Below are positions 1 to 64,000 of a stretch of 64,000 nucleotides of DNA, in pieces. The position numbers and the translations under genes were made by a program. The stretch is from positions 2,108,001-2,172,000 of the forward strand of contig JBNJNM010000021.1 in assembly GCA_052426225.1 (NCBI GenBank), given 5' to 3'. The notes beneath the pieces are model-generated. The model ran no database searches and was not told the origin of the DNA. It saw nothing but the letters and a program-made list of their open reading frames with translations. The stretch comes from Zancudomyces culisetae HAW-14-8 (Eukaryota > Fungi > Kickxellomycota). Numbering within the stretch: the stretch's first letter is position 1; each line of letters opens with the position of its first letter.

Positions 1-2192
1 TTATTCATAACTCTGCTGCTTATTATCTTTTTTGCAAAAATACTATACTTTTCGAGACTGGAATCGTCATTTGAGTGTATATTTTTAATCCCATTTTTAA
101 CACCGCCTTTAACACAACTTTTAACACTATCTTTAACACCATTTTTAGCACCATGTTTAACGCTATTTTTAACCTCAAGTTTAACTCCTGTTTTTGTTTT
201 TGCATATACTTTATCGTTTTTACTCTCCCTGTACCCCTTGTTTTGTCGATTAATGTTAAGTTTCCCTCTACCTCTGTCGCAACCATCCATATCATCATCT
301 GTTTTACCATACCTATCTTTCCATACCTCTCCTCCAGCAATCACATTGGTTGAACTACTAAACAATGAATAGTAAAAATTTGCTGTTGATAGCTTCTGTA
401 GCTCCAACTTTCGCTTTTCCCAACTAAATGCAAATACATAGTCTATACACTGTTTGGCCTTTATCTTTACAATATTGTATCCTGCTTTACACACATATAA
501 TATAACCACATAAAGTTTGAGTGGATACAAAATGAATATTATGTTTAACCAGCTCGTTGTAGTCTTGTAGAGTTTGGTTGATTTTTCGACTACTCGTTTC
601 TTCATCGCTGTGGTTTTTAATTCCAATGTGCTATCAACCCGCAACTTCATAAATCCGGTCTTTCTTGACACTTTACTTTCTCGTTCTTTACTTTTAGTTG
701 GATTTGCGCTTGTGGTTGCGGTTGTGAGTTTATTTCTATTTCCCTTTATATTTGTAGTTGTATTTGTATTGTCGTGTTGGGGAATTATTTTGTTGTGTAG
801 ATTAGTGTCGGATTTGGATTTGTAGAGTCTATTAAGTCTATGTGCTCTTAGCATCCCTATATTGTGTTTATCACTAGCACCATAATTTTTACCGCGATCA
901 TCCATCATGTTCGTTGACATTGCCTCATCCATCATTTGCTCCACGGTCCTTGGCTGTTTGTTTGAACTTGATACATTTCTACTGTACTTGTTTTGTGATC
1001 CAGTAGTACCGGTGTTAGTAGTATAATTCTGGGTATTTTTATTGCTGTTATAGTTTTTCATGTTGCCAGAATCACTATTGGTATTACTATTACTATCAGC
1101 ATCCTTACTATTATTGCTCGATCCGTCTTGAAATATAACCGTTACATACCTACTCATATCAAGTTGGCTGAAATATGGGTTTTTCGAGAACGAACCACAT
1201 ACTTTCAATATCAGTGTGTAGATAAACTCGGGTTCAGTAAAGCTATCAAGTAAGTTTCGAATAACTGTGCATGCCACTATCTCCTTTACCAAGTGAAAAG
1301 CTGTTTTATCTGCCATGGTTTCAGGCTCCAAGACAAGTTGTAAAATATGAGTTGTTAAGGTTCGTAGATATAGCAGTTCAGAATTAGCTGTATCAGTTAA
1401 AGCCACATGAGGCATACGCTTTGCAAATAACTCTTCAATCGAAGTTGCTGAACCTGCATAGATAGTGTTCAGACGTGCTTCGCAGTTATGTACTTCTTGG
1501 ATATGTGTTTGGATTATTGTTACCAAATCATATAAAATATACCTTGTCCACTCCACCCTCCTGACACGTTTCTCGAGTTTTTGGATACATTTTTTGAATA
1601 AACTCGTAACCTCAAGTTGAAAACGTTTGTCCTTGCTTATTTCAGCAAACCAAACGTCGATAAACGATTCTACTATTACCTCAACTAGATTTTGCACTTG
1701 AGTATCCAGTTCGTTACTTGAAAGTATGTACGGAGTGTGTTCGTGTAGCTGGTTACTTGAAGCTGTCGAGTAGTACATTTTACATTTGGTAGGATGATTT
1801 AGAGCAGTATTTTGGGTTGAGTATTTGGGAATGGCAAAATACCAAGGAACTGTGTATTTTTGAGAAATGGAATGGAAATTCGGGATATTAATTTTCGCAC
1901 CCAAGTTCCTCGTTTTCACAGTAATTTTATTGCTGTGAGAATAAATATGACTAGGTAGGATTGTAAACAAAGAATGAATAGGAGCTGGGTAAATACAATT
2001 GAGTGAACATGAAAATGAAATACTCGCAAGATACAACAACTGTGATGTATTCTGGTGTATCTCGCAATAATTATCAATATGAGTAGCACTTTCTAAAACC
2101 CTAGCTAACCCTAACCCTAACCCTAACCCCATCTCCATCCATATTTCACTTGTTTCCAAACTCTTGCTCTGGTTCAATACATTATAAATCAT
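1..2192 (-). CDS. PXA-domain protein (sorting nexin/Mdm1-like), C-terminus truncated by window edge
   Basis: Minus-strand frame translated by hand (absent from the ORF track because it has no stop inside the window). It contains ELDTQVQNLVEVIVESFIDVWFAEISKDKRFQLEV...HVALTDTANSELLYLRTLTTHILQLVL...HLVKEIVACTVIRNLLDSFTEPEFIY, a typical PXA pattern. Start uncertain (ATG 2192 or a nearby downstream Met). Confidence 0.8.
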   Translation of the reverse strand, partial: MIYNVLNQSKSLETSEIWMEMGLGLGLGLARVLESATHIDNYCEIHQNTSQLLYLASISFSCSLNCIYPAPIHSLFTILPSHIYSHSNKITVKTRNLGAKINIPNFHSISQKYTVPWYFAIPKYSTQNTALNHPTKCKMYYSTASSNQLHEHTPYILSSNELDTQVQNLVEVIVESFIDVWFAEISKDKRFQLEVTSLFKKCIQKLEKRVRRVEWTRYILYDLVTIIQTHIQEVHNCEARLNTIYAGSATSIEELFAKRMPHVALTDTANSELLYLRTLTTHILQLVLEPETMADKTAFHLVKEIVACTVIRNLLDSFTEPEFIYTLILKVCGSFSKNPYFSQLDMSRYVTVIFQDGSSNNSKDADSNSNTNSDSGNMKNYNSNKNTQNYTTNTGTTGSQNKYSRNVSSSNKQPRTVEQMMDEAMSTNMMDDRGKNYGASDKHNIGMLRAHRLNRLYKSKSDTNLHNKIIPQHDNTNTTTNIKGNRNKLTTATTSANPTKSKERESKVSRKTGFMKLRVDSTLELKTTAMKKRVVEKSTKLYKTTTSWLNIIFILYPLKLYVVILYVCKAGYNIVKIKAKQCIDYVFAFSWEKRKLELQKLSTANFYYSLFSSSTNVIAGGEVWKDRYGKTDDDMDGCDRGRGKLNINRQNKGYRESKNDKVYAKTKTGVKLEVKNSVKHGAKNGVKDSVKSCVKGGVKNGIKNIHSNDDSSLEKYSIFAKKIISSRVMN
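2105..2130 (-). repeat. Short (TTAGGG)~4 tract inside the PXA ORF 5' region
   Basis: ctaaccctaaccctaaccctaacccc on +; reads GLGLGLGL in the PXA frame. Confidence 0.85.
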
Positions 2193-2338
2193 CTGCTTCA
2201 CAAACAAAACAATATTAATCGATATATAAATTTTTGGTTGAGTTATAGGCTGTATAAAAATGCTAGTAAATCAAGAAAAGGCTACAGAACGAATAAATAA
2301 ATGGTTTACGAAAAGAAAAGAAGAAAAAATGAATTTTA

Positions 2339-4813
2339 CTACTTTGTAAAGGAAAAGTGCCAGTTTGGATTCCATTCTTTAGCAGAAATTGAATCTTTTG
2401 TCATTGCGCAGCCATAGACAAATGGAGACCAGTATGCGAAGCACAAAAATTGTAGCACTGCAACAGCAGCCACAAATACTTTTGCTTTGGATCCATTGGG
2501 AATTATTTGTGTGTCTGACTTAACATTAAAAGGATCAAGTAACACAAACCGAGTATAATCCTGAACTACGGCAAACTGTATCACAGCACCAAGTAGCATA
2601 TATCCAAATACAACACTTGGTAAGTACTCATGAATGTATACTGCCCTTGTCAAAAAGAAAAATGGCACATAGTGGAAAAGATATAAGACCTGCATAAACA
2701 ACCCACTGCGGAACAAGTGGCGTTCGGTAACATCATTAACAATTGGTGTATTTCTGCGGTACTTGAAAAATGCAGCAACTAGGTACACACAGTTAAAGGC
2801 TAGCACAGCTGCTACAATTGAATACCAACCAAAAATATTCGCAACAAAATGTATTTGTTTTAGCCCCTCAGCCTTAGTCCAGTATGAGATACCGCTTTTA
2901 TACAATGGCCAGGCGCCAGGGTATGATTGGTCCTTTTTGCTTTTACTTTGTTTGTCGATATAATCTGAAACTGTTGAGCGTAGCTCAAGGAATTTGCTAA
3001 TGAAGCACATACTGGGTGGTTGGGCCTTTTCGTTTGCATTTTCTTCTACTTTTCTTCCAAATACGTTGTTAACAGTCCACAAGGTCCCTTCGCCTTCTGA
3101 ATCTTTTTTTCCATTGATTTCTTGATCGTAAAATCCCCAATCTGGAAGATTTTTGTTAAAAGTGTATGCCGAAACACCGAACTTCTTGCTTGTTAGCCTA
3201 ATATGCTTATTTAATGTGCGGAGTTGGGAGCGCATATCCTCTGAATCTCTCGCGTTATTAATCCTGAGAATAAATATGGTATCGGGGAACGCCTTTTGAT
3301 CGTTTTCTTCTACTGTGGTAAACTCCATATTTGTGGTTGTTAGAGGTGATGCAACATCGTGAGTTCTCATTACTCGCTGCGTCTTTTTGTGCATAAGTCT
3401 AATCTCATCTTCATTTCTAACAGCATATTTTCTTATCTCTTCAGACGTTAATTTGTAGTTTTCATCGTTCTTTCGTTTCTCCAGGTAGCTGTCAAAATCT
3501 TCATCCTTTTCGGCTGGAAGGACTATCCAGTATGATTCATCATTCTCTTCCTTGTGGCCGGTAACTTGGTTTCCTGCACTTCCTACGCGCCCATCTGCAT
3601 ACTTTTGTGGATATTTTGAATCTCGGGAATTCAAAAACACCTTTGTATCTACGTGTTTAAAACTTATGGCGTCTCCATAGTACACAGATAGATTGTTTTC
3701 TAATATCTTACTACCCTTTAGTTGCATTTGAAATTCTGGAGAGTGGTAATCATCTCCGGGTCCACTGTTGGTCAATATTGCAAAATGAATATAAAAAGCC
3801 ATTAAATAAATCGTTAGGGGGACGACTATGAACCCCCCAACCCTTACTGCAAAATGTTTAGCAAGCTCTTCCACTTTCAGATTTCTGCGGATATCAATCA
3901 GTCTCCACAGATCATACAGAACTGCTACTCCAATACTACCGATTGTAAACAATCCAACCGTCTTGCTTGAGATCGCGCATCCCATCATCACGCCTGTTGC
4001 AATCATATATCCATACCATGTTGTCGTGAATGGTTGGTATCGTTGTTTGAAAAACTTGATGTAGAAATAAACTGCCCAAACCATAAAGAATATCATGATA
4101 GAATCTAACAATACCAATCTGCTGTGCAGTACGAGTGCATTGTCAAACACCGCCATAAATGCTGTCAATGTTGAAATGGTTAATGAATATCCTGATTCTG
4201 CCATAATGAGATAAACAACGCCTGGGATTGTTGCTCCAAACATCGCTACAAATACTCGCATTACAAAGTATGGTGCTCCATTTTCAATATAATTTTGTCC
4301 AATTTTGTCAAACAAATACGTTCCATCATACCCTACCAGTTTTCCAGGAATTGTCAATAACATCTTTGCCAATGGTGGATGAACGTCAAAATAATATTCT
4401 CGTCTTAAATAGTAGCTTGCAAACTTTCCAAAGTGCACTTCATCGAACACCACTTCTTTTGGTGACCATATTCCCCACAATCTTACTACAAACGACAATA
4501 TCAGTATTCCTGCAAAAGCATACAATGAAGCCCATCCTCTTGCGACAGTTTGTACCTATACATTTATTGTATAATGTTATTACTTTTTATGCCATTATAA
4601 CCTGCCTGCTTTTATAGTACACCTGCCTGCTTTTCTAGTACACCTGCCCACCCTTTTTCACACTTTGTTTCATACACCATTCCTACGTTTTAGTCTTACC
4701 TTCACCTTGTCATCATCAACTTTCTTTTCTAAAACTTCTTTTTTCTTTTCAATGGTCTGTCGCTCTGGACTTTTTCGTTGGCGAATAGCCGCCTTTTCAT
4801 CACCAGATGCCAT
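2339..4813 (-). CDS. PMT4: Dolichyl-phosphate-mannose:protein O-mannosyltransferase, PMT4-type; 2 exons (4813-4700, 4555-2339)
   Basis: VVFDEVHFGKFASYYL..YFDVHPPLAKML motif, MIR domains, multiple TM segments. GTAAGA...TAG intron at 4699-4556 joins MASGDEK... in frame. Confidence 0.9.
4600..4650 (+). repeat. About 21-nt tandem repeat (acctgcctgcttt..tagtac) x~2.5 in the PMT intron
   Basis: acctgcctgc recurs at ~4600 and 4621, with acctgccc at ~4642. Confidence 0.7.
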
Positions 4814-6668
4814 TTTCCTATTATTATAGATAAAGTATCCTTGTGTTAAATACTATATGAGAGTGTTTGAAATTGGCTTGGATCATACAGCTATCTACAA
4901 ACAACCATAAATATACGCTGCTCTTTTTGGTATTGTTTGGCATTGGCCATTCTTTTCAACCCCCTAGCCCAACACAAAAATAAATACTGTTTTGGCATGG
5001 TTGAGTGTAAATCGACCTGCTAAGATTGGTTAAATCATGCTTGCACCTCACAAATTACTTTTCAAACATCGTATACGCGCTTTTGCTTGATGACGCCGTA
5101 GACCATGTTCTTTGTTGCTTTTTATTGGTGTTTATAGCTGATACTTCGTCGTCCTTTTGTTAATAACTAAATAATATAGTGTGTTACCTTCTATTGTATA
5201 CTTGAGTACAACAAAGCTATCCAAAAATGGCCAAATAAGTGTAAAGGTTTTTTTATTAGCAAGTCTGGAGATATGAGATGGTTTAAATTGGTTTTTTTTT
5301 TTACTCCAGCTTCAATTCGGCCCCAATTTATTCCGTTTATTTAAACTCGGCTTAATTGTTTATTTATTCGAGCCCAATTCGTTTATTTATCCAAATTCCC
5401 CCCATTTAAAATTTTCAGTATTAAATAAATTGAATAGAATAACAGCTTCAATCAATAAAGATTCTAGTAAAATTCACATCATCCGTTAGCCAAATCCAAT
5501 TATTATACGTGGATCCAAACTCAAACTGCAAATGTCCAATAAACCAATCCTTGAAAAATTCCAAACTCATTCTGTTTTACTTTTTTGGTGTACAAATAAA
5601 GTGCTTGTATGACTTGAATTCCAAAGTCAGTTTCATACAAGAACCAAAGGAACATTCCACTATGTTAAAGAACATTCAGGTCAACAGTGTATGAATTACC
5701 CATCTGTTTTCCATAGTCTTTAATTTTCATTTTTGGCACTGTTTTTGTTGTGTTATTTTCTTTTCTCCATTCTGCTGTATTACCTTGGTGTCTTTGCATT
5801 TCCGTATTTTTGTTCTCCCTTGTATTATTTACATTTTTTTTAACATTCATTTTCTTTGCTTCATCTACTGATTATACTATACTTGAAATAAATATTAACG
5901 CACCTCGAACTTGCCAAATCATTCCAGATGAACTAGCAAAAATTACATTCCTTTGGGTATTCCTATGAATTACACCGCACTACATTACACCATACTAAAC
6001 TGCACCATATTTCATTGCCGCTATTGCTATGGCTGTTATCGCTACTATCCCACACGTTTTTATCTAACCAAGTATACATGTAAAGATGAGAATAACATTT
6101 TTACCTATTGGTCTGTTTGTGTCAATTTTCCCAGGATTCTTTTCTTCTGAAATATACAGCCAACTCATTTGGAGGGTAACAATTCAACGCGCACTTGTAT
6201 ACATAATTTTTTACGAGTCCTAAAAGATGTATCAAGTATGATCCAAGACATATGTGACTATTAACTCATAACCTTAGACTCATTGTTTTCTTAGTACAGC
6301 GACTATAGCATTTGTTTTTCCTCTCTTACGCTTATATAAGTGATACCTAAATTTTGTTAAGTGAAGTTGCATAATGGAGTCGAGTATTCTTGTTTATTTA
6401 CATATAGCTGTTTTTTATGTTGGTATAATATTTAACTAAATATCAAGTAAAACATTATAAATCTACATATTATCTACCAAACCAATATAACTCACCACCC
6501 TCTCAAAAAATTTCATATCCATCAGGTGCTCAAACTCACGCTGCTTTTCAACTTTTATACCTTACCCATCCTCTCACATTCATTAATGAACATTTACGTT
6601 TTTTATTTCTCTAATGTTATAATACTAGCTAAATCTATAAACTAAAAAGTAACTAGTCATTTTGCAAA

Positions 6669-9600
6669 CTATTTATCGCAATACTTCTCAATTCTACATT
6701 TATCATTTTTCAATCTAGCCTCCTCGCACAGAATGTTATTTATGGTGTCTGGTGGTGGTAACTTATCTCCTATATCTATATTTCCACAATAGTACTTAAT
6801 AGCCGCTTTATCGTTATCCTCTTTTGCCTTCTTACACAGGTTCTTAAATATCTCTTTTATTTTTTTACACGAATGTTTCTTATCCACAACATCGCGGCAG
6901 TATTTCTTGGCAAGTACATATCTCTTTCCCTTTATGGCAAGCGCACAAAGCACTCTATTTGTATCCGAGCATGGAGGATATTTGGAAATATCTGAAGGAC
7001 AATACTTCTCAATGTCCGCTTTGTTTTTTTCCTTTTTTGCTTTTTCACAAAGCTGTTTGTATTTGTTTATATGTGTAGGTGGTATGAATGGTCTGCAGTA
7101 TTTTCTTTTAGCTGCTACATCATTTTTTATGGCTGCTATAACACAGAGTATTTTGTATATTTCATCTATTGATGGAAGCTTGTCATCTTTATGGCTAATA
7201 TCTCGACAATATAGTTTGATTGTGCTAGGGTTTTTGGTTATTTGTGCGTACTTGCACAGATATTTATATATCTTTTTAATTGAGCAACCCAAACCTTCAT
7301 TTTTATCTGGTCTGCAGAACATGGCTATTTTTACCTTATCCTTCTGTAGTTTGCCCAAATGACATAGAATTTTGTTTGTATCATAACTAGGCAGTGGTGG
7401 GTTTGGAGGTCGAGGACAATACCTGTTTATGTTGTATGGGTTTCTTTCGATTTTGGCTTTTCTGCATAAAGTATCATAGTAGAACTTTTCGCTTGGTTTA
7501 TAGTCCCTGCAATACTTTTTAATTTTTGGATAATCCTTTGCGATTCTGGCCTCAATACACAGCATTTTGGTTATTTCACACAATGGAGGGTGGTTTGGAC
7601 CAATATCTGAAGGCTCTTTGCAATACTTTTTGATATCGCGACGATTTTTCTCTCTCTTGGCCTTCAGGCATAGGTTTGAGTAGACCTTATCGACAACAAT
7701 AACTGTAACTACGTTTTTACAATACTTTATAATGTTTTTAACGTTGTTTCGTGATCGAGCAATCGAACACAGTATTCGGTTAATTTGGGAAGTGGATGGT
7801 TTTCCAGCCGCCAATCCTGTACAATATCTCTTTATATCGACTTTGTTTCCAGAAATTTTGGCCGCACGACATCTTCTAAAGTACACGTCGTTTTGATTCA
7901 CAGAGTTTTTATCAACGCAGTACAGGCTAACGCCTTTTACATCAAAGCAGAGTTTGGAATTTTGACATTGTATTTTATAAAAATATTTTAGTGGAGGAAC
8001 CTTGATTTCGGTATTTTCTAGAGAAGCACAGAAGAACTCAATTTCAGCCTTGTTTCTGCTCTTTTTGGCTTCCGCACAGAGTTGCCTGTATATTTTTTTG
8101 ATATCAAGCAGCTTAGAGGAATTGTTTGTAAATTTCGGGCAGTAATTATCTATATCGGCTTGGGATTTTGACGCTTTTGCCAAAGAGCACATAAACCTTT
8201 CAACACTCTCTAGGGGAGGCTTAGGATTGCTTGAGGTATGACAGTACAGCATTTTGTTTTTGTTGTCACCACTTAACATGGCCTCAAAACACATTTTTGT
8301 GTACACGTTTTGACTATCTGCACTATTGAATATCGGGCAGTACAAACGCATTTTTTTCCGGTCATTTCTAAGCTTTGCCTCTACACACAATGCACGAATC
8401 ACCTCATCTTTCGAGATTGGTAACTCTGTCTTACGTGTTAGATCTCTGCAATATTGTGCTTTTTTATTATGGGCTTTTCTTGTTGCATGTTGACATAACC
8501 TTTTGTAAACATCCGTTATTATAAGATCAAGTTTTGTGTAATCAACACCCTTTCCAAGAAGACAGTATTTTCTAATATCTGCACTATCTCCGCTCATTCT
8601 AGCCAAGCTACAGTGTACTCTGTAAACATCTTTTATTTGTGGAATCGTTATTGAACCTACATTCACATTGTCGGGTTTGCAGTACTTTTCAATTCCTGAA
8701 GCATTTTTACTCTTCTTTGCATCTTTGCATTTGGTCTCATATGTATCAACCATTTTTTTATCTGATGAATCTAACATATCCCTATCCGCTACACTGCAGA
8801 AATGTGTTGTGAATGACTGGGCTCCTAACATAAATGCCTCTCTACATAAGATTGCTTCTAACTCTCTACGTGGAATAATTCTAAAAGGTTGTCCGACAAT
8901 TTCTCTACAATATGTTGCAGTAGCCTTGCTTTTGTTCTCTCTCTTTGCCTGTTTACATAGTTCCCCATATATTTTTACCAAAGGTGGGGGTTCAACCTTT
9001 ACTTTTTCCAACGGTTTGCAGTATTGGCTTATAGCATAATTGCTGGAGGATTTTAGGCCGAATCCACAAAGCACTCTAAAAATATGCACAACATGCATGT
9101 TTTTTTTTGGTCTTGGAACAATTCCCCTGCAGTACCTTTGCATTCTTCCGATATCATGTACGTATGATGCCTCCAGACACAGTCTGAGATACGGGTTCAA
9201 ATATCTAGCCTTTTTATCGAACCACGTACCATAGTCCTTAAAAGCAACCCTGCGTCTATTAACTCGGTCATTTTCGTCAGATATTGCCTGTAGAATGACT
9301 ATATCTGGGGTGGTATCAGATACCTGTATAATTTCGTTACAGTATATAGAAAGTCTATAATAGTCTAAAAAATTTTTTGCACGACCACACAAAGCTGAAA
9401 GAATTCGGTTTAGATTCATTGCTTTTGCAGATGCAATGTTTGCACTATTACAGAACTTTGATTTTGCATCCTTATTTTGACTTCTTAGTGCTAGGGCACA
9501 CTTAACCATAACTATCTTTGCCACCTGGTCATTTCCATGTGTTAGGGAATTTGGTGATAGCTCTGAATCCGTGTCTTGTGTCCCAAGAGAACCTAATTGC

Positions 9601-10397
9601 TCTAATGGGTTTTTCTCTTCCGCTGCACTCAAAGCTTCGACAAGAATATTATTGTACTTTTCTTGTTGATCATTTTCTGATTTTTGCTGTTGTTCTACTG
9701 CGTCACTTATCTTTTCTGAGTGTTGATTTTTCGAACCACTGTTTTCAGCGGATGTTATGCTATTCAGAGCATCTCTAACAGGCTTATTTGCAGCCATGTC
9801 TGCAGGGTCTTCGGTATACTCAACGAGCTTTAAATATTCTTCAATCAAACCATCTAGCTTGGCTCCGCTAAGCGGTCCGTAGTTATTCTGCTTCTGCACA
9901 TCACAGTACATTTGTTTGAGCTGTGTATTGTCTTGCTCTGTTGCTCTATTACATAGTCTTTGGTAGAGATAGTTAAGTGGAATATTATTTGTAGGTTCTG
10001 TTGTGTCATCCAAACAGTATATTTTTGATAGGTGTTTATTGTTATTTAATTTGCTCGATTCACAGTTTATTCTATCTGAAACGGCACTTTTTCGCATAGC
10101 CTCATCATAAGTAGGCTCAAATATTTTGTCATTAGTATATATTATCATGGCTCCCTCCGATTTTGTGTAGTTGCCATTGTGACTGATATCTACCTTTCCT
10201 GAATTTAATATTGAGGTGTCAACGGATACTGGTTCAATAGAGTTCCTTTTCTCATCTTGCCATGTATTTTTTAGACTCTTTGGACTAAAATCTCGGTTTT
10301 CGCTAAGATCATTGTGACTTTTATTTGTATTATCAATGGTTAGACACTCCGCGCCGAGTAGAGTGAAAGAAACCAATAATGATATATTTTTCAACAT
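6669..10397 (-). CDS. Secreted Cys/Lys/Tyr-rich tandem-repeat protein (28 x C-x15-C units), unknown function
   Basis: 1242-aa intronless ORF. N-terminal signal peptide MLKNISLLVSFTLLGAEC. Repeated YxxLCxxAKxxxNxxxIxKYC motif. No TM or GPI tail. Confidence 0.9.
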   Translation of the reverse strand: MLKNISLLVSFTLLGAECLTIDNTNKSHNDLSENRDFSPKSLKNTWQDEKRNSIEPVSVDTSILNSGKVDISHNGNYTKSEGAMIIYTNDKIFEPTYDEAMRKSAVSDRINCESSKLNNNKHLSKIYCLDDTTEPTNNIPLNYLYQRLCNRATEQDNTQLKQMYCDVQKQNNYGPLSGAKLDGLIEEYLKLVEYTEDPADMAANKPVRDALNSITSAENSGSKNQHSEKISDAVEQQQKSENDQQEKYNNILVEALSAAEEKNPLEQLGSLGTQDTDSELSPNSLTHGNDQVAKIVMVKCALALRSQNKDAKSKFCNSANIASAKAMNLNRILSALCGRAKNFLDYYRLSIYCNEIIQVSDTTPDIVILQAISDENDRVNRRRVAFKDYGTWFDKKARYLNPYLRLCLEASYVHDIGRMQRYCRGIVPRPKKNMHVVHIFRVLCGFGLKSSSNYAISQYCKPLEKVKVEPPPLVKIYGELCKQAKRENKSKATATYCREIVGQPFRIIPRRELEAILCREAFMLGAQSFTTHFCSVADRDMLDSSDKKMVDTYETKCKDAKKSKNASGIEKYCKPDNVNVGSITIPQIKDVYRVHCSLARMSGDSADIRKYCLLGKGVDYTKLDLIITDVYKRLCQHATRKAHNKKAQYCRDLTRKTELPISKDEVIRALCVEAKLRNDRKKMRLYCPIFNSADSQNVYTKMCFEAMLSGDNKNKMLYCHTSSNPKPPLESVERFMCSLAKASKSQADIDNYCPKFTNNSSKLLDIKKIYRQLCAEAKKSRNKAEIEFFCASLENTEIKVPPLKYFYKIQCQNSKLCFDVKGVSLYCVDKNSVNQNDVYFRRCRAAKISGNKVDIKRYCTGLAAGKPSTSQINRILCSIARSRNNVKNIIKYCKNVVTVIVVDKVYSNLCLKAKREKNRRDIKKYCKEPSDIGPNHPPLCEITKMLCIEARIAKDYPKIKKYCRDYKPSEKFYYDTLCRKAKIERNPYNINRYCPRPPNPPLPSYDTNKILCHLGKLQKDKVKIAMFCRPDKNEGLGCSIKKIYKYLCKYAQITKNPSTIKLYCRDISHKDDKLPSIDEIYKILCVIAAIKNDVAAKRKYCRPFIPPTHINKYKQLCEKAKKEKNKADIEKYCPSDISKYPPCSDTNRVLCALAIKGKRYVLAKKYCRDVVDKKHSCKKIKEIFKNLCKKAKEDNDKAAIKYYCGNIDIGDKLPPPDTINNILCEEARLKNDKCRIEKYCDK

Positions 10398-12000
10398 ATT
10401 TACTTTTCTTTTACCCCCCCTTATGGTTGATTATTTGTTCTGCAATCCTCTATATCTGAGTAGTATTATGTATTTGACTCAAAATCTGGCACTTAGAAAA
10501 ACTGGTAATACAAAAAAATAAGTCTTAATATTGTTCTTTGACTCCTGGCGTTTATTGATTTTTTGACTAAAGTTCTTTTATAGAGCATTTATAGCAACAA
10601 AAAAACAATTTTACTAAAGCTTATATCGCCTATTTTTCTATGTCAGATTTTCCACTTAGGAATGCCTCAAATAGTAACTTTGATCAACATTTAATACTCA
10701 AACGTTAATGCTAAATTTTCTAGACTGTTTGAACAAGTCGCTTGCTACTTTTTTTTAAAAATAAATTGTTATTAGGCATAAAACATAACTTTGGAAGCTG
10801 GACCATTTTGTAGATCCAAATTCACTCATGAAAGCAAGACATAACCTAAATGCAATAATATATTCCAGCTTTGTTCTGGGTCTAACATTAATTTTAGTTA
10901 TAACCTCTTTTTACTATGGTATAGTACTATGAATATCAATATTTAAGCTGCAATATATCTGGCACATTTCTTTTAAGGGCTCCTACTGGCTCTTTAGTTC
11001 AAGTATACCCCCATTTTTTGATAACTGCTTTGGTGCATAAATATCCAAAAAAAAAAGTAATGGAACCACAGGTGGTAGAACCAGAAAAGCAGCAATTGGG
11101 TGCTTGGTTGAGAAATTGAGTTTAATATGGGATCTAGCTCGCTTTTTTTATTTAGGATTTACCCCTAAAGTGTCTAGATTTTAAAGTATATAACAATTCG
11201 CCATGCTAGCCATAGGATACGCTTATATTGGATGAAAAATGAGGTATATCAGTATTGTAGTTCTAAATACAAAGTTATCCACATAATATTATCAGACCCT
11301 TGAAGGTGAATGGTGAAGTATTCTAACGTAGTTCCTTTTAATTATATCCTTGCCTCTACTGGTATGTGGTTGGTCATAAAACTTGCTTCTAGCCAATAGC
11401 TACTGTACGCAGTCTAGATTAGCGAAACTAAGAAAAACTAATTTTTTTACTGACCAATTTTGCGATAATATGGATAAGAAACTGAAAAGGATATTGAACT
11501 ACAGGTGAAGTGAGTGTTTGTGGAGTTGTATATTAACTAAGGTATATGTTTTACTGTGCAAAAGGCTTACATTTTTATCACTAACCGAGCTGTGGCATAA
11601 AAATAATGGTGAAAAAATAGCTGATTTGCCAAACTCTGCAATAGTATCCTGATAACTCCGGCTCAGAATGAAGTCGCCAAGAAAAAGGTAGTGTTATAAA
11701 AAAAAGTTACTTCATGTAATACTAAAAATAGAGTAGTATCATAATAGAGGTTATAATGTTATATATTGATCCAGAGAACATGAAAGTCATTTTTAGAGTA
11801 CCCTGAACTAAGAACTAAACAGAGTAACAGAAAAGCAACAAGTGAGAAGGTTGGTAATAAAAAACATTCATAGAGTTGAGGTGTACATACGACACAAAAT
11901 AATCAGGTGTACAAAAATTTACGAATTTACACATGGTTCCTATAATAAATGGTGTAGAGTAGATCATGTTTAAGCCATGGACGTAATATGACACGCTGTG

Positions 12001-12045
12001 TTACTACTGAGTAGTAAAAGTCGCATATACCCACTACTCAGCAGT
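12001..12045. other. Nested palindrome / 13-bp inverted-arm element near the outer end of the IR arm (mirror copy 28344-28388)
   Basis: ttactact-g-agtagtaa is a palindrome with a 1-nt centre. actactgagtagt (12003-12015) and actactcagcagt (12033-12045) are inverted arms with one mismatch and a 17-nt spacer. Confidence 0.75.
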
Positions 12046-12323
12046 CATATTTCGGCTTAAATGTAAAACCAGGCGCTCAAGCTTATGTACTCGAGTATAA
12101 ATCAGTTTATTGATTATTTAAATACCTAACCTAAAACAAACATCAGATACAAAATAAATCAATTATGTGACATTCAGATAATGCTAAAACATGTAAAATG
12201 CCAATGTGATGGTAATAGTCATAGTAATAGTCATAGTAATGGTCATAGTGTGTTGATGATACAGCGTTTCAAAAATCACACCCTCTCCATTCCCTTCTTC
12301 TTTTTGACTCATTCATTCTTTTA

Positions 12324-12686
12324 CTAAAGCCAGTAGTACAAGATTCTCGCTGAGCTGTAGTACTTGTATGTTGACCCCAATCTCTTTTGTAAGTGTGCCT
12401 GTTCTTCACTAAACATCTGGTCCAAGTACTGGACAACCTCTGCTGCCTTTTCTGATTTGCCTGTATCTGGTGACTGCATTTCCTCCTTCAACTTTGTCAT
12501 GATTGCACGATCACTGGCTGCTTCTCCGTTCCCAACCATAATTACTGGCACCATGTTTGAGTTTCCAGTAACTGGTGTGTCTCTTGGCAATCCGCTGTTG
12601 TCTTGGACATTGATTGGTGCCGCTGGCATAGAAAGCACCCCTGTAACCAATCCGGCGGTCATAAATGTAGCTGCTGAGATTCTCAT
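12324..12686 (-). CDS. Secreted prepro-peptide precursor, copy 1 (120 aa; Kex2-type KR site releasing an 18-aa Tyr/Trp-rich peptide)
   Basis: ATG in AAAAATG context. Signal peptide MRISAATFMTAGLVTGVLS, acidic pro-region, then LQKR|LGSTYKYYSSARILYYWL-stop. TATAAATA about 125 nt upstream. Confidence 0.85.
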   Translation of the reverse strand: MRISAATFMTAGLVTGVLSMPAAPINVQDNSGLPRDTPVTGNSNMVPVIMVGNGEAASDRAIMTKLKEEMQSPDTGKSEKAAEVVQYLDQMFSEEQAHLQKRLGSTYKYYSSARILYYWL

Positions 12687-12811
12687 TTTTGTGGTTTTTA
12701 CTTGAGTGTAGATGGTGTTTTGTATTGTATTGTTTTGTTTTGTTTGTATCAAACGGTTTTGTATCAATTGATATTGTGTGTAGATAATAAAATAAAGGAT
12801 GTAGTGAAGGG

Positions 12812-12819
12812 TATTTATA
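12812..12819 (-). promoter_or_regulatory. TATA box of peptide-precursor gene, copy 1
   Basis: TATAAATA on the minus strand, followed by an A/C-rich 5' UTR-like tract before the ATG. Confidence 0.65.
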
Positions 12820-12829
12820 TCTGTTTTGG

Positions 12830-12966
12830 ATGTATGTATATATTTGTATATGTGTATGACTATGTGTATATTTGTGTATATTTGTGTATGTGTATATTTG
12901 TGTATGTGTATATTTGTGTATGCGTATATTTGTGTATGCGTATATTTGTGTATGCGTATATTTGTA
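12830..12966. repeat. About 18-nt minisatellite (tatatttgtgtatgYg-type) immediately upstream of the TATA box
   Basis: Repeating gtgtatatttgtgtatg(t/c) units; mirrored at 27423-27559. Confidence 0.85.
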
Positions 12967-13193
12967 ATGCTATTTAATCTACATTTACTTTGCTTCTTAA
13001 AACTCAGTTCATATCTTAAACCATGTACTTTTTAAAAGATCATTGTACCTGTTCCTTGAAATTATCCACTAATGTTTTATAAAGGCATCTTTTAGACAAA
13101 CTGTTTGTGAGTAATGAAATATAACACATTGTATTCTCGATCCTTGTAACATTTTAACTTCCAAAGGTCTTTATAAGCATTGTTTCATTTTGC

Positions 13194-13270
13194 ACTTTCC
13201 ACTTTCCACTTTCCACTTTCCACTTTCCACTTTCCACTTTCCACTTTCCACTTTCCACTTTCCATTTTCC
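13194..13270. repeat. (ACTTTCC)10 heptamer array plus one degenerate unit
   Basis: Perfect 7-mer array at 13194-13263; mirrored as (GGAAAGT)n at 27119-27195. Confidence 0.95.
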
Positions 13271-14832
13271 TCAGTGTAATTTATCTACTACTATGTCCAT
13301 TTATATTCTTACCAAATCTTAGCTTTACCAATGACGTTTACTGGTTGAACTGCAGCAATCAAATGTGGTGGTTTTAAAGCCAGATAAAGTTTTGGTATTT
13401 AAAAAGGATCTTTGAAATTCTAAACCATCTTCAATTTCCATCACTTTTATAATGGGTCTTTTAATTTTGTGCAAAATACTAAGAGCTTTCTGTTTACATG
13501 TTTGGATAATTAAGGTTGGTAAATGGATGTGTATTTGGACTAAATAGCCATAACGAATACATTTATGGATTACAAAACACTTAGTATACAATTTTTGATC
13601 TGTTTCTTCCTTCAAAACACGTACTCGAGTGTTTCACCAAAGAATATCAAAAGTAGATCAGTGAATAATGGTTGGTAATTAATAACTAATGGTCAATGAG
13701 CTAGGATATGCACTAACAACCCAACAATATCTAACTCTTCTGTTTTTTTCAGTAACAAACTGATCCAAAAAATATACTTTTTCAAACAACCACCGTATCT
13801 ACAACCAGCATTTCAAAATGTATTCTGTGACTTTTTCTGCATTTTTACATGGTTCAAATCAACCAAGTACCAGAATACACACCACATTGAACGTTGTTTA
13901 GTAAACAACGATATTGGCTGAGGTAGTAGTTGATATACCTCATTTTTAATTTCTATCGTCACTAAAAAGTAGCAAACAACAGAAAATGAACAAAAAAAGT
14001 ACAAATGGACAAAACAAGATCCAATGCGCTACAACTACATACACTACTATTGAGAAATAGTCAAACATGAAATGGTATAGCATTAATGCCCAGACTGTAC
14101 TTTTATCGAGTGTTCTATTTACATGTTTGTATTTGAACATTATGCCATTTATTGGCTATCAAAACTGACAATATACTAGCAGTTAGTCATTATTAATGCT
14201 ATTATTATCACTCACAAACTCACAAACTCACAAACTCATAAAAATAGATACCACACAAATCTCCGAAACGCAGAGTGTGTCTGTAGTAATAGCGAAAAAT
14301 ACTGAATTGTAAGAGTAAAAAACTCAGGATTTATTACGACTGTGTAACATTTTGTACGCTTGTGATATAAAAAAGTCAAACAAAGCAAGGTATGGTATAA
14401 GAGTGGAAATGAGATGGGAATAGATAAAGGCAAATAGTATCATATCACCCAACACCAAGTTTACAGAGTAGAAGCGAGTGAGGTGGAATTCAATGATATT
14501 TCTATTAATGTGTCTGTCTAGAATGTCGTACAGTGGTGAATAAATTCACATATCGGATATCGAATATTTGTAGAGCTACTAATTGACCAATACGTATATC
14601 ACTCCTTTTCTTGGCTACATCTATACCCATGATATCCTTCTGATTAAGTAGCCTCTTGATCCCTTCTTTCATCGTTTTTAGCTTATTTCTCAACCAATAG
14701 TTTTAAACTCGATTTGTGATTTGAAAAATTTTGTCCTTTGATTTTGGTGCCCACTTTTTAATCTCGAATATCAAACCAAAACTCTCTTTTACACTCAGAT
14801 TCAGACCAAAATCAATAAAATACCAACATAAA

Positions 14833-15539
14833 ATGAGGAGAATTATAGAAGACATCAAGCTATACCGACAAATTAAAAGGAGTCTTAGAAAACAGGTATA
14901 TTTTACTTTTTGTTGTATGAATGGGTTTATGATCGAGATTTTCGTGGTTTGAAATCGTCAGTTTGTGCTAGATATATTTTATCGTCAGTTTGGTATCCAA
15001 GCCAGCCTCTTACTGTATTTTTCCCCAAACCTAATAGTACCTTGGCGTTTTAGTTCATGCTATTTTATCTGTAATAGCTATATTTTTGCAAAACTAATCA
15101 CAAATCTCCCTCCCCTTTTTTTATAGGTTACTAAGGTGAATCAAAACAAATTTTGGGAAAACGAGCTTCGAGCGATCACCATCGAGAACAAACTTAACGG
15201 TGTCTCGGCATCTAAACTTAAACAGAATAACTATTCAGATTTCAGATTCAATGACCTGGATTTGAAGCTCAAAGATGCTCTCGATGTGAACACATTCCTG
15301 TACAACAGCAGAAAATACAATGTAAGCTTTCATTCGCAGTTTACTGTTGATTCATATCATATCAATCTCTCAGATTTGGGTTTTGTAGTTTAATTTTTTT
15401 TGAATGGCAATAATAGGACTTGATAAAACTCTACAACCCAGGAATGACACAAAAGGAGCTTGTTGAAAAAACTGCGAGAAGAGTGGGCCTTTCGGTTCCC
15501 CAACAATCAGACTCCTTCGATACCGCCAAATCCGAGTAA
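14833..15539 (+). CDS. FMC1: Mitochondrial ATP synthase assembly factor Fmc1 (LYR family); 3 exons 14833-14895, 15127-15321, 15417-15539 (126 aa)
   Basis: The spliced product has N-terminal LYR (KLYRQIKRSL) and C-terminal YNDLIKLYNPGMTQKELVEKTARRVGLSVP. Both introns are GT-AG and keep frame. Confidence 0.85.
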
Positions 15540-15794
15540 TAAGATAGTATAAAAAGAAGCTGGGGGAGAGGTATTGTTGTAGAAGTGCATGGAGAAGTGT
15601 ATTGATTGTTACTCTACTTCAACTGCGTTATCAATATCGAGTTTACTTGGCCTTGGTGCTTTCATTTAGGCTAGTATGCATTGTTATTCCAATAGATAAA
15701 ATCGTTAATATCGCTTTTTATCTTTTGCTCAAATAATCCGGTTTATTTTTGACAATGTTTATTAAAATACATGTAAAACCTTCTAATCAATAAT

Positions 15795-18700
15795 CTAATA
15801 TGGCTGGATTGGAAAAAGGAAGTTGAACAAAACTAGTGTAGCCAAGGGGATAATCAGGTTGTCATTTTGTAGTGTTAATGCTTCCAGCAGACCTAGTTTT
15901 TGTTAACAAAGTATTGTGGTAATGTTACTATTTATAAAGTGAGAGAAATGGGCGATTCAACAAAGACAATAGAAAAGTATATAAAAGTATAGTAGTTTTA
16001 GCAATTAAATCTGTCTCACTTACCAACAATCAATGATATAAAGGTTATACACAAAACCTACAGGTATTTATCCAAGGGTTTATATTTACCTTCCAGTTTG
16101 GATTGTGATACACTGGAATTTATAGTAAAATAGAAAAACGTTTGAATATAAACATAGTATAATAGCTGAGTGCTGGCAACTTACATTTAAAGTGAATGTA
16201 AAAACCGAATACCTGCCATATGTGACAAGGTATACAATGATAAACATGAAATGCATTGAAAAAACAAATCCCAGTGAACCTTCAACGGTCTTTTTGGTTC
16301 TAAACCATTTACTTTTTCCATACAACTGACCAACGATCGAAGCCTATGTAAATATTGTACATATTATATATTATTGCAGAGATTTGGCTTAGTCAAAAAA
16401 CATGTGTTGGGAAGCGAAATAGTCACTAGCATATACAAGGTGGAAGTAGAAAAACTTACCACAGAATCAGACACACCGAGTGTGATTATACCTGCGTACA
16501 TAGTTATGGAACCAAATCTACGTATTTGCATAGAAAAAAAACCATTTTAGCTCAATTCGCTCGCAAAGCATAATTCAAATACTTTTTTAAAGAGGTTCTT
16601 ACGAGTTGAGCCAGATTGGGAGAGCGCACCCCAAGAGGAGATAAAAGTGTGATGTAATGTTAAAACCCGAATCCTTTTCATCAACAAAGTCGGCCAAAAA
16701 CCCATCAATAATACTTGAAATAGGATGAATGTCGATTACACGAATAGATTCGACTATACACATGGCAAACAGCCCCACCGATAATCCAAGAGAGGTCCAA
16801 TTACTTGATAGGTTTATGGCAGGGACGAGCATAAATATGATCAAAAGGTGGTAATACTTTCGCCGAAGATGCAGTGCCAGTGACGAGTTGTTGGATAGTG
16901 ATGATTTGGGAAGTAAAAGGTACAGGCCAGCGGAAATAGATATCAATATGATCCAGTAGAAACAAAGGATGCAGTTTCTCACGTCCAAAAAAGTAAATTC
17001 GAGCACCCTGGTATTTCGATATTTGAAAGATTGGACAACAACGTTAGCCAAAAAAAAGGGGGGTATCACAGTAAAAGGTATGAGTAAGCTAGAAACAAAC
17101 AGTTTGTAGTTTAAAATACTTACCATAGTATAAGATCAACCTTTGCATGGAGGTAAAAACCGATATACAGCACCAATATTCCGACCAAATAGCAGAATAC
17201 ATAGCGGGTTAATCCTAAAAAGTTTTTTACTCGCAATTTGTGGGTTTCTGTGCTTATACCATCCAGAGTGTTGGTAATCGATTTAGGCTTCATAAAGAGC
17301 AAAAGAAGTGAGGTGACAACCATTGAAACAACTGAACAGATTAAAAATATCTGCACTCTTGCCACTTCACTATTTGCACTTGAATTCTATTTATTTATTT
17401 TTCAATATAAGGTATACATCAATCATGATTCAGTATGAGAGAGCCACAACACGTAGAAATAGTCAATAGAAATAATTGTTATATTGCTCGAATCGCGATA
17501 AATTAAGCTAAAAACAATCATTCTTGATTTTTAGTTTTAGAGCAACTAACCTTGTCGATGGAACCTGAGATATAAGTAACAATACAAAATACGATAGCTT
17601 GCGAGATCAATGTTGTTTCTGCAAAAGAAAAGCTTTTAGCCATCTTGGTTGGGAGCATCATTACAAAAAGTTGCATCAGCGTCACTGTGAAAAACATGGG
17701 AATCATCGCAAAATCTATTAGGCGATATATACAAGTACAAGCTTAGAACATCCTTCTTCAAAGCTTAACACTGATACTAAAAAAATAGCATTGTTGGTGA
17801 TTAAACACATATAATAGTTGGGCTATACACAACTGTGTGTATTAAGGACATTACCGAAATGTAAGATGAGCTTAAACAATAACAGTGGGATCAATGCAGA
17901 GCCGAATGTGATTATTTTTTGGAATCTCGTGAATACTGGGTGTAACTTTTTTTCCAAGGAGATCGACATTAGGGTCGAAAATCCGTGTATTTGCAGTGAT
18001 ACCAACCACCCTGTCATAGAAATAGTACCCAAACAAATGGATTAGTACAATTTACTGTTTAAATATGTCCAGGTGTGTATTATTTCCATTAAATATACAA
18101 AGGAAAAAAAGAAAAAAAATAAACATAATCTTTTGTTGTATTTACATGTATAGTTGTGCAGTCTGTCCAAATCCAGCTGGATAAGGCGATGTTCCAAACT
18201 CGTCATTGAAAGTAGAACCAAAGGCGAAAGGAGTACCGCATATATCAACCCATTGTTGACATTTGGCCTATTGTGGTAATTATTTGTTTTGTTTTTTTAG
18301 CGACCATTTTGTGCACCGATTAGCTAATAAGTACTTCATGATGTGCAAATAGAACAGCCATAAAACCCGCTCATAAGCAACATCAAATGCGCCTAAAGAA
18401 GCTGCAATATAAAAGTTTAAAAAAAAATACCTGAAGTTGTGGCATGGTATTCCCCAAAGCGACGCTTCTTGGGACTCTGGTCGAATATGATTATGCACAT
18501 GGTTACGTTTTCTACCGATGGGGTTTGTTCGCTCGATAATGTTTGAATCGCCGTTTAGTATTCCGTACACAATGTAAAAAGTCAACCCTGAAAGCATGCA
18601 AAATGCTATTGCGGGAAAAAGAATGGCATTTTTAGATAAGCATGTGTAGTTAAACAATGTTGCACTATAAACTCCAATATCCTGACCAAAGAAAAATACA

Positions 18701-19091
18701 ATAAAAAGACAGGGTTTATATTTCTCAGTGTACATAATATAAAGGAACAAAGTAATAACAGCTCGATTCAGTCACTTACAAAATACCAAAGCCATCGAAT
18801 CTAAATTGATACCGTTGGTCAAATCATGGGTAATATACGCTTCTATTTTGAGTAGTGGTACTTGTTCATAACAATATTCGCCTCCAGTAACCAAGAACAC
18901 AAATAAAATACAGATACGGGTGGCAAAATACCCTAAATGAGGATTGTAGAATTTTTCAAACTGCAACATTTGTTGCAAGAGTAACCGGATTTACCTTTAA
19001 CAGATAGGATAGACACCAGTACTACAACAATTCCGAAAATGAAATTTTCCAACTCGGTCCCCGACTTGAGATTCAATAGGTAGTTGAACAT
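15795..19091 (-). CDS. SEC59: Dolichol kinase, multi-exon (internal boundaries only partly resolved)
   Basis: Exon fragments LRRKYYHLL, SHFYLLLGCALPIWL, GIITLGVSDS, TKKTVEGS and terminal GLLEALTLQNDNLIIPL...QPY-stop. Probable ATG at 19091. Confidence 0.85.
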
Positions 19092-19921
19092 CTTGGAAAA
19101 TCGTAGGCGAACTTTTGATGCAAATCTTTCGTAGTTAGGTTGGTATATTAAGGTTTAATCAGGGAGAATGCCTATGAAGGATATTTGAAATGGTTTTCAA
19201 ACTTTCAAAAATAGAAACCTGTTTCAAATAATACTCGATGAAGAGTTATGTTGAAAGTGTGCCAAGTAGTGAGGTTTTACTAAATGACTGCAAAATTAAT
19301 TGAGTAAATAAAAATTATAACTAAACTAAAAAAGATAAAATCACGATAATTTAAATGGTTAATTTACGGATTTGGCGTGAGAATGGCAGGGAAAAAAATA
19401 GTATGATTTTTCGCCGAACTGGAATTGTTGGAAATATAAAGATGTGCTAGAACAATGTATTAGGGTTTGTAGAGAACAAGTGCCAATGTGTATATTTTAG
19501 AAACCAGCCAGCACATCCTACGCTTCTGCTCATTGAGATGTACCAAGGTTCTTCTGTATAACAGATGGCTCTTTATATGCCTGTTGAATCAGTTTGTTGC
19601 AGCAAAAAACCATATTGCTAAAAAAAAAATTTTTTTTGTCTTCTTTGATTTTGATTTGACGGGTATAGTAAACATGCTTTTGTAAGGGAAAAAAATCAAA
19701 AAAACACCAGAAAACGATAGCTTTTCTCTGGTATTTTGGAGAATAGGATGAGCTAGTAGACCTGAATCGTTATCATTTTATTGCAATTCGTTTTTGTTAA
19801 ATCCTGGGTTAGTTTTTTTTCTGTCTGATACAAACTTTTAGAATTTGAATCAGAATTCGCATTCAGTTAACCAAAAGTGTTAAAAAAAAACGAATACATA
19901 GAGGGAACTGTACACGCTAAA

Positions 19922-20999
19922 ATGATTCCGAATAGATTATTTTCGATGCAGTCTAGTAGAACCCTGCAAGGCCTCAGCAAAAATTCTAAACCGATCGGCA
20001 AAGCGTACAGCGTTCTTTCGGGCGCATTAGCCAACCAAGTTTCAAAAAAAACTCAACAACAACGATATAGCGTACTGGCGAATACAACGACAGGGGAACA
20101 ATACGAAGGGGTAAAAGATGGTGGAATAGCACAGCAAGTAGATTTAGGTAAATCATATTTGTTTTATATTTTTTTCCCCAAGCAAGAGGAGAGAAAAGAA
20201 AGGAAAAGAAAAGAAAAAAGATGTGCTAACAATATATGTGTAAATAGAATATGATCCCAAGTATGGATTCAAACAACACAACGACCACCCACTATTCACT
20301 CCACAGCCAGTATATACAATGGTGCAGGATATCAACAATCCATACACACCAGTCAAAATGATCGCGCTGGACAGCACAGTGTTCAATGCAACAATCCGCG
20401 GGGATATACTGCATCGATGTGTGACCTACGAGCGCAACAGTCTGCGACAGGGCACACATTCCACAAAGACAATCAGCGATATACGTGGAAGTGCCAAGAA
20501 ACAGGCATCACAAAAGGGGCGTGGTAAGGCAAGAATTGGTACACATCGTGCACCACAGTTCCGAACAGGAGCAGTGGCGCATGGGCCACAGCCACAGTCG
20601 CATGCAACTGAGCTTCAACGCAAGGTGTGGCAGCTCGGATTCCGTAGTCTGCTAAGTGCCAAGTTCCTGCAAAATGAACTGGTAGTATTTGAAGATTTGA
20701 AGCTGGCAAATTTCAAGACTAGAGACTTTGTCGAATTGATGCATGAGCATGGACTAGTGAGCCGTAGTGAGGATGTAATGAAGACAAATGGGCATATGAT
20801 GGTATTGACAGATGCTGAGAGACAATGTAGCAGCGAAAGCAACGAATTGAAGAATTTGCAGTTGGCATGTAGAAACATTCTGGGGATCAAAATGGAGGAG
20901 GCTACAGATGCGCTGTTGTTTGATATACTGAGACACAAGTATTTGGCAATGGACTTGGCTACACTCCGAATGATTGAAGAGAGATTAAAAGTTTTTTAA
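19922..20999 (+). CDS. YML6: Mitochondrial large ribosomal subunit protein uL4m; exons 19922-20147, 20248-20999
   Basis: RQGTHSTKTISDIRGSAKKQASQKGRGKARIG...RAPQFRTGAVAHGP L4 signature. Basic/Ser-rich mitochondrial presequence. Phase-1 GT-AG intron with GCTAAC branch site. Confidence 0.9.
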
Positions 21000-21116
21000 G
21001 TTGTGTTGGCTGGGATATTTATAGCATTAAATATACGCAATAGCATAGTAATAATATAATATAATATAATAAATTAAATTAAAAAAAAATAAGAAAAAAA
21101 AAAGAGGTGGAGAAAA

Positions 21117-22889
21117 CTAATCAGAGTTAGAAGCATTTTCAGCATCAGAGGGAACAACCAAACTGCGACTGGTTGGACTGATGATGGGAATGGCTTTACT
21201 GTCAGATTTATGGATACTGATTATGGGTACTTGCGGAGTATCAGGGGTAGTGGCATGGATAGGAACAGGAGGAGCATTGAAGATTGCAGAGATACGATTG
21301 TTGCGTTTTTCCTGCAAAATACGAATCTGCTGCTGTCGCTGTGACGGAGCATCGCCGCTGGCGTTTGGAGAGTCCTCGGATGCCATGTTGATATTTTTCT
21401 GAGTGGAAGAACTAGCATACAGGGCAGGAGAAGAGGGTTGGTGAGGCTGATGAGGCCCGCTGGCGGTTGTGTTGTAGATGTTTGAGTGGTTGCGTGGAGT
21501 AAAACCACCCTTTGTACCACTGACAGTGGAGCTGCGCGACCGCATAAACCCAGACGCCAGACTCTCGAGTGGAGCAGTGTCGTCGAAATCCAAGCCCGAT
21601 TGCTGACCCAGGAGAGCCAGGTTGGATGTTGACAGCAGCGAGTTGCGGTTGGAGTTACGTGGCGGTGCCATGTTGCCCATCATCGACATTGGCCGTCCAC
21701 GCGCTTGCCTTGGTGGGTTGATGTTAAGATGCGAAAACTGTGGCGAGAGCATGGTTGACATGGTTGGACGGACCTCTGCAGCCTCAAGCAGTGTTTCCAG
21801 ATTTTTGTACAGTCGAATGCTTCGCTGGGTACCCGAACCTTTGGTCTCGTGGTTGAGCTTAAAATGCTCAGCCAGCAACATTGTCAATTGGCGTTGGTAA
21901 TGGTTGAGTGCTGGTGGCAGTTCCATCTCCGACACACTGTTGTCGCTTCTGAAATGGTTGATGACGTTGTATAGCAGCTTGGGGTCCTTTTCACGGAAAT
22001 CTACAAACCGCAACAAATCATTCTCGTCAAATTCCAGATTTCCAGGTTGGTATTCTTCGTCTCCCCCAAATCCCATTGGTGGCCGACCCCGCCCCATTAC
22101 ACCTTCATCCATCATCGCATGCTGCTTTCGGATTCCCATGTCTCCAATTCCTCTGAGGTCTGCTGCTCCACGCTCACGGCTCTCCTTGTTGTGTTGTGCA
22201 TCGTCGTCATGCATGGGCAATGTTTTTTTGTATTCTACCTTGATTGCTCGGCCCAACAACTTGTATCCATCCATTGTAACTATCACTCTAGCTGTATCTT
22301 CGTTGCTTCGGAAATTTCCAAATGCAAGCCCTTTAAAGTTGCCATTCTCGTAATGATAGTCAAATGCATATGGCAGTGGCAGCCCCAGACTCGTCATTAT
22401 TGAAAGGAATTCTGCTCGGCTTACCGCAAAATTTATGTTTTTGACCACTATCGCATTGGGAATCACATCTGCTGGTCGGTTTGCCATCAGCTCAAGCGCC
22501 TCCCCAGACAAGTCCTCTGGTCTACGTCCTCCACCTACTCCCATACCCATACCCATCCCCATACTCATTCCCATCCCCATACCTCTTCCCATTCCACTCG
22601 CTCCATTGGTTCCTCCTACATTTCCCGCCTTTCCGTAATACCCTCGCATTGTCATAATAGTATTTCTCCTGTTTGTTCTACCCACTTTCTCTCTCTCTCT
22701 TTGTTCTTCCCTGTCTGAACCTACAGCACCCTTATCTGCTGTTAATGCTGCTAGTGCTTCTCTTCTATTCTTGGCCTTAGCCTCTTCTCTACTCTGTTCC
22801 TCACTCACCTCTACTCTATTTCCGATATCAACCTCATTCTTGGTTTCTCCTACCACTGCTTTTTCCTCTGAGCCAGTTGCTTTTAACAT
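21117..22889 (-). CDS. RRM + R3H RNA-binding protein (Pin4/Cip1/Cip2 family)
   Basis: PNAIVVKNINFAV...LPLPYAFDYHYENGNFKGLAFGNF...GRAIKVEYKK (Pin4-type RRM) and LNHYQRQLTMLLAEHFKLNHETKGSGTQR (R3H-like). Confidence 0.85.
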   Translation of the reverse strand: MLKATGSEEKAVVGETKNEVDIGNRVEVSEEQSREEAKAKNRREALAALTADKGAVGSDREEQREREKVGRTNRRNTIMTMRGYYGKAGNVGGTNGASGMGRGMGMGMSMGMGMGMGVGGGRRPEDLSGEALELMANRPADVIPNAIVVKNINFAVSRAEFLSIMTSLGLPLPYAFDYHYENGNFKGLAFGNFRSNEDTARVIVTMDGYKLLGRAIKVEYKKTLPMHDDDAQHNKESRERGAADLRGIGDMGIRKQHAMMDEGVMGRGRPPMGFGGDEEYQPGNLEFDENDLLRFVDFREKDPKLLYNVINHFRSDNSVSEMELPPALNHYQRQLTMLLAEHFKLNHETKGSGTQRSIRLYKNLETLLEAAEVRPTMSTMLSPQFSHLNINPPRQARGRPMSMMGNMAPPRNSNRNSLLSTSNLALLGQQSGLDFDDTAPLESLASGFMRSRSSTVSGTKGGFTPRNHSNIYNTTASGPHQPHQPSSPALYASSSTQKNINMASEDSPNASGDAPSQRQQQIRILQEKRNNRISAIFNAPPVPIHATTPDTPQVPIISIHKSDSKAIPIISPTSRSLVVPSDAENASNSD

Positions 22890-23877
22890 TTTTTTCTTCC
22901 TTTTTCTTTTTCTTTATCTATTCTTTATGAGTTTTCTACAAGTTTCTCTTATACGTACCGAGAATTCGTTGAATTAAGTAGTTCTATTTCTATATTTGCT
23001 TCTTTCTTTATTTCTGCCACTCTTTGCACACGCTTATTTTGCTTTCTCTTTTACGTGTCGTGTAGCGCTGCTAAAAATTATTATATTTTCCTTTTTACTC
23101 TATTTTCTTTAATATGATGTCTGTTCCTTTATGTGTGCATCCCCCAATGTCGTTATTCATATATTATTTACAATCTTTGTACTGAATGTAACTGCTCTTG
23201 TTCAAACTTATTATGCTTTTTTTTTTGCAGTAAACCATAAATTCTATTTGCAATTAATATCTGGACTCTACCAAATTAGCCGTTTTTTGACGTTATATAT
23301 ATCTAATTCATAAATCTGTTCCTCTTAAACCCTCTGTTTATTACTTTTTTTTTGCTTTTATTGTTGCATTTATTATATACTTTTATAGCTTCAGGCTTTT
23401 AGTATTTCGTTCAGTATACGCCTACAGTTATCGTAAATATTCTTCTATCTATTTATCTGGAAATAAGCTCCCTTTTACTTCAAAACTTTTGGTCCATACT
23501 TAAATAAGTATGCAGGGAAGATGAAGTTGAACAAAATAATTAAAAGCCGAGAATAATGTATAGCACAAGACTAAATGCCATAAATGGTTTACCAAGCTTT
23601 TTTATTTTTATATTTTTTATTTTTGCTGCTTTTATTAAATCTGCATTTTAATCAGCCTTTTGAACTATTTTTTTCTGCAAATATTCTCCTTTTGGTTGGG
23701 AATTTGCATTCCATTACAAAAAAAAATGGATTGAAATCAACTTTGATTTGTAAATCTCGCAATTACTACTAATAATACTTTAAAACCATTCATCGGTTCA
23801 TTTTCCTTGGTTGCAAGTAAAACAAAGGAAATCGTTTTTACATTCATTCATTCACACATTCAACCAACATATATACT

Positions 23878-23980
23878 CCCTCTACCCTAACCCCTACCCA
23901 CTCCTCTACCCACTCCTCTACCCTAACCCCTACCCACTCCTCTACCCACTCCTCTACCCTAACCCCTACACACTCCCCTA
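23878..23980. repeat. C-rich ~36-nt tandem repeat (ctctaccctaacccctacccactcctctacccactc) x~2.5
   Basis: Directly visible; the minus strand carries repeated GGG runs. Confidence 0.85.
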
Positions 23981-26900
23981 CTTATTCCTTACCTATCCCC
24001 GCGCACTAATACCTATTTATTTATTTCCACACTCGTTCAACCTCGATGCATACCGCAGCAAGTTTGATTATTCTCTTGATCTTAAACTCTTGTTGTTTTA
24101 CATTTGAAAATGCTGGTGCTAACAACATGTTCTTTTCATATACTTGTTTGAGGAGAACAGTTTACGTTTATATTAATAATTATGATTATTTTACAATCGA
24201 CATGCATTTAATAGCGCCATAATATCTGCTTTAGCTGCACTTATTACAAATCCTCATATGATTCTATTGCCATACTTAAACTTTATTTCTTTCAATTAGC
24301 AATTTATAACTATTCCACCAATAACAGCCTAATAAGTGAATAGGTCCAAACTTATTCAATTTATTTATAAATAAGCAAAATACATATTCACCATGTGATG
24401 AGATTTGAGGAAACAACTTGCAATTGGCAATAACCCTAATATCCCCACCAGTCACTCTTTTATCTGTGGATTATACATACATTTTATGAGTATATTCAGC
24501 TTTTCTATAACTTCTCACAACTTTCCACACTCAAACCTACACAAAATAATGAAAATTAGCACACCAATACAATACTGCTATTTTTCACCATACAGATCGC
24601 ATCGATTATTATTTACACTCAGGTTCTACCCAATTTATCTTTTTTTGTTCAAAAAATAATTTAATTTGGTAATAAAATACCCAAAATCAAACAAAATGAT
24701 AATACATCTAGCTTTTTGTTTCGCTGAACTAACCCCTCTCCCTCCTCTCTACCCATTCATGAATTTCATCATTACCACCACCACCGCCTCCCCCAAAAAA
24801 AAGATTAGTGATAAAAATACCAAAAGTGTTGTATCACTTTAATAACTGCTGTTATAAGCGCAGAGCTTGCTATTTTACCTCCTCCTCCCAAAACTTTTCA
24901 TAGTTACATGGCTTTTGTACTGATATCTCCACAAAAGACGTCTCTAGTTACCAACGTTTGCTTTGGCTTTGGACACTAAACAAATAAAAACTACACTTCT
25001 AGTTTCACACTGATTTTTTTTTCGCCATGGAGCACGTATAGCTCATTTGCTTATTTGCCGCTATAACAACAATAAGCAAGAGTAATAACTTTTTTTTTTT
25101 ATCCATCATCTTACTTTCATGTTACTAGAAATACTCTTTCGGAAATCGTCAGCTTGAATTGGTACCTTTATCCCATTTGTGATTATCGTTTCCTGTATCA
25201 TAAAATTTTACTTACAAGTAAACACATTAAATCCATAATAATCTCATTTTTTACATCAATTGATTGAAAAAAACAGGCAAGCTATAAGCCCACTTTAACT
25301 GAACCCAGATGACAATAACAGTCTGCCCAAGGATTATCAATTCATAGTCCTGTATTAAAATATATGGACGTGATCGAAAGCGACATATCACCCATTAAAT
25401 AATAAGCATCCAGATAATCTATTCATCTAAATGTATAAGGATTGAGAATAATGCTATAACCTGAGTATCATTTTCAAAAATAAAAGACGGATGTCTATTT
25501 TTCAAAGCTTCACATAAAAACTGCGAAGAGCCCCAAACTACATTATGTTCATTAATTTTCTTGATCAAATTTACGCAAATAGTAAAAAATTCTGTGTTTA
25601 GATTGGCTTGTTTATGAAATCTAAAAAAATTATGCCAGATTACTCCACATGGCTGAAAGTGCTAAAATTGCATTGAAAATAATAACAACATCAATTTAAA
25701 ATAGCTAATGCCCAACCGTTCCTAGTGAGAGTCGGGAATTTCTAAAATAATAACAAAAACAAATAATTGAATAGTCAAAAAAAGGAGTGATATACGTATT
25801 GGTCAATTAGTAGCTCTACAAATATTCGATATCCGATATGTGAATTTATTCACCACTGTACGACATTCTAGACAGACACATTAATAGAAATATCATTGAA
25901 TTCCACCTCACTCGCTTCTACTCTGTAAACTTGGTGTTGGGTGATATGATACTATTTGCCTTTATCTATTCCCATCTCATTTCCACTCTTATACCATACC
26001 TTGCTTTGTTTGACTTTTTTATATCACAAGCGTACAAAATGTTACACAGTCGTAATAAATCCTGAGTTTTTTACTCTTACAATTCAGTATTTTTCGCTAT
26101 TACTACAGACACACTCTGCGTTTCGGAGATTTGTGTGGTATCTATTTTTATGAGTTTGTGAGTTTGTGAGTTTGTGAGTGATAATAATAGCATTAATAAT
26201 GACTAACTGCTAGTATATTGTCAGTTTTGATAGCCAATAAATGGCATAATGTTCAAATACAAACATGTAAATAGAACACTCGATAAAAGTACAGTCTGGG
26301 CATTAATGCTATACCATTTCATGTTTGACTATTTCTCAATAGTAGTGTATGTAGTTGTAGCGCATTGGATCTTGTTTTGTCCATTTGTACTTTTTTTGTT
26401 CATTTTCTGTTGTTTGCTACTTTTTAGTGACGATAGAAATTAAAAATGAGGTATATCAACTACTACCTCAGCCAATATCGTTGTTTACTAAACAACGTTC
26501 AATGTGGTGTGTATTCTGGTACTTGGTTGATTTGAACCATGTAAAAATGCAGAAAAAGTCACAGAATACATTTTGAAATGCTGGTTGTAGATACGGTGGT
26601 TGTTTGAAAAAGTATATTTTTTGGATCAGTTTGTTACTGAAAAAAACAGAAGAGTTAGATATTGTTGGGTTGTTAGTGCATATCCTAGCTCATTGACCAT
26701 TAGTTATTAATTACCAACCATTATTCACTGATCTACTTTTGATATTCTTTGGTGAAACACTCGAGTACGTGTTTTGAAGGAAGAAACAGATCAAAAATTG
26801 TATACTAAGTGTTTTGTAATCCATAAATGTATTCGTTATGGCTATTTAGTCCAAATACACATCCATTTACCAACCTTAATTATCCAAACATGTAAACAGA

Positions 26901-27569
26901 AAGCTCTTAGTATTTTGCACAAAATTAAAAGACCCATTATAAAAGTGATGGAAATTGAAGATGGTTTAGAATTTCAAAGATCCTTTTTAAATACCAAAAC
27001 TTTATCTGGCTTTAAAACCACCACATTTGATTGCTGCAGTTCAACCAGTAAACGTCATTGGTAAAGCTAAGATTTGGTAAGAATATAAATGGACATAGTA
27101 GTAGATAAATTACACTGAGGAAAATGGAAAGTGGAAAGTGGAAAGTGGAAAGTGGAAAGTGGAAAGTGGAAAGTGGAAAGTGGAAAGTGGAAAGTGCAAA
27201 ATGAAACAATGCTTATAAAGACCTTTGGAAGTTAAAATGTTACAAGGATCGAGAATACAATGTGTTATATTTCATTACTCACAAACAGTTTGTCTAAAAG
27301 ATGCCTTTATAAAACATTAGTGGATAATTTCAAGGAACAGGTACAATGATCTTTTAAAAAGTACATGGTTTAAGATATGAACTGAGTTTTAAGAAGCAAA
27401 GTAAATGTAGATTAAATAGCATTACAAATATACGCATACACAAATATACGCATACACAAATATACGCATACACAAATATACACATACACAAATATACACA
27501 TACACAAATATACACAAATATACACATAGTCATACACATATACAAATATATACATACATCCAAAACAGA

Positions 27570-27577
27570 TATAAATA
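27570..27577 (+). promoter_or_regulatory. TATA box of peptide-precursor gene, copy 2
   Basis: TATAAATA about 125 nt upstream of ATG 27703. Confidence 0.65.
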
Positions 27578-27702
27578 CCCTTCACTACATCCTTTATTTT
27601 ATTATCTACACACAATATCAATTGATACAAAACCGTTTGATACAAACAAAACAAAACAATACAATACAAAACACCATCTACACTCAAGTAAAAACCACAA
27701 AA

Positions 27703-28065
27703 ATGAGAATCTCAGCAGCTACATTTATGACCGCCGGATTGGTTACAGGGGTGCTTTCTATGCCAGCGGCACCAATCAATGTCCAAGACAACAGCGGATT
27801 GCCAAGAGACACACCAGTTACTGGAAACTCAAACATGGTGCCAGTAATTATGGTTGGGAACGGAGAAGCAGCCAGTGATCGTGCAATCATGACAAAGTTG
27901 AAGGAGGAAATGCAGTCACCAGATACAGGCAAATCAGAAAAGGCAGCAGAGGTTGTCCAGTACTTGGACCAGATGTTTAGTGAAGAACAGGCACACTTAC
28001 AAAAGAGATTGGGGTCAACATACAAGTACTACAGCTCAGCGAGAATCTTGTACTACTGGCTTTAG
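27703..28065 (+). CDS. Secreted prepro-peptide precursor, copy 2 (identical to copy 1)
   Basis: Same translation as 12324-12686. Confidence 0.85.
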   Translation: MRISAATFMTAGLVTGVLSMPAAPINVQDNSGLPRDTPVTGNSNMVPVIMVGNGEAASDRAIMTKLKEEMQSPDTGKSEKAAEVVQYLDQMFSEEQAHLQKRLGSTYKYYSSARILYYWL

Positions 28066-28711
28066 TAAAAGAATGAATGAGTCAAAAAGAAGAAGGGAAT
28101 GGAGAGGGTGTGATTTTTGAAACGCTGTATCATCAACACACTATGACCATTACTATGACTATTACTATGACTATTACCATCACATTGGCATTTTACATGT
28201 TTTAGCATTATCTGAATGTCACATAATTGATTTATTTTGTATCTGATGTTTGTTTTAGGTTAGGTATTTAAATAATCAATAAACTGATTTATACTCGAGT
28301 ACATAAGCTTGAGCGCCTGGTTTTACATTTAAGCCGAAATATGACTGCTGAGTAGTGGGTATATGCGACTTTTACTACTCAGTAGTAACACAGCGTGTCA
28401 TATTACGTCCATGGCTTAAACATGATATACTCTACATCATTTATTATAGGAACTATGTGTAAATTCGTATCTTTGGTACACTTTACCATTTTACGAGATT
28501 AGTGACCTTATCACCTTTCTGACAATTTTTTCCCGAATTGAATTTCTGGCATTTCAAACCTTTACCCCGCTTTATTTGTTGTCTCCACTTTTCCAAAAAT
28601 AAAGGATACAACCCAGCCAAGAAACCAAAAATTGTATTCTATTTAAATACTTATTGTTTCTCTTTTGGTTTGCGTTTTAAAGCGCCAAGGCTCAATGTTA
28701 GTATCGTACAA

Positions 28712-31546
28712 ATGGATGGTGTAAAGAGAACAAACAAATATCAACACGTGAAGAGCAGTGGGTATGGGGTTAGATCGCCCACAACCTATACAAATTCTAG
28801 GAAAGGTACGGCTACAAAAGATAGTGACGAGTCAATCCCGCCTCAAAAGCTCTCGTTGATTGGAGTTGGCCCCAAAAACCCAGAGAAAAATGATGGAGGC
28901 AATAATCAGACTAAAAAGACAGGAATACCAACAACAAACATAGCATCAATCAAAAAAATCCCTACCATTCGACGTGACGGTGATGCTTCATATACCAAAC
29001 CATCCGACGATCTTAAAGCCAAAGGTGCAAGCGGGACAGAAAGAAAAACATTTCAACCCAGCGTTCGAAAAACGGCTGTAACGAATACATTTACTTCATC
29101 GATGCGTACTGACACTGGAAAGGTGGATCGCTCGGTTTTTTCTACTAGGGCAAACGTTACCAGAGTTGGTTCTCAACAGACAAATGCACAAGGTACCACG
29201 GTAGGTAGAGATCTGGTATCTAAAGACACAAATCTCTCACTCTCGAAGATTTCTCCAGAGTTTAACAAGAATCCTGTTTTGAATACAAACAAAGTTTCGT
29301 CTCAACAGGGCCTTGCTGTGGAACGGAGGTACACAAGAAATAACACAATAAACACTTTAAATAAAAACGTTAGTGACACGGCGACGAGATCAGTGCAAAG
29401 TAAAAATAATTTTAGGGCTGGAGCAGCAAGCTTGCACACATCTACTACTGATAAGGGGAAAACCGAGGTGGTTAAGCCATGGAGAGTAAAGCAGAGAAAG
29501 ATGGACGAAAACGAAATATTCCAGCAGATGATACAGAGAGCACGGAAAGAAGGAAGGCTAAATTTAAGCAATAGAGGCTTGAAAGAAATTCCTAAGGCAG
29601 TGTATGACATGTATGAAGCACAGAGGAGCGCTATAGATATGGATTTGGGCACAGATTCCACCGAAAAATGGTGGGAAAATGAGGCAATGACATACATGAA
29701 CTTTTCAGGGAATGAAATTGAGATGGTAGAGGAGAAAATAAGTGTATTCAACTCTCTGGAGCATCTTGATCTCAGTTATAACTTAATTAAAGAGCTACCC
29801 ACGAGTTTTGGCGAGTTTAATTACTTAACTGTTGTATCTCTTGCAGGAAACAAATTTACTGAGTTTCCAAGTGTACTCACAGAACTGGAAGGTATAGAGG
29901 AGGTATATTTGCAAAGAAATGAGATATCCATTCTACCTAGTGATATGGGCGGCTTAAAGAAAAGTTTGAAGATACTAGATCTTTCGAACAACAAGATTGA
30001 GAAGGTCAAGAGCCAACTGGAAGGTATGCAGGTATTAAAGAAGGTTGAGCTGAGCAACAACACTATCACCGAGATGCCAAGGGGTGTAGATTGGCTAAGA
30101 GGCGTGGAGGAACTAGGTTTATCAAACAATAAACTTGAGTATTTATTTCAATTTGGGGATTCTGTTGATGGCGAAATTGGACTGGATAATATTGTGTACC
30201 TAGATGCCAGTGGAAATGAACTGAGAAGCCTTTTTAAAGATGAGGCGAACCAAGATAAAATCCGATTTCCAAATCTATCGACATTAATGCTTTCTAAAAA
30301 CAATATGACAAAAATGCCATGTGTGATCAATCCGTTGCAGATGCCAAGATTGACCATACTCTCTATCGCGGAGAATGGAATTGAGGATATTTCGGGTATA
30401 TTTAGCCAGCATGGAGACGGAAAGTTAAAGTTGAGAAGGATTGACATATCCAACAATCGTATAAAGCGCTTGCCGAGAGAGTTGATAAAACAGTGTGACG
30501 ATTTGATTGGAGTTGACTTTGAGGGTAACCCACTTTCAGCTAGGCCACAGGGAACGACACGAAGCCATCTAGAGGCGCACTTTAAAAGGTTTGAGGGGAT
30601 GTCGGGGGCGGGCGATGAAAGAAGAAGTGATATCGATGTTGAGTGGATGGATATTGATAAAAACGAACAGAGGATAGGTGGTGGGGGAGGTGTGCACGAA
30701 ATGGTTCAAGAAACAATGGAAGACAAGTGTGATAAAAAGCTAAAGGCTTTGGTTGAAAGTGTTGGAGGAAAGACCATGGATCTGTCAGAAAAGCTGGATG
30801 TTTTGAAGCTTGATGAAGCCAATGGTTCAGATATCAGTATCAAGACTTTATTGGATGCGGTAAAGAATCAGAATATTGGAGTTGATGTTAGAAAATTGGT
30901 TTTGAAGAACAATCGATTAGAAAAAATACCCCTGGAGGTGGTTGAATTAATATGTATCATGAACACAGGTGAACTGGAAGAAATAGATTTAAGTAACAAT
31001 CAGCTGTTGAACGTTGACGAACTTTATGAAGTTTTGAGTAATGAAAACATGAGTCTAGTTGGTCAAAAGCTAGCAAAAACAAAGGTGTTAAATCTATCAA
31101 ACAATAAGATATCACACTTTGGAGGTTTGAACCATTATGGTAACAAAGAAAGAGTGTTAAAACTGGGACAAGTATTTCCAGAGTTAAGAGAGTTGGATTT
31201 GAGCAACAACAGATTAACAGATATTGGAACACGTGAAAACAGCCAAGACAAAGATGACGCAAAATGTACACTGAGAGAAACAATACTAAATACTAGGCTA
31301 CTAGAAACATTGCGATTGAAGAAGAACATGATTGAAGATATAAATAACTTTGGCGTGTTGGAGGGATTAGTGAATGTGGACTTGTCTGATAATGAGATCC
31401 GTGCAATTCCGCCAGAACTAGGATTTGTGGCTAGTATAAAACACCTGCAACTTGAAGGAAATAGATTCAGAGTACCTAAAAGACAGATTTTAGAAAAAGG
31501 AACAGAGGCAACTATGAGTTGGTTAAGAGATAGGTGTGTTTTATAA
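28712..31546 (+). CDS. Leucine-rich repeat protein, LRRC40-like, with a disordered basic N-terminus
   Basis: Many LxxLxLSxNxI repeats. C-terminal LQLEGNRFRVPKRQILEKGTEATMSWLRDR matches the LRRC40-type cap. First in-frame ATG at 28712. Confidence 0.85.
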   Translation: MDGVKRTNKYQHVKSSGYGVRSPTTYTNSRKGTATKDSDESIPPQKLSLIGVGPKNPEKNDGGNNQTKKTGIPTTNIASIKKIPTIRRDGDASYTKPSDDLKAKGASGTERKTFQPSVRKTAVTNTFTSSMRTDTGKVDRSVFSTRANVTRVGSQQTNAQGTTVGRDLVSKDTNLSLSKISPEFNKNPVLNTNKVSSQQGLAVERRYTRNNTINTLNKNVSDTATRSVQSKNNFRAGAASLHTSTTDKGKTEVVKPWRVKQRKMDENEIFQQMIQRARKEGRLNLSNRGLKEIPKAVYDMYEAQRSAIDMDLGTDSTEKWWENEAMTYMNFSGNEIEMVEEKISVFNSLEHLDLSYNLIKELPTSFGEFNYLTVVSLAGNKFTEFPSVLTELEGIEEVYLQRNEISILPSDMGGLKKSLKILDLSNNKIEKVKSQLEGMQVLKKVELSNNTITEMPRGVDWLRGVEELGLSNNKLEYLFQFGDSVDGEIGLDNIVYLDASGNELRSLFKDEANQDKIRFPNLSTLMLSKNNMTKMPCVINPLQMPRLTILSIAENGIEDISGIFSQHGDGKLKLRRIDISNNRIKRLPRELIKQCDDLIGVDFEGNPLSARPQGTTRSHLEAHFKRFEGMSGAGDERRSDIDVEWMDIDKNEQRIGGGGGVHEMVQETMEDKCDKKLKALVESVGGKTMDLSEKLDVLKLDEANGSDISIKTLLDAVKNQNIGVDVRKLVLKNNRLEKIPLEVVELICIMNTGELEEIDLSNNQLLNVDELYEVLSNENMSLVGQKLAKTKVLNLSNNKISHFGGLNHYGNKERVLKLGQVFPELRELDLSNNRLTDIGTRENSQDKDDAKCTLRETILNTRLLETLRLKKNMIEDINNFGVLEGLVNVDLSDNEIRAIPPELGFVASIKHLQLEGNRFRVPKRQILEKGTEATMSWLRDRCVL

Positions 31547-31569
31547 CCATTTCTATTACGTTTTTACTG

Positions 31570-32970
31570 TTAATAAAACTTGAAATAGTTCTTGGCAGTC
31601 GTCTTTTTAGTGCCATCAACTGAAGTTGGGAATAGAATACCCATAATGGATTGTTTAGTGTTCTCAGTTTGTGGGCTGCTACTGGTGTTGGCGGTTGTGG
31701 AAACAGTTGGCCAAGCGATTGGATTCATGGGCTGGGGTTTCAATTTATTTTCGGCAATCATACGGCCCAAATCTTGCCACATCTCCTGCCATTTTGGCAC
31801 AGGTTGCTCAACATACCACTGAGAAACCCAGAATCCCACAAACCTGATGTCCTTAAAAATCAGGAATGACGCTGGAATAACCAGTGGTAGCTTTGACATG
31901 GCACCGTAGGTCACATAGTAGGATTTGTTCGCCAGCATTTTGGCCATTTCGATTGAGCCGGTTTTGTTTTTTATTCCACCTCCAACACAGTTGATTCCCA
32001 GCTTGATCAAACCTTTCTTTGACAATGCCAACACTTGCAAATATGTATCAGATGGCGATTTGTTGCCTGCCACCAGCTCAGAATCCTTAATCACAATATC
32101 CGCCCCCAGTTTACACAACTGCGCCTTCGTTTCCTCAAAGTTTTCCCGATCCCTTACCACATTGATGGTTTTGAGACCAAGTTCTTTAGCTATTTGTATT
32201 ACATACTGACCCGCTGATCCGTTGGCCCCATTTTGTATTACGTACTGGTCTTCCTGCTTCCCATCCTTTTTTGCTTGCATAAAATCACTTAGCATTCTAT
32301 ACGCTGTTGAACCGTTTACTTTGACTGTCGATAGGTCCTCAGGAGTAATCATTTTGGCTGTTTTAGCACTAGCAATGGTGCTGGATTCGCTTTTATTGTC
32401 GATTTCATTCGTTTCTGCGGGCCTGATTCTAACAAGATCTTCAACGTCCGCGTACGCATATTCGGACCATGTCCCCAAGGACCCAGGATACCTTGGTGCC
32501 ACCCAGTCACCTACTTTTATTTCATCCTTTATTGCCGAATCGATTTTTACCACCTGCGCAACGCCCTCGTTTCCCCCTATATAGCCCATAAGCTTTTCGC
32601 CACTATCGGCATCTACGTATTCCTGTGGTTTTTTCTTAATAGGGTACACTCCTTCGACTTGATTTATATCAGAGGGATTTATAGGTGCTGCCAACATCTT
32701 TATCAACACTTTATTTTTGCCCGAACTGTCCAGTTTTATGTTTAGTACTTTTACTTTTTCGCTCAGAGGCCTTTTTTCGCCCCGAGCTCCGTCACTTTTC
32801 TGTATTTCATCTACTTCTATTACTACAGCTTTTGTTGAACTTATCCTTGAACTGATTGATGTAGAAAAGTGCTTTGTAGATCCAAGTCTAAATTCTGTAG
32901 CTTGCACAAGCTGCGATTTTAAACATATGCTAGTGCCCTGGAGGCGTTTAAGATTGTGCAGTTTGAGCAT
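31570..32970 (-). CDS. ETR1: Mitochondrial trans-2-enoyl-ACP/CoA reductase (MDR family)
   Basis: LAAPINPSDINQVEGVYP, GGNEGV, TAYRMLSDF, IQNGANGSAGQYVIQ, VTYGAMSK, IFKDIRFVGFW; mitochondrial presequence. Confidence 0.92.
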   Translation of the reverse strand: MLKLHNLKRLQGTSICLKSQLVQATEFRLGSTKHFSTSISSRISSTKAVVIEVDEIQKSDGARGEKRPLSEKVKVLNIKLDSSGKNKVLIKMLAAPINPSDINQVEGVYPIKKKPQEYVDADSGEKLMGYIGGNEGVAQVVKIDSAIKDEIKVGDWVAPRYPGSLGTWSEYAYADVEDLVRIRPAETNEIDNKSESSTIASAKTAKMITPEDLSTVKVNGSTAYRMLSDFMQAKKDGKQEDQYVIQNGANGSAGQYVIQIAKELGLKTINVVRDRENFEETKAQLCKLGADIVIKDSELVAGNKSPSDTYLQVLALSKKGLIKLGINCVGGGIKNKTGSIEMAKMLANKSYYVTYGAMSKLPLVIPASFLIFKDIRFVGFWVSQWYVEQPVPKWQEMWQDLGRMIAENKLKPQPMNPIAWPTVSTTANTSSSPQTENTKQSIMGILFPTSVDGTKKTTAKNYFKFY

Positions 32971-33355
32971 TTTGCAAAATTTATTTATTACTCTCGCTTT
33001 CCCTAGAATTTCTCTTGTTGTCCTTTGAATATCGTAGCTTTGAGACTCCGATACTTTGATATTTCAATGTTTTGGTTTGTAAATCGGTAGAGATAAATTA
33101 AGGCCGTTTTTGAATTCCAGTTAAACAAAATCACTTTTTCTCTGCAACAATTTACAAAAAAAAAAGCTAAAACCCACAGATAAGCATCCTCATTGGTAGT
33201 GGAAAAAATGAAACTGGTTTTGGAAACACTGTTGACGCTTATACCATCCCCATCATTTCGTGAGCATGAAAATCAACTCTAATCACAAATATTGTAAAAA
33301 AGAAAGAAAAATCTATAGAGCAAATCAATATACTATTAACTAGACACCTAAAGGA

Positions 33356-34824
33356 CTAGTAATCGTCATCCAGCTCATCTAAAAGGTCTTGTAGCTCCTT
33401 ATCTTCGTCGGCCGTCAAGCCGTTTGGTGCTATATCCTGGTTATTCAATGGTATGTTTGCCGGCACATCGTCATTTTTGAAAGAAAACAAATCAGGAACA
33501 CTCCACGCTTTTACATAGCCATCAATAGAACCTGTAAGCACAGTGGGTTCGTTTTTATTCAAATTGACAAGAAGTATGGATTCGATGGAGTCTAAGTGTG
33601 CCTCGAGCATAGACTTGTCACTATCTGATTTCCAAATATGCAGGTTTCCCTCTTTATCTCCAGCTAGAAAAAGGTTGTTGTAAGGTTGTTGAGGAATAAC
33701 CAAAACGGATTTTATCGGATCGGTGTGTTCAAATTTCGTTTGGGCTTTAGTATTGTTAAGTTTATCGAATTCCAATGCAAATTTATCTGCAGATCCTGTC
33801 CAAATAGAGTTATCAGTTACATTGATGCTGTAAACACTGGTCAAATGACCGGAATATATGGTGTGTTTCTTTGTTAAACGCCTGTTTGTATTTTCATCAT
33901 TTGGGTTTTCAAGCTCCCATCGTATTACTTTAGAATCAGACCCTACAGAATACAACTCATCATTTACGAGAAGTTTGTTAATGGGGCCTCTGATCAGCTG
34001 GTCGTCTTTAATCGTTTGGATAGGCCGGATTGAAACAGGTTTGCTGTTGGCATTTGTGTTCTCTGTGCTGCTACTGGGTATAGCTGCGCTGTAGTCCCAA
34101 ACTTTGATGGTCTTATCCGAAGAGCCTGAATACATTGTCTGGGTGTGTAAATCCACCTCTAAGCATTTTATAAAATCCGAGTGACCATCGAATACTGCCA
34201 CTGTTTGTTGTGTCTATATTAATAATTTTATTATTATACGCAATTGTTATTATCATTTTAAAATAAACACACTCTTTCATAAAGCAACCCCCAGAATAAA
34301 ATAAAATAAAATAAAATAAAATAAAAGCTCTCCTAAATATATAGATTAAAGAAAACACTTACTTGGGGGTCCCACATTCTGATTGTTTTGTCCCACGAGC
34401 CAGTCAATACATATTCTGGCACTTCCTGCTCTGTACTATCGGTATTGCCCTTCGCATATTTTGGAACTACACCAATGCACGTAACCGGGCCTTTGTGTCC
34501 TCTTAATACGATTTGTTTGCATTTATCATCGCCCTACAATCATTAATAGTTAAAAAGGTTAAGCCTGTGGACACCAAAGAGTTGGATTTGGCTAAAAAGA
34601 AGAAAAGTAGCTGTACTTACAACTGAAATTTTTCTAGCTGTAAAATCTCCCAATCCAACCCAAACAGTCATTTTATTCCTATCGTCCAAGCTTTTGGCCA
34701 TACTTAGGATCTTTGCCTTGACATTTGTACCTGTCTTACCCAAATCTCTCTCGAGCAGATTCTGGAGCTTGACAAGCCTTTGTTTTTCTTTTTCAATTTG
34801 TTGATTTGATTGGAAAAACGCCAT
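33356..34824 (-). CDS. WD40-repeat protein, multi-exon
   Basis: GHKGPVTC...LTGSWDKTIRMWD, GHSDFIKCL...YSGSSDKTIKVWD, GHLTSVYSI, LTGSIDGYVKAW; two introns between ~34620 and ~34210. Confidence 0.85.
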
Positions 34825-35229
34825 CTTTTAGTGCAGTTGCCTATATCTAATATATGTATATATTCATTTATTGTCTTGGATCTAACTGGAGTGGGAACTA
34901 AATACAGCCTAAATATTTCTTTTTGCAGTTAGGATTTTATCCCTCAAAAGAGTATAATAAAGGATTGCTAGATGAAGTTTGATTGATGTTCAATTGCATT
35001 TGCTGATTTTGTTTATTTTTTTATTAATGGGAACTCAGATCTGAACAGCCAATATCTATGTAAAAAATTATATATAAATGTCTTGATCAACCCAACAAGT
35101 GTGATGTTCTGAAAAAATACAATTTACAAGACACAAAAGTCAAAAACAAAAGAAAAAAACATAAACCAACGAACCAAAATGCTAAACAAGTAGTCATTGA
35201 TAAGAACCATTCATTCATGCCAAAGTCAG

Positions 35230-36720
35230 TTAAAACAGTTTGGATTTCTTCTTTATTCTTTTATCTGTTTTCGCAGCAGTTTTATAAAGCCGCTTGTATT
35301 CTCTGGTCAGGTCCAGCCTTGTTTTTAGCCAGCCTTCACGGATCTTGTCCAGGCTTTCAGTTCTATAGAATGAAAAGGGTGTTTGGCCAGGATAAAGCGG
35401 AGAGAAGCTGCTTATATCTGGAACCTGTGATAGTTGTTGCTCGTCCTGGGAATCCGACTGAGTGTTTGCCACGGATTTTTCAACAAAATGCATTAGTGAA
35501 TTCTCATGTACTTCGGGAACATTGGGATGGTCGAAAAAGCATAAGTTTTTAATAATCAGATCAAGCCCGCTGGATTTAGTTACCGAGTCGTCAGAGATAG
35601 AGGTGTTGGGTTTGTTTGTCATAACACTCTCATTCAATTCACCACCAAACAAACTAAACGGTGCATCTGATCCGCCTGCTTGTGGCTTACTTTCGGAGCG
35701 TCCAAACAGTCCTCTAAATGTCTCCATATTATCCTTACTTGGCATATCCACATCAGACCCATCCAGTTCACCAAAGTTGTCTCCAGCATCAGTTTCATCT
35801 TCAGAGCCGGAGCCGGATATACTCGAGCTTTCATCAGCCCGGTTTGCCAGTGGCTTTTCGGTGGTTGTTGGCACACTATTTTTACCAAACATACTGTACA
35901 AAATCTGTAAATGTCTTTGCTTTTCCTGCTCCAAATCATAGCTGGCGTCACTTTCGTTACCCGACTCGTTATCATTTTCAATACCTCTTGTATCATTTTT
36001 GGATGTAGAGCCGTATTTGAGCTTTTCTTTACTATCACCTTTGCTAGTTTCTTTGTCACTATCGTCGCTGCTGTCATCATTTTCAGAATCGTAGTCCGTA
36101 ATATATGCCAGGTCTTCAATTATTTTGGGTCTCACGCTTCCAAAGAGTTTCAATAAATTATCTTTATAATGGGTTGGATCAACCACTCTTATTGTCCTGT
36201 TGTCTTCCATCCGCAACCTCATCACAGCCACTGCTCTTCCGTATCTCGATCTTTTCCACCCCCTTCTTTCATCAACGTTTTTATCAGTAACTAGTGTCAT
36301 ATCTTTTGCATACCTGTTTTTTGAGTAGCGGGTTTTCTTTGGTGTTTCTTCAACAACCTGTTCTCGCTCTCTATCCATTCTAATTTTGTAGTTTTCTGTG
36401 GCTTCTTGCACCTTCATAACACACTCTCTCCATTTTGCTCCGTTATATACAGACAGGCATTTTTTCCACTTTTTGTCAGTCGTGTGTAGCGTCAAAAATC
36501 CAAAACCTCGACATTCATCCGAATCTGCAAATTTTGCAAGTTCAATGTCGTGAACACTCCCAAAGGGCTCGAATCTTTGAAGTATGTCTGTATCTATTGT
36601 TCTGGGGTTTAGTCCGCCCACATATACTCTGATATCCTTTTCTGCATCAACATCTACTGCTTGAACCTGTGAATCCTCTGTGACTGGATTGTTAGGTTCG
36701 TTTTTTTGCTCTACCTCCAT
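35230..36720 (-). CDS. NOP8: Nucleolar RRM protein Nop8/NOL8-like
   Basis: RVYVGGL...RFEPFGSVHDIEL...RGFGFLTL...WKKCLSVYNGAKWRECVMKVQEA RRM, acidic middle, C-terminal WLKTRLDLTREYKRLYKTA motif. Confidence 0.75.
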   Translation of the reverse strand: MEVEQKNEPNNPVTEDSQVQAVDVDAEKDIRVYVGGLNPRTIDTDILQRFEPFGSVHDIELAKFADSDECRGFGFLTLHTTDKKWKKCLSVYNGAKWRECVMKVQEATENYKIRMDREREQVVEETPKKTRYSKNRYAKDMTLVTDKNVDERRGWKRSRYGRAVAVMRLRMEDNRTIRVVDPTHYKDNLLKLFGSVRPKIIEDLAYITDYDSENDDSSDDSDKETSKGDSKEKLKYGSTSKNDTRGIENDNESGNESDASYDLEQEKQRHLQILYSMFGKNSVPTTTEKPLANRADESSSISGSGSEDETDAGDNFGELDGSDVDMPSKDNMETFRGLFGRSESKPQAGGSDAPFSLFGGELNESVMTNKPNTSISDDSVTKSSGLDLIIKNLCFFDHPNVPEVHENSLMHFVEKSVANTQSDSQDEQQLSQVPDISSFSPLYPGQTPFSFYRTESLDKIREGWLKTRLDLTREYKRLYKTAAKTDKRIKKKSKLF

Positions 36721-37507
36721 GATGAATTGTGTTTTCGACCAGGTCTCTACCGACGATATCGATAAATTAGCGGAATATGGCGAAATAACTACAAATTCTT
36801 GGTTCAAACTTTTACAATAGACATTTTGATCTTTTATAAAAAAAATTTTTTTTTAGTTATTTAGCACAATTGTCAAAAAAATGTTGCAAAAAAAGTCCAC
36901 ACACGCCAATTGAGGTGCACTGTTTAAAAGCTAAATCCGCAACTAATTGCTTGTTACTGGGGACGGCGGCGGCGGTGGTTTCCGAGACACCAAAGCTTGG
37001 TCACGGATATAGGGTACATTGGATTCTCGAGTGGAATCGACCACTTGATTATTTTCCTACTTTTATTCGACTATCTGTTATTTTGAGTGTTTATTTTTTC
37101 CCATATGCACTAGACCAGCAGGTTTCAAGTAAAAAAATGACAACAAACCACAGAGTGTTTAGACGAGGATAGGTTTGCTAGCTATATAACAACTAGTGAT
37201 GTTCTTATAAGTTGTATAGTACTCTAGCGATTCCCTGCACCCAGCACCACGGCTCGCTGCGTAAATTAACAGTATATTATATTGGATGTTTGTATTTCTT
37301 CGATTTCAGTGGAGGGCGGTAATGCCTAGAAGCGTTGGAGTGGCGCAAAATTATTTTCTTCATTTAAAAATTAATGCTAATAACCTTATTCACTAAAAAA
37401 AATAATTACAATTAAATTAAAATACAACTCAGCACTTGTATTGTTAGTTTCAAATACTTTTTAAAACATTGACGAAGAAAATAAATATTAAACAAAGCCT
37501 GCATATA

Positions 37508-38992
37508 ATGGAGGAAATAAAATTTAACGTTGAAAATGGGTACCTGGAGGGCATTGTTCGTGGATATAGGGATGGGTTTATTACGCGACAACAGTACTTG
37601 AATATGACTCAATGTGAAACAATAGAAGGTAAGTTTGTTGGAATCTGCAGTAAAGTATTTATTGGTTGTGGAATTGGGTCGGTGAGGATCTTGTCAAAAC
37701 CGCATGAAATTAAATGTCTATGAAGCTGTTGATACTTTACAAGCTTTGCAACAATATCAAAAATAATACTTGATTTAAATCCCGACATTTATCCATGCCT
37801 TCAAACACAATGAGAAAATAAATGCAAATTAAAAATGTACTTTTCATAGATTTGCGTATGCAGCTGGCAACAACGGATTATGGCCTGTTTCTACAAAACG
37901 AACCTTCACCATTAGCAACCTCTACCATGAGTGCGAGGTGTAACGAAGTGCTAGTACAGGAATTTAGATACCTTCGAGAAAACTCAAACTCTCAATGCTT
38001 GAAATTCCTCAAGTATCTGACATATTCGTATATGATTGACAATGTAATATTATTGATAACAGGAACACTACACGAAAGAGATACACATGAGCTACTAGAA
38101 AGATGCCACCCTCTGGGTTGGTTTGATACAATGCCTGCACTTTGCGTAGCCACAAATGTTGCCGAGTTATATACCACAGTTTTGGTCGATTCCCCAATAG
38201 GTATGTTTGATACAGTGCGTATAAAACGAGGTATATATAAATACAAGTGATATCCACTCCGGCTCACAACTATACGCTTCAACTAATATCCTTTTGACTA
38301 TTAATAGCCGAGTATTTTAGAGACTGTCTTTCAGCTGAGGATTTAAACGAAGTTAACATAGAGATCATAAGAAATATGTTGTACAAGGCATACATTGAAG
38401 ATTTTTACAGATATTGTGAGGAGATTGGAGGCACCACCTTTGAGATTATGAGTGAAATATTGATGGTATGTTTATGTTTTAGTATTTCTGGCTTTAAGCT
38501 AAAATGAAATTAAGCTAGAAAGCACATGTTCCAAGTTGCTTAAAGTTTTGGTTATTATCCAAATAGTTTGAGGCAGATCGCAGGAAAATTAGTATTACGA
38601 TAAACTCGATAGGAACTGAACTGTCAAAAGAGGACCGTACAAAACTGTTTCCAAAGCTCGGAATTTTGTATCCTGGAGGCGATGCAAATTTGGCAAAATG
38701 CGACGATGTGGAGCAAGTAAAGCATGCACTGGGCGCATATCTTGATTACCGTTCACTGTTGGTGGAGGAAGACCACCACGCTGGATCGGCAAGGGATTTG
38801 TCATTTGAAGAGCTGTGCTTTGAGCGACAAGTTAGTCTAAACAAGACTGCATTTGATAGACAGTTTCATTTTGGGATATTTTATGCCTGGCTGAAATTGA
38901 AGGAACAAGAAGTTCGGAATGTAGTGTGGATAGCCGAGTGCATTAGCCAGAAACAGAAGGATAAGATTGGCAACTATATCCCTATTTTCTAG
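37508..38992 (+). CDS. VMA6: V-type ATPase V0 subunit d; exons 37508-37628, 37850-38200, 38308-38465, 38567-38992
   Basis: [68 protein letters not shown]; three GT-AG introns keep frame. Confidence 0.95.
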
Positions 38993-41519
38993 CCACGAAG
39001 CAAGTGATGATAAGTTTTTAATCTAGTTTTTTTCGTTAATATATTTACTATGCATCTTAGTTCAGTATACCTATTATTTTCCAATAAAAAAATACATTAT
39101 ATTTAATTTGGGAGTATTGGAGTAAAAGCGAATATACTTTTTTTACTTTTAAGGATCGTTAAACTGTAATCCTTGAAAATATGGTTGATGCTAAAAGATA
39201 CATTTGAAAAAAATAAATAATTTGTATAAAAAAATATGACTCATGATGATGTGCAAAAAAAAAACAGTAGGTTGCAAACTGTTAATGTGATTATTTAATG
39301 ATGTGTGGGTAGCTGTTCAGAAACATTCATATCTTGGTAAATACACACGGTGCTAGTCACCTTAGGACTGCTGTGATGGTGTCTTTTGTATTGCTCAGGT
39401 TCTACCATCCAATATCTTTGATGTGTCTCGTGTTTTTGGAGGGTTGTTTGGTATATTTATTGAGATGGGAATTATCCACATTCTGGAGGTCCGATATCAT
39501 GCAGTATATAGTTTATTTCACGTGCAAGAAAATAAAATGAACAGATAATAGTGGTGGCGAAGGTCTTTCCTGGTGCTTTTACTGTTTATTTCATATGCAG
39601 CCATGTGATACAACTACCAAGTGACATGTTTTAAACAAACGTCGTAAAAGCCTGCCTGTTCACTAAATACGACAAATTTTAAATTTGGAGTATGTGGTGG
39701 AAATCGAAAAGCACTTGTTTTCTGTGTACCTTTCACCCCCTCATCCCAGAAAAAAATGGAGTCACTTTTGCCTCCTTTAATAAAGCCTGAGATAAAAGTT
39801 GGTCGATCGTGTACAGCTACAAAACAAAAAAGAGGTGTCTGTACATGTTTATAATATTTTTCTTTCTTTCCTTTGTACTGTTGTTACTGATATACTGCAA
39901 GTGGATATAATAAAAGCATGGGATCTGTGCATTAGTTTCAAACAGCCAAATATACCTGTTGTGATCTGACAAGCGAGTATCAACGCACGTTTTTTTCTTT
40001 CTTTATCACTTGAATCTATTTGCGGGAATGGTATATTATTGAAAATGTTAATTGTATTAATAAAATAAAACGTAAACTCCGGTGGCGGGAAGGAAAAAAT
40101 GTTACTTGTCAATTTAGTTCACCATTAAAAAAAAATGGATTTTTTTTTGCAGCTTTAATCACCAAGAACATGGTAAACCAAGAGTACAAAATCCCATGCT
40201 AAACTCGTAACCAAAAAAAAAATAAAAAAATAGAAGGAGGGTCTGCTAATGAGTATAGGTATGGTATAATGAACTTTTGAAGGCGGGGAGGTTGGCATTT
40301 AAACTGTAGCGAGGCGGGGGAAGCTTCAAGAAAAGAGATATAAATCAACACTTTGTCCACGTTTTTTTAATATTCTTTTTCTTTTTTGATATTCGAATTT
40401 AGAAACAATTACAATAAGCCAAGAACAAATAGACTAAAATATGTTTGGAAAAGCAACACCCACACACTGTATATTTTTTCTCGTGGGTTTTTAATTTCCG
40501 AGTTTCAAGATATTCCGTAAACCCGAGTGCGGGATTCCAATTAGTGAAAATTTGGAACTACTGTTAGTACTTTCATATTTGACAGCCGAGATAATAAACG
40601 ATAAAGCAAGTGCATTAATAAGCAAAACCCAAATTAATAATCATATTGATTTCAAATCCCTGGAGTGACTAGTAAAATAAAATAAACAATCAAGCAGAAA
40701 GTAAAAGATAAAAATAAACAGCGAAAAAGCCAAAGCTCACTTTTTCAAACTTGGATTTAATGTTGCTGAATTTATTATTATTTTTTAGTTCATTAGCCCC
40801 ATTTTTCAGTTCAAACTTGTGAACCAATAACTGCATATAATAAATCGTGAAAACAAAAACATTTGGGAAAAAAGAAAAGGTTTGGTGAGCAAAAAAAGCA
40901 AATAGAATTTTTCGGCAAACACAGTCATTCGTACGCAAATTATGCAAAAATGTTGGAACTAAGGAACAGGTGCTAGACTTTATTGATTGTGTTGCAGGGA
41001 AACCCTAGCGAGAGAAAATGAGCAACCAGCTAATAAAATGGCGAACGGGGAAGAGTGAGAGAGGTAGGTGAGAGCAAATTACTGGAAATCATTTTATTTG
41101 ATCTAATCGAACTGTAAAAAAAGCAAACCAATCTCAGCAAAGCGAACAATTTAAACCCATTACAAATCATTATTTTTTTATATTAGAAATCAATAACGTT
41201 AGAATAAAAAAAGGGGGAAAATAGACAAATAAAGTAGGGGAAATGCAAATCTATGCATGAATTGTTTTGTATAAATACAGCTCCTCCCCTTATTTTGCTG
41301 AACTTGAAAGTTTTAAAAAAAAAACGTTAACAGCAGGAAAACAAGGAACAGCCAAAGACAAACTAACTACGTAAAAACCCCGTCCCGACTTTTAACAGTA
41401 AAAAGATATCTGAGCTCTTACAAAATATTTCAGACAAATATCACACTCACACTCACAAGATCACACCTCAGACATTAAAAAAAAATACTTAAGAACGACG
41501 GAAAAAGAACTAACAAAAA

Positions 41520-43261
41520 ATGACAGTCTTTGAAGAATATCCCAGTATGATTAAAAAGCAAAACCTGACTACCATTATAGGTAAGAGATAGTGTCATATA
41601 TTTAGTACAAAACCTACTTGCAACGACACTTAAAAGTTGGGAAAGGGACGTTATAGTGGAAGCTATTATAGTGTCACTATACGTAAACCATAGTATAAAT
41701 TTCTTTTATATCTTGAAATTATGCCAAGAAGCAAGAAAAACAATTTTCAAGATATAAAAACTAAACTAAACAAAATCAAATAAATAAAAATAATACTTGA
41801 ATAGTCTTTGGAGCTTCAGGAGACTTGGCCAAAAGAAAGACGTTTCCTGCACTCTACGAGTTGTTTACAAAAAAACTGCTACCAAAGCATACACGTATTA
41901 TTGGATATGCTCGGAGCCCACTCAACAGAGAAGACTTTTTGAAGCGAATCAAACAATACATAAAGTCACCAGGAGATGACATTGCTGCCTTTGAAGAGCT
42001 CTGTGAATACCGCAGCGGAGAATATGGAAAACCAGATGACTTCCAACAAATGCACGCTCGCGTAAGAGAACTAGAAGGCGAAATGGACACAGCAAGTGGC
42101 GGGAAGAATTGCGGTGTTATGAGGATATACTACCTGGCACTACCACCAACTACATTTGTAGAGGTTGCCGGAAACATCAAGGAGAACCTATACAGTAATG
42201 ATGTGACAAACCACCTGGTAATCGAGAAACCATTCGGATCAGACCGAGATTCCAGCAAGGTTTTGGGTGGCCAGATTTCCAAATACTTTAGAGAAGAAGA
42301 GATCTTTAGAACTGACCACTACTTGGGCAAGGATATGGTTAAAAACTTGATGGCTTTGCGATTTGCAAACACATTTTACGATGCCGTTTGGAACAAGGAG
42401 TACATTTCAAATGTACAAATCACATTTAAGGAAAAGATTGGTACACAAGGCCGCGGTGGCTACTTTGATGAGTTTGGAATAATCCGTGATGTCATACAAA
42501 ACCACTTGATGCAGGTACTCAGTATCATTGCCATGGAGACACCCAAATCACTGGACGCCGAAGATATCCGTGACTGCAAGGCCGCTGTGTTGAAATGTAT
42601 CCCACCAGCAACCCTTGATGAAACCCTACTTGGTCAATACACCGCATCGGAGGATGGCTCAGAGCCCGGGTATTTGGACGATGAAACTGTTCGAAAAGGC
42701 TCAAACACTCCAACATTTGCAATGACAACTCTGCACATCGATAACGACCGGTGGAGAGGTGTTCCATTCGTAGTGAAGGCCGGCAAGGCGCTAGAGGATG
42801 CCCGAGTGTCCGTTCGAATCCAGTTCAAGGATATGAAGTACCCACTCTTCCCAAACATGGCCAGAAACGAGCTGGTCATCCGCATCAGTCCAGCCGAAGC
42901 CATCTACATGAAAACTGTAGTAAAAGAACCTGGACTCACAAACAACCTCGCTCTCAGCGAGCTGGATCTTACATACCAGGATAGATACACTCACATTCCT
43001 ATACCCGATGCCTATGCAAGCTTGATTTTAGACGTCTTGGGTACCGACCACTCCAACTTTGTCAGAGCTGATGAACTCGATGAGTCTTGGCGTATTTTCA
43101 CTCCACTGTTGCACCAAATCGACAATGAAAATATCACTCCTCTGCCATACCGATTTGGATCTCGTGGTCCAGAAGGTGAGTCCAACTTCTTGGAAGTCTT
43201 TGGTGGCTATGTAAAACCTGTATTGGCATACAATTGGAAAAAGGCTAGTGCCAAGATTTAA
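41520..43261 (+). CDS. ZWF1: Glucose-6-phosphate 1-dehydrogenase; exons 41520-41580, 41805-43261
   Basis: VFGASGDLAKRKTFP, EKPFG, RTDHYLGK, GRGGYFDEFGIIRDVIQNHL motifs. Confidence 0.96.
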
Positions 43262-43862
43262 TTCAGTCAAGACCTAGCTGTTGATTCCTTATATATTATT
43301 ATACTATTCCTTTTTACTTGTTTATCCGTATTTAGTATTTCACTATTATTTTTCATTTGATTTTATTAATATAATCTAAATCTATAACAAAGTTGTACTG
43401 CAAAAAAAAAAAAGAAGGACGATAGAGAATATAGAGCTGAGGCTTTGAAAGATATGAGAACAATTGCAAGTTGAAAGCAAAGTAGATCAGATATGATGGT
43501 GATGGTGGTGGCGGTGGCGGTGGTGGATATGTGTACTCATATAGTTTTACCCTATAAGTAGTTGTTGGATAATCCATCTCAAGCACATGGATGTGTATTT
43601 ATAGAGTGGATTGTGTCTGAGTTTGTCGGATATTTTTTTATATTTTTTTCTTTTCTCTTTTTTCTTTTGGTGAAACATTTTCGGGTAATTTTTTAATAGC
43701 TAAAAAAAAATAGAATACAATAATTTATAATGACGTTTAATTTGCCATTTACTTTTTCTCATCCCAAAAGTCTCTTTTTAATTACACTAACAAACTTTGT
43801 CTTGTATATTAATTATTTTCAAAAGTAAAAGAAAAAAGGGAAAGGGAAGGGTAAAAGACAGC

Positions 43863-44720
43863 ATGGGAAAAAGAAAATCATCCACAAAAGTTGCCAAAAG
43901 GGTACAACCCAAGTTGGACAAGGTGTTCGATTGCCTGTTCTGTAGTCACGAAAAGTCGGTTAATGTAATAATGTAAGTAAAGCCATAAGCTTTTTTTTTC
44001 CACTCTTTTCACTCTTACTCTACCTCTCCTTTGTATTCACTTTTGCACGCATAAAAAGAAAAATAACAACAGAAATTCGTAAACTAGGGACAAGACCCGA
44101 AAAATAGGGATTTTGAATTGTAAAGTTTGCCTAGCGAAATACCAAGCAGCAATAAATCGCAAGTTTTTTTCTTCATTTTTTTGTTTCTGATTTGTAAACA
44201 CAAAGAGAAATCTTTATATCACAAATACAACAAGTCATACTAAAAGAAAAGTATCGAAAATTTATTTAAAAAAATAGATTTGAGTCAGCCAATTGATGTA
44301 TATAGCGAATGGATAGATGCTTGTGATGAAGCCAAACGGCAGGAGGAACTCGCCTCTTCAAACGCTGCTGCTGGAGGCTCTGCTGGTAGAAATGGCGGTA
44401 CTGACAGTGAAAATGACGACGAAGAATCCGGTACGAGAGCAGGGAGAGGTTCAAGAAGAGAACAGTTGGATTACGACGATGAGGATGACGATGAAGAGGA
44501 AACATTTAGAAATACCGAGCGGGGTAGAGATAGAGGCACTATCAAAAGTAGTCATCGGAATGACAAAAGTAAATCAAAGTCGGCTAGTATATTTGGTAGC
44601 GATGAAGAAGACGAAGAAGAGGAGCCAGAGGATGAAGAAGAGGATGAAGAGGAAGAAAGGCATAGTAGGAATAGAAAAAGACACAAAACCATAGAGTATT
44701 CCGATGAGGATGATTATTAG
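43863..44720 (+). CDS. ELF1: Transcription elongation factor Elf1 with long acidic tail; exons 43863-43972, 44088-44158, 44278-44720
   Basis: [40 protein letters not shown] zinc ribbon; second intron has a GC donor. Confidence 0.9.
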
Positions 44721-45655
44721 CGATATAAATTTCTGTGCAAAACTAGTATACCCTTGTTTTCCTTGTCTAATTTAAACATGATACTTATTTAATACCCACA
44801 GTCGTTTTATTAAATTAATACACCCTGTATATTTGCTCGCAAACGAGCATTCTTCACTTGTTATTTTCTTTTTTTGCTTATCAAACCAAACCCTGTTTAA
44901 ATGAGGTTAATGACAAAATATATTTATCTTTTTTTTTTTTTGATTCTAAGGACGTGACCAGCACAGGTAAAAGACAAGATCAGAAATATGGGCTCGGATT
45001 TTAGCGTTTCGACCCTTAGTGTTTCAGTTTCAGTCTCGATATATTATTTATTTTATTCTTCGATCCTTTTCTGATGTGTAGAGAAACTGATTCTATTTCA
45101 CTTTGATTCGGTGTCCATACCATGGCCAACACAGTAGAGGCTTGGTTGGTGCATACATATTCTAAATGTACACGCTGGTTTGAGTATATTTTATCCTAGT
45201 GTTAGGCATTGGATTTAAAACTTTCTTTCTAGAGAAGCGATTAACTGACAGGTATAATGCCAGGATCAATAGGCTTATGTATTATATATTCACACGATAT
45301 TCGATGGATATGGATTGAAGTTGGAAAAACAAAGATGTAGAGGAGAGTGGAAAGGTATTGGTGTTCTTACTATAGATTTGTCGTGTTTCTAGTGTTAGTA
45401 TGTATTTATTTGAACTTCACTGCGCTTGATAGACAGCCTCCCTCTTGTACTAAACCTTTCTAAAATGTGAATAAACAAATCAGTTCTTGTACAAATGTAG
45501 ACCCATCCACTTGGTATATGCCTGAAAATTTTCCGTTTATTGTTAATAACAGTATAAAAAAAATAGGAACATCACAAACTAAAAAGAAACACATTTCAAA
45601 GGTGTACTCAAATAAATAAAAGACTGATAATTCCATCAAGAGAGTATTTATAAAA

Positions 45656-48600
45656 TTATGACTGTTTAGCTTTTTTAAATCCCCCAACTGTATATTGGCA
45701 AAACTCAACCAATTCTTGATCATCTAGTTCGTTCGCAACTTTTATGATCAATTCAATATGCCTACTTGTGTCAATACCATGTTTAATCAACAGTTTGATA
45801 ATTTCGACATTTTTATGTTTGATAGCCTCCTTTAACCCGTATTCCTTTTTTAGTACCAAATTCGGATTTCTTTCCAACAAGAGTTTTAGCATTTCCAAAT
45901 TGTTATTTGTACACGCCCAAACCACTCCACTACCACTTCCCCTTTTTATCTTTACCCCATTTTCAAATAACAGCTTCAGAAATTCTAGATTATTATTTCT
46001 ACAGGCGTAATATACGAAATCCAATTCGTTATTTTCAAGCGTAGTCGTATCTTTCAATAGCAATTTAGCTGCCTCTAGTTTGTTTTTCTCGATAGCAGAT
46101 TCAAGTAAGCGAGAGAATCCACCAATCTCAGGGCAATAATTCAACATTAGCTGAATAGTTTCAATGTCATCTAAATCAAAATAATAATACAATTTATGTG
46201 ATCCACTTTCTACTTTTGCACCATTTTCCAATAATAGTCTGAACATCTCTGCATTTTTTGATTCAAGTGCTATATCTAGAATACTAGTGTTACCCTCTAC
46301 ACTGATTCCACTCTCCAAAAGTAGTTTTACTGCCTCAACGTTTTCTAATTGTACGGCGAATTCCATTATTTTAGAATGATGATTGGGATTGATCTTATAC
46401 GTTAACAGTAGATTCAATAATTCAATATTAGATACAGTAATTGCTGCCTTTATCCCATATAACAAATCGCTATTATCCATGGACATACCCTTTTCAAGTA
46501 AGATTTTAGTAATCTTGTATTCATCAAAACAACCACTATTATTATGGCTCAAAGGTGAATAATGTTGTAATTCTCCTTCCTTTGTATTTGTGTTGTCTTT
46601 TTTCTCTAACACCCCCAAACCAACATAATACTCTAGAATCATTTTTATCATCTCAATATCCTCAGTTAAACGAGCATAATCTAATTGGTATCTACAAATA
46701 TTCCCCGCCTCAGCATTATTATCCAAGAGGTATTTCAGTGTTCTCTTGAGACCCAATCTACATGCAACCCTGACCCCATTCAGTTCTGGGTTACTCAAAT
46801 CAACTCCATTTTCTACCAACCATTTAATCATATCAAAGTTACCCAGTATACACGCAACGTTAATACACTCATATTTTGGGTTATTGGGCACCACACCACC
46901 ATTCTTGATCCAATGTTCCAACACTTCAACTTTATCCGATTTACACGCCTCCTCAAACCCATCTGATTCTCCGTTTAGTTTTGCACCTTTACCGATAAAA
47001 TAATCAATCCAACCAATATCACCTGCTTTGTACGCTGTCCTTAAGATCAAACTATTCTTCGTATTAATATCAACTCCATACTCTATCAATAGTTTTAAGA
47101 TTTCAAAGTTTCGATTCACCAGCTCTGATTTTGCTAGCTCGTAATGCCTATCATTCAACACCTCTATGTTGACTTTGTATCCAAATTCGTTAATTTCGTC
47201 ATGTTCAGTATATTCGAATGGATTTTGCAGATTATTCTCAATAATATATCTAATGATTTCGAGTAATTCTTCATAACAAGATTTTCTTTCTTCAACCATA
47301 TGATTATAAGAAAAAAGTTTTTCGAAATATGAGTAAATAATCTCGAACGTTTTTTTCCTCCTTGAATTCACAATTGCTATTACGTTTTCGAATAAATCCA
47401 GGTATTTAAAAGAAATATCAAAATCGACACCATTGTGAACAAACTGGCATCTGAAATCCTGACAGGCTTTAATAAGACATATAATTGTTTTACTAAACCT
47501 CAGCCTTGTCCCAGTCTTGGCCAGGCTTTCTGAAGTTTTGGATTTAGTTTTTTCGTCGCTTAAATTTGAGATCTCTAATAGCCGTTTCGCTATGTCATAA
47601 TTTTTAATACTGCATAGCTTTCCAATAATATGTTGAACCTCAGATTCATCCAAATCATTATACCCACCCCATGACCGTAGATTATATAAATAGCTATATC
47701 CGTATGTGATTCTTACTTCCTTATACTCTAGTGATTTTAAATTCACTCCACCTTCGATAAGTTGTTTTATAATTCTAGTATCCCCAATCTCTATCGCTTT
47801 CCCTAAACAAGAAACATTCATTGTATTTGGATATTTACTGATGATTTCTTGTACCAATTCGTAGTTCTTGGTTTTTATCGCTGTTTTTAGAGCATTTTCA
47901 TCCAGATCTCCCTTCAGCTTATCGCTATTTATTAAAAGCAACTTAACAATACCGACAACGCCTCTACGGTATGCCATTTCCGTTAGTTTTCTAATATTTC
48001 CCGGGTTTAGTTCGACTTTGAAAACATATTCTTGTACCAAACTGTCATATCTATTATAAACCGCTGCATCGAAAAATATCTGTGAGTATCTACTACCAGT
48101 GTAGCTATCCTTAAGGAATTTTATCAACTCTTTCTCGTTCCAGTGAATAGAATGAAATGTACATATCATATAAACTAACAAATCCATTTTATCTGCATTT
48201 CCATAATCCATAACAAAATTATTAAACTCCGTATCATAGGAATCACCGTAGGAGTTTGTAATTGATTGTAAATCCTGAAAAGAGAAATTTGTGTTGATTT
48301 TCACATCCAAAAGCTGTTTTAATAGTTCAAGGTTGTCCAAGTCAACTATTACTTCTCCAGCAGTGAATAAACAGTATAATAAAAATTCTTTACCTACACA
48401 AATAATATCCCTTTCAAAGGAACCACATATTTCAGGAAAAAACTCAAATCTGGTGTTGCAGATATCTAATAACATTTTGACATCTCTTTCTTCAGAAATA
48501 TCTAAAATTTGATACTCCAAATCCATTGAGTTCCCTCGCACCCTGAATAATGGTCTTACATAAAGTGATTCAGATATATCGATATCATTTTCCTCTCTTC

Positions 48601-49075
48601 GTGATTCATTTCTTTCTGAAAATAAACCGCTAATATCAATATCCAGGTGCTCGCCCTCGTTCATAAATAATGTGCCCTTGTGCACAACCGCTGAAGTATT
48701 TCTATCGATTACAACATACATTTTGAGCAATTTGTTTAGTATGTTTGTCCATCTGTATTCGAATGCTATATCTAGAGCGGTTTCATAGTCCAAACCCTTG
48801 ATTTTTCTAAATACAAGTATTCCAACGATTTCATTCATGTTTATTCTGGTGTATTTCTCGAATATACTTCGTAACTCCGAATTAAAACTATGTTTTGTAA
48901 TGGATAAAATATATTGAAGTATGTACTTACAAACAGTGTCTACCTGCTGCGAGGCATAGTGCATGTTTTTGTTCAAGAGTGATAACTGGGGGTTTTGGGC
49001 AAGCACAAATACGGTGGACAGAATGCTTGCTGGAAGTTTGTTGAAAACATTGTGTTGGTTGTTTGTGTTATCCAT
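45656..49075 (-). CDS. Intronless N-terminal F-box-like plus multi-ankyrin-repeat protein (1139 aa)
   Basis: FNKLPASILSTVFVLAQNPQLSLLNK at the N-terminus. Many degenerate ankyrin units (e.g. ACRNNNLEFLKLLFENGV, EAIKHKNVEIIKLLIKHGID). Confidence 0.88.
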   Translation of the reverse strand: MDNTNNQHNVFNKLPASILSTVFVLAQNPQLSLLNKNMHYASQQVDTVCKYILQYILSITKHSFNSELRSIFEKYTRINMNEIVGILVFRKIKGLDYETALDIAFEYRWTNILNKLLKMYVVIDRNTSAVVHKGTLFMNEGEHLDIDISGLFSERNESRREENDIDISESLYVRPLFRVRGNSMDLEYQILDISEERDVKMLLDICNTRFEFFPEICGSFERDIICVGKEFLLYCLFTAGEVIVDLDNLELLKQLLDVKINTNFSFQDLQSITNSYGDSYDTEFNNFVMDYGNADKMDLLVYMICTFHSIHWNEKELIKFLKDSYTGSRYSQIFFDAAVYNRYDSLVQEYVFKVELNPGNIRKLTEMAYRRGVVGIVKLLLINSDKLKGDLDENALKTAIKTKNYELVQEIISKYPNTMNVSCLGKAIEIGDTRIIKQLIEGGVNLKSLEYKEVRITYGYSYLYNLRSWGGYNDLDESEVQHIIGKLCSIKNYDIAKRLLEISNLSDEKTKSKTSESLAKTGTRLRFSKTIICLIKACQDFRCQFVHNGVDFDISFKYLDLFENVIAIVNSRRKKTFEIIYSYFEKLFSYNHMVEERKSCYEELLEIIRYIIENNLQNPFEYTEHDEINEFGYKVNIEVLNDRHYELAKSELVNRNFEILKLLIEYGVDINTKNSLILRTAYKAGDIGWIDYFIGKGAKLNGESDGFEEACKSDKVEVLEHWIKNGGVVPNNPKYECINVACILGNFDMIKWLVENGVDLSNPELNGVRVACRLGLKRTLKYLLDNNAEAGNICRYQLDYARLTEDIEMIKMILEYYVGLGVLEKKDNTNTKEGELQHYSPLSHNNSGCFDEYKITKILLEKGMSMDNSDLLYGIKAAITVSNIELLNLLLTYKINPNHHSKIMEFAVQLENVEAVKLLLESGISVEGNTSILDIALESKNAEMFRLLLENGAKVESGSHKLYYYFDLDDIETIQLMLNYCPEIGGFSRLLESAIEKNKLEAAKLLLKDTTTLENNELDFVYYACRNNNLEFLKLLFENGVKIKRGSGSGVVWACTNNNLEMLKLLLERNPNLVLKKEYGLKEAIKHKNVEIIKLLIKHGIDTSRHIELIIKVANELDDQELVEFCQYTVGGFKKAKQS

Positions 49076-49843
49076 TCTGTTATAGGTTGGATGATTGCTG
49101 CCGCCTTTATAGCTTTGTTTGGCGTTAGAGTATTAAAGTAAAGAATAAAGATTAATAAACTCGAAAGGCATAATGTGGTTGTTTTATACTTTTTTACTGG
49201 TTTTTTGTATTTATATATTTCATTTTTTGAATAAATATGTTGTAATTTGCTGCGTAATTTGAAAAAATCAAGTCTTTATATTATTGGATGTTGTTCAGTT
49301 TAAAACATGAAGCCAGAAAATTGGATTATTATAAGTCCAATAATTTATGCTTGTTTAAGAGTTTCAAGATGTAAATATTAACATTCAAAAAAGAATTAGG
49401 TTCAATATCCATCTAACCAACTAGTCTGTGTCCTTCTACGAACTCCTTACATACAAGGTGTTGGTCAAAGGATAAAAAACATTTTATTGTAAGTAACGAA
49501 GTGATGGATCGATCGGTATGGGCCGTGTGTAAGCTGTTTAAATCAGAAGTGCAGCCACCTGCATAACTTTTCTCAATTAGAAAATACTGCATCTGATTTT
49601 GCTCGCTCTAATTATCACCGACTACCACTATCAACCAGCTACCCATTTTACGTCCAAACAATATCAATATGGCGAAATACAAAACATCTTATTTGTGAGT
49701 GAAAAGTGATTCATTTTTGGATTTTATTAACACATAAATTACAGATATATGTTACTTATAATTTATAGTGTCACGAACTAAACTCATTCATAGGAATAAA
49801 TTAATTGTATATCAATAAATTGGCTAAAAAAGTAATAAAAAAT

Positions 49844-50902
49844 CTAAAACAGTAAAACCAATACCAATGATAAGAGCATCACCAATTTGAATCCGGTATT
49901 TTTCAAGATAGTCGAGGCAGAAGGTGCATAATCATAACGTCCCGATAAATTGGTAATCGTTGAGTAGTCAGGAGAGGGCCGAGCGGTTGTATTTAATAAG
50001 TACGACTTTTCAAGTCCTGTGACACTTACAATCCAGTCAATGTAGCTGTATACATGGGTATAATAATTCGTCACAGCACTTTCTGGACGAATATCAGCAC
50101 CACTCTCAGATCTACCTATGTTACTCGCAACACCAACAAGTAAATTAGCTCCATTATTCATGTACGCCAAGGGGTTTCCTCCATCTTCATATGCCGAACT
50201 TTTGCCATCCTTTACTAGTGTACAGATGAGGTTTTTGTTGTTATCAGACCAGTTGGGGTTGAAATTTTTACAAACACTTGAAGAAGAGGGTGATTGTATA
50301 GCTGTATTTAGTTTATCATTTGGTAAACCTGATATCCCAGTCGAAGTGAGACCCCAACCCGCTGTGACCAAATCCATATCATCCGTTACATTTCCACTGT
50401 AGATCGCTACTGGTGTGAACATATCTTTTAATACTGGAGAATTCAATTCCATAATTGCTATGTCACTTTTTAATGACTCGGGAGAAAACTCAGGATGATA
50501 ATATACTTTACGTGCTGAATATGCAGTACCGCGAGTGTATTTTGTTGTTTCAATATCAATGGAAATATATATTTGCTTAGAATCTTGCACTAATTTGCCT
50601 TGATTGTCTAAGAAGCAACTAGCTGCAGTTACTGCTATTTTGTTAGATAATAGTGAAATACTACATTTTAATGAAGATCTTTCCATGTACACGTCCATTC
50701 TTCCAATATATGGAAAATCTTCTCTCTTTGCTGGTTCCCCATTTAGGATTCTCGCATTGTTAATACGATTATTCACTCCGTTCTGTGATATGCCAGTATT
50801 TGTGTCTACATTTTCAACTGAGGAACCGTGTACAGCTGCAATACCCCCAAGCGATAGTGCTGTGAGGATATGTTTACAAAGTGATTTGTTGTTCAATTTC
50901 AT
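49844..50902 (-). CDS. Trypsin-like (S1) serine protease homolog, probably non-catalytic, secreted with a GPI-type tail
   Basis: Signal peptide; R|ILNG activation site; TAASC in place of TAAHC; SDIAI; AGWG; YEDGGNP in place of GDSGGP; YYTHVYSYIDWI; hydrophobic C-terminus. Confidence 0.88.
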   Translation of the reverse strand: MKLNNKSLCKHILTALSLGGIAAVHGSSVENVDTNTGISQNGVNNRINNARILNGEPAKREDFPYIGRMDVYMERSSLKCSISLLSNKIAVTAASCFLDNQGKLVQDSKQIYISIDIETTKYTRGTAYSARKVYYHPEFSPESLKSDIAIMELNSPVLKDMFTPVAIYSGNVTDDMDLVTAGWGLTSTGISGLPNDKLNTAIQSPSSSSVCKNFNPNWSDNNKNLICTLVKDGKSSAYEDGGNPLAYMNNGANLLVGVASNIGRSESGADIRPESAVTNYYTHVYSYIDWIVSVTGLEKSYLLNTTARPSPDYSTITNLSGRYDYAPSASTILKNTGFKLVMLLSLVLVLLF

Positions 50903-52102
50903 TGTTATTGTTATTATTATATATTAGCCTTGTGTTTGTCGATTGTTAAAAGGAGTTAAGAATAAGTGTAATTAGACATTTTAATGATGGAGCTGCTCTG
51001 TTTATATAGTATTTCCTACATAATCATGAATCAATTCCACCTATAATTCACCGCTGATTAAAAATGGAAAAGAGTAAAACTTGATGAAACCATAAACACT
51101 GTTGAATATTGTATTTACCATCTTTGTTTCATTTATCAGCATTATTGGAATGTATTTTTCTTTGAAAATTCAAGCAATCAAATCTCAATTCCAAGAAATA
51201 TTTGGTGTAGATTGTAGAATATCCATCTTTGTAGATTATTTGCAAGTAATTTACGTAAATTATAAGTGAATATTTGTTGGCAAAATAAACAACCTGACCA
51301 ATAGATATGCCAAGTGAAGGGAAAATGCATCTTGAGAATCATCAAAACCGAAAGCCATATAATATTCATTTCTTAGAGCAAATAAAAACCAAACAAAACG
51401 AATAGATCTACTGAATAGTGCATTGGAAATTTTTAGGCCTTTCATGGTTGGTAGTTGTATAAGATGAGCTGTTTTTTTTATGGTTTGGTTTTATCTGCCA
51501 AGAGCACATCTCAGTCAGGTGGTATGATATGTGCCACACACTCCAGCACAAGTATGGTATTCAATTAATACAACATGCTTGGTCGATGCTTGTACCAGCA
51601 CAAGTAATTAAGGATATTGAAAAGGATGGCTAGTGTTATTATGTCAATGAGCAGTCCGATTTTGGTACACGTAGTACTTTCTGTACTTAGAAGGTTAATC
51701 TATATTTTTTGCTAGATGGATTTATCAAATAAATACCACAATAGACTAATAATAAAAATAATCCTACATAATATGAATCTACACCCACCAGGTGTTAGTT
51801 CAAGGTATTTATCCAGTCTTGACAGTATTATTTCCAAGGAGTCTACCTACAAAAAAAAATTCTGTCATACTTCAACTCCTGTATTTAAAACATCTGAAAT
51901 TCGTTCCAAGAACAATTACCGCGGTACTACCCATCCTATGCAGACCAGAAAAATATGTTCAAAGGTTTTTTTTGTTCTTAAAAGCCACCATTTATTTATT
52001 AAAATGCATAAGATGCCTTTTTTCACATTAAACTACCTCCTTTGAATCGCAAGTATATTTGTTGAAATAGTTCATATACGCCAATTTTATTAATTCTTGA
52101 TT

Positions 52103-53028
52103 TCAACTTCCCATATTCTGAATAAACTCGAACAATTTGAGATAATTTAGGTCGTTCGCAACTTTCATTATTTATTCCCTGTGCGCACCTGGATCAGCAT
52201 CATACTCTATCAACAGGTTGATAATCTCCACAATCTTATTTTTGGCAGCCTCTTTAAGCTCACACCTCCAATTTAGCACCAAATTCGGATTTTTTTTTCA
52301 ACAAAAGCTTCAACATTTCCAGATTATCATCCTTGCTTCTTTTTCAAATAAACATCTTTGAATATTTGGGTTATTGGTACTACATGTCAGGAGAACAAAA
52401 TATACCAGCTATTACTTAAGGAAACGACATCCTTCAAAAGCAATTTATCTGCCTCTAATTTGCTTTTCCAAATGGCAGATGCAAGTAAGTAGGATACACC
52501 ACCAATCTCTGGGCAACAAGCTAGAACTAACTGTAATATTTCAATATAGTCTAGATTTAAATATTCTCTAAGCTTGATTTTATATTTATCAGCTTTTGCA
52601 CCATGTGTCAATAATGGTCTGATTATCATCAACACTTTTTGTTCTGAGTACTAAATTTATAATATCCGAGTTGTTCTTAGCATTTAGACCATTTTCCAAA
52701 AGCATCTCCACTATTTCTATGTATTAAATTTGCACACCATAACTTGGTATTTAAGAATCACCATTGAGATCGATGTTACAAGTTAATAGTAATCTCAATG
52801 CTTCAATATTGGCTGCTGCAACTACTGCCTTTATCCCATCCCACCAGATCGCTATTCTGGGTGGGTTTACCCCTTTCAAACAGGGTTTTAAAAACTCTGA
52901 ACTCTTGAAAACTAACAGAGTTTTTATGACCCACTGAAGAAGCATTCTTCTTTCATCTTGATTAGTATTTGCATCGTCGTCCCTTTTTTCGAGCACTCCT
53001 ATACCATCATAATACTTGAGAATACATT
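52103..53028 (-). pseudogene. Frameshifted remnant of the C-terminal ankyrin region of the 53029-55455 gene
   Basis: Fragments in different frames (GIKAVVAAANIEALRLLL; CPEIGGVSYLLASAIWKSKLEADKLLLKD; KVANDL) are colinear with the end of the 1139-aa paralog. Confidence 0.85.
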
Positions 53029-55455
53029 TTATCGTCCAAAAATTCCTACCAGTACACGCACTTCTAACTGATTTTGACGAACGCCTTTTATCGCAGCATT
53101 GTTATCCAAAAGATATTTCAGAATCCTCTTGAGACCCAACCTAAATGCGACTCTGACTCCATTACGCTCTGGGTCACTTAAATCAACTCCATTCTCTACC
53201 AATGCTTTAACCATACCAAAGTTACTCAATAAACATGCTCTGTTAATGCAGGAACGTTTTGGAATCTTTGGTACCACACCACCATTCTTTATCCAGTATT
53301 TCAACACATCAACCTTATCTGATTTACAAGCCTCCTCAAACCCATCCGATCTTCCACTAAATTTCGCACCTTTACTGATAAAGTAATTTATCCAATCAAT
53401 ATCACCTGCTTCGTATGCTGTTTTCAAAATTAGACTATCAGCTGAATTGACATCCATTCCACACTCTATCAATAGTTTAAGAAATTCAAAGTTTCGGTTC
53501 ACCAATTCTAATTTTACTATCTCATAGTGTCTATCATTCAACATTTCAATATCATTTTCGTGTTCCAACTCATTAGATTCATCGTATTCTGTATCATTGA
53601 ATACGCTTTGCGGATTATTTTCAATGATATAACCTATAATTTCAACAACTTTATAAAAACGGGCTCTTATATCATCTTCTGGTATTATGAGAGCGGAATA
53701 TACCGATAAATACGACAAAATAAAACCAATGATATCTTTTCTTTTTGAGTTTATCTCTACCATTATATCCAAATATAAATTCAATTGTTCGAAAAAGTCC
53801 TCGAATCCCACATATCTACTTGCATAGGGGTCGCAATCACGCAGAGATGCCCAAACGAGGCATAGAATTGTTTTGTTGAATTTGGGTCTCTTTACAGCCT
53901 TGGTCTTGCTTCCTACAGTTTTGGTTTCAATTCTATTTTTCCACATATCTGAAAACTCAAGTAGTCGCTCCGATATTTCATAATTACAAACATAACATAA
54001 CCCTTCAATGGTCTCTTGTGCGCTTGAGTTAACAGAGGTACCATTTTCCAAGAGCAACTGTAGCATATTCATATCTCTATTTCTGCTAGCAAATACAATT
54101 CCCTTGAACTCTGGTGATTTTAAATCTACTCCAGCTTCGATACCCGATTTGCACAGGTTAATATTACCCAGGCGTACTAGATCGTGTAAAATAGCAATAC
54201 TCACCGCATTTGGATGCTTTTTGATAGTTTTTTGTGCCAATCGATAATTTTTTTTCTTTATAGTGATTCTCAGTGCATTCTCATCTAGGTCCCCTTTCAG
54301 TTTATCATTGTTCTCTACCAAAAGTCTAATAAGTTCGATACTATCCAGTCTATATGCTAATTCTGTTATTTTTCTGATATTTTCCGAGTTCAACTCCACA
54401 TCGAGCATATATCTTTTTACTAAACTTCCCTTTTTGTGGTGTATAGCTGCATCGAATAGTATCTGTTTGTAGGTGCTATTGGAGTAATTATCCTCAAGGT
54501 ATTTTATCAGTTTTTCCTTTTCCCAATAAATCGAAAAGTATGAGCATGCAATATAGACCAAAAAATCCATTTTAGTTGTGTATCCATATTCATCAATAAA
54601 ATTAACAAGTCTCCAAAATGTGTCAGCGTAAAACTCATTTTTAATCCGTTCCAGTCTCCGAAAAGAAATAGATGCATTGGTTTTCAAATCCAAAATCCGT
54701 TTTAACTGCTCAAGGTTACCCAATTTGCAGATTTTATCTGTGCACTCCAATATGCAAAATACCATAAATACGCTATCAATAAATTTAGCCTCCCTCATAA
54801 CAGTACTGTATAATTCTTGAGGAAGCTCAATATTGCTACAGCAAAGGTCTACCAAGGCCTTCACATTCTCTTTATCAAAATCTTGATCTGAGTAGTGTAA
54901 GTGTAGCCATAATTCCTTCAGTGTCGCTACTAGTGGCCTTATATAAAGAGATTCAGATATCTTGATGTCTGTCAAATTTCTTCGAAATTCGTTTTTTCCT
55001 GAGAATAAACTTCTAAATTCAATGTCGAGGTACTCTCCTTCTTCTGTGAATAAATTACCCTTATGTACAACCGTTGAAGTACTCCTGTCAATCACCACAT
55101 ACATTTTGAGTAGTTTATTCAGTATGTTTCTCCACTTGTACTTGACTGCCAATTCTAGAGCAATTCCATAGTTCAAGTTCTTGATTTTACTCAGAACTAG
55201 CATTCCAACGGTTTCATTCGCACTAATTCTGGTGTATTTATCGAATATACTTTTTAAATTCGATTCAGGGCTGTCTTTTTTATTTGACAAGACATATTGT
55301 AGTATGTACTCAACAACAGTTTTCACTTTTTGAGAGACTTTGTACATATCTTTGTTCAAGAGTGATAGTTGAGGGTTTTGAGCAAATGCGAATATAGTCG
55401 ACAAGATACTTGCTGGAAGTTTGTTGAATACATCGTCGTTATTGTTGTTATTCAT
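53029..55455 (-). CDS. F-box-like/ankyrin paralog, truncated at 808 aa
   Basis: Colinear with 45656-49075 (FNKLPASILSTIFAFAQNPQLSLLNK; GFEEACKSDKVDVLKYWIKNGGVVP), then shifts frame after NQLE. Confidence 0.8.
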   Translation of the reverse strand: MNNNNNDDVFNKLPASILSTIFAFAQNPQLSLLNKDMYKVSQKVKTVVEYILQYVLSNKKDSPESNLKSIFDKYTRISANETVGMLVLSKIKNLNYGIALELAVKYKWRNILNKLLKMYVVIDRSTSTVVHKGNLFTEEGEYLDIEFRSLFSGKNEFRRNLTDIKISESLYIRPLVATLKELWLHLHYSDQDFDKENVKALVDLCCSNIELPQELYSTVMREAKFIDSVFMVFCILECTDKICKLGNLEQLKRILDLKTNASISFRRLERIKNEFYADTFWRLVNFIDEYGYTTKMDFLVYIACSYFSIYWEKEKLIKYLEDNYSNSTYKQILFDAAIHHKKGSLVKRYMLDVELNSENIRKITELAYRLDSIELIRLLVENNDKLKGDLDENALRITIKKKNYRLAQKTIKKHPNAVSIAILHDLVRLGNINLCKSGIEAGVDLKSPEFKGIVFASRNRDMNMLQLLLENGTSVNSSAQETIEGLCYVCNYEISERLLEFSDMWKNRIETKTVGSKTKAVKRPKFNKTILCLVWASLRDCDPYASRYVGFEDFFEQLNLYLDIMVEINSKRKDIIGFILSYLSVYSALIIPEDDIRARFYKVVEIIGYIIENNPQSVFNDTEYDESNELEHENDIEMLNDRHYEIVKLELVNRNFEFLKLLIECGMDVNSADSLILKTAYEAGDIDWINYFISKGAKFSGRSDGFEEACKSDKVDVLKYWIKNGGVVPKIPKRSCINRACLLSNFGMVKALVENGVDLSDPERNGVRVAFRLGLKRILKYLLDNNAAIKGVRQNQLEVRVLVGIFGR

Positions 55456-58254
55456 TCTTTCATAATTCGAGTTGTTCTTATTTTCTTTCCTTTAAAGTTT
55501 AATTAGTTTGCTAGTGGATTAAAGTAAAGAGGAAAGAAGAATAAACTCCGAATGATAGAATCAAATTGGTTTTATACTATTTTTTCTTCATTTTTTTGAT
55601 TTATTTACCTAATCATTGAGTATTATTCAAGTTTTCATTCGCTTCCATTTGATAAATTCAACAAAATTATTTGTTTATTTTATTGCACATAATTACCAAA
55701 TAAATGCAATATATAACCATTGATAATTCAGATTATTGGGTATTACTGTTAGATTTACATCAAACCAGAATGCTGGACTATTTTCAAGACAATAATTTAT
55801 TCACCTTTGAGATTTGTGGATGATTTGCTATTAGTCAAAAAAAAGTAATTAAAGTATATAAAGAGAGTTCAAATACATTTTAGTTCAACAACCAAGAAAT
55901 ACTCCAGTTGAGTACATATTTTAAAGTTATTGTACTTTTATCACTACCTAACTGAATACAAATTAACTAAAAGATTACCAAAAAAAATGACAAACTTGAG
56001 AATAAGCAATCTGCCTGTTAATGTCATACCTGGAATATAATTATTACTCACAGATCTCACGAGATAATTCGGTAGGCAGGTGTATATAACGGACTTCACA
56101 CAATCACAGTAACATCCGTTATTATTTATTGAAATATACTAGAACCACTTAAGTACTTTTATTTTACGCCAAGTTGTATAATCAGTTGAATAATATTCAT
56201 TTCTTCGATTAAACAAAGCGGTTGTTGCACTGGTACTAAAGAGAATAAAAGAAGGATATAAGAGAGTATTGAAGTTCAAATAGGATATGGTTGGAGAGGT
56301 ATATTAATTTTGATGAAATTGGTGATAATAAATATCCAAAAACTGGTTTGTTAAAGATGCTGAAGTGTTGAATTAGATATAAACTACTTTATACTCAGTA
56401 AAATAAAACTTGTGATTCTTGGATATACAGAATACAATATAATGAGAAAATGATGGCAGTGGGTAGTTTCAACTACTATCTCACATCAAACATAATGTGG
56501 AAAGTTAAATTATATGTTTTTAGATGTCAGTTCAAAACGACCTACTTAACCAAAGCAAATGATCGATAAAAAACAATGACTGGAAATTATAATGACACCT
56601 TTTATGAACAATATTTCTTACAGCAGTTTTATACAATTCACTAAATGACAGGTTTTTTAATAAGTATTTTGAAGCTTATAATGACTAAAAGTAGCAGATG
56701 GATGGAAGATACATATAAAAATCTTTTTGTTTTTCTAAAAAATAAACCCTACTTTTAAAAACACAGTACTATACAAAATAATAATCACTAGAATAGACTA
56801 CGTAAACACATACCGATGAGGGTTGATTACGGAATGTGCTAGATCGGTTGTCATAAAATTCAATGGTATATTAGTTTTCATTATACATTAAAACTTTAAA
56901 AAACACTCTTATTAATATTTTCTCGAGTACCCAAATTTTAATACGGGACGCAAGGTATTATTCAAATTAATATTAAAGTAAAGGAGTGGGAAAACAAAAG
57001 TTATTATCACTATAACAATCAGAGCTCGATCGCTAAAAACGACAACTATTCTGATCATGAAAAGTAACAAAAGCCAATATTAATAAGTAATTATGGAAAA
57101 CCAGATAAAAGTGGTTTCTATTCATTAATTATAAAAAGTTTAAATAAGTACAAAATGAACTATGGGAAATGAAAGGAAGAATGAAGCAATCTAACAGTAC
57201 AGAAAACCAAATGGATATAGTAGAACGATTAAATATAGTTATTTATAGCAATTTTAAATTAAGATAAGATATATAAAGCCAAACGAAGACTAGTTAGAGG
57301 ATTCACTAGCTCTTTTAATAGTTTTGTTAGAGAAAGAAGATTAAAATAAGTAAATATTAATTATGAACTGAAGTTCAGGTTTGAAATAATGCTACGGCTA
57401 GTTAATAAATATTAAGTGTAAAGACAAAAACAAAAACTGTTAAAATCTCATAGCAAACATGTCAGGCTTCATTAATAAACTAAGAACCGCATTTATCCAG
57501 ACAGCTAGAGATGAGGTATGATACTCATCTGGTAGCGATACATTTGCCGGTATCATAGATCATGCTTTTTTACAAATGAAAGAACCCGACATAAAATGGG
57601 GTTATGCCGAATCCCATTCAACAGTGGATACCTGTTTAAAAAAAGATATATTCAGAACATTTTAACTTTATATTTGGGTTTTAGGTATAAGGTTATCTTT
57701 GACTAGTTCAGAAATATCATTACTGGGATATGGCTTTTTTGAAATATTCAATACAGGTTATAAGATTTAAACTCCTTATGAAAAATCAATTTAGTTTTTA
57801 TTAGATGAAATCCTACTTGTATCGACATTAAAATTCTTCACAGTTTATAGAATGTGATTGAATAATATGATATTCAGATGCAATAATAATTCACCATATT
57901 CTCATCCATACCTTGTTCAAAAGATGGTAAAGAGTGAACAGTAAATAAGAAGTATTAGTTTATTTAGTTGATTTTATTTTGTGTAAGATCTATATGCAGA
58001 GATAGTTTAGGCTCATTAATATAGACTTGGATTATTATTTAGCTTCGCTTTAATAAATTAACAGATATAAACAAAGATTTGATCTGAATAAGTGCAAATA
58101 ATAGTTTTATTAACGGCTAAATTGCACCATAAAAAAGTTACAAAAAATCCTAAAGAAAATATATTTCAAAGAATGTAAACTGCTACATTATGCTTTTGTC
58201 CGTGCTTTGCAGATCCTCATTGCTAGTAGAAGCTTCTTCTGATCCTTTTCTTTG

Positions 58255-58860
58255 TCAGTTGCTGGGCTTCATAGAATATTTTAACCTTAATTCGTCTTGT
58301 TTTAACTTGATATCAAGTTTATAAATCTCCGAGTTAGCTTTTATCCTATTTTCCTCTATTTTTAGTCTCTTTTCAAAGACTAACTTATTAAATCTTTCGT
58401 ATTCTAGTTGCTTATTCTCATATTCGGTCTTTAACTGTTCTATCTTGAATCTCCTTACTTTTTCATTTTTTTCATTTTCGTGTTTAATCTTCTCAATCTC
58501 TGCCCTCCTTACTTTTTCTCTTTCTTGCATTTGGTGCTTTAACTTGCTGTATTCTGCATTTATTTCCTGTTCTCTATCCTTGCGGGCATCTTCTTTATCT
58601 TTTCGAGTTTTTTCATTATTCACCTGAATTTTATGTATCTTGTGTGCGTAATACGCATAAAGAATCACACACCAACATGAAGTTATACATGGAAGTATTT
58701 CCAATCCTACGTAACTATTCCAAAACGATTCAGTCATATTTTCAAAAATAAAATCTAAAAAAAGTATTAATTCAGGCTTTAAAGATATAAAGAAGATGAT
58801 GTTTGTTAGCTTCCTTATCGTGGTTGACGATGGTCTTTTTTTATCTGAACTGATTGTCAT
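58255..58860 (-). CDS. Orphan TM plus coiled-coil protein, paralog A (201 aa)
   Basis: Shares N-terminus KRPSSxTIxxLTNIIxxIxLxPELILxxDFxxExxTESF with 63227-63703; hydrophobic segment then E/K-rich coiled coil. Confidence 0.7.
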   Translation of the reverse strand: MTISSDKKRPSSTTIRKLTNIIFFISLKPELILFLDFIFENMTESFWNSYVGLEILPCITSCWCVILYAYYAHKIHKIQVNNEKTRKDKEDARKDREQEINAEYSKLKHQMQEREKVRRAEIEKIKHENEKNEKVRRFKIEQLKTEYENKQLEYERFNKLVFEKRLKIEENRIKANSEIYKLDIKLKQDELRLKYSMKPSN

Positions 58861-59915
58861 TTCAGTACTGGTGAAGTTTTTATTTCTGTTGTAGGTATAT
58901 TCTGTAGTTGATTTTCATTATAATAAATAGACTTGGAGTTTATAATGCAAAATATAATCTACTTTATTGTTTATACTCAAACTTCAATTATTTTAAAAAA
59001 AGGATAAAGCATTAGCTTGATATCAATAAATATTTCAATAAACTCTTTGTGAAATGAATAAGGAAATGTATTGTACCTGGTAGAAAAAAAGATGAAATAT
59101 GCTTTTGAAATGTGATACTCCAAAGGCAGTATAGTTATTTACATCGATTTTACTGTAGTGTTACGAATGCAGTATGAGTTTAGTATTAGTAAATTACTCA
59201 TCAAAGAAAGTTCCACTTTTTTCGTTAGTGTTGAAAGGAATGGAAAATAAAACTTGATAGTTGAATATTTTTTAACCAGCTGACTTACATTTGGTAAACC
59301 ATTATTCAGGTTGATGTAATTTAGTACTGAGTGCCAAGTACTACAATTCATTTTTCATTTTTTGAAAGAAATTAATAAAAGTCATTGAATATAGTTTTAA
59401 CTTAGTATAATGCCGTGGACTTGTTCTCTCAAATATAAACATTTAAGCAGTAAAAATCAAAGTGATTATGGGTGTTGAACTAAATAGCAAATACACCAAA
59501 TAATGCTATGAGTTGAATTTCATTATAACTAAAGACATAGAGCTGACTCCATGAATATAACGGATGAATGTAACTATCACTACTATGCATCCCGTTTGTT
59601 GTTCGCATTCTTGAATCATTTTTTTAGTTCAATGCAAAACCTCCGAAACTCCTAATAGTTCATATTCAACCTTCTGATTATTTCCTAATCAAATGCAAAT
59701 ATTTCATCACAACCACTAGATATATAATTGTTTGTTACACATTCATTAAAAAATACTCCATTAAACGCAAATCCAAAAAAAATAAAAAGAGAAAAAAAAT
59801 AGTTTGCATACTAGAACCAACTAAATTCTAAACAGAAAAGTTGGAATTAAAAAAGAAAAAGCAATCTAATAATTGCATCACTTCTACAATATATTTACGA
59901 AAGCGATCAATGAGG

Positions 59916-62900
59916 TTAGACAGATATCAACTTGATGGTATTCCCAGAAGCCACAGCTAAAACAGTGTACAAAAAGGAATGTGTAAGACTAACACTCTTT
60001 GATGGTATCAATGGGATTCTTGGGTCCATGAGTGGTAGATTTCTGACTGGCATCGCTATTATACCCACGATATAAATTGAAAGTGAGGTTTCTACCATTG
60101 ATACCTCTGACATTTTTAGAATATCTGTATTTACGAGATTGCTGTTATTTACACTAGTGCTGGTATTTAGAGGTGTGTTTGCAGTTGCATTCACACTTGT
60201 ATTCACAGTGTCGTTAAAGTTGGAAATAGAATCGAGATACCGAGAGTAGTTACGAGGGGTTCCACTTTGAACAAGCTTGATTGGCTTGATAATAATAAAT
60301 CCAATATTGGTATCAAAATGAAATCTATTAAATGGACCATCACCCAAAAAAGCATCCAAATTATTCGAGGCTACAGAATTCATATTCGTAGCCATAGAAT
60401 TGACGGACGGATGATCGGAAAGTGGATCAAAGGAAGAATGAGAAGATACATCGTCAGCACGTGCTATTGGTTCAACAAGGGGTGAGGAAGCGCTGTGGTG
60501 TTGAAATTGGAGAGGAAGCAAGTCGAATAAGGGTGCAGGGTTAAAGTCTATACAGATATCAGAGGTGGAGTAAACGACAATATCTGGAGGAGAATATTGA
60601 GTCAAAAAGTCGGTTTTAGATTGGTATTGTAGTATGATGGTAGCTCAATTGAAAGGTTTAGAGGTAAGTTCATTGATAAAATGTTGATTTTTTGAAGGTA
60701 GCTGGGGATAAATAAAGAAAAGGATGGAGAGTTTAAGAGGTAGAAAGTCGGGGGTAACAAAGCGCTACCATCATTATTATTGCCAATATTCTTACTACTA
60801 TTTTTATCGCTACAGCCGCTAATGGTGTCAATACCAACACTACCAATATTGGTATTGGTATCATTTTGTTTTTCACTAGTCAAAGCCAGTGAAAATTTGT
60901 TTGTCGAAGAATCAATGTTCTGATATTCAGACTTTGTATACAGCGTGTTACCAAACAAAACAAACAAATCAAATGTCCAAAGTTCCCAAGAAAATTCAAA
61001 AGTAGAACGGTAGCCAACTACACTGCTACTACCTAAACTGTTATTTTGAGTGTTACCAGCCTTAGAATTTTTGCTCCTAGATGAATAACCTCCTTTGCTA
61101 CTAGACAGTTCAAAGTCATTTGGAAGTCCAAGATGGCCTAGTTTGCCAAAAGTATTGCTGTTGTTGGTCGCTTGAAAATAAATATCAGTATCACCATAAT
61201 CTAAAAAACCCCATCCCCTCATAATGTTGTAAATGACTTGGATGAACTTAAACTTGGGCTGTTTTTTATGTTACGATTCGATTTTTTGGTAGAGAATGAG
61301 TGGCTTGATGATATTGAAAATGGTGCGGTATATCAACTTAGATAACGCACAAAACCAGTACCACGCATCAGAGACAGGCTGCCCTAACGGTGAAGCATTT
61401 TTCTTGATGAAGAATCAATGGTACTCTCATATGGTGAAATTACATAATCCTCTACTGTAGTATTGGAGCTCAATTTGAGTTTATTGCTTTTGTGGTTGTG
61501 TTCATGTTTGTGTTTAATTTTTGAATCGTGATAAATCGAGACAAATTAAATCCACACTATCTTTGGTATCGAATTTTCTTATTATTGCAAGTGTGGAATG
61601 TCGTCATTTCATCAGATGTCAACCCCAAGTACTCAAAACACGGGGCTTTTGGTTTTTTGTTCAGGATTTTGTAGCTAGGAACCAATCCTTTACGGAACAA
61701 ACCCTCATGGTCTCTTTGAAAATCTACAGCAAATTTTCGGAACTTTGGATAGTTTGGCGTATCTACCATATCAATCAGATATACAAAATTACTGGAATTG
61801 ACTTTGCTGCTATCACTGGTGTTATATATCCCTATCTTTTGCGACTGTGATATGGCTGCCACAAATTCCGAATCGTTACTAAGAATACACGCGCCAACTA
61901 TTCCCTCTTGAAATATTTGTGGATCAAAATACTTGACAGGAACACCAGACCTACTAATTTGGCTAAACACTGCCTCACCCATTTCTGTTCTGAAGGATTC
62001 TATAATACTTTGAACCAAACTCACACTTGAAAACCGTAATTCATCGAATCCACACAAATTGGGTCTCAATACACCTACACATACACTCGAGATTGAACAC
62101 AAATACCTTGCTGTTTTTTTCTGTGTCACTACCCTCTGGTATCCCATCTTTTTTCTATTCCTGGCCAAACCATTTTTTAACTGTATACTTGAAACATTCT
62201 CTTCCGCACTTTCCCATTCCTAGTCTTTCTACTTCCCTTTACTACCGCCACTAACTGTCTCTTGCTTCTTCTTTACAATCGATTCAACACCTAGGCTCCT
62301 AAAATTCTTCATAGTTATTCTATCAACCCCAAAATCCCATCAAAATATCGACCCATTTTCCCCTATCACCACTATGTTTTTGTCACATCCACCGTCTCTA
62401 CCAACAGCGATACCTATTATATTCATTGTTAGCTCCTCAGCATTTAGACTGATTTCAAATTCTATTTTTTTACTTATTCTGCCATATTCAATTGCACTAG
62501 GTTGTTTCTTTTCTCTGAAACTAAAAAAACCCCTCAAGCCCCCTTCTTTGAATTGGAAGACCTTCATTCATCCCAAGCGCCATTTTTTAAAAAATATTCT
62601 GGATCGTGCTAAATCTCACTTGTTGCGCTCCCACTGCAGTATTGCCCTTAGCTCCTTATTCTTCGATTGACTTTAAATTGGTGTTGGACTGTTCATTAAG
62701 GTTTGTGGTCGCCGTGAAATTTGCTTCCTCCGCCGTATTTACCAAAGTATCTTTTGAATTGATTCCCAACTTTACGATATTTCAAATATTTCCCTGTGCT
62801 TACTTGCTCCAAGCAAACTTGAGTATCTCTCGAATAACCACTCAATCAGATTTAGGCCTAATATTACCTTTAGAACCAGTAAAAGATAATCGTCAATTAT
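59916..62900 (-). pseudogene. Decayed large gene (consecutive same-strand ORF fragments separated by stops and frameshifts)
   Basis: ORFs 62340-62567, 61557-62168, 60602-61222 and 59916-60605 have coding-like composition. The last two overlap at a T-run frameshift, and coding-like sequence continues past the TGA at 62340. 5' limit approximate. Confidence 0.55.
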
Positions 62901-63226
62901 TCAAAATTCATCATTTATTGTCTGTACCAAATTCAGTTCATTACATTATACTCATACATGTTTATTTTTAAGAATCTGGAAGAAAAAGCAGGGAATTATA
63001 ATTGATTTTCAAAATTCGATATATTGTAAGGTATAGATAATTTTGGTTCGTTTTGTTCATGAAGAATAAATATTAACAAATTTTCAATTTGAGGATGATG
63101 AAGGTGGGAGATTGATAGTAAATTTATATTTATTCATTTGTATTCTTGAATATTAGAAAAAGCTAATCGAAGGAAATCTGTAACTTGATAAAAAAAAATA
63201 GCGTTAAAGAATAACAAACAGCAAAG

Positions 63227-63703
63227 TCATTCTGAGTTTATGGATAATAATTTTTTTGGCTCTGGTTTAGATTTATATCGCTTTCTCAGCTTATCGATAT
63301 CCAGAGCTCCCTTAGAATTTTTTAATTCGTATTCTAAAAGAATTTTATCAATCATATTACCCTGTTCCACTTGTAATTTTTTTTCCTCGAAGGCCAGTTT
63401 TTCTTTCTCTAAGGCTATTCGACCCTTTTCCTTCTTTTCCTCGAAGGCCAGTTTTTCTTTCTCTAATTCATAACTCCATTTCTCGCTAAAGAAGTTTTTG
63501 ATTTGTATGGATAAAATAATAAAGAGACCAAAATATTCGAACTTGGTAATGTTATTCAATACAAAGCTCTCCGTGATTATTTCAAGTAAAAAGTCTGTTT
63601 GTAGTATTAATTCCGGTCTGGCTAATATAATTAGGGAAATAATGTTTGTTAACCTCATTATCGTGGATGACGATGGTCTTTTTATACTTGAAGAGGTTGC
63701 CAT
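63227..63703 (-). CDS. Orphan TM plus coiled-coil protein, paralog B (158 aa)
   Basis: Homologous N-terminus to 58255-58860; internal duplicated LEKEKLAFEEKK. Confidence 0.7.
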   Translation of the reverse strand: MATSSSIKRPSSSTIMRLTNIISLIILARPELILQTDFLLEIITESFVLNNITKFEYFGLFIILSIQIKNFFSEKWSYELEKEKLAFEEKKEKGRIALEKEKLAFEEKKLQVEQGNMIDKILLEYELKNSKGALDIDKLRKRYKSKPEPKKLLSINSE

Positions 63704-64000
63704 ATTCGGTATCAGTGAAGTCTTTATTTCAATTCTAGATATACTCTATTCTTGTTTTTCCAAGTATCACAAACAAATTCGAATGGTATAATGTTCAATA
63801 TAATGGTCTTTATTACCATCTATACAAATGTTAATGATTCTTTGCTTAGAAATCAAGTCAATTCAACATCAATAAGTTATTCGGTATTTATATAATATAT
63901 TCATAAAGCAAAGAAAATCAACAACATCTATAAACATTTCAATAAACTCTTTGTGAGTTGGGTAAGAAAATGTGTTGTATCTGGTAAAAAAACGGATAGA

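Follow-up and report, generated by a model that had tools for sequence, protein, structure and literature searches.

A gene-bearing inverted duplication in Zancudomyces culisetae with arms that probably evolve in concert

The window analysed here is a stretch of 64,000 nucleotides (C21:2108001-2172000) from strain HAW-14-8 of Zancudomyces culisetae, a mosquito-gut fungus of the Harpellales. A repeat search of the window locates two mirror-image arms of 2703 nt each (11915-14617 and 25772-28474) spaced by 11154 nt, so that the locus is made up of the following elements:

6669-10397, minus strand: left flanking gene, for a repeat protein of 1242 aa, within whose homologue contig C20 ends
11915-14617, unstranded: left arm of the inverted repeat, with an outer fringe (11915-11962, 5 mismatches) and an inner fringe (14610-14617, 2 mismatches)
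12324-12686, minus strand: left prepro-peptide gene, 120 aa, transcribed outward; its C-terminal 18-mer is encoded by 12327-12380
12831-12965, unstranded: minisatellite upstream of the peptide gene, 16-nt period (TRF), with a mirror copy at 27424-27558
13189-13270, unstranded: (TTTCCAC)n microsatellite of 11.7 units, with a mirror copy at 27119-27200
14618-25771, unstranded: unique enclosed segment of 11,154 bp, oriented relative to its flanks as on contig C20
16086-19091, minus strand: row of membrane-protein-like ORF pieces, called dolichol kinase in the preliminary description
19877-20999, plus strand: gene for mitochondrial ribosomal protein uL4m in two ORF pieces, with a Ribosomal_L4 domain; 317 aa in the COL-18-3 annotation
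21117-22889, minus strand: gene for a Pin4-like RNA-binding protein of 590 aa with RRM and R3H domains, whose relatives are named PIN4
25772-28474, unstranded: right arm of the inverted repeat, with its perfect core at 25780-28426
27703-28065, plus strand: right prepro-peptide gene, identical in sequence to the left copy and also transcribed outward
28538-31546, plus strand: right flanking gene, encoding a leucine-rich-repeat protein, whose frame opens ~60 nt outside the right arm

The preliminary description had presented the arms as identical and free of indels, with diverged fringes past both ends of the core, and on both counts it holds: compared base by base, 11963-14609 and 25780-28426 agree over 2647 bp with 0 mismatches and 0 indels, an identity that, like the orientation of the enclosed segment, is read from the assembly. 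Mismatches are confined to the fringes, at 11918-19, 11935, 11952 and 11962 on the outer side (5/48 positions, a divergence of ~10%) and at 14610 and 14614 on the inner side, and past 11914 and past 14617 the similarity is wholly gone. Both of the tandem arrays reported earlier lie inside the arms, the (ACTTTCC)10 of that account being (TTTCCAC)x11.7 in another phase, but the minisatellite has a period of 16 and not 18 nt. The arrays are the same in the two window arms, but their unit numbers vary in a second copy of the locus on contig C20. A count of the arm across the 27-Mb genome gives only four copies, a pair at each of two loci, which does not amount to a transposon family; a transposon or terminal-inverted-repeat reading was accordingly rejected, the spacer moreover containing housekeeping genes. 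As a matter of geometry only, the arms bracket the segment in the way that inverted repeats do at flip/flop loci.

Ribosomal_L4, R3H, RRM and LRR are the only Pfam domains among the scanned ORFs. With regard to the enclosed genes, this bears out two of the earlier assignments, uL4m (Ribosomal_L4, E 3e-49) and the Pin4-like protein; the other two, FMC1 and dolichol kinase, had no Pfam match on single ORF pieces, and the COL-18-3 annotation calls no gene at 16086-19091. The enclosed genes look spliced. Neither tRNA genes nor Rfam families were found in 6000-32000, and retroelement-rich DNA begins ~18 kb to the right of the locus. In Smittium mucronatum nearly no annotated genes neighbour the corresponding locus, and in Furculomyces the uL4m gene adjoins the Pin4-like gene, with no other window gene within the 22 kb compared.

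Translation of the arm gene predicts a peptide precursor with a hydrophobic N-terminus, a pro-region and a KR at residues 101-102, followed by the last 18 residues. KEX2-processed precursors and alpha-factor pheromones (PMC6339444, PMC7329392) share this architecture of a signal-like N-terminus, a pro-region and a dibasic KR ahead of a short peptide; however, whereas KEPs and alpha-factor precursors contain several repeated cores, the orphan precursor has one, and no Pfam family, MF_alpha included, matches it. Its best feature match (Atlas) is the alpha-factor precursor family MF_alpha, with a score of 0.80 that corresponds to chance level. The precursor shares 98% identity with the Z. culisetae COL-18-3 protein AX774_g3895, and no homologue outside the species was recovered by either a word-indexed search of 5.8 billion proteins or an exhaustive HMMER search of 1.8 billion representative proteins; a match to a 1461-aa protein covers the hydrophobic residues 13-33 only and was taken to reflect composition. 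Because the density of variable sites is no lower in the coding sequence (7 in 363 bases) than elsewhere in the arm (47 in about 2626), and 4/6 codon changes are non-synonymous, there is no positive sign of purifying selection on the peptide gene. The gene is a species-specific orphan, and a signalling role remains a prediction.

The entire locus occurs again on contig C20 of the same assembly, where collinearity with the window extends across both arms and the enclosed segment has the same orientation. Divergence between the two copies varies by region from 0.30 to 0.63% SNPs, whereas the two C20 arms have 20 SNPs between them over an alignment of 2608 bases (0.77%), along with 6 indel events; in one of them, C_b, the unit number of the minisatellite is altered and the (TTTCCAC)n array is three units longer. 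This exceeds the divergence of nearby unique DNA (Fisher p = 0.002) and of all unique DNA (p = 0.036), and there is moderate support for the C20 arms predating the split of the two locus copies. Collinearity at 0.3-0.6% SNP divergence would suit a simple haplotig of the window locus, but nothing nearly identical to the first 20 kb of C20 exists elsewhere in the assembly.

In strain COL-18-3, two Illumina contigs, L023 and L027 (98.7% identical), carry both inner junctions and end inside the arms, L023 stopping 21 nt before the core ends on its outer side and thus lacking the outer fringe. Over the inner 1.35 kb, 14 SNPs and 5 indels separate the arms of this strain, and the identity is stepwise: there are 0 differences in 666 bases (13265-13930) and 14 in the adjoining 678 (13931-14609). 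The inner 680 bp of the right arm are 2.7-3.0% SNP-diverged from every other arm.

Together, the window, C20 and COL-18-3 yield six arms for comparison, belonging to three locus copies of which one is partial. Six lineage-specific variants are common to both arms of a copy, at 12595 in C20, at 14491 in the window and at 13429, 13865, 14261 and 14287 in COL-18-3. Three patterns of sharing are mutually incompatible on a tree: 12651 unites C20 arm C_a with the COL-18-3 arm N_L, 12923/12939 unite C_b with N_L, and 12595 unites C_a with C_b. None of the six sequences contains a core site that is diagnostic of left versus right, and the outer endpoint of conversion varies, C_a having left-arm states at 11935, 11952 and 11962 that the right arm of the window, W_R, does not have. 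Finally, a complete lack of differences between the window arms would be expected with a probability of 1.8e-4 under the local between-copy divergence and of 1.5e-9 under the between-arm rate of C20. These observations sustain the earlier proposal of an older duplication that has been repeatedly homogenised, and it is probable that the locus is an old inverted segmental duplication whose arms evolve in concert by non-allelic gene conversion.

According to this explanation, a 2.7-kb unit, in which the peptide gene is preceded by about 1.9 kb of DNA and followed by 0.4 kb, would have been copied in mirror orientation across the 11.2-kb housekeeping-gene block. Double-strand breaks in one arm would then be repaired from the other, in conversion tracts of hundreds to thousands of bases that halt where homology ends, so that the core would be homogenised while the fringes diverged. 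One recent round of this conversion would have wiped out all differences between the window arms over 2647 bp, whereas the arms of C20 and COL-18-3 would have been homogenised only in part; the six arms from the two strains thus show what can be read as successive stages, from full homogenisation through 0.8% divergence to stepwise identity. In practice the peptide gene would be present in two identical doses, and repair associated with crossover could occasionally invert the segment, as a passive by-product and not as a regulated switch.

The closest analogues appear to be the flip/flop (FF) region of Saccharomyces cerevisiae chromosome XIV and the palindromes of sex chromosomes. The FF region consists of a 4-kb inverted repeat around a 24-kb gene block (Salzberg et al. 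2022, PMC9731477). Both there and in Z. culisetae, gene-bearing repeats of kilobase scale (4 versus 2.7 kb) surround ordinary genes (24 versus 11 kb), recurrent gene conversion keeps the arms alike within strains, and neither locus is a MAT locus. However, both orientations of the FF region are documented within and between species, whereas the two Z. culisetae copies present one; moreover, the FF arms carry Centroid sporulation genes instead of an orphan prepro-peptide gene, and the phylum differs (Zoopagomycota in this case). Human Y palindromes P1-P8 and primate X palindromes similarly have gene-bearing inverted arms of >99% identity that are maintained by conversion around a unique spacer, as outlined in excerpts of PMC3723533 and PMC8327919; the former also mentions rare inversions of P6. 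The Z. culisetae locus shares the >99% arm identity, the unique spacer and the apparent conversion, but its 2.7-kb arms are shorter than the >10 kb of palindromes, which lie on sex chromosomes and carry testis-expressed gene families, and it lies on a contig with no known sex link.

It is possible, albeit doubtful, that the locus is also a passive flip/flop polymorphism, in which crossovers between the arms would produce both orientations, among strains or rarely within cultures, to no regulatory purpose; this extends the explanation by gene conversion rather than excluding it. Arms with 2.65 kb of perfect homology lie 11 kb apart and bear direct evidence of repeated recombination with each other, and kilobase-scale inverted repeats drive recurrent inversions in yeast (PMC9731477) and, according to excerpts of PMC3723533 and PMC3961182, in human. 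Against it, the window and C20 copies are equally oriented despite an arm identity of at least 99%.

A programmed invertible switch resembling flip-flop mating-type switching, in which orientation would set the expression of the peptide or of the enclosed genes, is highly improbable. Its appeal lies in the layout, which recalls the mating-type loci of Ogataea polymorpha and Komagataella, where inverted repeats of a few kilobases bound 10-20 kb (PMC4238957, PMC5720833 and PMC6692504), in the predicted secreted prepro-peptide encoded by both arms, with its chance-level best match to the alpha-factor family, and in the retroelement-rich DNA to the right. However, those loci are described as having MATa and MATalpha at their two ends, one silenced by proximity to a centromere or telomere, and as inverting upon nitrogen starvation, whereas in Z. 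culisetae no MAT-type genes were found, a single orientation was seen and, because both arm genes are identical, inversion would exchange nothing between them. As in the preliminary description, neither an HMG-box gene nor a recombinase was seen at the locus: all 17 HMG-box matches in the genome lie outside C20 and C21:2108001-2172000, and the scanned ORFs contain neither a recombinase nor a MAT-type domain. An alpha-box search gave no match, nor did its control. Furthermore, the arms have been let diverge in C20 and COL-18-3, and the layout is not unique to the locus because other kilobase-scale, near-identical inverted duplications were confirmed on contigs C8, C10 and C6, where the loci are unrelated and contain tRNA genes or other ORFs. 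The mating-type analogy drawn at the outset finds no support in this fungus, which belongs to the Harpellales and is not a methylotrophic yeast. Also very unlikely is the broader notion of a genuine orientation switch, whereby arm recombination would invert the 11-kb block appreciably often and the orientation would affect expression of the peptide, flanking or enclosed genes, the locus then belonging to a class of invertible, gene-bearing cassettes spread across the genome.

There is likewise only a very small chance that the assembler or finisher created the perfect identity, or one whole arm. The exact 100% identity extends to unstable tandem arrays, the assembly was post-processed with FinisherSC and near-perfect inverted repeats are frequent in it. 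On the other hand, the same two-arm structure recurs on C20 with diverged arms, both inner junctions are present in the Illumina contigs of another strain, and the arms of the C8 example are 93% identical, which is not artefact-like. In addition, the 48x PacBio HiFi reads assembled with hifiasm are expected to exceed the 2.7-kb arms, HiFi read length being normally greater than this. As far as the structure itself is concerned, the artefact reading is already largely refuted.

A very recent strain-specific duplication, named in the preliminary description as a competing account in which the arms are alike since the copy is new, agrees with the zero between-arm differences in the window but has a negligible probability, being refuted because the inverted repeat is also found in the second strain and in the diverged C20 copy, to which the diverged fringes and the divergent inner portion of the COL-18-3 right arm can be added.

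For the locus, the consequences of evolution by gene conversion would be modest, amounting to two identical doses of an orphan predicted secreted peptide and a potential inversion polymorphism, and the recurrence of the layout in this assembly may matter more than the single case. No description of such loci in Harpellales was found in the literature searched; recurrence would make Z. culisetae convenient for studying the origin of inverted segmental duplications, their inversion rate and the sheltering of fast-evolving secreted genes. The examples on C8, C10 and C6 were found via hints in search outputs and do not constitute a density estimate; the spacers of these recurring inverted duplications measure 8-20 kb.

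The two arms of the inverted repeat are separated by an 11,154-nt spacer, as delimited by the repeat search, and each carries a single outward-facing open reading frame (ORF):

11915–14617, left arm of the inverted repeat, 2703 nt (repeat search)
25772–28474, right arm of the inverted repeat, 2703 nt (repeat search)
12324–12686, minus strand, left copy of the peptide ORF, 363 nt, outward-facing
27703–28065, plus strand, right copy of the peptide ORF, 363 nt, outward-facing

Base-by-base comparison reveals a core of 2647 bp (11963–14609/25780–28426) over which the match is uninterrupted and perfect, and self-comparison, with 100% identity over this length, bears out that the repeat is real and lies where the preliminary description had placed it. 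Mismatches are confined to the short fringes outside the core (5 positions in the outer 48 nt and 2 in the inner 8 nt), beyond which arm-to-arm similarity disappears. The arms include two tandem arrays, (TTTCCAC)x11.7 and a minisatellite to which TRF assigns a period of 16 rather than the 18 nt initially reported; both lie in the ~1.9 kb upstream of the ORF, the remaining 0.4 kb of the arm being downstream of it. The window corresponds to C21:2108001–2172000. Because the whole 27.09-Mb, 25-contig genome holds no more than four copies of the arm, its interpretation as a dispersed repeat is ruled out.

Zancudomyces culisetae, a gut symbiont of mosquito larvae, belongs to the Harpellales (Kickxellomycotina). 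HiFi reads usually exceed the 2.7-kb size of an arm, so that a collapsed or invented arm is unlikely. The HAW-14-8 assembly was built from such PacBio reads with hifiasm/FinisherSC and comprises 27.18 Mb in 26 contigs, one of them mitochondrial and redundant, at 48x coverage (PMC12611240). In the same assembly, the reverse strand of contig C20 (85,847 bp) is collinear with window positions 6971–63992, including the two arms and the segment between them, which is thus oriented alike in both copies. In unique DNA, the window and C20 diverge by 0.30–0.34% in SNPs beside the repeat and by 0.63% in the right flank. Nothing else in the assembly is nearly identical to the first 20 kb of C20, and ~43 kb of the window's own contig (C21:2171412–2214669) are missing on C20. 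This contig could be either a haplotig, from a strain that is heterozygous or heterokaryotic, or a genuine large segmental (paralogous) duplication. Moreover, the Illumina assembly GCA_001969505.1 of strain COL-18-3 contains two contigs that match at ~97–99%, one (L023) running from the central segment into the left arm as far as 11984 and the other (L027) starting midway along the right arm (27124) and extending into the central segment, so that both inner junctions exist in a second strain and with another sequencing technology. Together, the C20 copy and these junctions rule out both an arm made by the assembly and a recent strain-specific duplication.

Six arm sequences were aligned: the left and right arms of the window (W_L, W_R), those of C20 (C_b, C_a) and those of COL-18-3 (N_L and the partial N_R). 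W_L and W_R show 0 differences over 2626 aligned sites, an outcome with a probability of 1.8e-4 if arms diverged at the local between-copy rate; C_b and C_a are separated by 20 SNPs over 2608 sites and by 6 indel events, among them changes in the number of units of each tandem array; and the COL-18-3 arms show 0 differences over the 666 sites of 13265–13930, followed by 14 SNPs over 678 sites, plus indels, in 13931–14609, an interval in which 13 SNPs are private to N_R. Six lineage-specific variants are each common to both arms of their lineage (12595 in C20; 14491 in the window; 13429, 13865, 14261 and 14287 in COL-18-3), and no single tree accommodates all three of the groupings C_a/N_L (12651), C_b/N_L (12923/12939) and C_a/C_b (12595). 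Among the six aligned arms, no site of the core splits left from right arms in all lineages; directly outside it, left and right arms are told apart at every site. At three positions of the outer edge (11935, 11952 and 11962), the left-arm state is found in C_a but not in W_R, and the endpoints of conversion are thus unlike in the two copies. That the fringes are ~10% diverged and the inner part of N_R is 2.7–3.0% diverged from every other arm indicates that the duplication is old. The simplest account of these alignments would be that an old inverted duplication gave rise to the two arms, that gene conversion between them then recurred in each lineage, and that the window copy was probably homogenised completely after it had separated from the C20 copy. 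The six arms thereby support the earlier reading of a perfect core with diverged fringes as an older, homogenised duplication.

By analogy with other inverted repeats, arm-to-arm conversion would be expected to be accompanied occasionally by a crossover that flips the spacer: such crossovers are established for repeats of yeast (PMC9731477) and of human (PMC3723533, PMC3961182). No inversion event is visible here, both full copies (window and C20) sharing one orientation; the COL-18-3 contigs terminate inside the arms. A regulated switch, in which flipping of the segment would serve a function, is unlikely: the genes in the arms are identical, so that a flip exchanges nothing between them, the ORFs scanned include no MAT-type or recombinase genes, the arms of the other copies are free to drift apart, and the same layout is found at unrelated loci. 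There is no evidence for such a switch. The proposed analogy with flip/flop mating-type loci finds no support, the organism being a member of the Harpellales and not a budding yeast, and the gene content that defines those loci being missing. Consistent with the initial remark that no HMG MAT gene lies inside, all 17 HMG-box matches of the genome lie outside the window and C20; an alpha-box search gave no match, but neither did its control. Gene-bearing inverted arms, a unique spacer and arm-to-arm conversion likewise characterize the S. cerevisiae chromosome XIV flip/flop region (PMC9731477) and sex-chromosome palindromes (PMC3723533, PMC8327919), to neither of which the locus is homologous.

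The ORF of each arm translates into a hydrophobic N-terminus, a pro-region and a KR site immediately preceding a Tyr/Trp-rich C-terminal 18-mer, features that make a putative secreted-peptide gene plausible. The 120-aa product is 98% identical to AX774_g3895 of Z. culisetae; it contains no domain detected by Pfam search, the genome holds no paralogue outside the copies in the arms, and neither a 5.8-billion-protein index nor an exhaustive HMMER search of 1.84 billion representatives yielded a homologue from outside the species. An Atlas feature search ranked alpha-factor precursors at the top, but at a score of 0.80 that shuffled sequences often reach, and the precursor falls outside the repeat-core definition of KEX2-processed pheromone-like precursors. 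The ORF is intact in the five sampled copies, among which it varies by T7A, A11V, S31N, G54E and 2 synonymous sites, with 0 changes in the last 66 residues; as the coding sequence has the same density of variable sites as the remainder of the arm, selection is not demonstrated.

Within the enclosed segment, Pfam supports two of the genes originally listed, uL4m (E 3e-49) and an RRM+R3H Pin4-like gene, whose 590-aa protein has relatives annotated as PIN4; dolichol kinase and FMC1 gain no Pfam support on single unjoined ORF pieces. The region assigned to dolichol kinase (16086–19091, minus strand) consists of a row of short membrane-protein-like ORFs in differing frames, in which no ORF piece matches Pfam and the COL-18-3 annotation (L023) places no gene; it is either a multi-intron or a decayed gene. 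uL4m and the Pin4-like gene are convergent in Z. culisetae (19877–22889) but adjoining and co-oriented in Furculomyces boomerangus (L028/L029, 8654–11982), which points to a small local one-gene inversion after the two lineages diverged. The right flank carries an LRR protein gene (Pfam), and 6000–32000 contains no tRNA gene or Rfam family. Retroelement-like sequence (46308–49206; C21:2154308–2222205) starts ~18 kb to the right of the repeat and has dozens of copies, 67–92% identical, several of which form clusters on one contig (C7:959–1001 kb and C13:1638–1656 kb, for instance).

Further inverted pairs on three contigs, picked up from search matches and so not an unbiased census, were confirmed by self-BLAST:

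C8:1487727–1490075 and 1501352–1503727, 2.4-kb arms, 93% identity (sub-tract 95%), 11.3-kb spacer with further ORFs
C10:1274522–1280534 and 1289056–1295068, 6013-bp arms, 1 mismatch, 8521-bp spacer
C6:1715499–1752354, nest with a 2882-bp pair, 1 mismatch, 8.6-kb spacer

Like those of the window, the C8 arms each combine an ORF (352–355 aa, no Pfam match) with a (TTTCCAC)n-like array. Each C10 arm contains adjoining tRNA-Glu(CTC) and tRNA-Met(CAT) genes, and a tRNA-Glu/tRNA-Met pair also lies on either side of the C6 nest, in opposite orientation; the same 50 kb of C6 hold 1294-bp and 1214-bp pairs with 1 mismatch each and 1.0–2.3-kb pairs of 95.9–97.3% identity. Within this set, the locus appears to belong to a recurrent class of the Z. 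culisetae genome and not to be a special device; it documents concerted evolution well in a phylum that has received little study and hints at a genome-wide pattern of inverted duplications, for which a literature search found no paper describing the like in Harpellales. Separately, HMG-box matches with identical scores pair C6:2433736 with C12:429526 and C6:2785589 with C12:87900, which suggests that C6 and C12 share large near-identical duplicated blocks or uncollapsed haplotypes.

Follow-up and report, generated by a model that had tools for sequence, protein, structure and literature searches.

A duplicated orphan gene of Zancudomyces culisetae predicted to encode a secreted precursor of a Tyr/Trp-rich 18-residue peptide

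Does a 120-codon open reading frame (ORF) that occurs in two copies in the fungus Zancudomyces culisetae encode a secreted precursor from which a short peptide is cut, and what might such a peptide do? The species belongs to the Harpellales and inhabits mosquito guts. Members of this order grow fixed to the lining of the hindgut in larvae of mosquitoes, black flies and midges, and we know of no molecules established as those by which they attach or deal with the host and with gut bacteria. An earlier note, made from the letters of a 64,000-nt stretch of contig C21 (the window), had proposed that the ORF specifies a prepro-peptide from which an 18-residue C-terminal peptide (the 18-mer) is released as a pheromone, a host-directed peptide, an antimicrobial or a tyrosine-crosslinked RiPP. 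We followed up this proposal in the window and in the rest of the genome. The PacBio-HiFi assembly of strain HAW-14-8 comprises 27.2 Mb in 26 contigs (PMC12611240), and our searches covered 27.1 Mb in 25 contigs.

The plus strand of copy 1 translates into stops, and its minus strand gives a clean ORF of 120 codons that ends in TAG (Table 1). The earlier note thus had the coordinates right and left the strand unstated. It had also reported two identical copies; they are identical, and they are inverted rather than direct, a point on which it was silent. Both copies lie in an inverted repeat of 2,703 nt, the arms of which are 100% identical and are separated by 11,154 nt, and both point outwards, off the segment between the arms. 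Each arm extends 409 nt past the stop codon and 1,931 nt ahead of the ATG; the latter agrees with the duplicated upstream DNA of about 1.9 kb described before. We ruled out a transposon as the origin of the arm because the arm has no other occurrence in the genome.

Table 1. Coordinates of the gene, its parts and related loci. Positions are those of the window unless a contig is given.
Feature	Position	Strand	Second copy (strand)	Basis
Copy 1, 120 codons and stop (ATG at 12686, TAG 12324-12326)	12324..12686	-		Translation and codon usage
Copy 2, same ORF, sequence identical	27703..28065	+		Sequence comparison
Left inverted-repeat arm, bears copy 1	11915..14617	.		Perfect repeat, found at this locus alone in the genome
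Right inverted-repeat arm, bears copy 2	25772..28474	.		Perfect repeat, found at this locus alone in the genome
Putative signal peptide, codons 1-19, predicted cut after V-L-S	12630..12686	-	27703-27759 (+)	Hydropathy and -3/-1 rule, inspection
Acidic Cys-free pro-region, codons 20-102	12381..12629	-	27760-28008 (+)	Charge, dibasic site
L-Q-K-R closing the pro-region	12381-12392	-	27997-28008 (+)	Residues 99-102
Tyr/Trp-rich 18-mer, codons 103-120	12327..12380	-	28009-28062 (+)	Composition by shuffling
TATAAATA, 126 nt upstream of the ATG	12812..12819	-	27570-27577 (+)	Octamer match
AATAAA, possible poly(A) signal, 213 nt past the stop	12106..12111	-		Consensus match only
Tyr/Gly-tail family loci L044-L054	C8:37.5 kb, 54.6 kb; C9:61 kb; C13:27 kb; C16:64 kb; C21:33 kb; C22:30 kb; others			
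Tyrosinase-domain frames	C8:1369156, C8:1440700, C10:39092, C23:79292, C11:2176867, C11:4685916, C23:652047			

Four copies of the gene are present in the assembly: two on C21 (in the window) and two on C20, a contig of 85,847 nt that is collinear, in reverse, with window positions 6971-63992 at 98-99% identity. C20 is probably an allelic haplotig left in the assembly, or else a segmental duplication of very recent date, so that each haplotype actually has two inverted copies. The arms on C20 differ from one another by ~1% plus indels, and those on C21 are identical, so the inverted duplication is not an assembly artefact. The identity of the C21 arms also suggests that they were homogenised by recent gene conversion between them. 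A single copy is present in the older short-read assembly of strain COL-18-3 (GCA_001969505.1), on a contig that stops 340 nt past the stop codon, and this fits what is expected of a collapsed repeat. The same 120-residue product is found, at 98% identity, in the public annotation of Z. culisetae as the hypothetical protein AX774_g3895.

A few further features of the region were noted. With C20 in the assembly, each gene of the region appears in twice as many copies. The 11.15-kb segment between the arms, which contains genes for mitochondrial L4 and an R3H-RRM protein as well as membrane-protein exons, is oriented alike in C21 and C20, without evidence of flipping. Adjoining copy 1, and in the same orientation, is an ORF of 1,242 residues (6669-10397, minus strand) with a signal-peptide-like N-terminus, many Cys-containing repeats ('KYC' motifs) and no credible Pfam match. 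Two ankyrin-repeat genes (45656-49075 and 53029-55455) are diverged direct paralogs, 74-80% identical over sampled stretches, with repeats at 46711-47010 and 53094-53393 that lie 6,383 nt apart; between the two genes sits one of the trypsin family (49844-50902). Rfam and tRNA scans of the window returned nothing.

Five alleles of the ORF were available for comparison, four from this assembly and one from GCA_001969505.1. The frame is preserved in all of them, and none has an indel or a stop; the upstream DNA, by contrast, showed 24-75 indel columns in the same comparisons. Within the ORF seven nucleotides vary, three of them synonymous and four nonsynonymous (T7A, A11V, S31N and G54E), a divergence too low for dN/dS, and substitution divergence in the ORF (0.5-1.4%) is not below that of the flanks. 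All seven variable nucleotides fall in codons 6-54. This leaves at least 202 consecutive nt without variation (p about 0.025), which is suggestive, the variable sites being few and linked.

The predicted product is 120 residues long and contains neither Cys nor an N-glycosylation sequon. Its first 19 residues include one Arg and a moderately hydrophobic stretch of 16 residues, and end in V-L-S before Met20, with a hydropathy of 1.1-1.5 across residues 1-25. Judged by eye from hydropathy and the -3/-1 residues, the signal peptide claimed in the earlier note is plausible, and we infer that the product is secreted. Residues 20-102 comprise 12 acidic and 8 basic residues (net charge -4, pI 4.8) and close with LQKR. 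The KR of this motif, at residues 101-102, is the one dibasic site of the protein, as had been reported. The 18 residues that follow, LGSTYKYYSSARILYYWL, have a monoisotopic mass of 2246.14 Da and a pI of 9.3, and match the earlier description of five Tyr, one Trp, a net charge of +2 and no Cys; they hold five of the six Tyr residues of the protein and its only Trp.

The earlier note had also stressed an abrupt switch in composition between pro-region and tail. Six of the last 18 residues are aromatic, a clustering that was reached with p = 3e-4 upon shuffling and with p = 7e-3 when any 18-residue window was allowed, so the compositional break at the tail is real. It coincides with the change in net charge from -4 to +2. 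The lone KR, on the other hand, does not exceed chance: 31% of shuffles contained at least one KR or RR, and 9% contained exactly one that left a tail of 8-40 residues. An AlphaFold2 model built from the single sequence had a pLDDT of 44, with helices at residues 56-70, 75-103 and 112-119, which fits a protein that is unstructured or loosely helical. Of the acidic helical pro-region proposed before, the acidic part therefore holds, and the helical part appears at low confidence.

Could the tail be released? In the motif recognised by Kex2, Arg at P1 is invariant, Lys or Arg is preferred at P2 and Leu or another aliphatic residue at P4, and Asp at P3 is unfavourable (PMC8528282). L-Q-K-R satisfies this extended motif fully, with Arg at P1, Lys at P2 and Leu at P4. 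The Leu at P1' is tolerated by Kex2, with middling to poor secretion of some reporters in Pichia (PMC3777899). The genome encodes one kexin (C15:1059841-1062081), which has Peptidase_S8 and P_proprotein domains and matches the yeast Kex2 structure 2id4 with E = 4.6e-144, so that both the motif in the protein and the protease in the genome are present. The predicted LQKR site should be accessible because Cys is absent from the protein and the model shows no confident fold, and an accessible LxKR in an unfolded protein in transit through the Golgi makes a good substrate for kexin. Provided that the protein is secreted, we consider cleavage at LQKR somewhat more probable than its absence.

The reading that we place first, and hold tentatively, is that of a real gene, restricted to Z. 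culisetae and kept in two copies by the inverted duplication, whose small, Cys-free and largely unstructured product is a secreted prepro-protein cut by kexin at LQKR. The signal peptide would be removed at about residue 19/20, and kexin would then cut in the late Golgi after L-Q-K-R(102). This would yield an acidic N-terminal fragment of ~81-83 residues and the basic Tyr/Trp-rich 18-mer, and both fragments would be secreted.

A different fate for the same protein has to be weighed against this. The product may act intact, as a small secreted orphan protein of an effector-like or wall-associated kind, in which the KR is incidental or uncut and the aromatic tail is a C-terminal segment for binding or anchoring, for example to chitin or cuticle. 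The frequency with which shuffled sequences contain a dibasic site (31%) is in keeping with this, as is the P1' Leu, which is not optimal. Moreover, the invariant stretch of the alleles covers codons 55-120 as a whole and not the 18-mer specifically, and the helix modelled at residues 75-103 spans the site, albeit in a low-confidence model. What speaks for cleavage instead is the combination of a kexin encoded in the genome with an LxKR that would be accessible in an unfolded, Cys-free secretory protein, and would thus make a good substrate (PMC8528282). We regard action of the intact protein as the main rival, a possible outcome although a doubtful one.

Both of these readings require that the ORF is a gene. 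Codon-usage scoring, trained on 11 clear genes of the window, gave 0.41 bit per codon (log-odds) for the sense frame, compared to at most 0.15 for the five other frames and 0.16-0.33 for the training genes, and ranked the ORF first among the 34 ATG-initiated ORFs of 80-200 residues in the window. The TATA box described in the earlier note was found, as TATAAATA, 126 nt before the ATG; octamers of this type occur 16 times on both strands of the window. The leader (12687-12811) is free of ATG and ends in AAAAATG, an A-rich start context. Splicing that replaces the C-terminus, named earlier as a result that would overturn the proposal, finds no convincing donor: the sole plausible GT..AG pair begins within the stop codon and would alter Leu120 alone, to Leu-Tyr-Ile-Ile, with a net gain of three residues. 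A look-up of transcripts by the exact protein in public or Logan assemblies matched the NCBI genome contig and nothing else.

Several tandem arrays accompany the gene. Those at 12831-12965 and 13189-13270 are mirrored in the other arm; the upstream arrays include a 16-nt unit repeated 8 times that closely precedes the TATA box, and TTTCCAC repeated 11.7 times, and the allele indels lie mostly in the upstream region that bears such arrays. An open frame of 115 codons upstream of the ATG was dismissed as an artefact of the 16-nt array, which is free of G, and contains no ATG. In the 3' UTR, a 12-nt unit, TATGACTATTAC on the strand of the gene, is repeated 3.2 times (12212-12249, mirrored at 28140-28177). 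Read as coding sequence, (TATGACTATTAC)x3 gives YDYY repeats in another frame that is unconnected to the ORF, and the presence of such an array beside a gene for a Tyr-rich peptide is probably a coincidence.

Searches for relatives of the protein found none outside the species. A word-indexed search of 5.8 billion proteins matched the species' own protein alone, and an exhaustive phmmer search of 1.84 billion representative proteins gave the same protein as its sole credible match; the second match, an ankyrin-repeat protein (P0002), was spurious, a stretch of 21 residues having been matched seven times. JGI metagenome contigs held no homolog, and searching the Z. culisetae genome with the whole protein and with its last 23 residues revealed no further relative. 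Pfam, searched at E values up to 10, returned no family, MF_alpha_N (PF05436) and MF_alpha (PF04648) included. The protein is thus an orphan, known from Z. culisetae alone in the protein and metagenome databases searched, and the earlier failure to recognise a known family is borne out.

An orphan of this size could also be a non-functional ORF, a chance or decaying frame, annotated solely by ab initio prediction, in a young duplicated segment. Such a frame would be expected to look as this one does in lacking homologs among the 1.84 billion representative proteins and any Pfam match even at E = 10, in giving a poor structural model (pLDDT 44), and in diverging by 0.5-1.4% while its flanks diverge no more. 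It would hardly be expected to have the top codon-usage score of its size class, and that in one frame specifically, to remain free of indels and stops in five alleles with indel-rich flanks, or to possess a TATA box, an ATG-free leader and an N-terminus shaped like a signal peptide. We consider a non-functional frame unlikely, and conclude that the ORF is most likely a real gene.

If the 18-mer is released as we propose, what might it do? A comparison within the species bears on this. Searching loosely for KR with Tyr-rich sequence after it gave noise, with the control matching as often. A 17-nt motif from a loose search occurred 11 times in the genome compared to 0 times in the control, and most occurrences lie no more than 65 kb from the start of a contig. 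Each occurrence marks a near-identical copy of a gene of 141-144 residues, giving at least 11 copies (for example L044:1144-1560, plus strand), which we call the Tyr/Gly-tail family. In its members a signal peptide leads into a Pro-rich stretch and YRKR; next comes an acidic spacer closed by DDR, and last a tail of ~40 residues that lacks Cys and is ~50% Tyr, with Gly, Pro and Trp. All of its database relatives are from Z. culisetae (AX774_g6556, g730, g2535, g6360 and g439). One diverged member (P0008) has two modules delimited by basic sites, and its first Tyr-rich segment is flanked by DDR and RKR, an arrangement that is the hallmark of a polyprotein.

The 18-mer gene resembles this family in being restricted to the species, in its length (the two fall at ~120-145 residues) and in its predicted combination of a signal peptide, a basic site, an acidic region and a Cys-free Tyr/Trp-rich tail. 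In contrast, the family has multiple copies, most of them close to the ends of contigs, while the 18-mer gene has a housekeeping neighbourhood; the family tails have ~40 residues and ~50% Tyr plus Gly, compared to 18 residues and 28% Tyr; and the family tail comes after DDR, the KR being placed ahead of the acidic spacer, whereas the 18-mer directly follows KR. We did not assign the 18-mer gene to the family (signal peptide, YRKR-ADEEEE spacer, DDR-WWYG tail), as no homology was detectable by BLASTP (E = 34), hhalign (probability 0.2%) or Smith-Waterman alignment, where the scores fell within shuffles once corrected for multiple tests, and no promoter elements common to the two were found. By analogy rather than membership, the family nevertheless raises the prior that Tyr-rich secreted peptides matter in Z. 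culisetae. Because the 18-mer resembles these Tyr-rich tails in kind, its likeliest role may be that of an extracellular Tyr-rich peptide, in self-assembly, as wall or holdfast material or as a substrate of tyrosine oxidation; a role as a pheromone or RiPP seems less likely. The genome also contains at least seven intact open frames with a tyrosinase domain, none near the locus (Table 1), and tyrosinases are potential oxidisers of Tyr-rich secreted peptides.

The functions suggested in the earlier note fared less well. A membrane-active antimicrobial or cytolytic precursor, built like those of candidalysin and animal antimicrobial peptides with an acidic pro-region to mask the cationic peptide, would suit the charges (-4 in the pro-region, +2 in the 18-mer) and a gut habitat crowded with bacteria. 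However, the hydrophobic moment of the 18-mer is no higher than that of shuffles, 66% of which score at least as high as a helix and 26% as a strand. The 18-mer is therefore not amphipathic beyond shuffles, which argues against a classical lytic or antimicrobial peptide, and it is also short, with a charge of just +2 and a low mean hydrophobicity. We find this reading very improbable.

A role in signalling through a receptor, as a mating pheromone or another peptide of the alpha-factor or Qsp1 type, has slightly poorer prospects still. Its attraction is the prepro architecture, with LxKR directly before a short C-terminal peptide, and the nearest neighbour in the ESM Atlas, a cluster of MF-alpha precursors at 0.80. 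That resemblance was rejected: it is below threshold, shuffled proteins reach it a third of the time, and no usable match is left once the signal peptide is removed. There is no match to MF_alpha_N or MF_alpha in Pfam, and a six-frame search of the genome for the receptors STE2 and STE3 found neither, although the controls were near-silent (none for STE2, one below the cut-off for STE3). The absence of these receptors, like that of UstYa below, is weak evidence because the controls themselves gave no match above the cut-off. We know of no peptide pheromones in zygomycete lineages.

The least probable reading is a dikaritin-like precursor of a tyrosine-crosslinked RiPP: a Tyr-rich core does follow KR and tyrosinase genes do occur in the genome, but dikaritins have UstYa/DUF3328 and an oxidase beside a repeat precursor, and here there is no repeated core, a genome-wide six-frame search turned up no UstYa/DUF3328 (its control likewise silent), this contig has no tyrosinase match, and the window, with genes for PMT, mtRPL4, R3H-RRM, LRR, ADH, WD40, RRM, G6PD, ankyrin and trypsin proteins, is without a tyrosinase, P450, methyltransferase or other tailoring gene.

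Returning to the kexin-cut precursor, a highly codon-optimised, duplicated, species-specific gene for a predicted secreted peptide is a reasonable candidate for a component of the host interface. It would join a wider pattern of Tyr-rich, protease-released secreted peptides in Z. culisetae. The peptide is short enough for synthesis and mass spectrometry, and RNA-seq of the species exists, so these ideas are cheap to test. As a long shot, Z. culisetae might secrete a kexin-released Tyr-rich set, made up of the 18-mer and the Tyr/Gly-tail family, that tyrosinases crosslink into holdfast glue or wall on the mosquito hindgut cuticle; alternatively, the 18-mer might act as a secreted signal, and would then be the first such peptide described for a fungus of zygomycete grade.

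How does the predicted precursor compare with known systems? KEPs are repeated peptides separated by Kex2 sites (PMC7329392), with alpha-factor, Ece1/candidalysin, Rep1 and MiSSP8 as examples of Class 1 (PMC7329392, PMC8528282), and a survey predicted nine of them for Z. culisetae (Umemura 2020). The product described here is like them in its putative signal peptide, Cys-free pro-region, LxKR site and short peptide predicted to be released. It is unlike them in having one site, at residues 101-102, and one peptide, and no sequence or Pfam similarity, the profiles of the yeast alpha-factor precursor family (PF05436 and PF04648) being among those without a match. Because it has no internal repeats, it is not a KEP.

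K2PP effectors carry the Kex2 motif in the first half of the protein, with a folded domain next (PMC8528282). The product shares with them predicted secretion and an N-terminal pro-domain that is unstructured and closes with a Kex2 motif. It differs in that 82% of the mature chain is pro-domain and the motif lies at residues 99-102 of 120, with 18 residues and no folded domain after it, and we did not count it as a member.

Cryptococcus Qsp1 also comes from a small secreted precursor, with one active short C-terminal peptide per precursor, which ends in an aromatic residue; its maturation is extracellular, by Pqp1, and not at a KR site. The precursor predicted here is likewise small and has a single short C-terminal peptide, but this follows a KR site and the sequences are unrelated. 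The sequence is new, and the architecture is familiar, as that of fungal Kex2-type secreted peptide precursors or of small secreted orphan proteins.
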